A stretch of DNA of 64,000 bases from Candidatus Krumholzibacteriia bacterium (GCA_963836185.1 CAWIIQ010000001.1:1120001-1184000); one strand, 5' to 3'; counted from the stretch's first letter, positions 1 through 64,000 are shown. Numbers and translations: made by a program. Notes: generated from the sequence alone by a model not told the origin.

Positions 1-2
1 TT

Positions 3-329
3 GTCCCCGAGATCGGCCGTTACCTGATAGAATATCCTTTCGGCGACATATATTCCCGTCCGGGACTCGATCTGAAAACAAGGGAACTGGCTGCTATCGC
101 GGCGCTTGCGGCCATGGGGGATTGTGAGCCGCAGCTGCGCGTGCATATACACGCGGCACTCAATCTTGGATGTTCCAGGCAGGAAGTCGTGGAGGTGATC
201 CTGCAGATGAGCGTGTACGCGGGATTTCCCAGGTCGATCAACGCGATGTACGCGGCTAAGGATGTTTTCGCGAAAAGAAAGTCCAGCGGCAAAGATAGAG
301 CATCTACTCCTGAAGATCCCACCTCTTGA
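3..329 (+). CDS. Carboxymuconolactone decarboxylase (CMD/AhpD-like) family protein, 5'-truncated by the window edge
   Basis: Frame is open from base 3: ...[30 protein letters not shown]...[33 protein letters not shown], which are typical CMD motifs. Confidence 0.85.
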
Positions 330-336
330 ATAAACC

Positions 337-362
337 TGAAACCTGTAAGCCAGTAGAACGTA
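337..362 (+). promoter_or_regulatory. Candidate ECF (SigW-like) promoter TGAAAC-N16-CGTA upstream of lepB
   Basis: TGAAAC CTGTAAGCCAGTAGAA CGTA matches the B. subtilis SigW consensus exactly and ends 40 nt before the start codon. Confidence 0.5.
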
Positions 363-402
363 GAAATAGAAGAGCGTACGGGTGTCATTCGAGAGGTGAG
401 AG

Positions 403-1054
403 ATGAAAAATGTCTTACGATATGTCCGAAGCAGGGATTTTGTCTTCTACGTGGCTTTCCTGCTCGTTCTCGTCTGTGTCAGGTCCTCGGTTTTCGCGAG
501 CTATCACGTGCCGACCGGATCGATGAATCCTACGATCCTCGAGGGTGACTTCTTCTTTACCAACAAACTGGCCTACAGGCTGAAGGTCCCGTTTACGAAG
601 ACCAGCGTGATCGAATGGGGCATCTCCGTCAAGGGGCGAGATGGTCATCTTCAAGTTCCCCGAGAACGAAAGGGAGCTTTATACGAAGAGAGTCATCGGG
701 ATCCCGGGCGACATCATCGAGATGCGCGGCGGCAGGCTGTTCGTGAACGGCCAGGCAGCGACCGGGGAACAGACCGGAACGAAAAACGGTATAGAATTCT
801 ACAGGGAGACTCTCGGCGGCAGGGAATATACCGTTCAGCACATACCGGGCAGGAGTTACATGGCCGATGTTCCGCCGGTCGTGGTGCCGAAGGGACATAT
901 CTTCGTGATGGGCGACAACAGGGACAACAGCTACGACAGCAGGGCATGGGGATGCCTGCCTCTCGTCAACGTGGAGGGTGAACTTTTCGCCAGATGGTTC
1001 TCGTTCGATATCAAAGGTCTGCGTCCAAGGTTCGAAAGGATCGGGCCTGTCTGA
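403..1054 (+). CDS. lepB: Signal peptidase I (frameshifted near 620-640)
   Basis: ORF 403 gives an N-terminal TM helix plus VPTGSMNPT (catalytic Ser). ORF 641 gives YTKRVIG.PGD (Lys) and MGDNRDNSYDSR. Confidence 0.9.
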
Positions 1055-1088
1055 CGGGTTCATAGATATATTCTGTTCAGCCCGCGGT

Positions 1089-1117
1089 ACAGCCGGGAGC
1101 CGAAAGGCCCCGGCTGT
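1089..1117 (+). other. GC-rich stem-loop with GAAA tetraloop after lepB (no U-tract)
   Basis: ACAGCCGGG-A-GCC-GAAA-GGC-CCCGGCTGT. Confidence 0.5.
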
Positions 1118-1202
1118 TGCGTATTCGGGCGAATCGCATTGATGAAGTGCGGTCGCGGGTGTAATATCCGCGGGAAGGCATCAACAAAAGAGAGGACCCG
1201 AT

Positions 1203-1959
1203 ATGAAGATAGATCTGACCGGAGTAAAGGCGCTTGTAACGGGAGGGAGCAGCGGAATAGGCGAGGCGATATCGGTAACACTGGCCGAATGCGGAGCCGT
1301 GGTGGGAGTGCATTACAACACCGGAGGCGAGAAGGCCCGGCAGATGGCCGAACGGTTCGCAAACGGATCCGCGGCATTCGAAGCCGACCTCTTCGATCCT
1401 GAGGCCGCCGGAAGATTGTTCGTGACCGCGTCGGAGAGCCTTGGAGGAATCGATCTGCTCGTCAACAACGCCGGTATTTTCATCCCGGCGCATCCAGCCG
1501 GCGGGTACGAAGACTGGATGAAGGTCTGGGAGAGCACGATCGCGGTCAACCTGACCTCGACCGGCGTTCTCTGCAGGGCGGCGATAGAACATTTCAGCGG
1601 ACGCGGGGGAAGGATAGTCAATATCGCTTCGAGGGCTGCGTTCAGGGGTGAGACGGCCGACTATCTCGCGTACGCCGCGTCAAAAGGCGGCATGATATCC
1701 CTGAGCCGATCGATCGCCAGGTCGTTCGGCAAGGAAGGGATCAAGTCGTTTACGATCGCTCCCGGATATGTCCGTACACCGATGACCGAAAAGTACCTCG
1801 AGAAACATGGCGACGAGATGGTGGCGAACGAACTTGCGCTCGACGAGATGACAGGATCCTGATGATATCGCTCCGCTCGTGGCCTTTATCGCGGCGGGAA
1901 GACTCGATCACGCGACAGGATGTTCGATAGATATCAACGGGGGAAGTTATATCCACTGA
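1203..1959 (+). CDS. Short-chain dehydrogenase/reductase (FabG-like), frameshifted near 1858
   Basis: TGGSSGIG, NNAG and YAASK motifs. The C-terminus DDIAPLVAFIAAGRLDHATGCSIDINGGSYIH* continues in another frame from 1861. Confidence 0.88.
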
Positions 1960-1976
1960 TGCTTCCGCGCGGGGTC

Positions 1977-3311
1977 CTAGATATCCCTGAGAAGGACATT
2001 CTCCGGAGAATTCTCCATCGCTTCGCCGAACGAATCCATTATGGCGGTCAGCCTGGCGAACTGCGGCGAGTCGTTCGCGGGAGCAGTATCGCTGCCGAGT
2101 TTCTCCAGCGTGTCGACTACGCATTTCACGGTGAAGTGATTGATGTCGCATGCCGGTTGAAAAGCCGGATCCTGTCCCTTGGACCCTCTCAGTCTTTGAC
2201 AGCATCCCTTCATCGGCAAGTTCCGAGAGGATCTGTCTGACAAGGCGGACGGGCATTCCCAGTTCTTCCCCGATCTCCACAGCGGTCATAGGTGCGAGGC
2301 CGTCGGCGAAGTTTCTGATCACCTTCCAGGCAACGAGAAGGCCGAGACGTTTCTTGCTCCGCCAGCTGATGTGAAGTGAGTCGATCTCGGACTGGTACAT
2401 GCCGACGTTCTGTATGGCGAACGATATCTCCGCCCCGACGAGCACCAGCAGCCAGCTCATCTGGATCCATATCAGGAAAAGAGGGAGGGCGGCGAGGCTT
2501 CCATATATAGCGTTGTTTTTCGATACCCCGATCTGGAAGGCGATATAGATCCACTGGACGAGACGGTAGAGGTTCCCGCCACGACCGCCGCGTAGAAGGC
2601 TGACTTGAAGCTGACCTTCGTGTTGGGAAGAACGATATAGATGAATGTCAGCAGCCCCCATATCAGGAAGAACGGGAGGATATTGAAGATCAGCCATGAG
2701 ACAGGGCCCCGGGCATCGCGCAGTACCGTCGAATCGAGAAGCGAGATAAGCCGGGTCGAGATGAACCCCGAGAGACTCGTGTAGATGATCAGGCCGACGA
2801 CAGTCACTATCAGAATGGCCGTGTAGTCGCTGAACTTGCGAACGATGCTGCGGTCCTTGTGGATGTTCCAGATATCGTTGAAGGCGGCCTCGAAGTTCCC
2901 CAGGACCTTTATCAGTGTATAAAGCAGGACGACGATACCGACTCCCGCTACGATCCCGCCCTGAGTAGTTTCCAGCAGCGAATTTGCGTACTCGACTATC
3001 TTCGCTATCACTGTCTCGTACCCGGGATAGTTCTTGTAGAGAGTGTCCTCGATCATCTTGTCGAATCCGAATCCCTTCGCTATCCCGAAAACGATAGCTA
3101 CGACGGGCACGATGGACAGCAGCGAGTAGTAGGTCAGGGCCGACGCCCTGACGTTCAGCTTGTCTTCCTGGAATCCCTTCAGCGAGAGGACGAGGATCCT
3201 GAGCTGGCTTACCAGCAGCGCCCGGACTTTCGAAAGGTCCTCGAGACGAAGCTTCCAGATATCGACGGTGAGGAAGGTTATCACTCTCCTGATACCGTTT
3301 ATCGGATTCAT
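1977..3311 (-). CDS. YihY/BrkB family membrane protein with C-terminal Rrf2-like wHTH (two frameshifts, about 2570 and 2180)
   Basis: ASALTYYSLLSIVP, AAFNDIW and IYGSLAALPLFLIWIQMSWLLVLVGAE motifs are spread over three frames. Confidence 0.85.
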
Positions 3312-3478
3312 AGTTCTCCCCTGACAGAACCGCGACAGCCGTTACGGCCCGAATCATAGGATGGTAAAAGCCCCCGTGACAAGTCGAATGTGCCGCGCCC
3401 AATATTGATATTAATTCTGGAAGAGCGGCGCCGGCCGCCTGTATAATCCAGATACTGACAACAGAAAGGAGCCGGGAC

Positions 3479-4090
3479 ATGTTTGAATCACAGCGAGCCT
3501 TCGCCATCTTCTCGATCATCGCCGGAATTATCGTATGCTTCTGGGGCTACCGTCTTTTCAAGGTCGTTCTGGGCATTGCGGGCTTTATCGCCGGCGCCGT
3601 GCTTTTCTACCATTTCGGAGCGCAATATACGGCTAACATGATAGTCCTCGTGATTCTGGCTGTATTCGGCGGGCTCATCGGCGCTTCTCTCTCTCTGGCG
3701 TTCTATTATATCGGGCTCTTCCTGCTCGGCGCCCTCGCGGGCTGGCAGCTCGGATTTCTTATAGCGACCGCTATCAACATCGAATTTGTCATCATCATCC
3801 CGATCATCGCGGCGATCTTCGTAGGATTCCTGGCCTGTTTCTTCCAGAAACCGGTGATCATAATCGCAACAGCGCTGATCGGCGCGTGGAGCGTGGTGAC
3901 TGGCGGCTTCTACTTCTTCGGCACAGGGATAATCCCGACCGACCTCTTCCGCGATCCGTTCATGCTGGTCGAAAGCCTCCGCGAGACGAATCCGGTAGTC
4001 ATCCTCGCATGGATCGTACTGAGCATCGCCGGGATGATATTCCAGTTCAGCTGCCGTGTGCCGGGAACGGCCGGAGAGAAGGGGAAATAA
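3479..4090 (+). CDS. DUF4203/TMEM198-like multi-pass membrane protein
   Basis: CFWGYRLFK..LGIAGFIAG start, about 7 hydrophobic helices, TALIGAW motif. Confidence 0.75.
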   Translation: MFESQRAFAIFSIIAGIIVCFWGYRLFKVVLGIAGFIAGAVLFYHFGAQYTANMIVLVILAVFGGLIGASLSLAFYYIGLFLLGALAGWQLGFLIATAINIEFVIIIPIIAAIFVGFLACFFQKPVIIIATALIGAWSVVTGGFYFFGTGIIPTDLFRDPFMLVESLRETNPVVILAWIVLSIAGMIFQFSCRVPGTAGEKGK

Positions 4091-4093
4091 GGG

Positions 4094-5550
4094 ATGGAGC
4101 ACCAGGGACAGATCCTGGCGGTAATGATCGCCTATCTCTCTCTTGTCATCCTGTGGGGACTGTATCAGGGTAGAAAGGTCAAGTCAGAGGCCGACTACTC
4201 GATCGCTGGAAGGAACCTTCCCGGCTGGGCGGCCGCTCTTTCCGAAAGGGCGACGGGTGAATCTTCCTGGGCCCTGCTCGGCCTGCCCGGAGCTGCGTAT
4301 GCGACAGGCCTTCTCGAGACATGGACGGCGATCGGTTGCGTCGCCGGCATAATCACCGCCTGGGCAGGGATCGCCTGGCGGCTGCGCGACGAGGCCGAGA
4401 AGTACGAGATCAACACGTTCACGCAATATATAGCCCGGCGGCACGGCGAGTTCGAGAAGTGGATAAGGATCGCAGGCAGTTTCACGATAGTCTTCTTTTT
4501 CTTCTTCTATGTCGGGGCGCAGTTCCTCGGCGGCGGGAAGACCCTCTTTACAATATTCGGGCTCGATCCGAGGCTCGGGATGCTGATCACCGCCGTGATC
4601 ATAGTCCCTTACACGATATACGGTGGATTCAGGAGCGTCGTATATACAGATGTCGTTCAGGCGATCGTGATGATCGTCGCGCTGGTAGTCGGCCCGATAG
4701 CAGGGTTCATATACCTGATGAAGGCGCCCGACGTGTTCGCACGCTCGGTCCCCGAGGCTCTCAGGCTCTCCGGGCCGGCGAGATGTTCGATGACCGGCGC
4801 CTTTTCAGGATTCGCGGCGGGGGCGGGGATAATGGGAGGCCTATCGTGGTTCTTCGGGTACCTCGGAGGCCAGCCCCAGCTCAGCACGAGGTTCATGGCG
4901 ATCAGGGATACGCGGAACGCGCGGCTCGGCAGAAACATCGGGATAGCCTGGACAGTTCTCGCGTATGCGGCGCGCTCGCGATCGGCTGGATCGGCCTCGC
5001 GATATTCGGCCCCGACGGTCTGAAGGACTGCGAGTTCGTGATGCCGATGGTGATGTTCAGGATCTTCCCCGATATCATCGCGGCGATCCTCGTGACAGGC
5101 GCTATAGCGGCGATGATATCGACTGCCGATTCCCTGCTGATCCTCTCTTCGACCGAACTTTCAGAGAATCTCATCGGCGCGATCGGGGAGAAAAAGGCGC
5201 ACAGGCTGAGCGATCTTTCACGATCGAGGGTCACGACTGCGATCCTGGCCGCTATCGCCCTCTGCGTCGCCTACATATTCCCGTCGAGGCTGATATATAC
5301 GCTTGTGGGATTCGTATGGGCCGGGATCGGATCGACATTCTCGGTCGTGATCCTGCTGACGCTCTTCTGGAAGAGGTATCACGGAAAGGCGGTAGTCATC
5401 ACGATCATCGCGGGAATGCTGTTTACAATCGTCTGGAACGTCACGGGGATGGAGAAGGTGCTTACAGCACGCTTTACGACATTCGTCTTTGCCGCCGCTG
5501 TAGCGGTTATCTCGACATACGTGATTCCATCGGGGAGGGCAGATCGATGA
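4094..5550 (+). CDS. putP: Sodium/proline symporter (SSS family), frameshifted near 4970
   Basis: YSIAGRNLPGWAAALS..A.GESSWALLGLPG, GGFRSVVYTDVVQ, GYLGGQPQLSTRFMA and AAMISTADS motifs. Confidence 0.85.
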
Positions 5551-6056
5551 TCGAACTGAGGCCGGCGACGAAAGGCGACATACCGGCGATCACCGAGATA
5601 TACAACGACGCGATCCTCAATACGGTTGCGACATTCGACCTGGAGATAAAGAGCGTCGAGGAGATGCTGCGCTGGTTCGAAAAGCACGGCGAGGACTATC
5701 CCGTGGTCGTATGCCTGTCAGAGGGACGGATCGTGGGGTACGCTTCGCTCAACGAGTATTCGCCCAAGAAGGCATACGCCGCGACGGCGGAGGTATCGGT
5801 CTATATCGACAGCGAAAAGAGGGGAGAGGGATTCGGGCGCACTTTGCTCGGTGCTGTTATCGAGGCCGGGATGAGGAAGGGTATCCACGCCATGATCGCC
5901 AGGATCACGGAAGGAAACGATATCAGCGTGCACCTCTTCGAGGAATTCGATTTTTCACATGTCGGAAAGCTCAGGGAAGTCGGCACGAAATTCGGGCGCC
6001 TGCTTGACGTCGACATCTACCAGAGGACACTGGATGATTCCGGGAGGGAAAGATGA
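5547..6056 (+). CDS. GNAT N-acetyltransferase (Pat/MddA/YncA-like)
   Basis: MIELRPA...IYNDAI...ATF, EVSVY...RGEGFGR.LL and VGTKFGRLLD motifs; ATGA overlap with putP. Confidence 0.88.
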   Translation: MIELRPATKGDIPAITEIYNDAILNTVATFDLEIKSVEEMLRWFEKHGEDYPVVVCLSEGRIVGYASLNEYSPKKAYAATAEVSVYIDSEKRGEGFGRTLLGAVIEAGMRKGIHAMIARITEGNDISVHLFEEFDFSHVGKLREVGTKFGRLLDVDIYQRTLDDSGRER

Positions 6057-7087
6057 AGAAGAGATCAGCCGCGTGGATATGCCTGACTTTGATCGTGGTC
6101 GTATTGTCGGGGGGCTGCGCCCGGCATGAGGAAGAAGGGCCGGTACTCTGGCCGGAGCTGGAACCTTACGAGACGGGATATCTCAAGGTGTCGGATACGC
6201 ACGAGATATATTACGAGTTCTGCGGCAATCCCGGGGGCAAACCGGTCTTTGTCCTGCACGGGGGGCCCGGGGCGGCATCGGTCTCGTACTACAGGCGATT
6301 CTTCGATCCGGAGAAGTTCCACATCGTTCTGCACGATCAGCGCGGCTGCGGGAACTCAAAGCCGTTTCTCGAGCTCGAGGGCAACACAACATGGGACCTC
6401 GTAGAGGATATCGAGAAGCTCAGGGAGCATGCCGGGGCCGGGAAGATCATCCTCTTCGGCGGATCGTGGGGGTCGACCCTGGGGCTCGCGTACGGGGTGA
6501 CTTATCCGGATAAAGTCGAGGGTATGATCCTCAGGGGGATATTCACCGCGACCGCCGAGGAATTCGAGCATTATTACTGCGGTGGTGCAGAGTACTTTTT
6601 CCCCGACGTGTACAGGTCCCTTCAGGCGGTCATGCCTGAGAAATCCCCGTGCATATCGCCCGAGTACATCTACAAAAGTATCCTCGAGGGAAGCGATGAG
6701 GAAAAGAAGAGGTTGAGCATCGCGTGGGTCGAGTACGAGGGGGGGATAGCGACGCTAGAGCCCCGGTTCATCGATGGTGAGAAATGGTGGAGCACCGAAA
6801 GTGGCAGGAAGATACTTCTCGGACTGGCCGTGATCGAGAACTACTACATGGCAAACAGTTGCTTTCTCGAAGAGGGCGAGCTTCTTGACAGGGCGCCGGT
6901 GCTCGCCGGAGTGCCCATCACACTGATAAACGGCCGCTACGATGTCATCTGCCCCCCTCTTTTCGCTCTCAGGGTCCATGAGAGGCTCCCCGGATCGAAG
7001 CTCATCATCACGGAGAGGTCGGGGCACTCGATGGGAGAGCCGGAGACCGAGAAGGCCATGCTCGAAGCTGTACGTGATTTCGAATAA
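6053..7087 (+). CDS. pip: Prolyl aminopeptidase (S33) with lipoprotein signal peptide
   Basis: HGGPG, DQRGCG and GGSWGS nucleophile motif, GRYDVICP, SGH; N-terminal LSGGC lipobox. Confidence 0.9.
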   Translation: MKKRSAAWICLTLIVVVLSGGCARHEEEGPVLWPELEPYETGYLKVSDTHEIYYEFCGNPGGKPVFVLHGGPGAASVSYYRRFFDPEKFHIVLHDQRGCGNSKPFLELEGNTTWDLVEDIEKLREHAGAGKIILFGGSWGSTLGLAYGVTYPDKVEGMILRGIFTATAEEFEHYYCGGAEYFFPDVYRSLQAVMPEKSPCISPEYIYKSILEGSDEEKKRLSIAWVEYEGGIATLEPRFIDGEKWWSTESGRKILLGLAVIENYYMANSCFLEEGELLDRAPVLAGVPITLINGRYDVICPPLFALRVHERLPGSKLIITERSGHSMGEPETEKAMLEAVRDFE

Positions 7088-7100
7088 AGGAGGTTGATCG

Positions 7101-7652
7101 ATGAATGGAAAATCAGTTCTCGCGATAGTCCTCGCCACACTGGCGATCTTCGTCTGGGGAGCGGCATTCTGGATGAATCCTCTGCCGAACAGGATGTTGA
7201 AGGATACGGGAGCCGACGAAGCCTTACAGGACCTGATGAAAGAGAATATGACTGAAAGCGGCCTGTACATGCTCCCCTCGTCTCACCTCGAGAAGGCCGA
7301 GATGCAACGGCTATACTCGCGCGGCCCGATAGCGATGATATTCTATCACCGCGAGGGTATGGTGGAGATGAACAAGACCTCGCTGTTTTACAGCCTGATA
7401 CACAACCTGTTCTCAGTCGTGCTGCTCGCGCTTCTGATGCATATGGTACGAGGCAGTCTCGTCACGTACGGGTCGAGGATCATTTTCGCCGGGCTGGCCG
7501 GACTTGGTATGGCCTTCTTCTCGAATCTGACGAACGCGATCTGGTTCTTCTATCCATGGGACTACGCCCTTACCGGGCTGATCTATGACGTTACGATCTG
7601 GATCGTCGCCGGACTCGTGCTTGGAAGGTTCATCAGGCCCTCTGCGGCATAG
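7101..7652 (+). CDS. Hypothetical 4-TM membrane protein
   Basis: Strong RBS (AAGGAGG); four hydrophobic segments. Confidence 0.7.
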   Translation: MNGKSVLAIVLATLAIFVWGAAFWMNPLPNRMLKDTGADEALQDLMKENMTESGLYMLPSSHLEKAEMQRLYSRGPIAMIFYHREGMVEMNKTSLFYSLIHNLFSVVLLALLMHMVRGSLVTYGSRIIFAGLAGLGMAFFSNLTNAIWFFYPWDYALTGLIYDVTIWIVAGLVLGRFIRPSAA

Positions 7653-7778
7653 GGCATGAGAGCGAAAAAAGGCGATCATCGCTGCCCGGAGAGCTGAATA
7701 ACGACCAGGCAGGGACCACGCCCCAATGTATAACCACCTCTTATTAAATAAGATGTGAAAAATCTGCGTTTTTTCAAG

Positions 7779-7848
7779 GTGTATTACTTGACATATACAC
7801 TGTTCGTGGATATATTGTCGATATGAGTGTATTACTATACTAATTCAC
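7779..7848 (+). promoter_or_regulatory. Sigma70 promoter (TTGACA 7788, 17 bp, TATATT 7811) with two 22-bp YtrA-type operators
   Basis: GTGTATTACTTGACATATACAC (7779-7800) and GTGTATTACTATACTAATTCAC (7827-7848) are palindromes directly upstream of a YtrA-like GntR gene. Confidence 0.8.
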
Positions 7849-7885
7849 TATTGCGCCATGGAGGCGAACCCGAAAGGACAGCGAG

Positions 7886-8311
7886 ATGCTCATAGTAGTG
7901 GATCCGCACAGCGGGGTACCCGTCTACAGGCAGCTGATGGACCAGATCAGGTTCCATATATCGAGCGGTATGCTCAAACCGGGTGATGAGCTTCCTTCGA
8001 CCAGGGTGCTTTCCCAGCAGCTGGGGGTCAACCCTATGACGATCAGCAAGGCCTACAGCTTTCTCGAAAGAGACGGTGAGATCGAAAGACGCCCTGGCCG
8101 GCCGCTGATCGTCAGTGAGATGGGTCAGCAGGGGAGCATGGAACGCAGAACCGAGCAACTCCGGGAAAGTCTCGCGTCATCAGTGACAGTAGCGAGACAG
8201 CTCGGAATCGGTCCCACCGAGGCGGTAGGGATATTCATCGATATGTTCGGGAGGTCCATCGACGGCCAGCCGGAAAAGAAAGAATCGGATAAAGAGGAGG
8301 AGCAGTCATGA
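7886..8311 (+). CDS. GntR family regulator, YtrA subfamily
   Basis: SGVPVYRQL..QI...I.SG.LKPGDELPSTR.LS..LGVNPMTISKAY; short C-terminal domain; heads an ABC operon. Confidence 0.92.
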   Translation: MLIVVDPHSGVPVYRQLMDQIRFHISSGMLKPGDELPSTRVLSQQLGVNPMTISKAYSFLERDGEIERRPGRPLIVSEMGQQGSMERRTEQLRESLASSVTVARQLGIGPTEAVGIFIDMFGRSIDGQPEKKESDKEEEQS

Positions 8312-9202
8312 CAGTCATAGAATTCAGCGGGATCCACAGATCCTTCGTCAGTGGAAAAGACGTTCTCGACGGGGTGACGATGTCGGTGAAAAAAGGTGAT
8401 GTCGTCGGTCTGCTCGGGCGCAACGGTGCCGGCAAGACCACACTGCTCAGGATTGCGATGGGGATGCTCGAAGCGCAGAAAGGGAGCGTCAGTGTTTTCG
8501 GTATGGATCCGCGAAAGAGGCCAGAGGATGTAAAGAGAAGGATCGGGTACGTCTCAGAGGACCAGGTCCTGCCCGAGTATCTGAGGGTGAGGGAGATCAT
8601 CGGGCTGTACAAGAGCCTCTATCCGGGCTGGGATGAGGACCTCGAGACCGGGCTCGTCAGGCAGGTTCGACCTGCCCCTTGACTCGAAGATCCGTTCGCT
8701 CAGCAAGGGGCAGGCGAGGCAGGTAGCCCTGGTCTGCGCTATCAGTCACCGTCCCGAGCTGCTCATCCTCGATGAGCCTGCCGGCGGGCTCGATCCGATG
8801 GCGAGGAGAGAGTTCCTCGAGACATCGATACAGATGCTCAACGAGACAGGCTCCACGATCCTTTTCTCGTCTCACTATATGACCGACGTCGAGAGGCTCG
8901 CGAGGCGCGTCGTCCTCATCCATGAGGGGAGGATCATGATCGACAGCGATCTCGATTCGATGAGGGAGAACTATTCGCTCTGCCTGCTTCCGCTTACCGA
9001 AGGGATCGATTCTGACAGAGTCAGGCAGCTGGCCGGCTGCATGGCGGTGAGGGAACGGGCCGAAATCATGCACGCCGTATTCAGTTCGAGGCCGGAGGAA
9101 TCAGGTTCGATCATCGAGAGGGAGCTCGGAGTAAAGGATGTGAATTGCCGAAGGGCGGACCTCGAGGAGATGTTCATAGAACTCGTGGGAGGTCAGCTGT
9201 GA
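8308..9202 (+). CDS. ABC transporter ATP-binding protein (YtrB-like), frameshifted near 8665
   Basis: GRNGAGKT in ORF 8308; LSKGQ, LLILDEP and SSH in ORF 8633. Confidence 0.9.
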
Positions 9203-11026
9203 ATACTTACGCGGACGGAAACGTTTCGATTTTCAGGCTGATCAGGTACGACAGGGCTGTAGACCAGTGGTACATCGCCCAACTGGTAGCCTTCGTCCTG
9301 GCGCTGTTTCTCCACGTCTTTCAGGTACCCGGCTCGCTGATGACATGGGGGGAGTTTGGAGGCAGGCCGATTACGTTCGACCTGCTCTACCTTACGGCCC
9401 TCGCCTATTTCGTGTTCATCGTCATCATGACCGGGGTCAGGACGAAGAGCTCTATGATGTGCATGACGTTGCCGCTCTCTACCAGGAGGGTCTGGCTCTC
9501 CCGGATCCTGTCGATGCTGTTCGTATCCCAGCTGCCGATAATCCTTGTCACGATCGTCACCGCCTTCAGGGCGCCCGGCGGGGGAGAGCCGTTCTACCTC
9601 GACAGTTTCACTCTAAGACTGGGATTTCACACATGCTCGGCGATGGCGATGCTTACGATGCTTCTCCAGCTGCCGATGCTGGAACTGGGGCGTATCACCA
9701 GGCTCGGCTCTTACGCAGCCTACACAGGTTTCATCGCTGCTGTCGTGGTCTTCGCCGCGATGGTCACAGTCGGGGTCACATGGGCCTCGTGGCTGTTCCT
9801 CCTGGCGCGGCCTGGTCATCGTGATGTGGATACAGATGAACCTGCCTCCTTCCTTTTCCACCATGCCGGCTGAACCGGAGAGGGACGGCGCTGTCGAGAC
9901 GGGTACGCTGCCGGCCGCCGAGGCTTCGGAAAAAGGCAGCCCCGCTTCTGTTGTCACAGTCTCCCCGGCGCTGACAAAGACGCGGCTCTATCTGACACTT
10001 GCCCGCGTGGTGGTGAACAGGTGGAACTACTGGATAGACTGCCTGCTTCTTGTCTTCTACGCGATGATGGCGGTGATGTCGTATCTACAACGGCGCGAGG
10101 GAAAATCCATGGTGGCTCTTCGGGTTCATCTGGATATACGCGGCGCTGATGCAGAGTATCCAGGTGCTGAAAAAGGTCGATTTCCTTCCTGTCTCGAGGA
10201 ACCTGCTCTTCGGGATGACGATGACCCCGATCATCTTCGCGATCATCCTCGGGATGGGATTCGGTTATCTGAGCATAGCTGTGCAGCCGCAGGAGCAGAG
10301 GCTTATCAGCTTTTCCGGCGGCAGGCTGCGATATCCCGAAGGAGTTCTACGAGATGACGGAGGACGGTCCGCCGCCGGTTCTCACGTCGTTATGGGGTGA
10401 GTTTCACATGCCGGAGGCTCATCCTCTCTTCGCTGGATCGCGAAGATATGTATACAAGCCTTTTGACACGGGACCTGAAAGTTCCCCGAGATTCATCGCC
10501 CTTCAGATAGACAGGGCCGTTGAAGCGATACATGGCATAGAGCGGGACCCGCTCGAGAAATACGAGGATCTCGATGAGGAATTCATCGCCGGTGCCGGGG
10601 AAGGCTGTTGCAGTGTGAAGGAGTCGGTCGGCAGGGCTTCAGATACGAGGAGCAGGGTGTTCGCTCTCGCGGGGATCATCTCCGCCGCATTCTACTCTGT
10701 GATAATTGCGTTTCAGATCGGATACGGCGGAAAACATGGAGGAAAGCATCCAGGTAATCTCATCTTGCCCGGAGCCGTGATCATGATATTTCTCGTGATC
10801 ATGTCGGTCGTTCTTGCCGGTAAGGCGGGATTGTGCGAACCGTCGTTCGTGGAGGCGGTCCCGTCTATCTATATGCGAAGGCTTGCAGACGTGATCCCGC
10901 TCTCGACTCGCGACGCTCTGGATCGTTTTCTCCGCCGTCTGCGTGGCAGGGTACTTCATGCTGCAGTCGGCCTACAGACATTTCGAGGCTCCGATGGCAC
11001 AAGGTGCCCGGAAGAAGGCCCTGTAA
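9199..11026 (+). CDS. Large multi-pass membrane protein, probable ABC permease (about 4 frameshifts)
   Basis: GTGA overlap with the ATPase. Hydrophobic segments run across ORFs 9145, 9821, 10149 and 10354. TLPLSTRRVW.SR and FLPVSRNLLF are ABC-2-like motifs. Ends ...ARKKAL* at 11026, before a terminator. Confidence 0.65.
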
Positions 11027-11041
11027 ACGCATCGCTGGATC

Positions 11042-11086
11042 AGGCGCCCGGCAGTCACTTATGATTGGCCGGGCGCCTTTTTTTAT
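11042..11086 (+). terminator. Rho-independent terminator
   Basis: AGGCGCCCGGC...GCCGGGCGCCT followed by a T-run. Confidence 0.8.
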
Positions 11087-11134
11087 GATATACGGAAAAG
11101 GACAGACGGTTTTATCAAAGCGAGGACCTTATTG

Positions 11135-11797
11135 ATGAGCGGTGAATATACAGTCGGAGTGCCGGGATGGTTCACCTGCGCCTGGCATATCCTGAAGACG
11201 CGTCCGAACATCGTCATGAGAGGGCTCGTCATCATGCTTCTCTTCTCACTTGTCGGCGTCTTCCTCGGGATGCTGCCGGGGGGGTACTACATCGCTCTCG
11301 CGGTCCAGCTTACGATCGGTCTCGTGCTGCAGGGAGGGTGGAACCTCTTCTGCCTGAAGCTCGTTCGCGAGGAGGATGTCTCGCCGGCTATAATTTTCGA
11401 GCCCTTCAACCGATTCGGCCAGACCTGGATGGTATCGATACTCCTGTCTCTGATGACTGCAGCGGGGCTGTTTTTCTTCATAATCCCCGGGCTGTACGTA
11501 CTGGCGAGGTTCGGGATGGGGGTATTCGCTCTTGTGGACAGGAAGCTCGATGTGTCCGAAGCGCTCGACTTCAGCTCGATGATAACCGAGGGCAGCAGGC
11601 TGCAGGTACTGCTGCTCCATCTCATAATCGGGGGACTGGGCATGATCTTCCTGTTGCCGGGCCTGCTCGAGCCTGAGGGAAACATCGGCATGGTCATGCT
11701 CCTGATCTACCAGTTTATCATGATACCGCTTGCCGGAACGGCCTATGCCGCCGCTTACGACAGCCTCGTAGAGACTAGGGCGGGAGAGCAGGAATGA
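11135..11797 (+). CDS. Integral membrane protein (DUF975/YciC-like)
   Basis: GLFFFIIPGLY..ARF...F..VD...EAL..S..IT.G motif. Confidence 0.65.
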   Translation: MSGEYTVGVPGWFTCAWHILKTRPNIVMRGLVIMLLFSLVGVFLGMLPGGYYIALAVQLTIGLVLQGGWNLFCLKLVREEDVSPAIIFEPFNRFGQTWMVSILLSLMTAAGLFFFIIPGLYVLARFGMGVFALVDRKLDVSEALDFSSMITEGSRLQVLLLHLIIGGLGMIFLLPGLLEPEGNIGMVMLLIYQFIMIPLAGTAYAAAYDSLVETRAGEQE

Positions 11798-12600
11798 ACG
11801 ACGGTGTCGTATTCGCCCTTATCCTTACCGCTCTTGCCGGCCTGTCCACCGGCGTCGGGAGCGCGATAGCTTTTCTAGCCAGGCATACGAATAAGAAGCT
11901 TCTCTGCCTCTCACTCGGGTTTTCCGCCGGGGTCATGATCTACGTATCGATGATAGAACTCCTCGGAGCGGCGCGGGATTCCCTGACCGCCGAGCTTGGG
12001 AACCCGACGGGGGGATGGATAGTGCTTCTCTCGTTTTTCGGCGGGATGCTTGTCGTCGCGATGATCGACAGGCTCGTTCCCTCGTTCGAGAATCCTCACG
12101 AGCTGCACATGCTCGAAGAGATGTCGGATGAGGCGAGGGAGAGGGATCCGAGGCTCCTGAGGATGGGGGTGCTGTCCGCGATCGCGATCGCGGTGCATAA
12201 CTTCCCCGAGGGGATGGCGACATTCGCGGCGGCGCTGAAGGACCCGGCGCTCGGCGTCTCGATCGCCGTGGCGATCGCGATACACAACATACCTGAAGGA
12301 ATCGCCGTATCGGTGCCTATCTTCTACGCGACAGGAAACAGGAAGAAGGCCTTCTCGTGGTCGTTCCTGTCCGGGCTCGCAGAACCGGTCGGGGCGGTCA
12401 TCGGCTACCTGATCCTGATGCCTTATCTCGATGATACTGTCTTCGGCGTGCTTTTCGCTTCAGTCGCGGGGATAATGGTCTTCATCTCGTTCGACGAGCT
12501 TCTCCCCGCCGCGGAGGAGTACGGCGAGCACCACATCGCGCTATACGGCCTTCTTGCCGGCATGGCGATAATGGCTGTAAGTCTCGTCATCCTGCAGTGA
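11794..12600 (+). CDS. zupT: ZIP family zinc transporter
   Basis: LGFSAGVMIYVS, HNFPEG, HNIPEG, SGLAEP and DELLP motifs. Confidence 0.92.
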   Translation: MNDGVVFALILTALAGLSTGVGSAIAFLARHTNKKLLCLSLGFSAGVMIYVSMIELLGAARDSLTAELGNPTGGWIVLLSFFGGMLVVAMIDRLVPSFENPHELHMLEEMSDEARERDPRLLRMGVLSAIAIAVHNFPEGMATFAAALKDPALGVSIAVAIAIHNIPEGIAVSVPIFYATGNRKKAFSWSFLSGLAEPVGAVIGYLILMPYLDDTVFGVLFASVAGIMVFISFDELLPAAEEYGEHHIALYGLLAGMAIMAVSLVILQ

Positions 12601-12611
12601 GATCCGTTCCG

Positions 12612-13631
12612 TCAGCGCTCCACACCCGTCAGCTCGTTGTAGACCGCCTCGACACCGGCGTCGAGCATGTAGGCCCACGGCAGCCCGGAATACTTCTCCA
12701 TCTTCACCGATTCCTTCGCCTGATCGAGCGACTGTCCCGACTTTACTGCTTCACCTACTTCGGCTCGCAGATCGCTCAGGTACTCCACCTTCCAGGCGAG
12801 CCCGCTCTTGTCGGTCAATTCGCCGTGCCCTGGGATGACTACCTCGACATCCCAGCCTGATACTCTCTCGAGAGAGGCGATCCAGTTCTCCGTGTCGCTG
12901 CCGGCCTTCCAGTCGATATAAGGATGACGCATGTAGAAGAGCATGTCGCCCATATGAACGGCCTTGAGATCGACGAAATGGACGAGGGTGTTTCCGCTCG
13001 TGTGAGAGGCGCCCGGGTAGATAAGCCTTATTTCATGGCTTCCCAGGGTTATCGACATCGCGTCGGAGTAAGTCTTGTCGGGGTAGACGAGCACGATCTC
13101 ACTTACCTCGGCGAGGTCGCTCTTCGCCTTCTCTACGGCCTTCGCGGCCTCGGCGAGTTCCTCCTCGCCGGCGCCATCGAGAGATGCGAGCTTTTCCTCA
13201 GCCTCTTCGATGCGCGCGGGATACGCTTCTTCGACCATCTTTTTGAGGTTCGGCTCGTTGAATGTCTTCTGGTTAACAGGGAGGTTCTCGTGAGATATTA
13301 CAGTCACATCCTCGGGGAAACTCTGGGCCCCAAGCACATGATCCATGTGATAGTGGGTCAATATGAGATACTTGACCGGACTGTCGGTCAGTTTCGCGAT
13401 CTCAGCGAGTATCGCGTCACCGTGCGCCGGTTTTGTCCCCGAATCGACTACGAGGACCCCTTCATCCGTGACAAGAAAGGCTACGTTTCCGACGACACCT
13501 GTGAGGAAGTAGAGGCCGTCAGCCGCCTCCGTTACAACGATCTCCGTCTGGCTCCTTGACGGGGAGATCGGAGCGGCGAGGATCATGAAAACGCAGGCCA
13601 GTACAATCGCGGAACGGACCGGGTATCTCAT
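12612..13631 (-). CDS. Secreted metallo-beta-lactamase-fold hydrolase (cyclase-like) with helical insertion
   Basis: Signal peptide from MRYPVRS; THYHMDH, SHTSGN, HMGD and VIPGHG motifs. Confidence 0.85.
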   Translation of the reverse strand: MRYPVRSAIVLACVFMILAAPISPSRSQTEIVVTEAADGLYFLTGVVGNVAFLVTDEGVLVVDSGTKPAHGDAILAEIAKLTDSPVKYLILTHYHMDHVLGAQSFPEDVTVISHENLPVNQKTFNEPNLKKMVEEAYPARIEEAEEKLASLDGAGEEELAEAAKAVEKAKSDLAEVSEIVLVYPDKTYSDAMSITLGSHEIRLIYPGASHTSGNTLVHFVDLKAVHMGDMLFYMRHPYIDWKAGSDTENWIASLERVSGWDVEVVIPGHGELTDKSGLAWKVEYLSDLRAEVGEAVKSGQSLDQAKESVKMEKYSGLPWAYMLDAGVEAVYNELTGVER

Positions 13632-13733
13632 CTGAATCTCCTTCGTTATGGTGTAAACGATTGAAATACGGACGAGGCGATTGTAACATCGACCGGTATC
13701 GAAATCCAGGGTTCTCGAAAGAGGAGCAATCTC

Positions 13734-14078
13734 ATGGACGGTGAAAAGAAAGGCCTCGATCCCGGTATAGCCCGTCAGGCGGCGGCGCTGGCCGAGTACC
13801 AGGAAGGCTCGGTAGTCAGCAGGACAGTCATCGACAAGAAGATCGGGACCGTCTCCGTATTCGCCTTCGACGCGGGTGAGGGTCTCAGCGAGCACACCGC
13901 GCCGTTCGATGCCCTCGTGCACGTCATCGATGGAAAGGCCGAGATAACAATATCCGGAGAGGCGATAGACGTCTGTGCCGGGGAGATGATCATCATGCCC
14001 GCCGGCAGGCCGCACTCGCTGAGGGCCGCCGAGAGGTTCAAGATGGTGCTGATAATGATAAGGCAGAAGGTCGAATAG
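13734..14078 (+). CDS. Cupin domain protein
   Basis: FAFDAGEGLSEHTAPFDALV..IDG...MPAGRPHSL. Confidence 0.88.
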   Translation: MDGEKKGLDPGIARQAAALAEYQEGSVVSRTVIDKKIGTVSVFAFDAGEGLSEHTAPFDALVHVIDGKAEITISGEAIDVCAGEMIIMPAGRPHSLRAAERFKMVLIMIRQKVE

Positions 14079-14117
14079 AGCAGCCAGGCAGAGAATTGAA
14101 CGTCGAAAGGAGCACCG

Positions 14118-14848
14118 ATGACTCATGACCCCTCTGAATTTCTCAGGATAGCCGGGATAGAGCTACCGTCTGATCGGGATGTACGATGCTCCCGACAGAT
14201 CCCCCTTCGAGCCTATCGTCGAGCCGAAGCCGGGAAAGCAGACCTGCGTCTTCGCCTTCTATCGCGAGCTGGCTCAAGGGGAAGACCGCCGCTTTTTCGA
14301 AGGAATCGATCGGCTGCGGCGGATTCGGGAGTCATATATTCGGCGTAAGGACGATGCCGAAGGAGGCGTTCATTGATTTTCTCTATGGACAGGAGGGTCT
14401 TAAGGCCTCGCGCGAGCTGATGGAGGAGTGGATCGACGCGATGAACTGCTACGAGCCGGAGAACGAGTTCATACTCGTCGGTCCTCTCAATGAGAGCCAG
14501 TACGACTGTCTGAAGACTGTGACGTTCCTCGTCAATCCCGACCAGCTGTCCCTGATGGTCTACGCGGTGCACTACCATGCGGCTCCGGGCGATCCTCTTC
14601 CGATGAAGGCGCCTTTCGACTCGGGGTGCGGCCAGCTTCTCCCGGGATTCGACGACCTTACAGTCGCGCAGGCGATGCTCGGCGCCACGGATATCGCGAT
14701 GAGGAAGTTCATGCCGCCCGATATACTCGCGCTGACCGTGACAAAGCCGATGTTCGAGAGGATATGCTCGCTCGGTGAGGACAGTTTCCTGCACAAGCCT
14801 TTCTGGAAGGACCTCATCAAGGCGAGGGGAAGGCAGGCCGTGGACTGA
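14118..14848 (+). CDS. DUF169-like protein (two frameshifts, about 14168 and 14265)
   Basis: IGMYDAP, CVF, GCGG, VTFLVNPDQLS, APFDSGCG and GATDIAMR motifs over three frames. Confidence 0.7.
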
Positions 14849-15065
14849 TCATTCCTTCAGGCGGCGGCCTGCGATCACATATTTGCTGAACTTGTCGGCG
14901 ATGAAATGTTTCCGGACGCCGTCGACCGCCTCGACCCACTGGGCCTCGATCTCTCCCGAAGGCCCTTTATCTGGACAAGAAGGATTATTGTTGAGATACT
15001 CAAAGCCGGCCGCGGGAGCGGGAGGGATACGAAGATGGTCTCGATATTTAAAGGGAGGTAACACC

Positions 15066-15488
15066 GTGGAAGAGATAAGGGACAAGATCATGAGCATCAT
15101 CGGGAAGCCGTTTCTCGCCGGCTTCGCGACGCTGACCGGGGATGGAAAGCCCTGGGTGCGCTACGTATTCGCGGTCGGTTCCGATGATATGACGATCCGT
15201 TTTTCCACTTTCGTCAACGCGAGGAAGGCCGCGCATATCGCGGAGAATCCAGAGATCCACATGACGGGCGGGGTGCTCGATCCGATGAACTGGACCAACT
15301 ACCTCCAGATACAGGGAAAGGCCGAGCTGTCGACCGATCAGGCTGAGAAGGACGCATTCTGGAACGATGAGATCGCGCAGATATTCAAGGGCCCTGACGA
15401 TCCTGATTACGCCGTCGTCATAGTCAGGCCGTACAGGATAGAGGTCAACTCTCACGGCAGTTTCATCCCCGAGATATGGGAGCCCTGA
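15066..15488 (+). CDS. Pyridoxamine 5'-phosphate oxidase-like / general stress protein 26 family
   Basis: AAGGGAGG RBS and GTG start; ATL..DGKPWVR, ST...ARK..HI.ENP and FW...F.GPDDPDY motifs. Confidence 0.85.
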   Translation: MEEIRDKIMSIIGKPFLAGFATLTGDGKPWVRYVFAVGSDDMTIRFSTFVNARKAAHIAENPEIHMTGGVLDPMNWTNYLQIQGKAELSTDQAEKDAFWNDEIAQIFKGPDDPDYAVVIVRPYRIEVNSHGSFIPEIWEP

Positions 15489-15510
15489 ACGTGCCGTTGC
15501 CGGAGGAGAG

Positions 15511-16629
15511 ATGAACAGGTTCGCTGCAGCTGTCTGCGCCGTTATCATGATGGGCGCTTCGGCGGCATCGGCCGGTGAAGTCCCGGTCGACTGCCTCGAA
15601 GAGTTCACCCTGACCGAAGAGACCGCGTCAGGATTCGCCCGAATCGCGCTCCACTGTGTCCACAGGGAATTCCCGAACAAGCCGGGCCACGTGATGAACG
15701 ACAGCAGTGAGGTCGCGCCGCCCGCTGTGCTTCACCCGGCATTTTACGGATGCTTTGACTGGCACTCGTCGGTGCACGGTCACTGGATGCTCGTACGGCT
15801 CCTGTCTCTTTTTCCGGGGATTCCGGAAGCACAGGAGATAAGGAAGGCTCTCGATGAGAACCTCTCTGCGGAGAACATACTCGTCGAGGCCGATTATTTC
15901 AGGCAGAAGAGCAGGTCCTCGTTCGAACGGACCTACGGATGGGCCTGGCTGCTCAAGCTCGCCGAGGAGACGGGCCGCTGCCCCGACCCGGCTGCGAAGC
16001 AGTGGAAGAGGAATCTCCAGCCCCTCGTAGATGTGATCGTCGAGAACTACTTCGAGTTCCTGCCGAAGCAGACCTACCCGATAAAGAGAGGGGTCCACCC
16101 CAATACCGCCTTCGGGCTCTCGTTCGCCCTGGACTATGCCTGGTCGACCGGGAACGCGGATCTGGCGCGGCTGATAAACGATACGGGAAGGGAATATTTT
16201 TACGGAAGTATCCCGGAGTGCCCGGCCGCGTGGGAACCTGACGGGGATGATTTCTTTTCCCCATGCCTGATGATCGCCGACCTGATGAGACGGATCCTGC
16301 CGCAGGAAGACTATATTAAATGGCTCACGGGGTTTCTGCCGGAGCTTCGTTACGGCCAGCCCGGATCACTTCTCGAACCGGCTGTGGTATCTGACAGGAG
16401 CGATCCGAAGATCGTGCACCTCGACGGTCTCAACCTGAGCAGGGCGTGGTGCATGAAAGGTATCGCGATGGCTCTTCCCGGTGACGATCCGCGCCGGGAG
16501 ATCCTCGAAAGGTCGGCATGTCTTCACGCCGGTGCGACACTGCCCCATATCTCGAGCGGCAATTACGAGGGTGAGCACTGGCTCGCCTCATTCGCAGTAT
16601 TCCTTCTGGCGGGAGGTGAGGGAAAGTGA
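15511..16629 (+). CDS. DUF2891 family secreted protein
   Basis: HPAFYGCFDWHSSVHGHW, SFERTYGWAWLL, HLDGLNLSRAW and YEGEHWLASFA motifs. Confidence 0.88.
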   Translation: MNRFAAAVCAVIMMGASAASAGEVPVDCLEEFTLTEETASGFARIALHCVHREFPNKPGHVMNDSSEVAPPAVLHPAFYGCFDWHSSVHGHWMLVRLLSLFPGIPEAQEIRKALDENLSAENILVEADYFRQKSRSSFERTYGWAWLLKLAEETGRCPDPAAKQWKRNLQPLVDVIVENYFEFLPKQTYPIKRGVHPNTAFGLSFALDYAWSTGNADLARLINDTGREYFYGSIPECPAAWEPDGDDFFSPCLMIADLMRRILPQEDYIKWLTGFLPELRYGQPGSLLEPAVVSDRSDPKIVHLDGLNLSRAWCMKGIAMALPGDDPRREILERSACLHAGATLPHISSGNYEGEHWLASFAVFLLAGGEGK

Positions 16630-17207
16630 GCTGGAAACAGCCCGTGGATCATTTCGTATGCACCAAGGATGAAGCGAAGGAGATCGCCGGCGCTCTTGAA
16701 AGATTCTGGGTGTCGATCTGCTGGTGCAGGGAAGAGAAGGGCAAGTGCCTGCGCTCCCCTATGGAGGTCTGCCTCAGCTTTCGTGAGGATGCGCCCGTAA
16801 ATCCGGCGGGAAAAAAGGAGATCTCGAAGGATGAAGCGCTGGACCTGATAGAGAATGCCCGCAGATGGGGGCTCGTTTCCCGGGCATATGCGAAAAGGGG
16901 TAGTGCCGGTCAACTCGACGGGATCTGTCTCTGCTGCGACGACTGCTGCTCATTCTTTACGGAACGCACGGAGGATAAACCGGCGCGTGGCCAGTTTATC
17001 GAGAGGACGATCGAAGGATGCTGCTCGTCGTGCGGTATGTGCGAGAGAGCGTGCAGGTTCGAGGCGCGCCAGATGGACGAGGGAGTGCTCGTCGTAATGA
17101 GGCACCGCTGCTACGGCTGCGGCGTCTGCGCCGATACCTGCCCTACAAACTGCATCGAGATGGTGCCGAGGATGCCCGGGCCCTCGATCGTGCCTCAGGA
17201 CGAGTAG
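16626..17207 (+). CDS. 4Fe-4S ferredoxin-domain protein
   Basis: CWCR, ICLCCDDCC, CSSCGMCERAC and CYGCGVCADTCP. Confidence 0.85.
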   Translation: MSWKQPVDHFVCTKDEAKEIAGALERFWVSICWCREEKGKCLRSPMEVCLSFREDAPVNPAGKKEISKDEALDLIENARRWGLVSRAYAKRGSAGQLDGICLCCDDCCSFFTERTEDKPARGQFIERTIEGCCSSCGMCERACRFEARQMDEGVLVVMRHRCYGCGVCADTCPTNCIEMVPRMPGPSIVPQDE

Positions 17208-18338
17208 ATAACCGGCTTTTCCGTGTATATTACGCCGCGTTCCCTCAATCCGGCGAACAGGTATTCCACGCATTCCGCTTTTTCACCGATGAACTCCGGA
17301 GCGATGATCCCTTTCCTGTCATAAATTCCTCCGGCGAGCATCCTCAGCGCCACAGTCGCCGTGTACCCGGTTGTCCGGGCCATGGAATGCACGCCGGAGG
17401 TTTCGTCATGCCTGTCAAAGAGATCGTATTCGTATCCGGCAGCTGCCCCTTCCTTAGTTCCCTCCACGATCACCTTCATCACGGTCAGGTCCCGGTCGTC
17501 CTCCGCGAGTTCCCAGAGAGGGAAGAGGAGCCTGGCAGTAAAGTCGAGGGGCCTTATCTTCGTTCCGTTTATCTCTATCTCGCCGGTCGAGAAGAATCCC
17601 GATTCTCTCAGCACGGCGATCTTCTCGATGTGGCCGGGATACCGGAGGGTCTTTTCCTTCATGTCAGGGATCTTCATCGTGTCGGCCAGCGATCTCAGCC
17701 CGTCGCTGTTAAACGATTCGAGAGTCCCGATACCGGGGAAATCGAGGTACTCAGGATCGGAAAGGGCCGGGCGAGTGACGAGCCGGCCGTTCTCTACATA
17801 CCTCGCCGGTCTCGTGTATTCCTCAACGACATCGATGGGGGAGAAGCCGGCCTTGTATTCCCAGGGCCAGGTCCTTCTTATGGGAAGCCCTCCTACATAT
17901 ATCAGCGCGCTTGAAGCCTCATCGAGCATGCCGGCGGCGTACGATACGAGAACGTTGCTCATCCCCGGCGCTACCCCGCAGTCTACGATCGCGGTAACGC
18001 CGCGCTCGAGGGCGAGCTCGTCGAGGTCGAAGGGGTCCTCGGGGAAGAAGGCGATATCGACTGACGTCGATGCCGGCCTCTATGACCGATCTGAGGACCG
18101 AATGGCCCATGAACCCGGGAGTTGCGTTTATCACGTAGTCCGCCCCGGCGACGATGCTTTTCACCTTTTCGCAGTCGGAGAGGTCGGCCCGTACCTTGAT
18201 TATCTCCGGGGCATCGTCGAGCTTCGCCAGATTTCTGCTGCTGATGTCGGCGACCGCGACCTCGAATTCTCCGTCCCTGGCCAGGTCCCTCGCCATCGGG
18301 CCTCCGACGAGCCCCGCTCCGAGTATGATCACCTTCAT
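17195..18338 (-). CDS. Saccharopine dehydrogenase / L-lysine 6-dehydrogenase family (frameshifted near 18060)
   Basis: GAGLVG Rossmann motif; DCGVAPGMSN, YVGGLP, EKTLRYPGH and SMARTTGY motifs. Confidence 0.88.
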
Positions 18339-18695
18339 AATGCTCTCCCGTATGATGCATTGCCGGCCGGCAAGAGCCGACAGGTATAAGTAAATGCAAT
18401 GATGTCAGTTAAGAATATTCGGGCAGATACGGATCAAAGGCCGCTGAAGCGGTTCAGATAGCCGAGCAGGAAGCGCCAGGTATCCGATATCGAACCGTGA
18501 GGTATGCGTGAGTCATATTCCATACATTGATATTAGCACTGAAACTCTCCGTGTCAACCTGATTTGGTAAGTGGTATTCACGCAGGGCGTTAAAAAAATA
18601 TATTGAACCGAATCAGGATTGTAATTATTATTGCGCTTCGTCTTTATCAAGAGTACAGAAGATTTTGACACCCTGAACCTCCATGGAGGAGTGAA

Positions 18696-19511
18696 ATGGA
18701 GAACTGGACCGAGTTTCTGATGGATTTCGGCAGGAATTACGGCATCAAGGTCATCGCCGCGATAGCGATACTGATCATCGGCCGTATCGTCGCCGGTATA
18801 CTCAAACGCGTAGTGATGAATATGCTGAAGAAGGGTAAGACCGACGCGGCTATCATCTCTTTCGTAGGCAGTCTCGTCTACGCAGGCATCATGATCTTCA
18901 CGATCCTGGCCGCCCTGTCGAAGTTCGGGATCCAGACGGCCTCGTTCGTCGCGATACTCGGCGCCGCCGGATTCGCGATCGGCTTCGCGATGCAGGGCTC
19001 GCTTTCGAGCTTCGCCGCGGGCGTACTGCTTCTCGTATTCCGTCCGATCAAGGTCGGGGATTTCGTAGAGGTAGCGGGAGTCGCGGGCTCCATCAAGGAG
19101 ATCAAGCTCTTCAATACGATCGTCGCCACACCCGACAATGTGAAGATCTACGTTCCCAACAGCAAGATCAACGGCGACATCATCAAGAACTACGCCGGAT
19201 TCGATGAGAGAAGGATAGACATGGTCGTCGGGATCGGCTACGGCGCGCCTATCGACAAGGCTTACGAGATCATGAAGCAGATCGTCGCGGCCGACAGCCG
19301 GATCCTCGCCGAGCCCGCCGTCCAGATCGCGGTCGCGGAGCTGGCCGATTCGAGCGTCAATTTCGTGCTTCGTCCCTGGGTAAAGAAAGAGGATTACTGG
19401 GGCGTCAAATTCGACGTGACCGAGAAGATCAAGAAGGAGTTCGACGCGGCGGGTATAGAGATACCGTTCCCGCAGACGGACGTCCATCTTTACAGGGAAG
19501 AGACGGCCTGA
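18696..19511 (+). CDS. mscS: Small-conductance mechanosensitive channel
   Basis: GIQTASFVAILGAAGFAIGFAMQGSLS, LADSSVN and GIEIPFPQ motifs. Confidence 0.93.
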   Translation: MENWTEFLMDFGRNYGIKVIAAIAILIIGRIVAGILKRVVMNMLKKGKTDAAIISFVGSLVYAGIMIFTILAALSKFGIQTASFVAILGAAGFAIGFAMQGSLSSFAAGVLLLVFRPIKVGDFVEVAGVAGSIKEIKLFNTIVATPDNVKIYVPNSKINGDIIKNYAGFDERRIDMVVGIGYGAPIDKAYEIMKQIVAADSRILAEPAVQIAVAELADSSVNFVLRPWVKKEDYWGVKFDVTEKIKKEFDAAGIEIPFPQTDVHLYREETA

Positions 19512-19532
19512 GCCCCGTCTGAAAGGAAAGAA

Positions 19533-20445
19533 ATGAGATTGAGGACTCTGGCGGTCCTGACCGCCCTTTTGATCGGCCTGCCCGCGATAATTAACGCGGC
19601 CGAGCCCTGGAAATATCATCTCGACTCCGACCTTACCCTGACCCAGTCGTACTACACCAGATAACTGGGCAGGCGGAGAGGTCGGGAACATAACCTGGGT
19701 GGGGAACATCAATTTCCTCGCGTCGAAACAGTTCGCCGAGCACTGGAACAACAGGAACACTGTTGAGGCTCAAGTACGGGATGACGCACAGCCAGGACTC
19801 GGAGACAGGCGACTGGCGCCATCCCGAGAAGTCGGATGACCAGATCGATCTCGAGACGATATTCCGATACACGAAATGGAATTCGGTCGATCCTTACGGC
19901 TCGGTCACGTTTCGAGAGCCAGTTCCAGGACAAGAGCGATCCGGTACAGTACACTGTACGTCAATCCGATGAGGTTCACAGAATCGCTCGGTATCTCGAA
20001 GGAACTGTTCAAGACCGAGGAGAGTCACTGGCTCATCCGGTTCGGCCTCGCCGCCAGGCAGGTCGTCGACAGGAACGTACTCGATATCGATACAGGGGAG
20101 CGGGGCACGGAGACCCAGCATGACGAGGGCCTGATGCTCGATACGGACTACCGGGTCCCCTTCGCGGGAGGCAAACTCGTTTACACCGGCAAGCTCAACG
20201 TCTACCAGGCCCTGGCCAACTCCGAATCGGAGAACCTCGCGGGCACGGCGAACGCCGACTACTGGAAGACCCCCGATATCAGGTGGGAGCAGAATCTGGC
20301 GGTCGGTATAACCGGCTACCTCGCGATGAACCTCTACCTCGACTGGCGTTACGACAAGGATGTCGACCTCGCCGGGCGCCTCAAGCAGACGCTCGGACTG
20401 GCCCTTGTCTACAAGTTCGGGAATATCAAGGAAGAAGAAGGCTAG
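19533..20445 (+). CDS. DUF3078-like outer-membrane beta-barrel protein (about 4 frameshifts)
   Basis: Signal peptide, then LTLTQSYYT/DNWAGGE, LRLKYG, KSDDQIDL, and a C-terminal LKQTLGLALVYKF beta-signal-like strand. Confidence 0.7.
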
Positions 20446-20471
20446 TAGAGGCGGCAGCTTATTGTGATCAT

Positions 20472-20503
20472 GGGCGCGGATCTCAGTTCCGCGCCCTTTT
20501 TTT
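20472..20503 (+). terminator. Rho-independent terminator
   Basis: GGGCGCGGA-TCTCAGT-TCCGCGCCC-TTTTTTT. Confidence 0.85.
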
Positions 20504-20514
20504 ATGCCTGCCCC

Positions 20515-20578
20515 TTGACAGAAAAGAACGGCATGGTTATTATATAGATGTTCGATATATAGAGCTGCGATACATCGA
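20515..20578 (+). promoter_or_regulatory. Sigma70 promoter (TTGACA, 17 bp, TATTAT) followed by ATATAGA/CGATA repeats (candidate PadR operator)
   Basis: TTGACA at 20515 and TATTAT at 20538; ATATAGATGTTCGATATATAGAGCTGCGATACATCGA lies before padR. Confidence 0.6.
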
Positions 20579-20588
20579 GGGACACCCG

Positions 20589-20939
20589 ATGAAGAAGCGG
20601 AAAAGGATAGAGACACAGAACCTGGCGAAGCACTGCAACGAGGACCTGATACTGGCGATCCTCAGCGGCGGCACGAAGCACGGGTATCAGCTCGCTCTCG
20701 AACTCGAGGAAAGAAGCGGCAGCTATTTCCGCCTCAATCACGGGACCCTCTACCCGATACTGCACAAGCTGGAAAAAGATGGGATGATCAAGGGGTCGTG
20801 GAGCGACGAGGGGCCGAAGAGGAGACGGAGGCAGTACGCCCTGACTTCGAAGGGAAAGAAATACGCTTCCGGGCAGGTAGAGGCCTGGAAGGAGTTTTAC
20901 GATAATCTCACCGCGATCATGAAGGACGTGGAAAGATGA
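20589..20939 (+). CDS. PadR family transcriptional regulator
   Basis: LILAIL...KHGYQL, GTLYPILHKLE..G.I and RRRQYALT.KG motifs. Confidence 0.92.
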   Translation: MKKRKRIETQNLAKHCNEDLILAILSGGTKHGYQLALELEERSGSYFRLNHGTLYPILHKLEKDGMIKGSWSDEGPKRRRRQYALTSKGKKYASGQVEAWKEFYDNLTAIMKDVER

Positions 20940-21676
20940 ACGGATTCAGGGAGATCCTGCAGAAGACAAGCGACAGGCTCGATCTGCCCCAGCCGGTAAA
21001 GGCCCGGATACTCCTCGAGATATCGGCCGATCTCGGCGATGTCTACGATGAATGCGTCGAGCGGGGGATGAGCCCGGAGGAAGCGAGGCTCCGCGCGATC
21101 GAGATGTGCGATCTTTCGGACGAGGCCCTCGAGGATCTCGTGCGCGTACATGAAACGCCGCTGAGGCGGTTCCTCGGATCCCTGTCCGACCAGGCGAGGA
21201 CGAGATGGGAGAAGGCTCTGCTCGTCACCCTGGTACTCTTTATCGCCGCATATTCGGGCAGGGAGGCCGTAACGGCGAAACTGTTCAGCACGGCCTCGAT
21301 ATTCGTTTGGCCCATCGCGGCGGTATCATTCTACGCCCTGATCATGACACTGATAAATATCTACAGGCTCTATATAAAGAAGCAGCACGATCCCCGGAGG
21401 ATCCGCAGCGGACCGGCCGCGATCCTGGCGGCGGGTGTCGTCTGCCTGCTGACCGGTTTTGCCGGACTGGCCTTCGAGATGTACAGTGCGGCAAGGTCGA
21501 TCATGGCGGACTCCACGGGCGCTCTCGGTCATATCGTCGAATGGGGACTCTCCTCATCGGCGATGATGATGGCCGCCCTGCTCGCCGCTATCGCAGCGGG
21601 TATCGCCTGGTTCATCCTCGACAACAGGGCGAGGAAGCTCGAGGCGGCAGAGATGTCATGGCTTTTTGAGAATTAG
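20936..21676 (+). CDS. Membrane protein with N-terminal HAAS-like helical domain and C-terminal ExbB/MotA-like TM helices
   Basis: RILLEISADL.D...E..ERGMS.EEA...A pattern typical of PadR-linked HAAS domains; TM part resembles the next gene. Confidence 0.65.
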   Translation: MNGFREILQKTSDRLDLPQPVKARILLEISADLGDVYDECVERGMSPEEARLRAIEMCDLSDEALEDLVRVHETPLRRFLGSLSDQARTRWEKALLVTLVLFIAAYSGREAVTAKLFSTASIFVWPIAAVSFYALIMTLINIYRLYIKKQHDPRRIRSGPAAILAAGVVCLLTGFAGLAFEMYSAARSIMADSTGALGHIVEWGLSSSAMMMAALLAAIAAGIAWFILDNRARKLEAAEMSWLFEN

Positions 21677-21704
21677 AGACTGACTTAAAGAAGGAGAAAA
21701 TAAA

Positions 21705-22085
21705 ATGGGTTACTTTTTCGCAAGCATGGGACCGTTCGCGATACCGATGATCATCATCACCCTGGCGATCGCAATACTGACAGTTATAAAGGTTATCGAT
21801 CTCTGGGGGAAGAAGGGTCTCTCCCCGCAGAAGCTCGAGAGAGGCCTGCACGCGATACTCTTCTGGGGAGTGGTCAGTGCGGTGTTCGGCTTCCTCGGTC
21901 AGATCAGCGGGATATACCGTGCTCTTAACGTGATCATCAGTGCGACTGAGATCTCGCCAAATGTCGTAGCGCAGGGATTCGCCGAGTCATTCACCACGAC
22001 GATCTTCGGCCTGGAGATACTTCTTGTCTCGGCCATAATCTGGTTCGTCCTCTTCGGCAGGTACAGGAAACTGACCGCCTCCTGA
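21705..22085 (+). CDS. Small MotA/TolQ/ExbB proton-channel family protein
   Basis: GFLGQISGIYRAL..I......SP.VVAQGFAESFTTTIFGL. Confidence 0.75.
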   Translation: MGYFFASMGPFAIPMIIITLAIAILTVIKVIDLWGKKGLSPQKLERGLHAILFWGVVSAVFGFLGQISGIYRALNVIISATEISPNVVAQGFAESFTTTIFGLEILLVSAIIWFVLFGRYRKLTAS

Positions 22086-22115
22086 GCCGAAGGGACCGTT
22101 AAAACGTTACAATAT

Positions 22116-22144
22116 GCCCGCCGCTTCGATGCGGCGGGTTTTTT
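22116..22144 (+). terminator. Rho-independent terminator
   Basis: GCCCGCCGC-TTCGAT-GCGGCGGGT-TTTTT. Confidence 0.8.
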
Positions 22145-22288
22145 ATATGCCTGCAAAAGAATGAGATAGCCGAAATGTGCACGGCTGCCATGCGGTAACA
22201 CAAATTTTATATTGATAACATCATGCGTCCAGTATATTATTCCGTGGTACTGAGCAGGAGCGTTTGGCTGAACCAGGGAAGGAACCGG

Positions 22289-23002
22289 ATGTCAGAAGAG
22301 ATCAGGATACTCGCGATAACTGCAGCATCGATAGGCTTCTTCCATACCCTTCTCGGTCCGGACCATTACCTGCCGTTCATCATGATGGCGCGGGCGGGGA
22401 AATGGTCATACTCAAAGACTGCCGTCGTGACCGTTCTCTGCGGCATAGGGCATGTGGCAAGTTCCATAGCTCTCGGTTTTGCCGGAATCTTCCTCGGTAC
22501 ACAGCTGTCAAAGCTCGAGGCGTTCGAATCGTTCCGCGGCGAGATCGCGGCCTGGCTCCTGATCGTATTCGGGCTGATATACTTCGTCTGGGGAGTTCGC
22601 CGAGCGGTCCTCAACAGGCCGCACAGGCACGTGCACGACCATAACGGAGGAGTCAGCCACGAGCATACTCACGACCATCACGACGAGCACGCGCACGCAC
22701 ATCTCGAGAAGAGCAGCCCGAACTACACACCCTGGGTCCTCTTCGTGATATTCGTCCTCGGCCCATGCGAGCCTCTCATCCCTATACTGATGTATCCCGC
22801 CGCCAGGCATGACATGGGGAGCGTTATCCTGATCGGCTCGATCTTCTCCGTCGTCACCGTGGCCACGATGCTTTCCGTTGTGATGCTTTCTCTGGCGGGA
22901 GTGAAGATGGTCAGGCTGGGATGGATGGAGAGGTATTCACACGCACTGGCAGGCGCGATCATCATGCTGAGCGGCCTGGGAATCCGCTTTCTCGGGCTCT
23001 GA
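22289..23002 (+). CDS. His-rich nickel/cobalt transporter (NiCoT/UreH-like)
   Basis: HTLLGPDH motif, His-rich loop HRHVHDH...HEHTHDHHDEHAHAH, and LGPCEPLIP. Confidence 0.8.
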   Translation: MSEEIRILAITAASIGFFHTLLGPDHYLPFIMMARAGKWSYSKTAVVTVLCGIGHVASSIALGFAGIFLGTQLSKLEAFESFRGEIAAWLLIVFGLIYFVWGVRRAVLNRPHRHVHDHNGGVSHEHTHDHHDEHAHAHLEKSSPNYTPWVLFVIFVLGPCEPLIPILMYPAARHDMGSVILIGSIFSVVTVATMLSVVMLSLAGVKMVRLGWMERYSHALAGAIIMLSGLGIRFLGL

Positions 23003-23880
23003 GCGTGCCGACCTGTGAGACGATGATCCCCAGCAGCATCAGCGCGCAGCCGGCCAGTCCCCTGGCCGGGATCACTTCACCAAGAAAGATCCATCCTCCG
23101 AGAGCGGCGAAGACCGTCTCGAGGCTCAGGATGATCGCCGCGTGAGCGGGAGGGGTCCTGCGCTGGGCAATGACCTGAAGCGTGTACGCTATTCCGACCG
23201 ACATCAGTCCGCCGTAGAGGATCGGGACGGCCGCGCTGATGATCCCGGCGATCTCGATAGTCTCGAATACCAGGGCTGCCGCGAAGCTGAGAAGTGAACA
23301 GGCGGCGAACTGGATCATCGAGAGGAGGACCCCGTCGGTCCTGTGGATCAGTACGCTTATCAGAAGCACGTGTATCGCCCAGAAAAGAGTTCCCCCGAGA
23401 ACGATCAGGTCGCCCTTCGATATAGAGAATACTCCGGTGAAGCTCAGAAGATAGAGCCCGATGGCGGCGAGAAGCACCCCGATCCAGGTCCCTGCCGAGG
23501 TCTTTCTGCCTATCGCCAGGCCGAGGATCGGAACAAGGACGACATACAGGCCTGTGATGAATCCTGACTTGCCGGCCGTTGTAAACTGGATGCCGATCTG
23601 CTGGAAAGAGACGCCGATGAAGATCACTGCTCCAGCGATGAGGCCGCCGAGAAGAGCTGTACTTTCTGGAGGTTCCATCATCCGTTTTCATAGACGCCCG
23701 CCGCCGCATGGCGGCTACGGCGAAAGGTATCAGGACAATGCTGCCGAGCGCGAATCTCACCGCATTGAAGGTGAACGGCCCCACATAACGCATTCCGACG
23801 CGCTGAGCGACAAACGAGAATCCCCAGATCACCGCCGAGAGGAGCAGGAGGCCTTCTGATCCAAGCTGGACCTTTTTCAT
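22962..23880 (-). CDS. DMT/EamA family transporter (frameshifted near 23680)
   Basis: IWGFSFVAQR.G...VGPFTFNAVRF, QQIGIQFTTAGKSGFITGLYV and AYTLQV.AQ...P.HAAIILSLE motifs. Confidence 0.88.
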
Positions 23881-23905
23881 CGATCCTCCCGGCTGGCGTG
23901 GACAA

Positions 23906-25048
23906 CTAGTGGTTGAAGGTGTATTTGTAATTACTGAACAGTGACCTCGTCTTGTGAAGATAGAAGTCGTGCGTTCCCGGCTGATAGTCGAGGTATTCGA
24001 ATCCTTCTGTCGACATCGGCTCGGCAGACTCTATCTGCGTTCCCTCGTGCCACTCGTTGAACGATGTGATGCCGATGAACGGGGGCTGGATCTTGATGGT
24101 CTCGACGAACATCGCGTAATAGTACTCTCCACGGTCGCGGTCGCGCCGGTTAACGGAATTCCACGGCCTGATGCGGGTGTCGTCATAGCCGGGGCCGATG
24201 CAGGGGATGAACAGGATCTCGTTATCGAGCGCCCATTCGGAAATCTTTTTCCAGTTCAAAGTAGTCGAGCCCCATGTAAATCCATCGATCGCGAAATAGT
24301 TGTAGCAGCCGTCGAAGCCTCCATCGAGGATAAAGTCGAGGTGCTGTTCTTCGACCAGCAGACCTATCACTATGGCATCGTGCGCCGTTCCCCTTATCGT
24401 GTTGTCGCCGCCGGGCGTCAGTACACTCTTCCACTCATCCTCATCGATCAGGTACGAATCGTAGATGAAGAACATCGGCTTTTTGCCGAACCGGTCGGTC
24501 CTGTAGAAGGCGGGGTGATCGCCGTATTCGTCGACTATATAAGCGATCGCGTCTCTGGTCGTTGCCGCCGTGCGGCCCTCGAAAGGCTCGATGTGGAAGT
24601 CGACCCTGAGCCCGTACTGCCATGCCGCGTCGAGGATGCCTGGGACCGCTTTATCAGAGAAACTGCCGGCTCCCCACCACGAGACGCAGATCACGCCGGC
24701 TCCCGCCAGCCGGATCTCGAAGCAGTGCCTCGCGACCGTCTCCGGATCGTTGGAACTGTAGCATCCGTTTCTCGGGAAGAAGTTCGAGCCGATATCGTTC
24801 CCGCCGGGGAACGATGAGTCCGTCTCGCTTCCGTCCCGCGCGAGGACGGCGTGGTTCCAGTGCCTGTACTCGCCGTCGAATTCGGGGGTTCCGTACCAGG
24901 CATAATAGAAGATATGGAAATCCATGCTTCTGGGCAGATATTCGGGGAGGCCCGAGATAGGCTCATCCAGTTTCTTGTCATTTCCGCCGCCGCAGCCGGC
25001 GGACAGGATTAGGAGCAGCGAAAGAAGTATGATTATCGAACCGCGCAT
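23906..25048 (-). CDS. Glycoside hydrolase family 99 (endo-alpha-1,2-mannosidase/mannanase) lipoprotein
   Basis: LSAGC lipobox; FYYAWYG, HWNH, YSSNDP, FHIEPF and PGYDDTRIRPWN motifs; catalytic TSFNEWHEGTQIE. Confidence 0.9.
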   Translation of the reverse strand: MRGSIIILLSLLLILSAGCGGGNDKKLDEPISGLPEYLPRSMDFHIFYYAWYGTPEFDGEYRHWNHAVLARDGSETDSSFPGGNDIGSNFFPRNGCYSSNDPETVARHCFEIRLAGAGVICVSWWGAGSFSDKAVPGILDAAWQYGLRVDFHIEPFEGRTAATTRDAIAYIVDEYGDHPAFYRTDRFGKKPMFFIYDSYLIDEDEWKSVLTPGGDNTIRGTAHDAIVIGLLVEEQHLDFILDGGFDGCYNYFAIDGFTWGSTTLNWKKISEWALDNEILFIPCIGPGYDDTRIRPWNSVNRRDRDRGEYYYAMFVETIKIQPPFIGITSFNEWHEGTQIESAEPMSTEGFEYLDYQPGTHDFYLHKTRSLFSNYKYTFNH

Positions 25049-25237
25049 GTCATCTTCTCCATGGAAACGGGTACTTGCCGCCTCAACCGGCCGGCCAATT
25101 ATACGTTACTGCACAATAATCAAGAAGTTCCCGCCCGTCAAGTGGATGAAAAGAGTCTTGATGGCTGGCGTGTATGGCATTTAGAATGGGGCCGGAGATA
25201 TAGTCCTCATACTGACTGTAACCATTCAGGAGAGATC

Positions 25238-26230
25238 GTGAAAGGATCGTTCAGAAGGACATTCGTCGAGTACTTCTTCATCACTGTCGGGGCGGTCATC
25301 ATGTCCCTTGGTGTCGGAGTATTTCTCATCGACGCGAAGGTCGTGCCCGGGGGGGTCACCGGCCTGTCTATGGCCGTTCACTACATGACGGGGAACACGA
25401 TCCCCGTCGGGATCCTCATGTGGGTGCTGAATATTCCCCTTTTCATATGGGGTATCATCGAACTGGGCAAGTCGTTCGGCTTCAGGACATTCTGGGGATT
25501 TACCGTGAACGCCTTTTTTGTCGATTTCTTCCGCGGCGACATAGTCAAGTCGATCCGCCTGCAGGACAGCGAGGCTGTCCGTTACCTTCTGGAGAACGAT
25601 TTCTTCTTTCTTGTCCTCATCGGGGCAGTATTCCTCGGCGTCGGCCTCGGGATAATCTTCAAGTTCAAGGGCACGACGGCGGGGAGCGATATCATCGCGG
25701 CGATCGCGAGGAAGCGCTGGAAATTCAAGCCGGGGATCACGATCATCGTCACCGATTTCTTCGTCATATGCTTCGCCGGACTGGCGATACATATAAAGGA
25801 CCTTTCTCCCGACACGCCAGTCATCGTCCTGATGCTATACTCGTTCCTGCTGCTGCTCATCTCCTCGCAGCTGATCGATGTGATCATTTTCGGATTCGAC
25901 TACGCGAAGTCGGCCTACATCATCTCCGACAAGCACGAAGAGATAGCGAGAGAGATCACGCTCGGGCTCGGAAGAGGGGCGACCGCCTTCCACGGGAAGG
26001 GGCTTTACAGGGGGGTAGAGAGAGACATCATATTCACGGTGGTCAGCCGCCGCGAGATATTCAGGCTCGTAGAAAGGGTCAGGAAGATCGATCCGGACGC
26101 CTTCATGATAATCAGCCGCGTACATGAAGTCCTCGGCGAAGGATTCATGCCGAGAGGCGAGGTCGACCTCGACAAACTGACGATGCTGAAAAAAGAAAAG
26201 CTGCAGCTGGAAGGGAAGAAAGACGCATGA
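25238..26230 (+). CDS. YitT family membrane protein (C-terminal DUF2179)
   Basis: PGGVTG, NIPLF, GTTAGSDI, RGAT..GKGLY and IDPDAF...EVLGEGF motifs. Confidence 0.88.
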   Translation: MKGSFRRTFVEYFFITVGAVIMSLGVGVFLIDAKVVPGGVTGLSMAVHYMTGNTIPVGILMWVLNIPLFIWGIIELGKSFGFRTFWGFTVNAFFVDFFRGDIVKSIRLQDSEAVRYLLENDFFFLVLIGAVFLGVGLGIIFKFKGTTAGSDIIAAIARKRWKFKPGITIIVTDFFVICFAGLAIHIKDLSPDTPVIVLMLYSFLLLLISSQLIDVIIFGFDYAKSAYIISDKHEEIAREITLGLGRGATAFHGKGLYRGVERDIIFTVVSRREIFRLVERVRKIDPDAFMIISRVHEVLGEGFMPRGEVDLDKLTMLKKEKLQLEGKKDA

Positions 26231-26710
26231 AAAGCTATCACCTCAGGCGCAGGGAGAAGGAGATCACGGATATCGATGAAATGCGGGCGATCGTATCGTC
26301 GGCACGATTCGCCGCCGTGGCCCTCTGCCGTGAAGGGGAACCGTATATCGTGACGATGAATCACGGCTGGGATGCCGGCAGCGATACGCTTTACTTTCAT
26401 TGCGCCCATGAAGGCAAGAAGATAGATTTCATCAATGCCAACCAGCGTGCCTGCGCGACAGTGGTCGAGGATCACGGCTACAAGCACGGTGAATGCGATC
26501 ATGCCTATCGCTCGGTCGTGATGAACGGCAGGATCGAAGTCGTTGAGCGACCTCGAAGAGAAAAAACACGGGCTCAAGGTGCTGCTCGAGCACCAGGAAA
26601 AGGAGCCAGATCCGATAAGAAAACGAACACTTCCCGATGACGCGGCCTATGACAGGGTCGGTGTCCTGAAGATGCGCATCGATGGGATGACGGGAAAACA
26701 GGGACTTTGA
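26227..26710 (+). CDS. Pyridoxamine 5'-phosphate oxidase-related (NimA-like) flavin-binding protein (frameshifted near 26550)
   Basis: LRRREKEI, EPYIV.M, LYFHCA.EGKK and YRSVV..G motifs; continues ...MTGKQGL* in another frame. Confidence 0.82.
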
Positions 26711-26733
26711 CGCGACAGGAGTAACCCGTGAAT

Positions 26734-27874
26734 ATGAAGAGGATCATTTTGGTGACAGTCGTCCTTTCGATAGTCTCCGGACTTTCGTGTCAGCCGACCG
26801 AAGACGCGGGAAAAGTGCCCAGGGCACTCTCCGATGAGGAGTTCGCCCGGCCCGAAGACGGGATCGATCCGTAACATCTATGACTGCGAAAGGCTTCCGG
26901 GCACCCCGGTCATCGACGGCAGGATCAGCGAGGAGGAGTGGAAAGGGTCGGACTGGACCGAGGATTTCGTCGATATCACGGGAAGCGGAGAGTACCCCTC
27001 GCTGCGAACGCAGGCAAGGATGGCGTGGGATGACGATTATCTCTACGTCGCGGCCAGGATGGAGGAGCCGCATGTGCAGGCGACGCTTACAGAGCACGAT
27101 GCTGTTATATGGCACGACAACGATTTCGAGATCTTTATCGATCCTGACGGCGACACGCATGAATACTACGAGATAGAGATCAACGCGGCGGGGACCGTCT
27201 TCGACCTGTTCCTCGTAAAACCGTACCGCGACGGCGGGCCGGCTCTCCATCACTGGGATGTAGCCGGGCTGAAGAAGGCCGTGGGCATCGAGGGTACCCT
27301 CAATGACCCGTCGGACAGCGACACGGGGTGGGAGGTCGAGATGGCGATACCGTGGGAGGTCCTGGCCGAGTGCGCCAACCGCGCCGCTCCTCCTTCTGAA
27401 GGCGATATCTGGAAGATCAATTTCTCCCGGGTCGAGTGGAAGACGGTCGTAGAGGGAGGGCGCTACGTCAAGGCTACCGATTCGGATACTGGAAAACCGT
27501 ACGCGGAGAGAAACTGGGTCTGGTCGCCACAGGGTATCGTGAACATGCACTATCCCGAGATGTGGGGATATGTCCGCTTCACAAATGCCGTCAGGGCATA
27601 TGGAGGAGGGGTCTACGTGCCCGGTCCGGACGAGGAAGCGTGGGACGCTCTTCGTGAACTCTACTACGCGGAGAAGACGTGGCAGCTCCGGTACGGGGAA
27701 TATACAGCAGACATCGGGGCACTGGGACTGGGCAACAGGGAGATATTCGATCACCGGTGGCCCCCGGTGCTCGAGGCTACCAGGAACAGGTTCGAGGCAA
27801 GACTGTATTCGGATGACGGCTCGGTCGCCAAGCAGATCGTAGAGGACGGCAGGACGAGAGTCCTGGAGGACTGA
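26734..27874 (+). CDS. CBM9-like sugar-binding lipoprotein (frameshifted near 26870)
   Basis: MKRIILV..LSC lipobox; PVIDG...EEW, WDDDYLY, DNDFEIFIDP, WEVEMAIPW, INFSRVEW and NWVWSPQG..NMHYPE.WG motifs. Confidence 0.8.
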
Positions 27875-27879
27875 TATCA

Positions 27880-28557
27880 ATGAATGAAGCGGTAGAGGCA
27901 TTTACCGTAGTGATCATAGTCGCGAACGGGATATTCTCCTTCCGGGGCTTCAAGAACAGGATCTTTCTCGAGAAGTACCTCTTTTACGTACGGGGCATCC
28001 TCGAGCGGAACGAATACTACAGGCTATTTACATCGGGCTTTCTTCACGCAAATATTCCTCACCTCGCCTTCAACATGCTCGCTCTTTATTCGTTCAGCCA
28101 GGGGATAGGCAGGGTAATAGGAATACTCGACTTCGTGATGGTTTATTTCGGGAGTCTCCTCGCCGGCAATATCCTCGCTCTACAGATCAACAGGAACAAT
28201 CCCGAATACAGGGCGCTCGGGGCATCGGGCGCCGTAAGCGGCGTGATATTCTCGAGTATCCTGATGTATCCCCACGGTTCGATCTCGTTTCTCTTCTTCC
28301 CGATAGCGATCCCGTCGTGGCTCTTCGGGATAGGATTTATTCTCGTGTCGATCTACGGGATAAGGACCGGGCTGGGGAACCTCGGTCACGAGGCGCATCT
28401 CGGCGGCGCGATAGCGGGCGTACTCATCTCAACGATGATCGAGCCGCGTCTTCTCTCGACGAGACTGTGGCTCGTAGCGGCGCTGGTCCTCCCGGCAGCC
28501 GCTTACCTCTATCTGCTGATAAAGAGGCCTGACATCGCGGGCAGAAGGAGGCGTTGA
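27880..28557 (+). CDS. Rhomboid intramembrane serine protease
   Basis: YYRLFTSGFLHA..HLAFNM, GASGAV and HEAHLGG motifs. Confidence 0.92.
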   Translation: MNEAVEAFTVVIIVANGIFSFRGFKNRIFLEKYLFYVRGILERNEYYRLFTSGFLHANIPHLAFNMLALYSFSQGIGRVIGILDFVMVYFGSLLAGNILALQINRNNPEYRALGASGAVSGVIFSSILMYPHGSISFLFFPIAIPSWLFGIGFILVSIYGIRTGLGNLGHEAHLGGAIAGVLISTMIEPRLLSTRLWLVAALVLPAAAYLYLLIKRPDIAGRRRR

Positions 28558-29486
28558 GCATCATGAAAAAAGTAGGGCTGGCGCTCGGGTCGGGAGCGGC
28601 AAGGGGACTGAGCCAGATCGGCATACTGCTCTGGCTCAAGGAGAACGGGATCGAGGTGAGCTGCATATCCGGCACATCGATAGGATCGGTAATAGGAGCG
28701 GCCATATCTTACGGTTACACACCGGAGTACCTGAGAGACCTCGTCCTCGGTATCAAGTGGATAGATATGCTGAAATACCTCAGGCCCTCGCTCAAGGGGG
28801 CGAGTTTTCTCGAGTGGAAGAAGATAGATGAATTCATGCAGGAAATCTTCGAGGAGAAAAAGATCGAGGAACTTAAGCTCCCGTTCGGGTGCATCGCGAC
28901 CGATATCGATACGGGCAACGAGTATGCCTTCAGGACAGGGCTGGTCACTGAGGCGCTGAGGGCGTCGGCCTGCATCCCGGCGGTCTTTCCCCCCGTCGAG
29001 ATGAACGGTATCCACCTCGTCGACGGCGCGGTGGTAAATCCCGTTCCGATCAACCTCGCCTTCGAGCTCGGCGCCGATGTAGTCATCGGCGTCAATGTCA
29101 ACCCCTCCATATTCACAGAGAGGATGACGTTTGGGGAGGAGTTGCCCGCTTCGAGAATGGACAGGGTCGACAACAGGCTGAAGGATATGCTGGACAGGAA
29201 CCCGCTCGTCAAGAGGGGGCTCATCGATACGAGGCGTCTCGAGGAGAAATACGAGCAGCACCGCAGAAAGCGGAGGATCATGGATGTAGTCACCGATACG
29301 GCTGCCATCACCGCGTCGAAGATGCTTTCGCTCGAACTGCTCGATACGGCCGGGCCGGTCTACCTGCTCAAGCCGGAAGTCGGCGGATACCAGGATTTCG
29401 ATTTCGACATGGCCGAAGATATTGTCAGACATGGCTACAGGGAAGCGGCGGAATCGGGCGATGAACTGCTCGAGTTCTGCGGATAA
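28554..29486 (+). CDS. Patatin-like phospholipase (RssA-like)
   Basis: LALGSGAARG, GTSIG and DGA motifs. Confidence 0.9.
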   Translation: MSIMKKVGLALGSGAARGLSQIGILLWLKENGIEVSCISGTSIGSVIGAAISYGYTPEYLRDLVLGIKWIDMLKYLRPSLKGASFLEWKKIDEFMQEIFEEKKIEELKLPFGCIATDIDTGNEYAFRTGLVTEALRASACIPAVFPPVEMNGIHLVDGAVVNPVPINLAFELGADVVIGVNVNPSIFTERMTFGEELPASRMDRVDNRLKDMLDRNPLVKRGLIDTRRLEEKYEQHRRKRRIMDVVTDTAAITASKMLSLELLDTAGPVYLLKPEVGGYQDFDFDMAEDIVRHGYREAAESGDELLEFCG

Positions 29487-29501
29487 CGGCCCGGGGGATC
29501 G

Positions 29502-31334
29502 ATGAAGCTTAAAAAGGAACTCGGACTTCTCGAAGTCTTCTGCCTCGCGAGCGGAGCGATGATAAGCTCGGGACTGTTCATCCTTCCCGGCATGGCCCAC
29601 GCACGCGCGGGCCCGGCTGTCATTGCGAGCTATTTCCTCGCCGCCCTTTTCGCCCTGACCGGCCTGCTCAGCCTGGCTGAGCTCGTATCGGCGATGCCCA
29701 AGGCGGGAGGGGACTATTTCTACGTCAAGCGCACGATGGGGCCAGCGATGGGGACGGTCGGCGGGCTGGTAACCTGGTTCTCACTGACCCTTAAGAGCGC
29801 ATTCGCCCTCGTTGGGATGGCCGCGTTTACAGCTTATATCGTCGACCTCGACGTGAGGATCATCGCGTTGTCACTGTGTGCCATATTCGTCATCCTGAAC
29901 CTCGTCGGGATCAAGGAAGCGGCCAGGGTGCAGGTCTTTCTCGTGGTCGGCCTGCTCGCCGCGCTCGTGGTATATGTCGTCAGGGGAGTACCCTCGGTCA
30001 CAGTAGAGAACCTCGCACCGTTCAGTCCTTACGGGCTTGGAGCGGTCCTCTCTACGGCCGGATTCGTATTCGTCTCATACGGCGGACTTCTCAAGGTCGC
30101 CAGCATCGCCGAAGAGGTAAGGGACCCTGGGCGCGTCGTGCCTCTCGGCATGATACTGTCGCTTCTGGTCGTCGGACTTCTCTACGTCGCGGTCGTTTTC
30201 GTCACCGCCGGTGTGATGGACGACGCGAAGCTGGATATCTCGATCACACCGATATCGGACGGCGCGGCCGTATTCCTCGGAAACAAGGGGCGGATCCTTC
30301 TGGGAATAGCGGCGATTTTCGCTTTCATCTCTACGGCCAACGCGGGGATCATGGCAGCATCGAGGTACCCGCTGGCGCTGAGCCGGGACGGGCTCATGCC
30401 GCGGTTGCTGAGCAGGGTCAACGCCCGGTTCAAGACCCCGCATTTCTCGATCCTCGTGACAGGGATCATGATGTCTGTATTCCTTTTCATGAAGCTCGAT
30501 ATGCTGGTAAAGGCCGCATCTGCCGTGATGATCCTTACGTATTCCTTTTCCTGTGTGTCGATTATCATACTGAGGGAGAGCAGAATACAGAACTATCAGC
30601 CGGTATTCAGATCTCCGCTCTATCCGTGGGTTCAGATCGCGGGCCTCGCCGGATCGGCGTTTCTTCTTATAGGAATGGGGAGGGCGGTATTGTTAACTGC
30701 CGCTGCTGCAATCATCTTCGGGTTCGTCGTCTACTGGGTATACGGGAGGATAAGGTCGGTAAGGGAGTTCGCTCTGCTCCATATCATCGAGAGGATTACG
30801 GCCAAGGAACTGACGACACGCTCCCTCGAATCGGAGCTCAAGGAGATAATCCGCGAGCGCGACGATATCGTTAAGGACCGTTTCGATAATCTCATCGAGA
30901 ATGCGATCGTCATGGATGTGCCCGGCCCGCTGAAGGCGGCTGAGTTCTTCGCCATGGTCGCAGACGAGATGGCCGACAGGCTCGGCATCGAAAAGGCGAT
31001 AATGATGAAGCTTCTCCACGACAGGGAGAAAGACAGCAGCACGGTCCTTACTCCATGCCTTGCCATACCGCATATAGTGGTCGGTGGAGAGAAGAGGTTC
31101 GAGATACTTCTCGCCAGATGTGCAGATGGCGTCGAGTTCTCGGAAGCGGCGCCGAACATCAGGGCGATCTTCGTGCTCGCCGGCTCGCGAGACGAAAGGA
31201 ACTTCCACCTGCGTGCCTTGGCGGGGCTCGCGCAGATCGTACAGGACGTGCATTTCGAGGAAAAATGGCTGAAGGCGAAGGGCAGGGAGGACCTCAGGGA
31301 CCTGATACTGCTCGGAAAGAGAAGAAGGCAATGA
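29502..31334 (+). CDS. APC-family permease fused to a C-terminal PTS EIIA(Fru/Mtl/Ntr-type) domain
   Basis: GAMISSGLF, AEL..AMPKAGG.Y and AEEVRDP motifs; C-terminal REKDSST...LAIPH...HLRALA. Confidence 0.88.
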   Translation: MKLKKELGLLEVFCLASGAMISSGLFILPGMAHARAGPAVIASYFLAALFALTGLLSLAELVSAMPKAGGDYFYVKRTMGPAMGTVGGLVTWFSLTLKSAFALVGMAAFTAYIVDLDVRIIALSLCAIFVILNLVGIKEAARVQVFLVVGLLAALVVYVVRGVPSVTVENLAPFSPYGLGAVLSTAGFVFVSYGGLLKVASIAEEVRDPGRVVPLGMILSLLVVGLLYVAVVFVTAGVMDDAKLDISITPISDGAAVFLGNKGRILLGIAAIFAFISTANAGIMAASRYPLALSRDGLMPRLLSRVNARFKTPHFSILVTGIMMSVFLFMKLDMLVKAASAVMILTYSFSCVSIIILRESRIQNYQPVFRSPLYPWVQIAGLAGSAFLLIGMGRAVLLTAAAAIIFGFVVYWVYGRIRSVREFALLHIIERITAKELTTRSLESELKEIIRERDDIVKDRFDNLIENAIVMDVPGPLKAAEFFAMVADEMADRLGIEKAIMMKLLHDREKDSSTVLTPCLAIPHIVVGGEKRFEILLARCADGVEFSEAAPNIRAIFVLAGSRDERNFHLRALAGLAQIVQDVHFEEKWLKAKGREDLRDLILLGKRRRQ

Positions 31335-31924
31335 TCGGAAAAGAGGCCCTGGAAAGACTTCTGGAAGGGAACAGGAGATACCTCGCAGGCGAGTGCGCCG
31401 GAGAGGAACGTCACCGGGAGAGAAGGGCTGAGACGGTCTGCGGCCAGGACCCATACGCGATAATCCTCGGCTGTTCGGATTCGCGGGTACCTCCCGAGAT
31501 CATCTTCGACAGCGGTATCGGCGATCTATTTGTCGTGCGTGTTGCCGGTGAGGTAGCGGGGGACCAGGTCCTCGGTTCGATCGAGTACGCAGCTTCCCAT
31601 CTTCACACCCCACTGCTGCTCGTGCTCGGGCATACGAACTGCGGCGCCGTGACGGCAGCCGTCGCCGGCGCCGAGGAGGAGGGGCACATCGGCTCCGTCC
31701 TCTGCGAGCTGTGCGAGGCAGTCGAGGCATCGGAGAACGCCTGCACTGAGGACACGGACGAAGACGGGCGCGTACTGGCGGCGGTTATCGAGAACGCGCT
31801 GATGATAGCGCGCAGGCTGCGCGCATCCGAACCTGTCCTGAAGAAACTCGTAGATGACGGCTCGCTGCTCGTGGAAGCGGCACTCTATGACATAAAGACG
31901 GGGGTCGTCTCGATAATCACCTGA
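31331..31924 (+). CDS. Beta-class carbonic anhydrase
   Basis: AL.RL.EGN.RY, CSDSRV, GDLFVVRVAG and HTNCGAV Zn ligands; ATGA overlap with the permease. Confidence 0.92.
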   Translation: MIGKEALERLLEGNRRYLAGECAGEERHRERRAETVCGQDPYAIILGCSDSRVPPEIIFDSGIGDLFVVRVAGEVAGDQVLGSIEYAASHLHTPLLLVLGHTNCGAVTAAVAGAEEEGHIGSVLCELCEAVEASENACTEDTDEDGRVLAAVIENALMIARRLRASEPVLKKLVDDGSLLVEAALYDIKTGVVSIIT

Positions 31925-34900
31925 GAAGCACGAGACGCGAAGTGGCGGTGTATATCCCTGTTTTCAGCCTGCAGAAGTAGACGCCGCTCGATACCTGCCT
32001 GCCCGAGCCGTCCCTGCCGTCCCAGGCTGTTGAATGAGCGCCCGCGTCGAATCTCATCGAGCACACCGTCCTGACAAGCCTGCCTGAAACATCGTATATG
32101 CTCAGCTCTACATGTCCGCCGGCGGAGAGCTCGAAGGGGATGCTGGTAGAGGGATTGAACGGATTGGGCCAGGCAGGCAGAAGCCTTGTCGCCTCCGGGA
32201 TGCCTGATACGGGATCCTCCGTACCGGTCACCCGGTCGGTGGTCACCGAGATGTCGTCGATATACCAGCCTTCGAATCCGTACTGCTCGTCGCTGGCGAA
32301 GTGAAACCGGATCATGGCCGGCCCCGACCAGGCGGAAAGATCGAATATCTCCTGTTTCCAGACTATCGTCCCGGAGAAACAGCGTTCGTACGCCGCGAGG
32401 AATATAGTGTTGGTGGAAGCGGCCCGGCACGGGTAGTTACCCGAGGGCGTGATCGTCTGCCATGTCTCCCCGAAGTCGGAAGAGATCTCGACGATGGCTC
32501 CATCGCGGGCCCAGTACGGGTAGACCGAAGTAGCCTCCGCTTCCATCCTGTGCCAGAAGCTCAGTGTCGTGTTCGAGCCGAGACAGAGGGGAGGAGTGAC
32601 GAGAAACGATTCGGTCATGTTGGCGTAGACATCACCGTCCTTACCACCGCATTTCCAGCTGTGGGGAGGCGTGTTGAAGTCCTCGCCGCTGAGCCGCCAT
32701 CCGTCATACCCGGTGACCGGTACGTGAGAGCATACGGATAGTTCGCCGTCCGGATCAGCCAGTTCGTAACCGCAGGTCATGACGACCAGCGTATCGGTCC
32801 TCGGCGCGATGTTTTCCCCGGAAAAGGTCAGCATGACCTCGACCGGGGAGAAGGGTGGGGTGGACTCCCTGATGAATATCTCGAGTTCGGGGGACAGGAC
32901 AATCGATGAACCGATAGGGATGTCGTCGAGAGAGACGAGCTTTTTTATCGCTCTGGCCCAGCCGTTCGCCGGGCAGGATATGGTGACCCTGGGAGATACG
33001 ATATCCACGCTTCCGTTGTTCGTCCAGCCGGCCTCTACGATTAGGAACTCCCACGCATCGATGCAGCCGTTCCCGTTTCCGTCTTCAGCATCGCTCAACT
33101 CGAACAGGTCAAGGATGAGCCCGGGAGCGTTCAACGCGATAGTATGACGGGATACACTCTTGTCGAGATCCGATTCTATCTCTATGTCGAAACTCGCTAT
33201 GTGCCCGTCGGGGGCCGATTCAGAGACATCGACCGTGAATGCGGCCGGCATGATGGTCGTCGTATTCGGAGGCATATCGCCGAGCGAGCGGATATCGACG
33301 ACCGGAGAGAGGCATTCGTCTTCAACATCGAGCTTTATGACAGTATTTTTCGATATCTGTCCACTGTTGTTCGATACTATAAGATCGATCTTCACAGTCT
33401 CGCCGCTCTCTATCAGTCCGTCCCCGTCTCCCGTGCCGTATTCTCCGCTGTCATCGATGGCGAGCCATCCGATATCCATGAAAGCTACGGCAGGTCCGGC
33501 AACGGGCAGAAGCGCGTTGTATGTGAAGTGTCCCGGTGCGTTTGCGATGAGCTCGAGTTCAGACGCGCCGGTCGTTTCCACGAAGAGCCGCGCCACCCCG
33601 TCAGGTCCGGTCAGCTCTGTGTAGTAGAATTCAGGCTCGGAGGACATCAGGGAAACGCGAGCTCCTTCGACGGGACCATCGACGCAGGATACAGCGACCT
33701 CGATAAAGTTCTCGCCTGATTCGAGTGAATCGCGGTGGTCCACGAGAAGAGCGCACGGTTCGCCTGTCCAGATGTCCATCGCCGGATCGCCTAGAAGGCA
33801 CATCTCGTACATCACGTACCTGACGGCGGCATACGAGAGGAAGGGTATGTTGTCGGTCCTCGAGTCGTCCAGCGCACGGCCTGCCGAGGTGATGCCCTCA
33901 CCGAAAAGGGCGTCGAAGAACTGGCGGTCGAAGAACTGTGAAACGCCGCAGGTCGATCCGGGCGCGCTCCAGCCGAGGCGGGTGTTTCCGATAAAGGCCA
34001 CGGCACCTTCGGGCCCGGTCACGAGCTGCTCACCGACGCAATCCTCCGAGTAGTAGGCGCCAGCGTCGTCCCTGTTGTCGAACGAAGCGGGATAGCAGCC
34101 CTGCGAGTAGCAGACGAAAGGCATCCCGCCTGCGGTGACGTTGTCGAGCCGCCAGAGATCGTAGATCGGGAGCCTCATCACCGAGTGCAGGTTGGTGTGC
34201 CCGAGATGATTGACAAGGTTAACGCCTCCGTTAAGGAGCGGCATGAGCTCTCCGAGCCCCCATGTGCCGGTATCACGGTCGTAGACCGTCGTAACAGAGA
34301 ACTCCGCGGGGATACCGGCCGAGGTGAATCCATAGTCGACGGAACCGGATATTATCTCATCCTTGCAGTCGCCTCCCCAGGTGTCGGTGCCGTCTATCGA
34401 CCAGAGAAGCTCGCCGGCCATCAGGGCCGTCGTGCTTTTGCCTGCCGGCGGAGTCTCGGTATAGAGTATCAGCTTGTTGACGAATGCCTCGATCTGGGCC
34501 GCGCTGTCTACGGGGAGCCTGCCGACACTTACCTCGGGCAGGAGGTCCTCTTCGCCAGGTTCGCCGAAGTAGGAATCGCCGTCGGAGTTCCAGTTGCCGT
34601 CGAGGCACGAGTAGTAGAGATCGCTCGGGATGTCGGTCTCGATCTCCGTTCCCGCCTTGACGTACATGCCCCTGTGAGGGATGACGTCTATATCTCCGCC
34701 GAGGAGGACATACTCGGTCTGCCACTCCTCCCACGCGTACCGGATGAACTGGCGGATTCGTTCCTGGATGTCCGCTCCCGGATAACCGGCGTCGATCGAT
34801 GCTGTCGTGACTATCTCGACTCTCAGCCCGTGATGTTCCCTGAAGGCGGCGAGCTGCTCGAAGGGCCCGGCCAGCTCCTCTGATGTGATAATGACGTACG

Positions 34901-35570
34901 GGACCGGGCTGGCGGACAGATAGCTGCCCGGCAGCGCGTCGCCGACTGTGCCGTAGATCGACAGGCCGTCCGGATTCTCGACATCGGCCGACAGGGAAGC
35001 GGCGGCCCTGGCGGTACTGCGCGCGTGGATGCCGCTGTCCGCCGCCGGACCTTTGCGTGTTTCGATGGTCACGGTGACCTCAGGAGTGAAAAGGGCCCTG
35101 TTTTCGGACCCGGATGGTCTGAGGGGATAGATGTTGATGAAAGCGAGACGCACACCGGCTCGGCGCTGCACCGAAGTCAGTTCACCCGGCGATGGCGGCC
35201 AGAACTCCGCGCTGCCGTATATCGAGGGATCGCGGCCCTCGATCCCGGTCCACCGCTGCCCGAGAGCGACCTGGTCCGGCATCGGCGCGGCAGGCGCCGG
35301 CATCGATACCGTCTCGGTCCGGGAGGGGATGACGTTGACCGAGACGATCTCATCGCCTGGCGGCAGAGCGAACACTGCCGGATAGACCGGTACCATCGGC
35401 GCGCCGGGGCGCGCTATCGTCCTGCAGCCCTCGATAGTGATGAGTACCTCGCCGCTGGATACGGCGAATCCCGGGTGCTCGAAAGTGAGGACCTTCGTTA
35501 TCGTTGCCGGCCTTGCGTCTGTGGCGAGAATCAGCAAAGCAAGGAGCGAAGCTGCGATGTGTGCTTTCAT
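31917..35570 (-). CDS. C25 (gingipain-like) cysteine peptidase with propeptide, Ig-like repeats, MAM-like domain and FlgD-Ig/T9SS-type C-terminal domain
   Basis: YVLLGGD, SDLYY, VGRLP, catalytic NHLGH and SQGC, LLGDP; C-terminal PNPFNP...IYDVSGRLV...WDG.D..G..VSSGVYF. Confidence 0.9.
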   Translation of the reverse strand: MKAHIAASLLALLILATDARPATITKVLTFEHPGFAVSSGEVLITIEGCRTIARPGAPMVPVYPAVFALPPGDEIVSVNVIPSRTETVSMPAPAAPMPDQVALGQRWTGIEGRDPSIYGSAEFWPPSPGELTSVQRRAGVRLAFINIYPLRPSGSENRALFTPEVTVTIETRKGPAADSGIHARSTARAAASLSADVENPDGLSIYGTVGDALPGSYLSASPVPYVIITSEELAGPFEQLAAFREHHGLRVEIVTTASIDAGYPGADIQERIRQFIRYAWEEWQTEYVLLGGDIDVIPHRGMYVKAGTEIETDIPSDLYYSCLDGNWNSDGDSYFGEPGEEDLLPEVSVGRLPVDSAAQIEAFVNKLILYTETPPAGKSTTALMAGELLWSIDGTDTWGGDCKDEIISGSVDYGFTSAGIPAEFSVTTVYDRDTGTWGLGELMPLLNGGVNLVNHLGHTNLHSVMRLPIYDLWRLDNVTAGGMPFVCYSQGCYPASFDNRDDAGAYYSEDCVGEQLVTGPEGAVAFIGNTRLGWSAPGSTCGVSQFFDRQFFDALFGEGITSAGRALDDSRTDNIPFLSYAAVRYVMYEMCLLGDPAMDIWTGEPCALLVDHRDSLESGENFIEVAVSCVDGPVEGARVSLMSSEPEFYYTELTGPDGVARLFVETTGASELELIANAPGHFTYNALLPVAGPAVAFMDIGWLAIDDSGEYGTGDGDGLIESGETVKIDLIVSNNSGQISKNTVIKLDVEDECLSPVVDIRSLGDMPPNTTTIMPAAFTVDVSESAPDGHIASFDIEIESDLDKSVSRHTIALNAPGLILDLFELSDAEDGNGNGCIDAWEFLIVEAGWTNNGSVDIVSPRVTISCPANGWARAIKKLVSLDDIPIGSSIVLSPELEIFIRESTPPFSPVEVMLTFSGENIAPRTDTLVVMTCGYELADPDGELSVCSHVPVTGYDGWRLSGEDFNTPPHSWKCGGKDGDVYANMTESFLVTPPLCLGSNTTLSFWHRMEAEATSVYPYWARDGAIVEISSDFGETWQTITPSGNYPCRAASTNTIFLAAYERCFSGTIVWKQEIFDLSAWSGPAMIRFHFASDEQYGFEGWYIDDISVTTDRVTGTEDPVSGIPEATRLLPAWPNPFNPSTSIPFELSAGGHVELSIYDVSGRLVRTVCSMRFDAGAHSTAWDGRDGSGRQVSSGVYFCRLKTGIYTATSRLVLLR

Positions 35571-35721
35571 CCCGTTGCCGGTAGTGTCCTGGCTATAGGT
35601 GTCTATTCAGTATAACCGGTGGATTATAACACGTTTCCAGACCGTTTATAAAGGGATTTTGCTGGAAACGGCGGCTGAGGTTCGGCTAGTATCGATCTGT
35701 GAAAGGGAGGCACTGAGCGAG

Positions 35722-36009
35722 ATGCCCGAAAAGGATGAGTCGAAGTCGGTCCGTGTCAGGGTCAGCGGTGTCGTTCAGGGAGTGGGATTTCGATATTATA
35801 CCCACCGCGTCGCAGTAAGCCTCGGCCTTGACGGTTATGTGAGGAATATGAGCGACGGGTCGGTAGAGGCGGCGGTCCAGGGGGAAGCGGAGATGGTCGA
35901 CCTCTTTCTCGAGAAGGTGGCGAAAGGCCCTCCAGGGTCGAGAGTCAGAGGGATAAGGGTCAGCGAATCGCCGGGCACTATTTACGAAGGATTCGAAATA
36001 AGGCTCTGA
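35722..36009 (+). CDS. acyP: Acylphosphatase
   Basis: VSGVVQGVGFR, GYVRN..DGSVE and GP..SRV motifs. Confidence 0.92.
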   Translation: MPEKDESKSVRVRVSGVVQGVGFRYYTHRVAVSLGLDGYVRNMSDGSVEAAVQGEAEMVDLFLEKVAKGPPGSRVRGIRVSESPGTIYEGFEIRL

Positions 36010-36011
36010 TC

Positions 36012-36760
36012 ATGAAGAAAAAGAAGATACACCTGATAGACGTGACCGACTTCCGCCTCTCGGACGGGAGCGGGAGCGCGGAGTGGTTCACCGATGCTTT
36101 CGCCGCGCTCGGCCTCGGCGGGGAAGCGGATCTCGTCATACATGACGGGGTCGCAGGTCAGTTCCCGCCTGTCGAAGAGTGCCTCCGGGAGGGCGCCGGA
36201 ACAATGATCTCGGGGAGCCACGGCCCTGTATGGGAGAAGAAGAAGTGGATCCCCCCCTGATGGAGTTTGCGAGGGAACTGCACGAGCGCGGATGCTGGCT
36301 GCTCGGAATCTGCTTCGGGCACCAGGTCCTCGGCCATGCCCTCGGAGGCGAGGTCGTGATGAATCCCCGCGGGAGAGAGATGGGGACGGTCCCCGTCTAT
36401 CTCACCGAAGATGGAAAGAAGAGCCCGCTGCTTGCCGGGTTCGATTCGGGCGATATGGCCAGCCTTATGCACAGGACCCATGTCTCGAAGCTTCCCGAAG
36501 GAGCTGTGAGGCTCGCATACAACAGGATGACACCTAACCAGGCCTTCGTGACCGGCCGGTCGTACGGCTACCAGCCCCATCCGGAACTTACGCCTTATCA
36601 TCTTCGGCAGATGGCGGACCGCTACGCACCTGTCCTGATCAGGAAAGAAAAGTTCGTGGACGACGAGGAGCATCTCGATAATTTCATGGACTCTTTCGTG
36701 GAGACGCCCGCTTCGATGGCTGTTCTGGGAAATTTCGTCTCGATGATAGATTCGGAATGA
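36012..36760 (+). CDS. Type 1 glutamine amidotransferase (GMP-synthase-like), frameshifted in the C-run at 36251-36257
   Basis: ISGS, LGICFGHQ and QPHPE catalytic triad motifs. Confidence 0.85.
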
Positions 36761-36769
36761 TTCCATTCT

Positions 36770-36798
36770 GGAACTTTTCACGGCCCACGATATATAAC
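36770..36798 (+). promoter_or_regulatory. Possible RpoE-type promoter (-35 GGAACTT) upstream of degP
   Basis: GGAACTT at 36770; the -10 element is only a weak match. Confidence 0.35.
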
Positions 36799-36839
36799 GT
36801 TAAAGCATTACGGTTCACACGCATCACGGAGGTAGAGAG

Positions 36840-38279
36840 GTGAAGCAACGGATGAGGTTTTCAGGGTCGATCGTCCTTCTCGCACTGGCGGCCGCTCTTT
36901 TCGCGGCCGGATTTCACGGGGGAAGAACGTATGCGATAAATGGTCCCGCTGCTCTGATATCGGCGCCGGTATCGGCCGCCGCGCAGGAAGAGAGCCTGCC
37001 CGATGTGATCGACAGGGTGAGCTGCTCAGTTGTATCGATAGAGTCAAAGAAGATGGTGACGGCGGGCCGTGAGCATCCGATGATGAACGATCCTTTCTGG
37101 CGCAGGTTCTTTGAGCAGCCGCAGGAGCGCGAGCAGCAGAACTTCGGCTCCGGAGTGGTCGTCAGCGACGAAGGATACATACTTACTAACAATCACCTCG
37201 TCGGCGGAGCGACCGAGGTCCTGGTCAAGTGCACCGACGGTCGGGAGTTCGAGGCAGAAGTGGTGGGCGCCGACGCCCAGTCGGACGTAGCGGTGATAAA
37301 GGTCGAGGCCGGTCAGCTGCCCGCCATCACGCTGGGAAGTTCGAAGAGCCTCCGCCTCGGTGAGACGGTCCTTGCGATCGGGTACCCGTTTGGTATCGGC
37401 CAGACGGTCACGAAAGGGATCATCAGCGCGCAGGGCAAGTCCCTCGGCCTGGTCGACTACGAGGACTTCATCCAGACGGATGCCGCGATCAATCCGGGCA
37501 ATTCGGGAGGCGCCCTGATCAATGAGAAAGGCGAGCTGATCGGGATCAATACGGCGATCGCCTCAAGGAGCGGGGGAAGTCAGGGTATCGGCTTCGCAAT
37601 CCCTGTAGATTTCGCGAACTCGATCATGGAGAAGCTGATTACGGACGGCCGGGTCGTCAGAGGTTACGTCGGAGTCCGGCCCGATGATATAACGAGCGAC
37701 ATGGTCGAGTTCTTCGACCTCGAGAGCAAGGATGGAGTCCTGATAACGACTGTAGCTCCTGATAAGCCGGCCGACAGGGCCGGGATCAAGAGGGGTGACG
37801 TGATCGTCGAGTTCGACGGTGAGAAGATAAAAGACACCAACCAGTTCCGGATGCTCGCCGCCGAGGCGCAGCCCGGTGACAGGGTCGATGTCGTGATCGT
37901 GCGTGATGGAAAGAAAAAGACCGTAGAACTCAAGATAGGCGAAAGAGACGACGAGACCGCTGAGGCCTCGAAGGACGAGAACGCCGAGGACATCTCGCCA
38001 CTTTTCCTCGGTGTGGGCCTTCAGTCGCTGAAGGACGAGTACAGGGAGGCGCTAGAGCTTCCGAACGATATCGACGGTATCATAGTCACTGATGTCCAGA
38101 GGGGGACCCCGGCGGCCGAGGCCGGCTTGAGGCAGGGAGACGTGATAGTAGAGGTAGACAAGAAGCAGATAGAAAATCTGGATGACTTTCGGAACGTAAT
38201 GGACGATTATGACGAGGACAAGGTCATGGTAGTGATCTTCCGCGGAGGCGGCTATTTCTACACCATGATCAGGCAGTAG
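36840..38279 (+). CDS. degP: Do/DegP family serine protease with two PDZ domains
   Basis: GSGV, TNNH, DVAV and IQTDAAINPGNSGG motifs; two PDZ domains. Confidence 0.92.
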   Translation: MKQRMRFSGSIVLLALAAALFAAGFHGGRTYAINGPAALISAPVSAAAQEESLPDVIDRVSCSVVSIESKKMVTAGREHPMMNDPFWRRFFEQPQEREQQNFGSGVVVSDEGYILTNNHLVGGATEVLVKCTDGREFEAEVVGADAQSDVAVIKVEAGQLPAITLGSSKSLRLGETVLAIGYPFGIGQTVTKGIISAQGKSLGLVDYEDFIQTDAAINPGNSGGALINEKGELIGINTAIASRSGGSQGIGFAIPVDFANSIMEKLITDGRVVRGYVGVRPDDITSDMVEFFDLESKDGVLITTVAPDKPADRAGIKRGDVIVEFDGEKIKDTNQFRMLAAEAQPGDRVDVVIVRDGKKKTVELKIGERDDETAEASKDENAEDISPLFLGVGLQSLKDEYREALELPNDIDGIIVTDVQRGTPAAEAGLRQGDVIVEVDKKQIENLDDFRNVMDDYDEDKVMVVIFRGGGYFYTMIRQ

Positions 38280-38302
38280 CCTGCCGGGTATTTAATATAC
38301 GC

Positions 38303-38329
38303 GGGCCGGGCCTGTGCCCGGCCCTTTTT
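38303..38329 (+). terminator. Rho-independent terminator
   Basis: GGGCCGGGC-CTGT-GCCCGGCCC-TTTTT. Confidence 0.85.
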
Positions 38330-38345
38330 ATGAAAGGGACCGAAT

Positions 38346-39026
38346 ATGTCTGTTGTCATCCTGGTTGTTGTAATACTTATATCGGCGTTGATAATCAAAG
38401 TCGGAGCGATAGCCCTGAGAATGACCGGGATCGACAGAGAGACCGCGGGATTCCAGGCCCTGTCGGCCTTCACAGGGACAGGCTTTACTACATCCGAGGC
38501 TGAGAACATCGTCAATCACCCGCGCAGGCGAAGGGTGGTCAAGGGGCTGATGATCCTCGGAAACGCAGGTATAGTGACGGCCCTCGCGATGCTGTTCCTG
38601 TCACTGCAGGGAGCGACTGTGACAAACGCGCTCGCGAAATTCGGCGTCATAGGCCTTATAGTCATGATTCTCCTGGCATTTCCTCTTTCGAAAGGACTCG
38701 ATTCCCTGCTGGAGAACTTCATCATGAAAAGGCTTTCGAAGAGCACGCACTTCTCGATGGGGGCCTTCTCCCAGATCATGAGATTCGCTAAAGGGTACGG
38801 GATAGCCGAGCTCGTGGTCAGCGACTCGGACCGGCTCTCGGGGAAGACGCTTGCCGAGTCGGGGCTTACGAGCAGCGATGTGCTCGTGCTGGCGATACGC
38901 AGGGGACACGGGATGATCCCCACCCCGAAGGCGGGAGAGACGATCCGGCCCGATGACAGGCTCGTATGCTTCGGCCCGTTGAACAATATCGCATCGGCCG
39001 TCGAACAGAAAAAGGAAGAGGCATAA
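38346..39026 (+). CDS. Membrane protein with TrkA-C (RCK_C) domain
   Basis: ALRMTG....A.FQALSAFTGTGFTT.EAE..V.HP.RR; C-terminal GKTL..SGL...VLVLAIRR...P.....I..DD.LVCFG. Confidence 0.85.
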   Translation: MSVVILVVVILISALIIKVGAIALRMTGIDRETAGFQALSAFTGTGFTTSEAENIVNHPRRRRVVKGLMILGNAGIVTALAMLFLSLQGATVTNALAKFGVIGLIVMILLAFPLSKGLDSLLENFIMKRLSKSTHFSMGAFSQIMRFAKGYGIAELVVSDSDRLSGKTLAESGLTSSDVLVLAIRRGHGMIPTPKAGETIRPDDRLVCFGPLNNIASAVEQKKEEA

Positions 39027-39053
39027 AAAAAGGCCCGCCGGTTCAGGCGGGCC
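39025..39053 (-). terminator. Terminator for ino1 (possibly bidirectional)
   Basis: A-run followed by GGCCCGCC-GGTTCA-GGCGGGCC between convergent genes. Confidence 0.8.
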
Positions 39054-39080
39054 CCGTTAATACCACATTTCAGGTCCTGA

Positions 39081-40394
<1,314 letters not shown>

Positions 40395-40455
40395 GCTCGT
40401 TTTTTTCCTTTCGGACAAATTGTGGTCTGGAATCCTTTCGACTAATCTCTCACTC

Positions 40456-40509
40456 TTGACAGGATTAACCAAATTTATTATACTAATAAAAAGGATAAGT
40501 AAAACTTAT
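40456..40509 (+). promoter_or_regulatory. Sigma70 promoter (TTGACA, 17 bp, TATACT) and LysR box ATAAG-N5-CTTAT overlapping the lysR start codon
   Basis: TTGACA at 40456, TATACT at 40479, and the T-N11-A palindrome ATAAGTAAAACTTAT at 40495-40509. Confidence 0.75.
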
Positions 40510-41434
40510 GGATATGAGAGCCCTGAAATATATGCTCAGCGTAGAGGAGACTGGAAGCATCACAGCCGCCGCGAAGGCACATTTTGTGACACAGCCGGCT
40601 GTAAGCATCCAGCTCAAGAAACTTCAGGAGGATCTCGGAACAGACCTGTTCGAGGTCGTCGGCAGGGAGATAAGGTTTACATCGGCGGGGAGGATGGTTC
40701 TCGACTATGCGAGGCGGATGTACGCGCTCGAGAAGGAGATGGAGGGGGAGATATCGGGAATCACCGGGCTGGTGCGCGGAGAGGTGTCGATAGGGACGAT
40801 CGACGCGGCCAGCATCTATATCCTGCCGGCCGTCTATTCCTCGTTCAGCCGGAAATATCCAGGCATAGACCTGCAGGTGGATGTATCACCGACATTGCCC
40901 CTCGTTGAAAGGATGCTCGACGGGAAGCTCGATTTCGTCGTCGGGACACTTACGGGAGAGAAGAGGCCGGGAGTCGAAGAGATGGAGATCTTCAGGGAGA
41001 AGCTGATCCCGATAGCCCCGCCCGGCCATCCGGCCGCGGCGAAGCGCGGCGTCGACGTCGGAACCTTCGCGGGGTATCCGTTCATCTCCTTTCACCGCGA
41101 ATCATTGACGAGGCGGATGATCGAAGCGGCTCTCCTCGATATGGGAGTGACCCTCGAGGTAGCGATGGAGATAGACAGCCAGGAGGCGATAAAGAATCTT
41201 GTCGCCTCTGGCCTCGGCCTCTCGATCCTTCCGCACGAGACGGTGAGGGGGGAGATAGAGAGGGGCACACTTGCCAGTTCGAAGGTAAAGGGCCTGAAGA
41301 TAGAGCGCTCGATCGGGCTTATCATGCCTGGGCAGAGACATGTGACGGCGGCAGCGAGGGCCTTTCTCGATGTGATGAAAAACGAACTGAAGATAGATCT
41401 GCCCGCGGCAGAGGGAAGGGAAAGTGATGGATAA
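40508..41434 (+). CDS. LysR family transcriptional regulator
   Basis: GSITAAA....VTQPAVSIQLK.L...LG..LF HTH; IK.LV.SGLGLSILP. Confidence 0.93.
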   Translation: MDMRALKYMLSVEETGSITAAAKAHFVTQPAVSIQLKKLQEDLGTDLFEVVGREIRFTSAGRMVLDYARRMYALEKEMEGEISGITGLVRGEVSIGTIDAASIYILPAVYSSFSRKYPGIDLQVDVSPTLPLVERMLDGKLDFVVGTLTGEKRPGVEEMEIFREKLIPIAPPGHPAAAKRGVDVGTFAGYPFISFHRESLTRRMIEAALLDMGVTLEVAMEIDSQEAIKNLVASGLGLSILPHETVRGEIERGTLASSKVKGLKIERSIGLIMPGQRHVTAAARAFLDVMKNELKIDLPAAEGRESDG

Positions 41435-42245
41435 AAGGACGGCAGCTGCGAAAGAGGCGGTGCTGGCCGCCGGAGAACTAGTAAGGGAGAGGTTCGGCGA
41501 GAGGGCCTGCCTCGGTGTCGAGGAAAAGGACAGGAACGACTTTGTGACGGCGACCGACAAGGCGAGCGAGAAACTGATAGTCTCGATGCTGACCCGGGCT
41601 TATCCCGATATCCCTGTCATGGCCGAAGAGGGCGGGGGAAAGGTCGGTGAGAAGCTCTTCTGGGTGATCGATCCCCTCGACGGGACGACAAACTTCATCC
41701 ACGGGTATCCCCAGGTCGGAGTGAGTGTCGCGCTTATAGAGGAGAGAAGGCCCATTGTCGGGGTTACATACGACCCGATCAGAGATGAGATCTTTACCGC
41801 TTCCAGAGGCGAGGGAGCATTCATCAACGGACGGCGTCTGTCCATCTCACCGGAGCAGAGTCTCGAGAAGTCCCTTCTCGGTACCGGGTTCCCTTTCCGC
41901 ACATATGAATATCTCGATCCCTATCTCGACACATTCAGGGACCTTTTTCTCAGGTGCCGCGGAGTGAGGCGGGCCGGCGCCGCGGTACTCGATCTCGCCC
42001 ACCTGGCCGCTGGAAGGCTCGAAGGATTCTGGGAGCTCTACCTCAAGCCGTGGGATATGGCGGCGGGGGCGCTGATGATCGAGGAGGCGGGAGGTATCGT
42101 GACCGATTTCTTCGGAGGCGGAGAATATCTTTCAGCTGGAAACATTGTCGCCGGTAACAGCGTCATACATGGGGAGATCGTCAAGGTGACGGAAGGATCG
42201 TTTACGAGGGAGTCGACCGCCGCTCTCGCTAACGGTCTCATATAG
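41424..42245 (+). CDS. suhB: Inositol monophosphatase
   Basis: DFVT.TD, AEE, WVIDPLDGTTNF, RR.GAA.LDL and PWDMAAG motifs. Confidence 0.92.
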   Translation: MMDKRTAAAKEAVLAAGELVRERFGERACLGVEEKDRNDFVTATDKASEKLIVSMLTRAYPDIPVMAEEGGGKVGEKLFWVIDPLDGTTNFIHGYPQVGVSVALIEERRPIVGVTYDPIRDEIFTASRGEGAFINGRRLSISPEQSLEKSLLGTGFPFRTYEYLDPYLDTFRDLFLRCRGVRRAGAAVLDLAHLAAGRLEGFWELYLKPWDMAAGALMIEEAGGIVTDFFGGGEYLSAGNIVAGNSVIHGEIVKVTEGSFTRESTAALANGLI

Positions 42246-42251
42246 AATTAA

Positions 42252-42309
42252 AGGCGGGTGCGGCCCAGGCTGGGTCCAGGCGTGAACCCGGCCGGGTCGG
42301 TGCCCGCCT
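42252..42309 (+). other. Long imperfect RNA hairpin 3' of suhB
   Basis: AGGCGGGTGC/GTGCCCGCCT, GGCCC/GGGTC and GGCTGGGT/ACCCGGCC stems; the mismatches are G-U-compatible on the + strand. Confidence 0.55.
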
Positions 42310-42313
42310 GAAT

Positions 42314-42350
42314 AAAAAAAAGGGGGAGCGCCCCGCCAGGCTCTCCCCCC
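42314..42350 (-). terminator. Rho-independent terminator of the lipoprotein gene
   Basis: Minus strand reads GGGGGAG...CTCCCCC followed by T8. Confidence 0.75.
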
Positions 42351-42366
42351 GCGCAAGAGGTGGATG

Positions 42367-43524
42367 TCACATCCTGTCGTTGCAGAGCATTCCCCAGATA
42401 CCTTTGAAGTATCCCAGGCCTGCGGACGTGACCCACTCTCCTTTCAGGCGTCCTTTTACACCGTGGTTGCGGCCGTACCACAGACCTTCGAACCAGCCCA
42501 TATCGTTGAGCGGATCGTCGGCGAATGTCGGGTTGAGGCCGTAATCCCCGGTGATGATTCCCATGAACTCGCCCTTCGGATTGATGTACTTACCGAAGAA
42601 CTTGTGTTCGCCGTTACTGTTGGCTCCGTAGATTCCCCTGACATGGCCTACGGCCCATCCTCTCTCACTTACCCATATGCCCTTGAAATGTCCGAGGATG
42701 ATGCCGCGCATCTTGCCGGTCTCTTCGTTGTACAGGGTGTCGGGCTCTTCGACATTGTTCCACTTGCCGAGCAGGTATCCGCTCGGGCAGCCCGGCAGCA
42801 GCCTGTGGCTTCCGATCGCCATGTAGTTATTGCACCTGTCGACGGGCTCCATCAGTTCAAGCGACTCGAGCTCGTCGAGCGTGAATGTCCGTTCGTACGG
42901 GCCGGCGACTATTGTCAGCGTCGGCACCGGGATCTCCTCGTCGGGAGTATCGGGCTGAGCTGTCGTTGAATCCGGATCGGGTACGGGAGGAACTATCAGG
43001 CGGACCTGGATCCCGTCCACGTGCGGGCAGGTGTGAGATTTCCACCTGATCGTGCCCGGGCCGGTCCTGGCGATCTCGTCGCGGGCGTCGAACTTGATGA
43101 CGCGCTCGATGACGATGATGCCGCCCTCGAGCTTCATTCCACCCGACCAGTCGACGGGGCAGCATTCATCGGCTACCATGCTGTCATCTACCGCGGCGAT
43201 CATCCTGCCCCACAGGGCGCGCAGCCGGTATATCCTGACACCGTGCCTTTCCTCCATATTGCGGACATGCTCCTCGTTACGGAGCGGGTCATCGTAGCCG
43301 CAATCCTCGCCCTCTCCCTCTTCGATAGCCATGAATGTCTCCGGCTCATCGAAAAGAGGCTCCTCGTCCGTTTCCGTGAATCCGCCTGTCGGTGAATCGA
43401 GATCGACGATCTGAAGCGCGGGATCGCTCAAGGTCGGCGATGTCGGATCATCGCTTACTGATTCGCATCCGGCCGCGATCAAAGCGAAGACGAGGATCAT
43501 TGATAATGAGAGAAATCTTTTCAT
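42367..43524 (-). CDS. Hypothetical lipoprotein, Cys-containing, with repeated G-x-W/Y beta motifs
   Basis: MKRFLS...IAAGC lipobox; GGAAGGAG RBS; no family recognised. Confidence 0.75.
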   Translation of the reverse strand: MKRFLSLSMILVFALIAAGCESVSDDPTSPTLSDPALQIVDLDSPTGGFTETDEEPLFDEPETFMAIEEGEGEDCGYDDPLRNEEHVRNMEERHGVRIYRLRALWGRMIAAVDDSMVADECCPVDWSGGMKLEGGIIVIERVIKFDARDEIARTGPGTIRWKSHTCPHVDGIQVRLIVPPVPDPDSTTAQPDTPDEEIPVPTLTIVAGPYERTFTLDELESLELMEPVDRCNNYMAIGSHRLLPGCPSGYLLGKWNNVEEPDTLYNEETGKMRGIILGHFKGIWVSERGWAVGHVRGIYGANSNGEHKFFGKYINPKGEFMGIITGDYGLNPTFADDPLNDMGWFEGLWYGRNHGVKGRLKGEWVTSAGLGYFKGIWGMLCNDRM

Positions 43525-43627
43525 CCTCTGCTCCTTCCCATAGGTGAACAAGAACTTAACTGCCTGCCTGGATTTACTTCTGGATGCCTGATTTATAGAT
43601 TTTCAACACCTTCACATCAACTGGATA

Positions 43628-43788
43628 TTGCAGGAGAAGTGCCGAATTGCACGATTCCGGGAATCATTTTGTAAAATACATATTATAAAGGGGTTAGTCG
43701 GTTATCAGGAAATGTTTCTGTCGTAAAATTATCCCGAAGTTGTACCTGTGAGTACACAAACGGGGTTCAAGATGTCCACGCAGGTACA
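43628..43788 (-). promoter_or_regulatory. Sigma54 promoter with IHF-like site and two TGT-N10-ACA upstream activator sites
   Basis: Minus strand TCGGCACTTCTCCTGCAA gives GG-N10-GC (43643-43630). IHF-like TATAAAGGGGTTA at 43684-43696. UAS sites at 43741-43756 and 43773-43788. Confidence 0.65.
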
Positions 43789-43811
43789 CTGACGGCTCTT
43801 CCGGATTAGGA

Positions 43812-43837
43812 TGCAACAAGATCAGTCGGGATGCGTA
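43812..43837 (+). promoter_or_regulatory. Candidate ECF promoter TGCAAC-N16-CGTA
   Basis: TGCAAC AAGATCAGTCGGGATG CGTA ends 45 nt before the start codon. Confidence 0.5.
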
Positions 43838-43882
43838 TCATAATACAGGCAGAGCGTTTCGATAACTGACGGAGGATGACCG

Positions 43883-44446
43883 ATGAAGAAGAAAATGTCC
43901 CTGATTGCCCTCGCTCTTGTCCTTTGTGTTGCCTTTACTGCCGGCGCACAGGCTCACAGGAACTGCAGGTACGATAAAGACGGGACCTTCAGGAACAAGA
44001 GCATCGATTTTGAGGACGGGACGCTTACGATCGAGCACGAGGACGAGGACTGGATAGTCGAGATAACAGATGAATACGATCTGTACGTGAACGGCGAGAG
44101 GGTAAGGGTCGACAGGGAGCAGAAGAAACTTCTGCGCAGATATTACCGCGACTACGAGGATATCGAGGAGATGGCCGGGGAGATCGGTGCGGACGCGGCA
44201 AAGATAGGCGTGGCCGGCGCGAAAATGGGAGTGGCCGCCGTGGCCTGCGTAGCGAAAATATTCCTCGAGGATTATGACTGCGACGTCGACATCGATATCG
44301 AAATTGACGAAGATGAGATCGAGAAGATGGCTGAAAAGCTCCAGAAAAAGGCCGAAAAGATCGAGGACAAGGCCGACGACCTGGAGAAGACACATAGAAA
44401 ACTGAGAAAATCGATCCCCGAGCTGGGAGACCTCGAGGACTTCTAG
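43883..44446 (+). CDS. Secreted DUF2884/YggN-like helical protein
   Basis: Signal peptide; IT....LYVNGE.V....EQKKLL..Y, coiled coil and IPEL..L end. Confidence 0.65.
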   Translation: MKKKMSLIALALVLCVAFTAGAQAHRNCRYDKDGTFRNKSIDFEDGTLTIEHEDEDWIVEITDEYDLYVNGERVRVDREQKKLLRRYYRDYEDIEEMAGEIGADAAKIGVAGAKMGVAAVACVAKIFLEDYDCDVDIDIEIDEDEIEKMAEKLQKKAEKIEDKADDLEKTHRKLRKSIPELGDLEDF

Positions 44447-44483
44447 CTGAGTATGGCGAAAGCCGAAAGGAGTGGGGGAAGAG

Positions 44484-44873
44484 ATGGAGCAGCATATTAC
44501 GATTCTTGGAGTACTGCATGTCGCCTACGGAGCGATCGGTATTCTCGTCGCGATGATCGTCTTCATGGCCATAGTGGGCGGAGGGATGCTTTCGGGCGAT
44601 GCTGAGGCCCTGGCGATCACTGGGCTCGTGGGCACATTGATTGCGACAATTCTCTTTATTCCGAGCCTGCCGGGGCTCATCGGCGGCCTTGGAATATTCA
44701 AGTACAGGCAGTGGGCGAGGATAACACTCCTCGTCGTAGGATTTGTCAACCTGCTGATCGTCCCCTTCGGGACGATCCTCGGTATATATACGATCTGGGT
44801 ACTTATGAATATCGAAGTGAAAGACATGTTCGATAGAGGGGCTGCTGGCGGGGTTGCACAGGGGGAATCATGA
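44484..44873 (+). CDS. Hypothetical small membrane protein
   Basis: H..ILG.L; ...WARI....G..NL..VPFGTILGIYTIWVL. Confidence 0.75.
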   Translation: MEQHITILGVLHVAYGAIGILVAMIVFMAIVGGGMLSGDAEALAITGLVGTLIATILFIPSLPGLIGGLGIFKYRQWARITLLVVGFVNLLIVPFGTILGIYTIWVLMNIEVKDMFDRGAAGGVAQGES

Positions 44874-44929
44874 TCATGTTAAAGGATATCATCATCGAGA
44901 TATTCTATCTGATCTGGTACGGGGTCTGA
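44870..44929 (+). CDS. Candidate 19-aa small protein MIMLKDIIIEIFYLIWYGV
   Basis: ATGA overlap with the upstream stop codon; hydrophobic; fills the intergenic gap. Confidence 0.3.
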   Translation: MIMLKDIIIEIFYLIWYGV

Positions 44930-44940
44930 GAGCCCGTCGA

Positions 44941-47136
44941 TCAGAAACGGTGTCCGAATCCGAACCAGAGCTTCATGCCGTTTCGTTCACTGCCCGAGAG
45001 GGTCAGTTCGGCCGGTCCCACAGGCGTGTCGTACGCGATGGTGCCGGCCCCACCGGTATAGGTATTCTCCTTTTTAAAGACATCGGCCCTGTCTTCTACA
45101 GCTGCGCCCATATTGAAATGGCCGGCGATAAGCCATCTGTGCGTTATTTCCAGGTGCATCTCGGCTCCGGCAAGGTAGGCGTTCGAGCCTGAGAACTCGA
45201 ATGGCTCGTATCCGTAGAACGAGACGTTACGCTCACCATAATAATCAAACCATGAAGTGATCCCGCCGAGATAGTACCTGTGGTGGGGGAGGGGCCTGCC
45301 GCCCCCGGTGTGCCCGTAAAGGAATCTGCCTCTCAGCGAGACGCGGCTGTGAATGGGGATGGCAGCCAGGAAACCGGCGTTTGCCCTGTTGTACGAGACA
45401 TCGTTTACAGACATCTCGGGGAAGTACTGGCCGGACGCCTTCAACTCGATCCCCCTGCGCGGCATCCAGGAGCGGTCCAGTGTATCGAGCCAGAAATCCC
45501 CGCCGGCGAAGAAGAGGCCCCCGGCCTCGGTCTCCGTCCCGGAAGGCGCTATATCCGGCCTTATGCTGTACCATTCCCCGCCGGCCGCAACCATGCACCG
45601 GAACATATAGCCCGGTTCGACTTCCGCAATCAGTGCCGCCCTGCCGGCCCTTACTCCCCATCTGCTCGTCCTTGTTCCGTCGTCGTATGACTCGATATAG
45701 TCGTCGACGTATTTTCCTCCCATCCCCGGCATCAGCCAGTGCCCCAGCCCGGCATCGATCGTATAGATCCCGAGCAGGTCTACCCGCTGGCTGAATACCA
45801 TGTCGAGATTGAGTGTCGAACCATGGCCTATCAGATTCTTCATCTGGGCTCCGAGGAGTACCGAGAATGACCAGCGCGTATCGTACCTCAGTCCGAGGCC
45901 GATATAGCCCGGCAGCTCTTCCTCTATATCGAGGACGAGGGTCGTGTCGTCGCCGTCCTCTTCGAAGCGGTACGATATCTTCGAGAAGTTGCCGGTGCTG
46001 TACATCCTCTGCAGCGCCCAGTCCATGTCGTCCGCCGTTATGGAAGCGGGGGCCTTGAATCCGATAAGCCTCGATACGATCTTCGATGAAACCATGGAAA
46101 GGCCGTCGAACCTTATCTTCGTTATATCGATCGATGTCACTGGGGTCCTGTCCATCTGTTCCGGGGGCTCGCGGAACCCTCCGGTTCTCTCGACCAGGGC
46201 GCGGATCTCGTCGATATGAGCGCGCGCAGCTTTCTCGCCCTGCTCGATTATAAAGGGGATGTTATCGAAGTCGAGGGTGCCAGTAGTTCCAAGGTCAGGT
46301 TTTATGTAGAGATCGCAAAACTCCTTCTGCTCGTCCAGCGTCGATCTCATCAGGATGTTGATTGTCTGATCGGTTATTTCAAGCAGGTTCTGGAGGCTGT
46401 CCGCCCCGACGAGTTCGCTGGATACATCGATACATATAACGATGTCGGCGCCGAGATTGAAAGCGTCGACAGTCGGGAGGTTCCTCACGAGCCCTCCGTC
46501 GACGAGAAGCACCCCGTCCCATTCGACAGGGGTGAAGGCTGTCGGTATAGCCATGCTTGCTCTCATGGCGTCCGCGAGGCTGCCGTTGTCGATCAAGTAC
46601 GGAGTACCTCGGGCTATGTCGGTTGCGACGCAGGCAAAATCACGAGGCAGCTCGCTGAAATCGTCTATCTCTATGACGGGCCATGTCAGTTCATAAAAGA
46701 GCCTGTGGATCTTCTGCCCCTTGATTATGCCGGAGGGGAGACCGACTCTTCCGTCGACGAAAGGGAACGAGAGAAGGTACCTGTCCCTGAAGTTCTTCTG
46801 GCGCATCGTCAGGTACCGGCGGTCGACAGTCTCCAGGAAGACATCGAACCAGTCGACGCCGTTGGCCATATCCTCGAGAAAGGCGGGGGAGTATCCTGCT
46901 GCGTAGAGCCCTCCGATGATCGAGCCCATGCTCGTCCCGGTGACGATATCGGCCTGGATCCCCTCCTCCTCGAAGACCTTCAGCACGCCTATATGGGCGA
47001 GGCCCTTGGCGCCGCCCCCGCTGAAGGCGATGCCGATCTTCGGCCTGTCCTGCCGCGAATCGGCGGCATGGAGGAGGCCTGTGAATGAGAAAAGGACTAT
47101 GACTGCGAGCAGCGACGTTCTGATATTGATTTTCAT
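44941..47136 (-). CDS. Patatin-POTRA-Omp85 protein (PlpD-like, type Vd architecture)
   Basis: Signal peptide; SGGGAKG, GTSMG and DGG motifs; POTRA-like segment; beta-barrel ending LWFGFGHRF. Confidence 0.85.
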   Translation of the reverse strand: MKINIRTSLLAVIVLFSFTGLLHAADSRQDRPKIGIAFSGGGAKGLAHIGVLKVFEEEGIQADIVTGTSMGSIIGGLYAAGYSPAFLEDMANGVDWFDVFLETVDRRYLTMRQKNFRDRYLLSFPFVDGRVGLPSGIIKGQKIHRLFYELTWPVIEIDDFSELPRDFACVATDIARGTPYLIDNGSLADAMRASMAIPTAFTPVEWDGVLLVDGGLVRNLPTVDAFNLGADIVICIDVSSELVGADSLQNLLEITDQTINILMRSTLDEQKEFCDLYIKPDLGTTGTLDFDNIPFIIEQGEKAARAHIDEIRALVERTGGFREPPEQMDRTPVTSIDITKIRFDGLSMVSSKIVSRLIGFKAPASITADDMDWALQRMYSTGNFSKISYRFEEDGDDTTLVLDIEEELPGYIGLGLRYDTRWSFSVLLGAQMKNLIGHGSTLNLDMVFSQRVDLLGIYTIDAGLGHWLMPGMGGKYVDDYIESYDDGTRTSRWGVRAGRAALIAEVEPGYMFRCMVAAGGEWYSIRPDIAPSGTETEAGGLFFAGGDFWLDTLDRSWMPRRGIELKASGQYFPEMSVNDVSYNRANAGFLAAIPIHSRVSLRGRFLYGHTGGGRPLPHHRYYLGGITSWFDYYGERNVSFYGYEPFEFSGSNAYLAGAEMHLEITHRWLIAGHFNMGAAVEDRADVFKKENTYTGGAGTIAYDTPVGPAELTLSGSERNGMKLWFGFGHRF

Positions 47137-47196
47137 GGCGGCAATGCTAGCAGTAATCGGGATTCCGTGCAAGAGTTGCGGAGACAGAGGGGAGGG

Positions 47197-47919
47197 TCAG
47201 ATGAACTTTTCCCTCTTCTGAAGATTGTACAGTCCCCAGAGGATAGCGATAATGCTTCCAACAGCGAGTATGATCCGGTTCTGGTATACGATCCCGGACC
47301 AGACGGCTTCAGTCATCTGGTCCGGCACCCTGAAAGGATTGAGGAAGAGGTTCCACTTGCTCTTCGAGAGGGACTCGGTGGCTATCCAGAACGCCATGCC
47401 GATGACGACCATTACAACCGCCGTCCCGTTACCGTTCCTTACGATCGTCGAGAACATGAATGAAAGGGCTCCGAGGAAGAAGATCGGGAACATCAGCTGG
47501 TAGACCATCTCGAGGATCGGCACCGATGCGAATACGACCGAGCTCAGGGCGGCGAGGACCACGAGAAGCACGAACTCGATCAGCCAGATAAGGGCCATCC
47601 TGGAGAGCCAGACCTTGTACCTGTAGTCGGGGATCCCGAAGAGTATCTCTATCATCCGTGAATCGACATCGTTCTGTATCCCGAAGGCTGTGGGGTAGAA
47701 GATCAGCAGGATTCCGGGGAAGAGGAGGATGTCAAAGACGTCATGAATGCCCGGATTGTTGTCGGAAGAGAAGAACGAGATCGCTCCCGCTGCGAGGAAG
47801 AAGATGAACGCGGCGAGCAGGAAGTATACGAACCTGTTGGCGAAGACGATCTTCAGGTTATACGAGGCTATCTTCCTCGCCGAAAAGAAAAGATTGCGTG
47901 CACGGTCAAACCTGCGCAT
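47197..47919 (-). CDS. Small ABC-2-type permease (6 TM)
   Basis: IQNDVDSRMIEILFGIP.YRYKVWLSR EAA-like coupling motif; overlaps the RND-ABC gene. Confidence 0.7.
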   Translation of the reverse strand: MRRFDRARNLFFSARKIASYNLKIVFANRFVYFLLAAFIFFLAAGAISFFSSDNNPGIHDVFDILLFPGILLIFYPTAFGIQNDVDSRMIEILFGIPDYRYKVWLSRMALIWLIEFVLLVVLAALSSVVFASVPILEMVYQLMFPIFFLGALSFMFSTIVRNGNGTAVVMVVIGMAFWIATESLSKSKWNLFLNPFRVPDQMTEAVWSGIVYQNRIILAVGSIIAILWGLYNLQKREKFI

Positions 47920-50900
47920 CAGCTTCACCTCCCGCAGCTTCCTCTATCGCTGTCCTTGCTCCGAGTATGTCGCTTCCGGATGACCTGAGCAGCCAGAGGT
48001 AGGCATCCTCGAGTGTCGGCCTCGCCTCATGCGCGTCAGGAACGGGGCTCGCGTCTGCGAGGCACCTGACCTTGATCATCTCTCCGTCTCGCATGTGATG
48101 GACTACGACATGCTCTTTTCTGATCCTCTCGAAATCTCCCGGCGGCACGCTGAAGGTCCATACCTTCCCGGCCGCCGTGGCGGTCATCTTCGTCGGTTCA
48201 TCGAGATAGAGGAGCTGGCCTCTGTTGAGCACGGCCACGCGATTGCATGAGCTGTAGATATCCTCGATGATATGCGTCGAGAAGATGACGACCCTTTCCC
48301 TGCTCAGTTCGACGAGAAGGTTGCGGAACCTGATCCTCTCACGCGGGTCGAGGCCCGCTGTCGGCTCGTCGACCACGAGGATCCTCGGGAGGTGGAGAAG
48401 GATCTGCGCGATTCCGACCCGCTGTTTCATCCCGCCCGAGAATGCGCCGATCTTTCTTTCGGCATGTTCCTCTATATGCACAGCTTCGAGGACGTAGTCG
48501 ACCATCTCACGGCGTTTCTTCTCGTCGCCGAGCCCCTTGAGTATTGCCTGGTAGTCGAGAAACTCCCTTGCTGTCATGTTCTCGTACGTCCCGAATTCCT
48601 GCGGCAGGTAACCGATCAGCCCCTGCAGCTCCTCGCGTTTCTTAGACGTGTCGATCCCGTTTATGTAGACCTTTCCATACGACTGGTCGAGGATCCCGCA
48701 GATAACCCGCATCAGTGTCGTCTTGCCCGCTCCGTTCGGGCCGAGGAGGCCGAACATCCCGCTCCCGATCTCGAGTGAGACGCGATCGAGGGCCTTGAAC
48801 TGCTGCTTGCGCTTTCCAATCAGGGGGATCATCAGCACGAGTCGGTAAAGGGCCCGGCGTATCCCGGCGAACCTGCCCTCGACCCTCGCGATGTTTATCT
48901 TCTTCCTGTGCAGCCTGCGGGAGGTCGAGAAGATCGCCGCTGCGGGAAACCAGAGGATGGCGATAAATATCACAGCAGCGAGGTTGCCCCACTTCATGTA
49001 GAAGATGACGAGGTTCACGAGGGGGAAGAGCCAGATGAAACTCTTTGAAATAGTTCTCGCGATCCGGAAACGTGACAGCTGAGCGCTCCAGCATTTCCAT
49101 GCGTATATGAGGAAGAAGAAGAGGGCGTGTGAGAGGACGAAGGCCCAGAAGAATGAAGAGAGATAGAAATAGATGAAGTAGACCATGAATCCGAGAACGG
49201 GGAGCTGCCAGAGCAGATCGCCGGCATCGCTGGTTCGTATGTCTCCGCGGCGTTCCCTGATCCTGTTCCCCTTGTTCCATTCGCGCATGAACTTCGACGG
49301 CTGGTCATATATCTTGACGAGGTTGCGCACCGTGATCGTAATAGCGCTTTTGCGGTCGATGACCTTCTCAGACGCCTTTCTCAGGCTCGCCAGGATAAAC
49401 CAGGTGACAGCCGGGACGAGAAGTACGACCGTGGCGAAGAGGGCCGATCTCCAGATCAGTGATTCGATCTTTACCTGGACAAGCCAGATGCCGAGGACTC
49501 CCGCGACCAGCTGGCCGAGCTTGATCCTGATGTCCAGGCCCCGTATCCAGGCCATGGCCGAATCGAGGCCGGAGTAGACGACAGGTATGAAAACGAGGGT
49601 GAATATGGTGCTGACGGTCAGTCCGCCTATGACAGTGATCGCAAACGGCGCCCCGATCACCGAGATCTCTTCCTCCTTGCCCATCGCCAGTGGTATCATC
49701 GCAACGATCGTCGTGATCGCTGTTATGAGGATCGGTCTGACCCTCGCGTCGCCTGCCGTTATCAGGGCCCTCGTCGTGCGGTAGCCGCGGCGCTTCAGGA
49801 TCAGGGAGTAATCGATCAGTATGATCCCGTTGTTTACGACAACACCGAGGAGTATGAGGAACCCGGTCATCGTATAAGGATCGACGATAGATGTGCGTGT
49901 AAAGATCAGGAGCCAGAGGGATCCTATCGCGGCAAGAGGGATAGTGAACATCATCACAACGGGAGTCGTCAGCGACTCGAATACCGAAGCGAGTATCATG
50001 TAGATCAGGATGAAGGCAGCGAGGATGAGGAACTTGAACTCATCGATACCGGTGTCTTCCTCCACTATCTCCACGGCCATACCCTGCGGGACGACCAGTC
50101 CGGCGATCAGTTCCTCTATCTCGAGCTCGGCAGCTTCCTGCAGGTTTCTCGAGCCGTTTATCTCATCGATGAATGAATAGGTTATCTTGACCTGCTTTTC
50201 CTGGTTGACCCTGTTGATCGATGTCATCCCCCTTGTGTATACGACATCGGTTATGTCCTCAAGGTCGACGATGGCTCCAGAAGGGGATTCAAGTGACATC
50301 TCGCGAAGTTCATCAGCGCTGCGTTCCTCGACACCGTCACTTCTTATGATGATCTCGTATTCATCCGTCCCGTCCTTGAAGACCTGTCCGGTGGAATACT
50401 CCGGCTGGAAGGAGTTGAGCTCCATGCCTATCGAATTGAGGGTCAGGCCGTGCCAGCTAAGCATCGGCATATCGAACATCAGCTGTATCTCCGGGCTGCC
50501 GGGTGTCACGTCAAAATTCGCCGATGCCGTCGAGGCGAGATTATCGACATACTCGACGAGGTTGGAGGCGAACATCGACATCGCTTCGAAATCGTTTCCC
50601 TTTACTACGATACTCTTCTGCTGTCCTCCCAGCCCGAAGAATCCTCCCATCGCTCCGCCCATTCCGCCACCGCGTCTGCCCCTGTATCTTGTGCTGTTTG
50701 ACGGTTCCTCGAACGACACATCGCCGGTCCTGAAATCATGGAGCCGCTGCCTGGCGTCGCTTTTTACCTCGTGGATACTGCGGCCGTCGATTTCAGTGTA
50801 GTCTTCCTTCATAACGAGTGTGAGACGGGCATCCTCTTCATGAACCTCGACGAAAAGGTCCTCGGTCTCAGCGATCCCGGTAAGCCTTTCCTCCATATCG

Positions 50901-52630
50901 CCGACTGCGGCATCGGTCGATTCGAGTGTCGATCCGCGCTGCATGACGAGGAAGATATCGAACGATCCCGTTTCCTCGATCGTCGAGGAGCCGATACTGA
51001 GGCTGATACATAGTATGATGCTGATGAAAAAGATGATTATCGCGCCGACTGTCGTCCGGGCAGGGTATCTCATCCCCGTCTTGAGAAGGACGTGGTAGAT
51101 CTCCATCAGTCTTCCGCCCGATGACGAAGCGGGGGTGTAGTCGTGCCTCTTTCCCCTGGAAAGGAAGTAGTGGCTGACCATCGGCACGAGCAGGAGGGCT
51201 GCCACGAGCGATACGAGAAGGGTCGATACTATCGATACACCCACATGCTTCCCGAGACTCTGCACGATGATGTTCGACGAGAATACGAAGGGGAGGAATA
51301 CCGTGATCGTAGTCGCCGTCGCAGCTACGATCGAGCGCCATACCTCGCTCACCCCCTGGACCACCGCTGTGTCGGCGTTGAGGCCCTTCGAGACGAGCCT
51401 GTATATGTTCTCCAGGACGACGACGCCGTTGTCGAGAAGCATCCCGATGGCAAGCGCTATACCGATCAGGGTCAGGCTGTTTATCGATATACCAGCAGCG
51501 TAGAAGAAGTTCATCGCGATATAGACCGAGATAGGGATCGACAGGGCGATGACGAATACGAGCCGCAGGTTCCTCAGGAAGAACCAGAGGATCACTATGG
51601 CGAGCAGTCCGCCGATCACTGCGAGCCTTACTATCAGGCTGATATTGTCCCGGATCGATTCGGCTCCGTCGTACTGGACGACGAGCTCCATCTCCTGGCT
51701 CTTTATCTCTCTGTTGATCCTTTCGACTGCCTCCAGGGCCCGGTTGGAGACATCGATCATGTTGACCATCTGGTCCTTCTTGAGGGTCAGCGAGACGGAC
51801 TCCATCCCGTTTACCCTTGTGATGCTTTCCTGCTTCTTGACTCCGAAGTAGATCTCCGCTATGTCGCCGAGCAGTACGGGACCCTCGGGATGGACGACGA
51901 TATTCTCGAGGTCGGTCAGGTCGAGATACTCGGTCACAACGTTGACGAAATATTTCCGATCCTTCTCGACAGCGTGGCCGACGAATCTGTTCGAGGCTCC
52001 GTTGCTCGATATGAGTCTCGAGATCCTCGAAGGGGTAAGTCCGTACGCTTCGATAGCGGCGTCATCGAGGACGATGTCGACCGACTTTTCGCGCCCTCCG
52101 GAGACCTCGACGTCGGAGATACCCTCGATACTTTCAAACTTCTGCACGATCTCCCGGTCGACAACCTCACGGACGCGTTCAAGTCCGCCGGTTCCTCTGA
52201 CTTCGAGCCTCATCAGCTCGTTCGATATCGACTGGACATCGAACTGGAAGACCTGGACGATATACTCTTCGGGTATCGTCGACCTTATCTCGGTGATCTT
52301 CTCCTCGAGCTTGAGGTAGGCGTACTTGACGTCGATCCCTTGTTCATACTCGATTGTTATGCTGGCGCGTCCGCGGCTGACCCAGGATTCGATCTTCTCG
52401 ATTCCCTCGAGAGTGCCCGCGGCCTCCTCGATCGGGATGACCGCTTCCTTCTCGAGTTGGACAGGATCGACGGGCCGGGAGCGGACCATCACGACGAGGT
52501 AGGGAAATTCGATGTCTGGGATAAGCTCGACGGGGAGCCGTCTCTGCGAGATGACACCCAGCATCACAAGCCCGATGAAGAGCATGCTGATAAGGGTCTT
52601 GCGGCGGATTATGAAATTGCCAGCGCTCAT
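47906..52630 (-). CDS. RND efflux permease fused to extra TM helices and a complete ABC ATPase domain (1574 aa)
   Basis: RND motifs LPVELIP, GMLLDNGVVVLEN, YMILASVFES, GVVVNNGIILID and RVRPILIT. ABC motifs GPNGAGKT, GYLPQ, FSGGMKQR, ILVVDEPTAGLDP and STH. Confidence 0.9.
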   Translation of the reverse strand: MSAGNFIIRRKTLISMLFIGLVMLGVISQRRLPVELIPDIEFPYLVVMVRSRPVDPVQLEKEAVIPIEEAAGTLEGIEKIESWVSRGRASITIEYEQGIDVKYAYLKLEEKITEIRSTIPEEYIVQVFQFDVQSISNELMRLEVRGTGGLERVREVVDREIVQKFESIEGISDVEVSGGREKSVDIVLDDAAIEAYGLTPSRISRLISSNGASNRFVGHAVEKDRKYFVNVVTEYLDLTDLENIVVHPEGPVLLGDIAEIYFGVKKQESITRVNGMESVSLTLKKDQMVNMIDVSNRALEAVERINREIKSQEMELVVQYDGAESIRDNISLIVRLAVIGGLLAIVILWFFLRNLRLVFVIALSIPISVYIAMNFFYAAGISINSLTLIGIALAIGMLLDNGVVVLENIYRLVSKGLNADTAVVQGVSEVWRSIVAATATTITVFLPFVFSSNIIVQSLGKHVGVSIVSTLLVSLVAALLLVPMVSHYFLSRGKRHDYTPASSSGGRLMEIYHVLLKTGMRYPARTTVGAIIIFFISIILCISLSIGSSTIEETGSFDIFLVMQRGSTLESTDAAVGDMEERLTGIAETEDLFVEVHEEDARLTLVMKEDYTEIDGRSIHEVKSDARQRLHDFRTGDVSFEEPSNSTRYRGRRGGGMGGAMGGFFGLGGQQKSIVVKGNDFEAMSMFASNLVEYVDNLASTASANFDVTPGSPEIQLMFDMPMLSWHGLTLNSIGMELNSFQPEYSTGQVFKDGTDEYEIIIRSDGVEERSADELREMSLESPSGAIVDLEDITDVVYTRGMTSINRVNQEKQVKITYSFIDEINGSRNLQEAAELEIEELIAGLVVPQGMAVEIVEEDTGIDEFKFLILAAFILIYMILASVFESLTTPVVMMFTIPLAAIGSLWLLIFTRTSIVDPYTMTGFLILLGVVVNNGIILIDYSLILKRRGYRTTRALITAGDARVRPILITAITTIVAMIPLAMGKEEEISVIGAPFAITVIGGLTVSTIFTLVFIPVVYSGLDSAMAWIRGLDIRIKLGQLVAGVLGIWLVQVKIESLIWRSALFATVVLLVPAVTWFILASLRKASEKVIDRKSAITITVRNLVKIYDQPSKFMREWNKGNRIRERRGDIRTSDAGDLLWQLPVLGFMVYFIYFYLSSFFWAFVLSHALFFFLIYAWKCWSAQLSRFRIARTISKSFIWLFPLVNLVIFYMKWGNLAAVIFIAILWFPAAAIFSTSRRLHRKKINIARVEGRFAGIRRALYRLVLMIPLIGKRKQQFKALDRVSLEIGSGMFGLLGPNGAGKTTLMRVICGILDQSYGKVYINGIDTSKKREELQGLIGYLPQEFGTYENMTAREFLDYQAILKGLGDEKKRREMVDYVLEAVHIEEHAERKIGAFSGGMKQRVGIAQILLHLPRILVVDEPTAGLDPRERIRFRNLLVELSRERVVIFSTHIIEDIYSSCNRVAVLNRGQLLYLDEPTKMTATAAGKVWTFSVPPGDFERIRKEHVVVHHMRDGEMIKVRCLADASPVPDAHEARPTLEDAYLWLLRSSGSDILGARTAIEEAAGGEADAQV

Positions 52631-55600
52631 CGGCTCCGATCCAGGACGGAATAGACACAGGGTATTACTATGAGTGTAAGTAAGGTCGATGTCACCAGGC
52701 CGCCGATAACCGCCAGCGCCATCGGTGAGCGGAGTGAAGCTCCTTCGCCGAATCCCAGGGTTAGGGGGAGGAGGGCGAGGATCGTCGTGGCGCTCGTCAT
52801 GATGATCGGCCGTATCCTGATCCTTCCTGCGGCTACTATCGCGTCAGCTTTCGCCATACCCTCGCGCCTGAACCTGTTGATCGCGTCGATAAGGATGATC
52901 GAATCGTTTACCGCGATGCCGACGAGCATGATGATGCCGATGTAGGCCATGATGCTCAGCGGACGGCCGAGGATGAAGAAGATCAGCACCGCGCCGACAC
53001 CGGCGAGCGGGATCGTCAGCAGGATCGCGAACGGATGGATCAGCGACTCGAACTGCGAGGCGAGGACCATGTAGACGAGTATTATCGACAGCAGAAGGGC
53101 GAACCGGAGATCGCGGAACTCCTCCTGCCTGCGGGCCTCCTCGCCTGTGATCGCGAGTCTGTAACCTTGAGGGACATCAAGTGACGCGAAGTTGCTGTTG
53201 ATCTCCCCGATGGCGTGGTCGAAGGGCCTGCCCTCGTTCTTGTGCGCCGAGACGATAGCTGCTCTCATCTGTCCGCGTCTGTTAATCTCGCGCGGGGCGG
53301 TGCCTCTTTCGAGGCGGGCAAGTTCATCGACCCGGAACTTTCTCCCCGATGAATCGATATATATCCTGTCGAGTTCCCCGATGCTCACATCGGGAAGCAT
53401 CACCGTGATGTCTGTTTTTTCTCCGCCACGGTCCCATTCTCCGGCGCTTCGTCCGGTGAGCCGGGACTCGAGCGTCCCGGTGACCTCGCCGAGGCTGACC
53501 TGGAGCATCCCCGCCCTGAGGCGGTCGACTACGACATTTATCTCTGGCCGTCCGTGCTCAAGCGACGTCTCGACATTATAGAGGTCGTCTATGCCGGCGA
53601 GCCGTCCCTTTACATCTTCAGCCATGCTCGTGAGAGTCTCGAGGTCGTCCCCCTTGATCTCGACGACGATCGGGGCGGATTCGGCCCCGAGGATCGAGCG
53701 AAGGGCTGTCTGGTCCTGTACGAGTCTTGACTCGACTCCCGGTATCGATGACAGCGTTGCTCCGAGGCCCGCCATGACCTGGCCCGAACTACGGCCGTGT
53801 CCTTCCGCAAAGCGGATCTTGACGACAGCTGTGTTCTCGTCCTGGAAGACAGAGGTCACGTCGCTGCCGATACCTGTTACCGGCCCGGCAGTGCTGAAAA
53901 GGGTCTCGATGTCGTCGCCGAAGGTGCCCCTGATCATCTCTTCGAGTCCCCTTACCGTGCCGTCTGTCCTCGTGAGGTCGGAACCTTCAGGCAGGGTGAG
54001 GTATATCGAGTACTCGTCGGCGTCGGAATCGGGAATGAACTCGCTGCCGACTATCGGCAGGAGGAGGGCCGCAATGACTACGAGCGCGACGGCTGCGATG
54101 ATGACCGTCCAGCGTTTCTCGAGGGCCTTTGCCAGGAGAGCGCCGTACCGTTCGAATTTCATTGGTTCGGCCGCAGCTGCCTTATCCTTCCCCTTCAGGA
54201 ACCTTGCGGCGAGCATCGGGATGATCAGTATCGCGACGGCGAGGGAGGAGAGAAGGGCGAATGCGACTGTCCATGCCTGATCCTTGAAGAGTTCTCCCGC
54301 GGCGCCGTGGAGGTATACTATCGGGAGGAATACGACGATCGTCGTTATCGTCGATGCCGTGATCGCGCCGCCGACCTGCGCCGTACCGGAGGCCGCTGCC
54401 TCCCTGACGCTCATCCCCGATTCGATATTTCTTACGATATTCTCGACGACGACGATGGCATTGTCGACGAGCATCCCCGCTCCGAGGGCGAGCCCCCCGA
54501 GTGTCATTATATTGAGCGACAGCCCCTTGAAGTACATCAGGTTGAAGGTCGCTACTATCGAGACAGGTATCGAGATGCTGATGATCGCCGTGGTACCTAT
54601 CCTTCTGAGGAATACGAAGAGTATCAGTATCGCGAGAAAGATCCCGATGAGCGCGGTCTGCCTGACCTCGCCTATCGAGGCGTTGATGAACTGCCCCTGA
54701 TCCTGGATGACGACGATCTCGTATCCGGGGAGGGCTTTCTCGATACGGTCGAGGGCGACGGCCAGATTCTCGCTCGCCTCAACCGTGTTGAATCTCATCT
54801 CCTTGTATATCGAAAGTCCGAGGGCCCTCGTGCCGTTGAGCCTGACGATGTTCTCCGGCTCCCTGTTGCGCAGCGAGACGTCGGCAACGTCATGGAGGTA
54901 TACAGGCGCCTTCTCGGTCGAGCTTTCAGCCTGTTGCCCAGTGCCGGATGAGAGCTGCTGGCCCTCGGCCGGTTCTTTCCAGGCGAGGATGATCTGCCTG
55001 ATATCCTCGATCGTCTCCATCTCCGAGACGCCCTTGATCAGGTACGATATCCCCATCTCGGTGACGGTGCCGCCGGAAGCCTCGACATTGTAATTCTGTA
55101 TCTCGGCCGCGATGGCATCGACGGTCAGGCCGTACGCTTCGAGCATGTACGAATCTGTGAGTACGATCACTTCCTTCGTCTCGCCGCCCGATATCTCGAC
55201 ACCTGCGATACCCTCGATACGCACCAGCTCGTTACGGATGTAGTTCTCCGCAATCCTGCGAGGGCCGTCCATGTCGGTCACTTCCGGATTGACCAGGGCT
55301 ACCGTCATCACGGGATCGGAGTTTGCGTCGTGCTGGGTTATCGTCATCTCGAGGTCGGAGTCACCCTGCCCGAAGTCGGCCGCGGCCTTCTGCAGATTGA
55401 GGAAGGCCTCGTCCATGTCCATGTCCCAGCCGTACTCGACCGTGATCCTCGCAGCACCGACTCTTATCACGGAGGATACCTCCGTAACGCCCTTCTGCGT
55501 GAAGATCATGTTCTCCATCTGATCGACGTACTGCTTCTCCATCTCCTCGGGAGGGCGCTCGCCCGCCTCGACTTCGATGAAGAGGCGCGGGTTGTTCAGG

Positions 55601-55719
55601 TCGGGGAAGAGGTCGATACCGAGTCGCTGGAACGATATCCAGCCGAGCAGGAACACCCCGAGGACGATCATCGTCACCGTGACCGGATGGTTGACGGAAA
55701 AGTCCGAAATCTTCCTCAT
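52627..55719 (-). CDS. RND efflux permease (AcrB/SwrC-like)
   Basis: LGIDLFP, NIMTLGGLALGAGMLVDNAIVVVEN, YMVLASQFES, RIRPIIMT and PMALAVIGGL motifs. Confidence 0.93.
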   Translation of the reverse strand: MRKISDFSVNHPVTVTMIVLGVFLLGWISFQRLGIDLFPDLNNPRLFIEVEAGERPPEEMEKQYVDQMENMIFTQKGVTEVSSVIRVGAARITVEYGWDMDMDEAFLNLQKAAADFGQGDSDLEMTITQHDANSDPVMTVALVNPEVTDMDGPRRIAENYIRNELVRIEGIAGVEISGGETKEVIVLTDSYMLEAYGLTVDAIAAEIQNYNVEASGGTVTEMGISYLIKGVSEMETIEDIRQIILAWKEPAEGQQLSSGTGQQAESSTEKAPVYLHDVADVSLRNREPENIVRLNGTRALGLSIYKEMRFNTVEASENLAVALDRIEKALPGYEIVVIQDQGQFINASIGEVRQTALIGIFLAILILFVFLRRIGTTAIISISIPVSIVATFNLMYFKGLSLNIMTLGGLALGAGMLVDNAIVVVENIVRNIESGMSVREAAASGTAQVGGAITASTITTIVVFLPIVYLHGAAGELFKDQAWTVAFALLSSLAVAILIIPMLAARFLKGKDKAAAAEPMKFERYGALLAKALEKRWTVIIAAVALVVIAALLLPIVGSEFIPDSDADEYSIYLTLPEGSDLTRTDGTVRGLEEMIRGTFGDDIETLFSTAGPVTGIGSDVTSVFQDENTAVVKIRFAEGHGRSSGQVMAGLGATLSSIPGVESRLVQDQTALRSILGAESAPIVVEIKGDDLETLTSMAEDVKGRLAGIDDLYNVETSLEHGRPEINVVVDRLRAGMLQVSLGEVTGTLESRLTGRSAGEWDRGGEKTDITVMLPDVSIGELDRIYIDSSGRKFRVDELARLERGTAPREINRRGQMRAAIVSAHKNEGRPFDHAIGEINSNFASLDVPQGYRLAITGEEARRQEEFRDLRFALLLSIILVYMVLASQFESLIHPFAILLTIPLAGVGAVLIFFILGRPLSIMAYIGIIMLVGIAVNDSIILIDAINRFRREGMAKADAIVAAGRIRIRPIIMTSATTILALLPLTLGFGEGASLRSPMALAVIGGLVTSTLLTLIVIPCVYSVLDRSR

Positions 55720-56768
55720 TACCTCACGACCTTTACCTTTGACCTGTTCCTCAGTGTCTCGAATCCTCTCACTACGAGCCGGTCATTGACATCGAGCCCG
55801 TCGATCACCTCGACCCAGCCGGGGTTCTCGAGGCCCGTCGTTATGATCCGCTCCTGCGCGGCGCCCTTCTGCACGATAAATACGGTCTTGCCGCGCTGCT
55901 TGATCTGTATGACATCCTTCGGGATTACGATCGCTGAGTCGCTCCTGGCGACGATGATCTCCGCCTTGACGAACATGCCCGGCCTGATCATCAGTTCCGG
56001 ATTGTCGACCTCGATCATCGCCTTGAACGATCTCGAGGCGGGGTCGAGGGCGGGGGAGACCTGTGTGACCCTGCCCGACAGGGTGTCGTCGGGAAGTGTG
56101 TAGTTCATTATGCGGACGTACTGGTCGGCGCCTGCACGGCCGAGTTCTTTGCCCGGGAGGCTGACCTCGAGCTGAAGCTTCGTGTACTCCTTCAGGCCGA
56201 GCAGCTCGACTCCGACTCCAACCTCGATACCCTTCGAGTAGTAAGGTAGGCTCGTGATGATGCCGTCGAAGGGGGCGGTGATGTTGAGCTTGGCGATACT
56301 GATCAGGGCATTGTCGTAGTTGTACTTCGCGTCTATGTAGTAACGCTCGGCAGCGGTGAGATCGGTACGGGTTATCCCGCCCTTGTCATACAGCGACTTC
56401 TGCTGCTCGAAATCAAGTTTCGCCGATTCAAGTGTGAGCTTGTGGGCGTCGACCCTGATATTGTTTACCTGTTCCTGGTCGACGAGGCGGATGATCCTCG
56501 TCCCTTTCCTGACGATATCGCCCAGGGCGAATGGCCTGCCCGTCTCAGGGTTGTCCTGGAGGTTGTACTCGCCGCCCGTCTCCGCGGTTATCGTCACTTC
56601 CATCGAGGCGTTGACCGTTCCGGTCGCAGTGACGAACTCTTCGATAGGCCCGAGGACCATCTCTTCGACCGAGACGGGGACCGCGACCTCGACGTCCACC
56701 CCATCTTCTCCGCTGTCGCAGGAGGCGAACACGGAAAGGACGATCAATAACAGTGTTATTCTCTTCAC
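55719..56768 (-). CDS. RND periplasmic adaptor (MFP), lipoprotein
   Basis: VFASC lipobox; ITAPFDGII, G.V..VSP.LDP.SR, IRPGMF and EVIDGL..DRLVV.G motifs. Confidence 0.92.
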   Translation of the reverse strand: MKRITLLLIVLSVFASCDSGEDGVDVEVAVPVSVEEMVLGPIEEFVTATGTVNASMEVTITAETGGEYNLQDNPETGRPFALGDIVRKGTRIIRLVDQEQVNNIRVDAHKLTLESAKLDFEQQKSLYDKGGITRTDLTAAERYYIDAKYNYDNALISIAKLNITAPFDGIITSLPYYSKGIEVGVGVELLGLKEYTKLQLEVSLPGKELGRAGADQYVRIMNYTLPDDTLSGRVTQVSPALDPASRSFKAMIEVDNPELMIRPGMFVKAEIIVARSDSAIVIPKDVIQIKQRGKTVFIVQKGAAQERIITTGLENPGWVEVIDGLDVNDRLVVRGFETLRNRSKVKVVR

Positions 56769-56771
56769 TTC

Positions 56772-58271
56772 TTACTCCTCTGTCAATTCAGCGGTAGAGA
56801 CAGTGACCACCGGCTGGTCGTTCTCGAAATCCCACAATGATTTTATCTTCAGGTCCAGCAGCTGTAGTTTGTAATCGATAAGCGACTGTACCTCGCTGAG
56901 CCTTGCGTTCGACAGTGACTGCCTGTACTGGCCGAGGTCCTTGCTCGTCAGGTCGCCGTTCTGGTATTTCTCGAGGTTGATCTCGTACGTCTTCTCTGCG
57001 CTCTCGACCTGTCTCCGGGCCAGATCGATCTCGAGGACGAGGTTGTCGAGCCGCCTGCACGATTCGCGGACCTCCATCTTTATCCGGTATTTCTGCTCAT
57101 CAAGACTAAGCTTGGTGCTCTCCAGGTCGAGCTCACTCGCGAGGATCGTGTTCTTCTTCTGTCCCCAGTCCCATATCGGGATGTCGAAGGCAACGCTGAC
57201 GAACTGCTCGTCGACGCGGGTCTCGTAGATATTCTCGAAATTTGAATTTGTCCCGGATGATCCCCACGAGAGGGCGAGGTTCCCCTTGAACTCGTTCGTC
57301 GCCCCGGCTCGGATAACGTTGTCGTAGGCACTGGCGATAGAGATCTCATGTTCCCGGATCTGCATCCTGTACTGGAGGCCGTGCTTCTCGGCGAACTCCA
57401 TGTCGATGCCGACCGGAGTGAAGCCGATATCTGTATCTATGTCGATATCATCCTCGATAGGGAGGCCGATGAGGTACTTGAACCGATCGACGGCGTTGGC
57501 GAGCGCAACGACGGTGCTGTTATAGCTCGATTCGCTCGAGAGCATCGTAGTCTCAGCCTGTGTGAGATCGTCGAGCTTTCCGATCCCCGCGTCGTACTTG
57601 TTCTTCATGACCCGGTAGTTCTCTCGGTCCGTCTCCATCGCGTCGCGGTTGATCTCGAGACGCATCTTCGTGGCGTAGAGACTGTAGAAGCTGTCCATCA
57701 CCGTCTGTTCGAGGTCGAGCTGTGCGATCGCTAGCCGGAGCAGGTTCGACTCGAAATTCAGCTCGAGCGACCTGAGGTCCATTCTGATCTGGTTGTACGT
57801 AAAGAGGGGCTGGTCGAACTGGAGATAAAGGGCGTTTCGGTAAGTCTCCTCGGACTGGTCGTTGATCTCGCTGTATGAATCCTTCCAGGAGAGGCGGTCA
57901 TTGAGCGAGAGTGTGCCGCCTGTCCACTTGATCGGCTGTTCAATTACCAGGAGTCCGGCGATATCGTACGATTCATAACGGTACCAGGTGGAGAAGAACT
58001 CGTCGAACTGGTTCGTGTTCCTGTACGAGATATCACCCAGCCTGAACCTGAACTGGGTCTTAAGGCTCGCTTCCCGTGCCTTCAGCCTCGCATGGCTCGA
58101 CTCGACCCCTAGCCGCGTGTGCCTGATGTTCGGGCTGTTCTCCATCGCTATTGAGAGGGCCTCGTCGAGTGACAGGATGTGCTGGGCCCGCGCTCCGGGC
58201 GGCGCGGCAGCCAGGAGCAGCACGGCGAGCATTAATATGCCCGCTCCCCTGGTAAACGGTCTCGATCTCAT
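56772..58271 (-). CDS. TolC family outer-membrane channel
   Basis: Signal peptide; LSLDEAL..A.ENSP, QPL, IPIWDWG and KYQNG..T..D motifs. Confidence 0.9.
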   Translation of the reverse strand: MRSRPFTRGAGILMLAVLLLAAAPPGARAQHILSLDEALSIAMENSPNIRHTRLGVESSHARLKAREASLKTQFRFRLGDISYRNTNQFDEFFSTWYRYESYDIAGLLVIEQPIKWTGGTLSLNDRLSWKDSYSEINDQSEETYRNALYLQFDQPLFTYNQIRMDLRSLELNFESNLLRLAIAQLDLEQTVMDSFYSLYATKMRLEINRDAMETDRENYRVMKNKYDAGIGKLDDLTQAETTMLSSESSYNSTVVALANAVDRFKYLIGLPIEDDIDIDTDIGFTPVGIDMEFAEKHGLQYRMQIREHEISIASAYDNVIRAGATNEFKGNLALSWGSSGTNSNFENIYETRVDEQFVSVAFDIPIWDWGQKKNTILASELDLESTKLSLDEQKYRIKMEVRESCRRLDNLVLEIDLARRQVESAEKTYEINLEKYQNGDLTSKDLGQYRQSLSNARLSEVQSLIDYKLQLLDLKIKSLWDFENDQPVVTVSTAELTEE

Positions 58272-58284
58272 CTGGATTTCCTTT

Positions 58285-61200
58285 CTAGCGTAATACCCAT
58301 TTGACCGCGTCGGCGATGACCTTCTCGGCATCCGATTCGTTGGTCAGCTCTATTTTAGCCTCTCCCTGGGAGATGTAGTATGAGCCGAGATAGTTCCAGC
58401 CGTCGTCGGCGCCGTTGAGGTCGAGTTCGGTCTCCTCGATCCCGTCATCGTGATATATGAGGAAGTGGAGTTTTCCGTAATTCTCCTCGTGATCCCCGCC
58501 CCTGTGTCTCCTCCAGGGGGCTGTGATTTTGGCTGCATGATAGTAGATGTCGTAATGCCCGCTCTTTTTCATGTCAGTGGTGAACGCGGCTTTGAGATCC
58601 CCTTTCCCGGCCGATATGAAATGGGCCGAACGGATCTGGTTCCCGTAGAACTTCGAGTCGATCGTCGGCTGCCATTTATTTGTCTCGCCACCCCAGAAAC
58701 GCATCCCGACATATTTCACATCTTCCTCGCGCTCGCCGCGGGGGATAAGTCTCTTCAGGAGGCTCCTCGAGGTGCCCGATGAGAAGGTGAATCCGGGGTC
58801 CTCGTTGTCGACCACTGTCTCTCCCTGCTCGACGAGGCTTACCGGCCTGTCGCTGATCCTCTCACCGTCGAACGGAACGGCCTTCTTCTTCTCATCGAGT
58901 TTCTTGGGCAGGTCGATGTCGAGGAGCACAGGCAGGTTGCGCGAGACGAGGGTGTTGATACTCAGCTTCGAGGGCTGGAAAGTCAGTACGAATCCCAGTT
59001 CTTTCGTCTCTCCGGCCTTTATCGGTACGTATTTGCTGTAATCCTCTCCCATCGTCATATTCGCGGTCATCATCCTCCGCATCCTGCCGCCCCTGCCTTC
59101 TCTGACGTTCAGGTCCATCTGCTGGAAAGTGAACTGGATAAGGCCGTCCGTATCCTCGCTGTTGGTCACGCTAAACCGGACCTGGAACTTCTCGCGCTCC
59201 CCGTCCAGAAAGCTGTAAATCTCGACCGACGACATCAGGAAGCCTGGAATGGCGATGTCGTCGTACCATCCCGCCGCTATCGACGGAAGGTCTATTCCGA
59301 GTCTTTCACTGAGGGCGGAGACAAGTTCATCTCCGGGCACGTTGCCGTGCTTGTGTTTGTCGAAGAGCTCGGCGAGCAGTGCATCGATATCTTCGCGGTC
59401 TGCGGCGCTTTCCATCATCCGGAAGAGGAAGCTTCCCTTCGATTTCAGGGCGTAGTGGGACATCTTCCTGTATTCCGGATCGAGAACGATGTCGCGCAGG
59501 CTCATCTTGGAAAGCTTGTCGTTTACCCTCTCCTCGATGGTCATCCCGTATCTCATCCTTGTCCAGGTCGAGGTGTTGTCCTCGAGTCTCGACGCGTACC
59601 ATGATTCGAGCGCCATGCCGAGCCACGGCATCTCCTTCGAATCTATCCCGTTGCGGAAGGTAAGCATATTGGGGAAGACGTTGAACGAAGGGGTCCTGCC
59701 GAACGGATCGTCCGAGCCCCAGTCCATCTGTCCGAAACTGCCAGTGAGGGTGCCGTTGACGAAGGCGGCCAGCCAGCCCGCCTGCGTCTCCACCTCGGAG
59801 ACATCCTCGTTGCTTCTGTCGTTCATCCTCTCCGTCCGGCGTTTCATGCGCCTGAAGTCGGTGGTCCTCCCCGTGATGCCTCTTTCCTGTATGAATACCA
59901 TCTCGGGCTGGACGTTCTCCTGGCTTACCGACCAGGCGTGGTGGAAGATGAAGAAATGAACCGGCACCTCGACCAGTGAGAATCTCGGGAAGGGGTACTC
60001 GAGATTGAGGTTGTTCTCGTAGGTCTGTCTGAGGTCCCTGATCATCGACTCCAGGGTATCCCCGACCTCGGTGAAAGACTCCGACCAGTAGTCATTTCCC
60101 CGGCGGCAGTAGATGTTGTACTCGGTCGAGTCGACCACTGTCGTCTGCCGCTCGAAGTCGGCGATGACAAGTGAGATCGCGGGGAGGGGGAATTCAGGCC
60201 TGAAGCTGAAGTTGCCCGGTGAGCCGGATGTCGATGCACCCTGGGAGACTGCCGTCAGCTGCGATGAAGTAGTGACGTCGAGTGAGAAATCGATGAAATC
60301 GTGTCTCCGGTCGAGCGGCCTCGAGGCGACGAAGCCCGGCCCGGCTGCCGGGTACCATATCGTTTCCGGGGTGAGCAGGACGCAGGACGGATGTATGTAC
60401 GAGAATCTCCTGCCCAGGTTGAAGAGCAGGGTCCAGTTGGGGGAATTGAGAGTCTCGATGTCTATGTCTGTGTATAGAGCGTCCTCGTTTATGACGCCTC
60501 TCCACCTGATCTCGAATGAATCCTCCGCGCCCGGTGCGAGGGGAGCCTGCGGCAGGACGGTCAGTACCTGTTCATCACGCTCATACTTAAGGGCCCCCGA
60601 CGATCCGGTAAGTTCCGTAACGGCCAGCCCCGGATTGAGGCTGAATATATAGGCGGAAAGGGGCGCTTCCGTATCGTTGCGCACAGTGATCTTCGCTGCC
60701 GCGTCGATCAGTCCGCCTTCATGCATGAGGTCGATCGCGCATGAGAGAGGTGTAGCCACCGGTCTCTCCGCGGCAGTCTCGGCCGCCGCCAGAACCCGCT
60801 CGCGCTGGTGCTCGGCGGTTCCATCTTTTCCCGTATAGACGACGATCAGCACGATGGCAAGCGCCGCGCAGGCAAGACCGAAGATACGGGCGAAGCCTGT
60901 CATGACCCTCGACTGGGGGAGCCTGCGGATCATGACGATAGTCAGGGCGATGAACGACAGCCCGAAGAGGAGGTAGATCGACCGCTGCACGAGCATGTGC
61001 GTGATATCGGCAAAGCCGGTGAACTGCGAGTAGGTCATGGGTACATTGAAGCCGATGTAATCGTAGACGTTGTGGATCTTCGGCCCGAGGTAGAAGAGTG
61101 TCATCCCTATATATCCGAGAAGCACTATGAATGTCACAGCCTGGTTGCGGATCGTGACCATCAGCAGGAAGGCGAATCCGAGGATGAAGATCAGTGTCGG

Positions 61201-61665
61201 GAAGCTTATAATGACGGGATATATGAGGTAGGCGATCCCGGCGAATGTCGTATCGGCAAAGAATACGTTGAATACGAAGCCGATGAGCAGGATCACGACA
61301 TTGAGAAGAAGGAACATCGCCAAGATCCCGACCGTCTTGCCGATGACGTAATCTGTGTTCGTCATCGAGCGCATGTAGACGACCTCGGTCGTGTCGAGCT
61401 TCTTGTCACGCTTGAGGAAGTCGGAGGCGAGGAAGACCGCGATGATCGCCTGCGCCATGTTGAGCACCAGGATGTTCATGTAGGGTATCGTCGTCGGTAA
61501 CCCCTGGAAGCCCCAGGGAGCGTGGGTGACGTTTGAGAGGGTACCGAAGTCGTAGAAACCTATGCCCGCAACGGAGAGGATCGAAAAGATCCGAAAGAAC
61601 CAGCTCCTCCACAGTGTCTTCGCCTCGAATTTCGCCACTGTGAGGATGTTGTAGACAGATATCAT
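58285..61665 (-). CDS. ABC-2-type permease fused to a large ectodomain (M1-aminopeptidase-like without HEXXH) and a C-terminal golvesin-like domain
   Basis: AKFE.K.LWR start, RDKKLDT.EV...R.MTN..YV.GK..G and about 7 TM helices; LNPGL.V, PE..WYP and YPF.R.SLVEVP motifs; VDN.D.GF...GHYDIY...WNYLG.Y...VIADAVKW. Confidence 0.8.
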   Translation of the reverse strand: MISVYNILTVAKFEAKTLWRSWFFRIFSILSVAGIGFYDFGTLSNVTHAPWGFQGLPTTIPYMNILVLNMAQAIIAVFLASDFLKRDKKLDTTEVVYMRSMTNTDYVIGKTVGILAMFLLLNVVILLIGFVFNVFFADTTFAGIAYLIYPVIISFPTLIFILGFAFLLMVTIRNQAVTFIVLLGYIGMTLFYLGPKIHNVYDYIGFNVPMTYSQFTGFADITHMLVQRSIYLLFGLSFIALTIVMIRRLPQSRVMTGFARIFGLACAALAIVLIVVYTGKDGTAEHQRERVLAAAETAAERPVATPLSCAIDLMHEGGLIDAAAKITVRNDTEAPLSAYIFSLNPGLAVTELTGSSGALKYERDEQVLTVLPQAPLAPGAEDSFEIRWRGVINEDALYTDIDIETLNSPNWTLLFNLGRRFSYIHPSCVLLTPETIWYPAAGPGFVASRPLDRRHDFIDFSLDVTTSSQLTAVSQGASTSGSPGNFSFRPEFPLPAISLVIADFERQTTVVDSTEYNIYCRRGNDYWSESFTEVGDTLESMIRDLRQTYENNLNLEYPFPRFSLVEVPVHFFIFHHAWSVSQENVQPEMVFIQERGITGRTTDFRRMKRRTERMNDRSNEDVSEVETQAGWLAAFVNGTLTGSFGQMDWGSDDPFGRTPSFNVFPNMLTFRNGIDSKEMPWLGMALESWYASRLEDNTSTWTRMRYGMTIEERVNDKLSKMSLRDIVLDPEYRKMSHYALKSKGSFLFRMMESAADREDIDALLAELFDKHKHGNVPGDELVSALSERLGIDLPSIAAGWYDDIAIPGFLMSSVEIYSFLDGEREKFQVRFSVTNSEDTDGLIQFTFQQMDLNVREGRGGRMRRMMTANMTMGEDYSKYVPIKAGETKELGFVLTFQPSKLSINTLVSRNLPVLLDIDLPKKLDEKKKAVPFDGERISDRPVSLVEQGETVVDNEDPGFTFSSGTSRSLLKRLIPRGEREEDVKYVGMRFWGGETNKWQPTIDSKFYGNQIRSAHFISAGKGDLKAAFTTDMKKSGHYDIYYHAAKITAPWRRHRGGDHEENYGKLHFLIYHDDGIEETELDLNGADDGWNYLGSYYISQGEAKIELTNESDAEKVIADAVKWVLR

Positions 61666-61717
61666 CTCGTCAGCCTTTCATCGGCGGGTGGGGTTAGACG
61701 GCCCGGCCGCTTGTATC

Positions 61718-62599
61718 TCAGTTTTCCGACTGGTTCTCCATGAAATATACGTAGGCATGCTCAAGGTTCGGCTCGACCTCTTCGCCCGGCCACCTGCCCG
61801 TGTTGTCGGCTACGACATGGACCTCCCAGCCGTCGTCGGCAGGAACAGTCGATATCACGGGGAATGTAGTCTTGATCTCTTCGAGTTCGGTGTCGAGCGC
61901 GCGGATCTTCCATGCCTTGCCGCGGGCCATGTCGACCAGCCCGTCCGGCGAGCCGCGGAAGACGACGCTGCCCCGGTCGAGCAGGGCCATGTTGTGGCAT
62001 GAGCTCGATATGTCGCCCACTATATGTGTAGAGAGGATTATCGCGATGTCCTTCTGGCCCATGTCGGCCAGCAGGTTCCTGAACCTGATACGCTCCTCGG
62101 GATCGAGGCCGGTTGTCGGCTCGTCGACGACTATGATCTTCGGATCGCCGATAAGCGCCTGGGCGATCCCTAGCCTGCGCTTCATCCCGCCGGAGAGCTT
62201 GTTGGCCAGCCTGTCACGCACGTCGTAGAGGCCGACCTGCTCGAGCATCTCGCCTACTTCCTTCGTCCTTTTCTTTTTGTCCTTGAGACCGGCAAGGCGC
62301 GCAACGTAGTCGAGGAACTCCCACGTCGTGAGCTTTGAGAAGAACCTGAATTCCTGGGGGAGGTATCCGAGCATCGATCTTATCTCGCGCCGGTTCCTCT
62401 GCAGGTCGAAATCGTTTACTCTTACGGTGCCGCCTGTCGGCTTCATCAGTGTGACCAGGATACGCATCAGGGTCGTCTTGCCCGCGCCATTCGGCCCGAG
62501 CAGGCCGAACATCCCGCTCCCTATATCGAGGTCCACACCAGACAGGGCAGTCGTACCGCCCTTGTAGGTCTTGCTCAGTCCTTCGACCGATATTTTCAT
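61718..62599 (-). CDS. ABC transporter ATP-binding protein
   Basis: GPNGAGKT, GYLPQ, LSGGMKRR, IIVVDEPT.GLDP and STH motifs. Confidence 0.95.
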   Translation of the reverse strand: MKISVEGLSKTYKGGTTALSGVDLDIGSGMFGLLGPNGAGKTTLMRILVTLMKPTGGTVRVNDFDLQRNRREIRSMLGYLPQEFRFFSKLTTWEFLDYVARLAGLKDKKKRTKEVGEMLEQVGLYDVRDRLANKLSGGMKRRLGIAQALIGDPKIIVVDEPTTGLDPEERIRFRNLLADMGQKDIAIILSTHIVGDISSSCHNMALLDRGSVVFRGSPDGLVDMARGKAWKIRALDTELEEIKTTFPVISTVPADDGWEVHVVADNTGRWPGEEVEPNLEHAYVYFMENQSEN

Positions 62600-62631
62600 G
62601 CTCGCCCTCCCGGCATACTGGATATATCTCG

Positions 62632-62658
62632 TACGCCTATGGCCCGTATATAGTTTCA
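62632..62658 (-). promoter_or_regulatory. Candidate ECF promoter TGAAAC-N17-CGTA heading the RND/ABC operon
   Basis: Minus strand TGAAAC TATATACGGGCCATAGG CGTA ends 32 nt before the ATG. Confidence 0.45.
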
Positions 62659-62788
62659 GTCAATCATAAATATGAAACGGTTACAGGAATAATGCGCAAA
62701 GTGCTAAAAAATCGGCAAAATCTGCCGGATGTGCAGTTTAATGCATCGGTGCTGTGGCCTCAACATAAAAGGGGGCTTCAGGGGACCT

Positions 62789-64000
62789 TTATGAGTCGTT
62801 CGACGCTTTTATTCTGAGGAACAGGTCCATCGCGCGTGTCGCCCGGTCTATCTTCCTGAAGACGGGCACCCCTGCTCGTTCCATCATCTCCGCCGCCGGA
62901 TCGTAGATAGGGCCCTCGTTGAGGCAGACGACCATCGGCTTTCCCGTCGCCCTGAAGATCCGGATAATCGTGTTCGGGTGGGACGTCTCACGGTTTATGT
63001 CCTCCCTGTGCCCCGGGCCGGGAGGGAGGTTCTCCTGGAAGGGGGTAGAGGCGACGTTCGAGGCGATAAGGCAGTCGACTCCATCATCGGCGAGGACCGC
63101 TTCGAGGCACTGGCCGTACTTCTCCGTCGTGATCGCCGGGGTGGCGTCGATCGGGTTGTGGACATCGATGAACCCGGTGGGGAGGAGCTCGCCGAGCCGC
63201 TCGACAGTCTTATCGGAGAATCGCGCCAGTTCCATCGAGCTGAGCCTGTCGGCCGCCACTGAGCACTCGTACCCTGCATCGCTCGCTATCGCGACCCTGT
63301 GGCCCGGAGCTGCACGTCCTTCGAGGAGGGTGAGGACCTTCATCGCGTCCTCCATCTCCTCGAGCGAGTCGGCCACATGGACCCCGGCGTCGCGTATCAG
63401 CCTCTCGAGAACATCGTAGTCGCCCGCCATCGCTGCGGTGTGTGAGGCGACCGCTGCAGCACCCTCCGCCGTGCGCCCGGCCTTGTAGAGGATGATGCTC
63501 CTGCCGGAGGCTGTGATACTGGAAGCGAGCTCGAGGAAGCGTTCACCCTCCCATGCGCGAAAACCCTCTATGTATATACAGAACAACTTGATATCGGGGT
63601 CATTTGATACGTTTTCGAGGTGGTCCGTGATCGTCAGGTCTATCTGGTTGCCTACTGTGATCATGTAACGGGGAAGCAGGAATACGCTCTGCGTGTTGAG
63701 CAGGGTGACGAGCCAGGCGCCGCTCTGGCTGATGACCGCGCCGTTGCCGCCGAACTCTCCCGTAAGGGGGAACTTGTATTCGGGGAGGAAGAATGTGTTG
63801 TATCCGCCGGGGCCCGAGATGATCCCCATGCAGTTCGGGCCGTTGACTATCGTCCCACCGCCGGGAAGGTCGCGCCCGCAGAGAATCGCCTTCTTCAATT
63901 TCACCGAGAGTCCGCGGCCACCCTCGGTCTCGCCGAAGCCGCCCGAGATGAGGATCACCGACTCAGTCATCTCGCTGAAGATCAGGTCCTCGAGGAGCGC
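62789..64000 (-). CDS. Acetate/acyl-CoA ligase (ADP-forming) alpha-type domain protein, 5' part outside the window
   Basis: ISGGFGE, GPNCMG, SQSGA, VGNQIDL, KAGRT..G..A.ASHTAA (phospho-His) and NPID motifs. Confidence 0.88.
   Translation of the reverse strand, partial: ALLEDLIFSEMTESVILISGGFGETEGGRGLSVKLKKAILCGRDLPGGGTIVNGPNCMGIISGPGGYNTFFLPEYKFPLTGEFGGNGAVISQSGAWLVTLLNTQSVFLLPRYMITVGNQIDLTITDHLENVSNDPDIKLFCIYIEGFRAWEGERFLELASSITASGRSIILYKAGRTAEGAAAVASHTAAMAGDYDVLERLIRDAGVHVADSLEEMEDAMKVLTLLEGRAAPGHRVAIASDAGYECSVAADRLSSMELARFSDKTVERLGELLPTGFIDVHNPIDATPAITTEKYGQCLEAVLADDGVDCLIASNVASTPFQENLPPGPGHREDINRETSHPNTIIRIFRATGKPMVVCLNEGPIYDPAAEMMERAGVPVFRKIDRATRAMDLFLRIKASNDS

Follow-up and report, generated by a model that had tools for sequence, protein, structure and literature searches.

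Organization of the gene cluster

The window, which is the whole 64,000-nt stretch of DNA analyzed here, is free of N and contains seven co-oriented ORFs at positions 47197–62599, all on the minus strand and separated by tiny gaps or overlaps (52, -47, 3, -1, -4, and -23 bp between successive longest ORFs). In cluster order, they encode a free ABC ATPase (NBD1; 61718–62599, 293 aa; ABC_tran, E 1e-31), a large permease (58285–61665, 1126 aa) made up of a type V ABC membrane domain and an ectodomain predicted to be periplasmic, a TolC family outer-membrane factor (56772–58331, 519 aa as the longest ORF; OEP, E 7e-40), a periplasmic adaptor (MFP; 55719–56768, 349 aa; HlyD), RND permease 1 (RND1; 52627–55719, 1030 aa; ACR_tran, E 2e-212), RND permease 2 (RND2) fused in frame to a second ABC ATPase (NBD2; 47906–52630, 1574 aa; ACR_tran and ABC_tran), and a small 6-helix permease (47197–47928, 243 aa as the longest ORF). 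The Pfam scan additionally detected Golvesin_C and a weak Peptidase_M1 match in the large permease, and assigned no family to the small permease of the window. Both the compact co-oriented arrangement and the gene order agree with the preliminary description of this locus. The channel gene likely starts later, at 58271, as does the small permease gene, at 47919 (240 aa), in each case on the basis of a ribosome-binding-site-like purine run. Scans for promoters (5 against 8.1) and terminators (18 against 11.2) gave results near chance.

Two flanking genes were considered as further components and rejected. Among the loci listed, a downstream patatin-Omp85 gene is adjacent in same-genus loci and an upstream acyl-CoA ligase gene is a neighbor up to the family level; both are absent at L001, L006, L085, L087, and L088.

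The tripartite RND pump

RND1, which shows 12 hydrophobic peaks in its hydropathy profile, and RND2 both possess a full-length ACR_tran domain and the AcrB fold. As in HAE-1 tripartite pumps, they are encoded alongside an outer-membrane factor and an adaptor, the latter scoring 174 bits against TIGR01730 (cut-off 94.9) and carrying what we take to be a lipoprotein-type signal with Cys17. MdtABC-TolC type HAE-1 pumps likewise place two tandem RND paralogues with full ACR_tran domains behind one adaptor, and the model of the fusion protein aligns with the AcrB fold at Z 35.4 and with the MdtB fold at Z 30.8 (VIA-align). However, RND1 falls far below the NCBIfam cut-offs for MdtB and MdtC (374 vs. 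1584 and 398 vs. 1774 bits), and, unlike in MdtABC, one RND bears an ABC ATPase and the operon includes ABC permeases and its own channel. Among the relatives sampled, the nearest ones without a fusion are two plain tandem RNDs encoded at C1:139620–147337 of this genome, as placed by a quick tree without bootstrap (the ATPase tree discussed below is of the same kind).

Equivalents of AcrB residues D407, E414, R971, and T978 are invariant in RND2 across 96 of 96 aligned proteins and are also found in RND1; the TM4 Asp of RND2 is D400. Unlike in the AcrB proton-relay triad, the Asp408 and Lys940 positions are occupied by Asn in RND2 (94/96 and 95/96, respectively) and in RND1 too; D408 and K940 are each described as essential in AcrB, and ion coupling of the RNDs at this locus is therefore an assumption. 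Of the four stand-alone RNDs of this genome that could be aligned, three show the same Asn pattern and the fourth lacks even the first Asp; the idea that the RND lost its ion coupling in adapting to ATP was rejected on these grounds. An option put forward earlier, that ATP powers the RND, finds no support, since the TM4 Asp, TM11 Arg, and Thr do not vary and stand-alone RNDs of the same genome share the Asp408 to Asn and Lys940 to Asn replacements.

The RND::ABC-ATPase fusion

Pfam places ACR_tran (residues 5–1020) and ABC_tran (residues 1282–1425) on a single 1574-aa chain. For fusion residues 950–1400, each of the 120 homologues listed has PF00873 as well as PF00005, with a coverage of this region of at least 97%, in a search that by design is unable to return split forms; in the homologous loci examined, the RND/ATPase junction was nowhere split. 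A 2817-base contig from a related strain, which differs at 200 positions and has no gaps, spans the junction, and overlapping gap-free contigs carry on from there through the ATPase. The fusion reported in the preliminary description is thereby borne out, with neither separately encoded halves nor a stop codon or other break in the linker being encountered. In three same-genus pairs, dN/dS was 0.11–0.12 for the RND, 0.16 for the linker, and 0.06–0.08 for the ATPase. Judging from these sequence comparisons, purifying selection acts on the junction, which has persisted through a rearrangement of gene order.

Although almost every named source is a metagenome-assembled genome, and some homologues (L090 and L093) are broken elsewhere in the fused gene, an assembly or sequencing artefact as the origin of the fused reading frame is refuted, for all practical purposes, by the 214 fused proteins counted, the independent contig over the junction, the linker dN/dS, and the presence of the first ATPase strand within the linker. 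The fusion is already apparent in automatic annotation, where JGI names give AcrB and ABC ATPase together. Searches with the linker yielded no match in plasmids or in 301 genomes from the family of G591 (a set without a positive control), and the ESM Atlas added nothing; a search for RNA holders listed none.

The free and fused ATPases

The free ATPase contains Walker A, Q-loop, signature, Walker B, and H-switch motifs, and its best NCBIfam match, drrA, lies under the drrA cut-off. In the fused ATPase, K1303, Q1344, S1398, D1421, E1422, D1428, and H1453 are invariant in 96 of 96 aligned proteins, all of which have Tyr or Phe at the A-loop Tyr1108 position; E1422 is the Walker B Glu. When the 214 fused proteins (those >1350 aa among 232 homologues listed) were scanned, Walker A was found in 214, the signature in 210, Walker B and the H-switch in 211 each, and the Q-loop in 208. 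The cluster thus encodes two ATPases with complete catalytic motifs, as in a type V ABC transporter. The fused ATPase shares a subfamily with permease-docking ATPases and has an invariant Q-loop region; its model matches NosF at Z 25.3, as one of many ATPases matched, and the alignment of complete ATPase chains with the range 741–1197 of the fusion model begins at the first residues of these chains (VIA-align).

RND2 TM12 is followed by an extra predicted transmembrane hairpin (49370–49531, residues 1034–1087; model helices and hydropathy), the first beta-strand of the ATPase with Tyr1108 (49307–49336; a strand in the model), a stretch of about 170 aa inserted after strand 1 and before strand 2 (48800–49306; predicted structure), and the ATPase core (47972–48799, residues 1278–1553). 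The insertion is absent from the free ATPase. Its model shows one amphipathic helix, four long ones that are predicted to be membrane-embedded, and a further helix; the four membrane helices are a prediction only, since hydropathy finds only two peaks in the window protein and 0–5 in homologues. All 33 fused ATPases in the tree, from both of the forms described below, constitute one clade (SH-aLRT 99), on which grounds independent origins of the two fusion forms were rejected. The free ATPases of the long and short forms do not constitute one clade in the same tree.

The permeases and the ectodomain

The large permease (AlphaFold model pLDDT 88.1) has a membrane domain at approximately residues 1–250, plus a seventh helix (6 hydrophobic peaks; about 7 helices in the model). 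This domain matches NosY at Z 17.9 (residues 5–249), the Pmt exporter at Z 16.0 (residues 1–250), ABCG2 at Z 14.9, and Wzm at Z 10.4, placing it in the type V (ABCG/ABCA/Wzm-type) membrane fold; with 6–7 helices, the permeases of the cluster are distinct from the 4+4 helix MacB/FtsX (type VII) kind. A single-sequence search of the PDB with the large permease was without match.

The ectodomain, which the first description had already noted as large, spans about 840 aa and was found to comprise an M1-aminopeptidase-fold region (59266–60786, about residues 294–800; Foldseek E 1e-18 to IRAP, VIA Z 22.4 to ERAP1) and a C-terminal Golvesin_C/CBM35-like domain (58288–58833; Pfam E 5e-12). The latter matches the xanthan lyase C-terminal domain 6f2p (E 8e-8; Z 16.0, rmsd 2.1) and CBM35 chains (Z 10–12), and ESM Atlas matches of the ectodomain bear only "xanthan lyase family" or hypothetical names. 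The zinc motif HEXXH was found neither in the large permease of the window nor in the operon permeases of the loci scanned, and an active peptidase in the ectodomain was rejected on this ground; HExxH occurs in one of 120 listed large-permease homologues, at residue 311, outside the catalytic region. The M1-fold region is thus likely to be catalytically dead.

Of the small-permease homologues scanned, 14/24 match ABC2_membrane families, four of them above cut-off, and the short-form partner, which matches the window family at E 8e-21, is above cut-off for ABC2_membrane_2. By way of its homologues, then, the small permease appears to be of the ABC-2 type; a profile search of the PDB returned implausible BCL6 matches only. 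In a stand-alone 13-helix permease::M1 protein (L005), the second membrane repeat together with the ectodomain aligns with the large permease (probability 92.5), and the first repeat aligns weakly with the small permease (E 0.014, probability 3%), which fits one permease split into two chains. Both permeases keep what is presumably a coupling-helix-like motif. Complex prediction with both membrane domains, the linker, and the fused ATPase gave a median of 0.50, compared with 0.60 for a control in which the large permease was replaced, and so speaks neither for nor against assembly.

Distribution and the two forms of the cluster

The cluster was found across several bacterial phyla. Thirteen of the 21 long-form loci contain the complete set of seven genes, arranged as in the window, and the remaining eight are cut by contig ends with the order kept. 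New here is a second form, to which the cluster of Ca. Hinthialibacter belongs, whose genes follow a different order and whose linker is short; 14 of its 18 loci have all seven genes in the second order, two are cut, and two are lone second copies. In alignments, the short form lacks the extra transmembrane hairpin after TM12; the M1 fold is present in both forms, and no CBM-like domain was detected in the short one. Separate RND and ATPase genes with variable synteny had been named in advance as an argument against a single system: gene order does differ between the two lineages, but all seven genes are kept.

In a Bacteroidota sample, the fused gene and the large permease occur in the same 4 of 401 genomes, so that loci of this type, which had been suggested for this phylum, do exist there but are patchy. 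The two genes occur together in 16 of 21 relatives (three have neither, two the permease only) and in 23 of 31 genomes around G023 (seven have neither, one a partial permease match only). This co-occurrence and the conserved gene set uphold the parts originally proposed, namely two permeases, two ATPases, and a two-RND tripartite pump. G444 and G428 contain a second fused gene without adjoining permease, adaptor, or channel; such lone second copies were seen in 2 of 23 short-form genomes, both of which also hold an operon-type copy beside a large permease. In a generic ATPase pattern scan of genome contigs, fusions made up three of the 80 loci listed (L001, L002, and L006).

Comparison with known transporters

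NosDFY and the Pmt exporter, the top matches of the large permease membrane domain, nevertheless share only 12–14% identity with it, and we know of no link of either to an RND, an adaptor, or an outer-membrane channel. In NosDFY, ATP is coupled to a large periplasmic subunit, as outlined in a review (PMC13685413). MacAB-TolC, YbhFSR, and type 1 secretion systems are described as similarly joining an ATP-driven inner-membrane unit to an adaptor and an outer-membrane factor (PMC8277102), although in these the ABC transporter itself partners the adaptor and no RND is involved, whereas the adaptor here is of the RND type (TIGR01730) and, in the long form, precedes two RNDs. The gate helix of Wzm-Wzt/TarGH is likewise described as an ATPase extension between strands 1 and 2, near the membrane (PMC6379404). 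Here, short-form proteins have an extension of about 45 aa and long-form proteins one of about 170 aa that includes predicted membrane helices, the likeness to Wzt being one of site only, and the Wzm match of the large permease is modest (below NosY and Pmt).

TC 3.A.1.145 (Myxococcus Q1D520), which is itself assigned by bioinformatics only, is reported to have an M1 domain after its ABC-2 membrane domain (PMC3924187). It resembles the present system in the position of M1 C-terminal to the ABC-2 domain, in homology to the 13-helix L005 member, and in a related ATPase subfamily. Unlike this single chain of ~13 helices, however, the permease here is in two chains of 6 and about 7 helices, lacks HEXXH, has an added CBM35-like domain (long form), and is accompanied by two different ATPases, one of them RND-fused.

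Every part of the cluster belongs to a known family, and the novelty is one of architecture. A literature search of listings drawn mainly from open-access papers found no description of an RND::ABC fusion. A 2021 review has all characterized RND pumps using proton or sodium motive force and treats RND cooperation with inner-membrane transporters as synergy of separate proteins (PMC8277102).

Proposed mechanism and alternatives

It is highly probable that one fusion gene physically tethers a type V ABC transporter to a two-RND/adaptor/channel pump, and likely, as far as sequence can indicate, that two transporter classes normally described separately work here as one tethered export machine. 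The chances are about even that this machine operates in full as a two-step export relay. In such a relay, the small and large permeases would pair as membrane halves, with the free and fused ATPases docking on them, and RND1 and RND2 would form a heterotrimer as MdtB and MdtC do, joined by the adaptor and channel. ATP hydrolysis would shift an amphipathic substrate to the outer leaflet or the periplasm, where the dead-peptidase ectodomain may then keep it beside the RND entrance, and the RND, presumed still to be cation-coupled via the TM4 Asp and TM11 Arg, would drive it through the channel. Counted against the relay are NosY as the closest membrane-domain match, Asn at the D408 and K940 positions of both RNDs, the lone fused copies in G444 and G428, the separate placement of the free ATPases, and the weak alignment between the small permease and the first repeat. 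In addition, the fused ATPase need not dock on the permeases, since one free ATPase gene can suffice, as at the stand-alone permease::M1 locus L005 and in LptB2FG, where a single ATPase gene serves two permeases (PMC8386196).

The tethered ABC transporter could instead move nothing across the membrane and serve as a mechanical motor or sensor, its ATP cycles moving the ectodomain or pulling RND2 to capture a periplasmic substrate, or to load, gate, or help drive the RND; this reading is rather unlikely but has several observations in its favor. These include the NosY and NosF matches, the size of the ectodomain, Asn at the D408 and K940 positions, and the insertion at the site of the Wzt gate helix, which is described as moving about 8 Å upon ATP binding (PMC6379404). 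The NosDFY review likewise presents an ATP-driven conformational change of the periplasmic subunit and no structural evidence for sulfur transport (PMC13685413). On the other hand, the Pmt exporter match nearly equals that of NosY, the short form is without the extra membrane helices, and the Asn pattern of the stand-alone RNDs argues against an adaptation to ATP. Improbable, too, is a new class of trans-envelope machine whose attached ABC module would couple ATP hydrolysis mechanically to the RND cycle (an ATP-gated or partly ATP-driven RND), with cargo set by interchangeable dead-peptidase receptors encoded elsewhere in the genome.

A further arrangement, which we consider quite unlikely, would have the fused ATPases pair with each other, at two RND2 per trimer, and act on the RND, leaving a free-ATPase homodimer to serve the permeases. 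MdtBC is a heterotrimer with a 2:1 stoichiometry, and the lone second fused copies would be in keeping with such pairing, as would the ability of heterodimeric permeases to manage with one ATPase gene (LptB2FG; PMC8386196). However, the fused ATPase falls in the subfamily of permease-docking ATPases with its Q-loop region invariant, the fused gene and the large permease show tight co-occurrence, and the genomes with lone copies also hold the operon-type copy. Slightly more doubtful still is a fusion that only co-localizes or co-assembles two transporters acting independently on different substrates; free-standing relatives do exist for both the RND half and the ABC half, but no junction split was seen, and the junction, under purifying selection, has survived rearrangement of the gene order.

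For the two-step relay, the substrate would most likely be a peptide-containing or lipid-linked compound, either of the envelope or secreted, given that both forms retain the M1 fold and the CBM-like domain is undetected in the short form. A conserved covalent RND::ABC link would represent either a hard-wired hand-over or two energy sources in one machine, and the hand-over of substrate from an inner-membrane transporter to an RND, a long-standing question, would become testable in one purifiable complex. The cluster also provides a context for the uncharacterized permease::M1 family.

The operon and its fused protein

Seven co-oriented ORFs occupy the minus strand at 47197-62599, overlapping or spaced by at most 52 bp, and agree in number, order and size with the preliminary description: a free ABC ATPase (293 aa), a large permease with an ectodomain (1126 aa), an outer-membrane factor, an RND-type adaptor, an RND (RND1, 1030 aa), a second RND fused to an ABC ATPase (RND2::ATPase, 1574 aa) and a small permease (~240 aa). 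Pfam and NCBIfam identify the free ATPase, outer-membrane factor, adaptor and RND1, and place ACR_tran at residues 5-1020 and ABC_tran at residues 1282-1425 of the 1574-aa protein; neither window permease itself has an ABC2 match in Pfam. A patatin-POTRA-Omp85 gene (44941-47172, minus strand) lies 24 bp downstream and, among the loci shown, adjoins same-genus operons only. Further on, 42367-43551 (minus strand) encodes a predicted lipoprotein of 394 aa without a Pfam family; N-termini resembling its own (unaligned) occur close to the operon end at two other loci, L084 and L088. A terminator-like hairpin at 62713-62727 (minus strand), situated between the operon's first gene and that for an acyl-CoA ligase, is a weak candidate because it is one among 18 consensus matches.

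The RND::ATPase fusion is real. Both domains, with at least 97% coverage, were present in one chain in all 120 homologues among the matches listed for residues 950-1400, a search from which split forms could not emerge; six-frame genome searches can show them. Such searches detected the RND-to-ATPase linker in 25 of 151 genomes of the window's phylum. In 23 of these it sits in an open frame of 1403-1872 aa; of the remaining two, one is interrupted by a contig end and one by a frameshift close to residue 787. A Bacteroidota sample gave 4 of 401 genomes, every frame exceeding 1570 aa; loci of this kind do occur in Bacteroidota, as the preliminary description had it, with a patchy distribution. 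A split junction was not seen in any of these 151 and 401 genomes. Gene order differs between two forms of the operon, both of which retain the full set of seven genes. Homologues with breaks have them away from the junction, inside RND2 (L090), in RND1 (L085) or at an assembly gap in the ATPase (L093). A break in the linker itself, which had also been considered, was not encountered: in a related strain the junction is spanned by one gap-free 2817-base contig, and dN/dS against three same-genus orthologues is 0.16 for the linker, 0.11-0.12 for the RND and 0.06-0.08 for the ATPase. The catalytic ATPase residues are all invariant in 96 of 96 aligned proteins of the long form (operons of the window's type), and ATPase motifs are matched in 208-214 of 214 fusions, long and short forms together.

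In the Bacteroidota sample the fused gene and the large permease occur in the same four of 401 genomes. Among 21 relatives, 16 have both, three neither and two the large permease alone, the latter being genomes 80-84% complete in 340-360 contigs; among 31 genomes around G023, 23 have both, seven neither and one a partial large-permease match. These counts are descriptive, since kin are not independent.

Two forms and their origin

By source name, long-form hosts belong to Krumholzibacteriota, KSB1, Calditrichota, Bacteroidota, Latescibacterota, Gemmatimonadota and Chlorobi, with a divergent branch in Acidobacteriota. To judge by the nearest named homologues, the window itself probably comes from a member of Krumholzibacteriota. 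At 13 of 21 long-form loci the set of seven is complete and ordered as in the window, one of these loci having an insertion of 3.9 kb; the other eight keep the order but are cut by contig ends. The short form, first met at locus L002 and found in 23 of the 31 genomes around G023, has a fused protein of ~1390-1470 aa and the order adaptor, free ATPase, small permease, RND1, large permease, fusion, channel; one close homologue bears the source name Ca. Hinthialibacter. Its 18 loci comprise 14 complete, two cut and two lone second copies (L117:9661-13935 in G444 and L109:2928-7226 in G428) neither of which adjoins a permease, adaptor or channel gene; the G444 copy comes after a gene for an ECF-type sigma factor and two uncharacterised ones.

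Both forms share one origin. A quick tree was built from 71 ATPases: the window, nine long-form and nine short-form loci, 14 hand-picked database fusions and 21 free ATPases. In it the 33 fused domains group together as a single clade (SH-aLRT 99); the free ATPases of the two forms fall in separate clades. In a quick RND tree (n=35), RND1 (11 rows) and RND2 (19 rows) each make up a clade of their own. With just five stand-alone RNDs in the sample, the sisters of RND1 and RND2 are the pair encoded by an adaptor-RND-RND operon in the window's own genome, G000 (C1:139620-147337; supports 87 and 99), near which no ABC ATPase was found among surrounding ORFs of at least 230 aa. The simplest history would be a single grafting of an ABC module onto an ordinary tandem-RND pump, and the unfused operon constitutes a natural control.

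Energy coupling of the RNDs

AcrB requires D407, D408, K940 and R971 (PMC8277102, section 5.1.5). In RND2 the equivalents of D407, E414, R971 and T978 (AcrB numbering) are invariant, with Asn at the D408 and K940 positions; RND1 has the same pattern, often with an extra Asp next to the K940 position. Of the four stand-alone RNDs of G000 that could be aligned, three share the pattern and one is without the first Asp; two more did not align at TM10-11. The pattern is therefore a subfamily trait, and neither evidence of lost ion coupling nor proof of coupling. A stand-alone RND at G000 C2:67509-70592 has Thr-Asn where the two TM4 aspartates would be.

Anatomy of the fused protein

AlphaFold modelling of residues 355-1554 (pLDDT 80.2) places, after the RND, a helical hairpin (residues 1034-1087), the first ATPase strand (1099-1108), an insertion of ~170 residues with four long helices, some but not all backed by hydropathy, and the ATPase core from residue 1278. 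The fused ATPase aligns structurally with 4yer (Z 27.4, rmsd 3.0, 262 aligned); known ATPase chains align whole, from their first residues, and the first strand is therefore part of the ATPase fold. As the added helices are even in number, the ATPase is predicted to stay cytoplasmic. The A-loop lies 22 residues from Walker A in the free ATPase; among 208 fusions the distance is 180-219 residues in 156, 60-79 in 21 and another value in four, with no motif match in 27. The short form has a ~45-aa extension at the same ATPase site and no added membrane helices. In Wzt, strands 1 and 2 are linked by a lengthened segment that makes up a gate helix, a proposed recruiter of lipid-linked substrate (PMC6379404); the fused ATPase resembles Wzt in the site of its extension. 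In the protein clusters of P0303 and P0306, small permeases of 240 and 267 aa are grouped with fused-gene representatives whose sequences do not include them, and P0437 combines a portion of the fused ATPase with a small permease that has deletions; read-through or poor gene calling may account for these cases.

The permeases

In the model of the large permease (1126 aa, pLDDT 88.1) the membrane domain is of type V, matching NosY (Z 17.9) and the Pmt exporter (Z 16.0). The rest comprises an M1-aminopeptidase fold that matches ERAP1 (Z 22.4) and lacks HEXXH, a beta-sandwich, and a C-terminal domain resembling xanthan lyase and CBM35 domains; the short-form large permease of L002 (922 aa) had no Golvesin_C match. 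ABC-2::M1 fusions with 13 helices are classed, on bioinformatic grounds, as TC 3.A.1.145 (PMC3924187). A Massilia MAG (L005:13874-18345) encodes a stand-alone single ATPase and a 13-helix permease::M1 protein, its ectodomain likewise without HEXXH; the second repeat and ectodomain align to the large permease (probability 92.5), and the first repeat weakly to the small permease (E 0.014). The latter, single-copy in G000, is ABC-2-like, as judged through its homologues. An ATPase of the same subfamily (G000 C1:332779-335314; 44% identity to the free ATPase) lies beside a permease ORF (at most 592 aa) whose ABC2 matches are weak, and no RND is nearby.

Proposed mechanism

The individual parts are known, but the operon architecture fits no described class, and no description of an RND::ABC fusion was found in searches of the openly accessible literature. 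The fused ATPase domain is conserved, appears to be active and belongs to a permease-docking subfamily; the operon also encodes two permeases and another ATPase. Docking would quite probably tie the ABC transporter to the RND trimer. The reading that we favour, with about an even chance of being correct, is a hard-wired relay in which the ABC transporter would deliver substrate, the dead-peptidase domain would hold it and the RND would eject it. The main rival, a motor or sensor without a substrate path, by analogy with NosDFY (PMC13685413), is possible but rather unlikely. A homodimer of the fused ATPase acting on the RND appears improbable, and mere co-localisation of two transporters slightly more so.

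Possible spare large-permease subunits

G000 has a second, frameshifted large-permease gene (C2:299839-303206; L114:5840-9207) with neither a small permease nor a same-subfamily ATPase beside it. Its neighbours, named partly from Pfam matches, are a kdsD-like SIS-CBS gene on one side and, on the other, genes for a lipid A acyltransferase, LptC and an lptB-like ATPase, the run as a whole including kdsA/kdsD-like genes. Orphan paralogues occupy this site in seven of nine genomes examined and lie elsewhere in two, and in a set of 31 genomes they were detected only in those also having an operon-type permease. They are intact in relatives and retain a coupling-helix-like motif. The setting hints at envelope chemistry, and the paralogues would fit exchangeable receptor subunits; both are leads. 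Within the genus, two orphan classes at the same site share 31-34% identity with each other, against 73-80% among operon copies, and one genome, G003, carries both classes on separate contigs.
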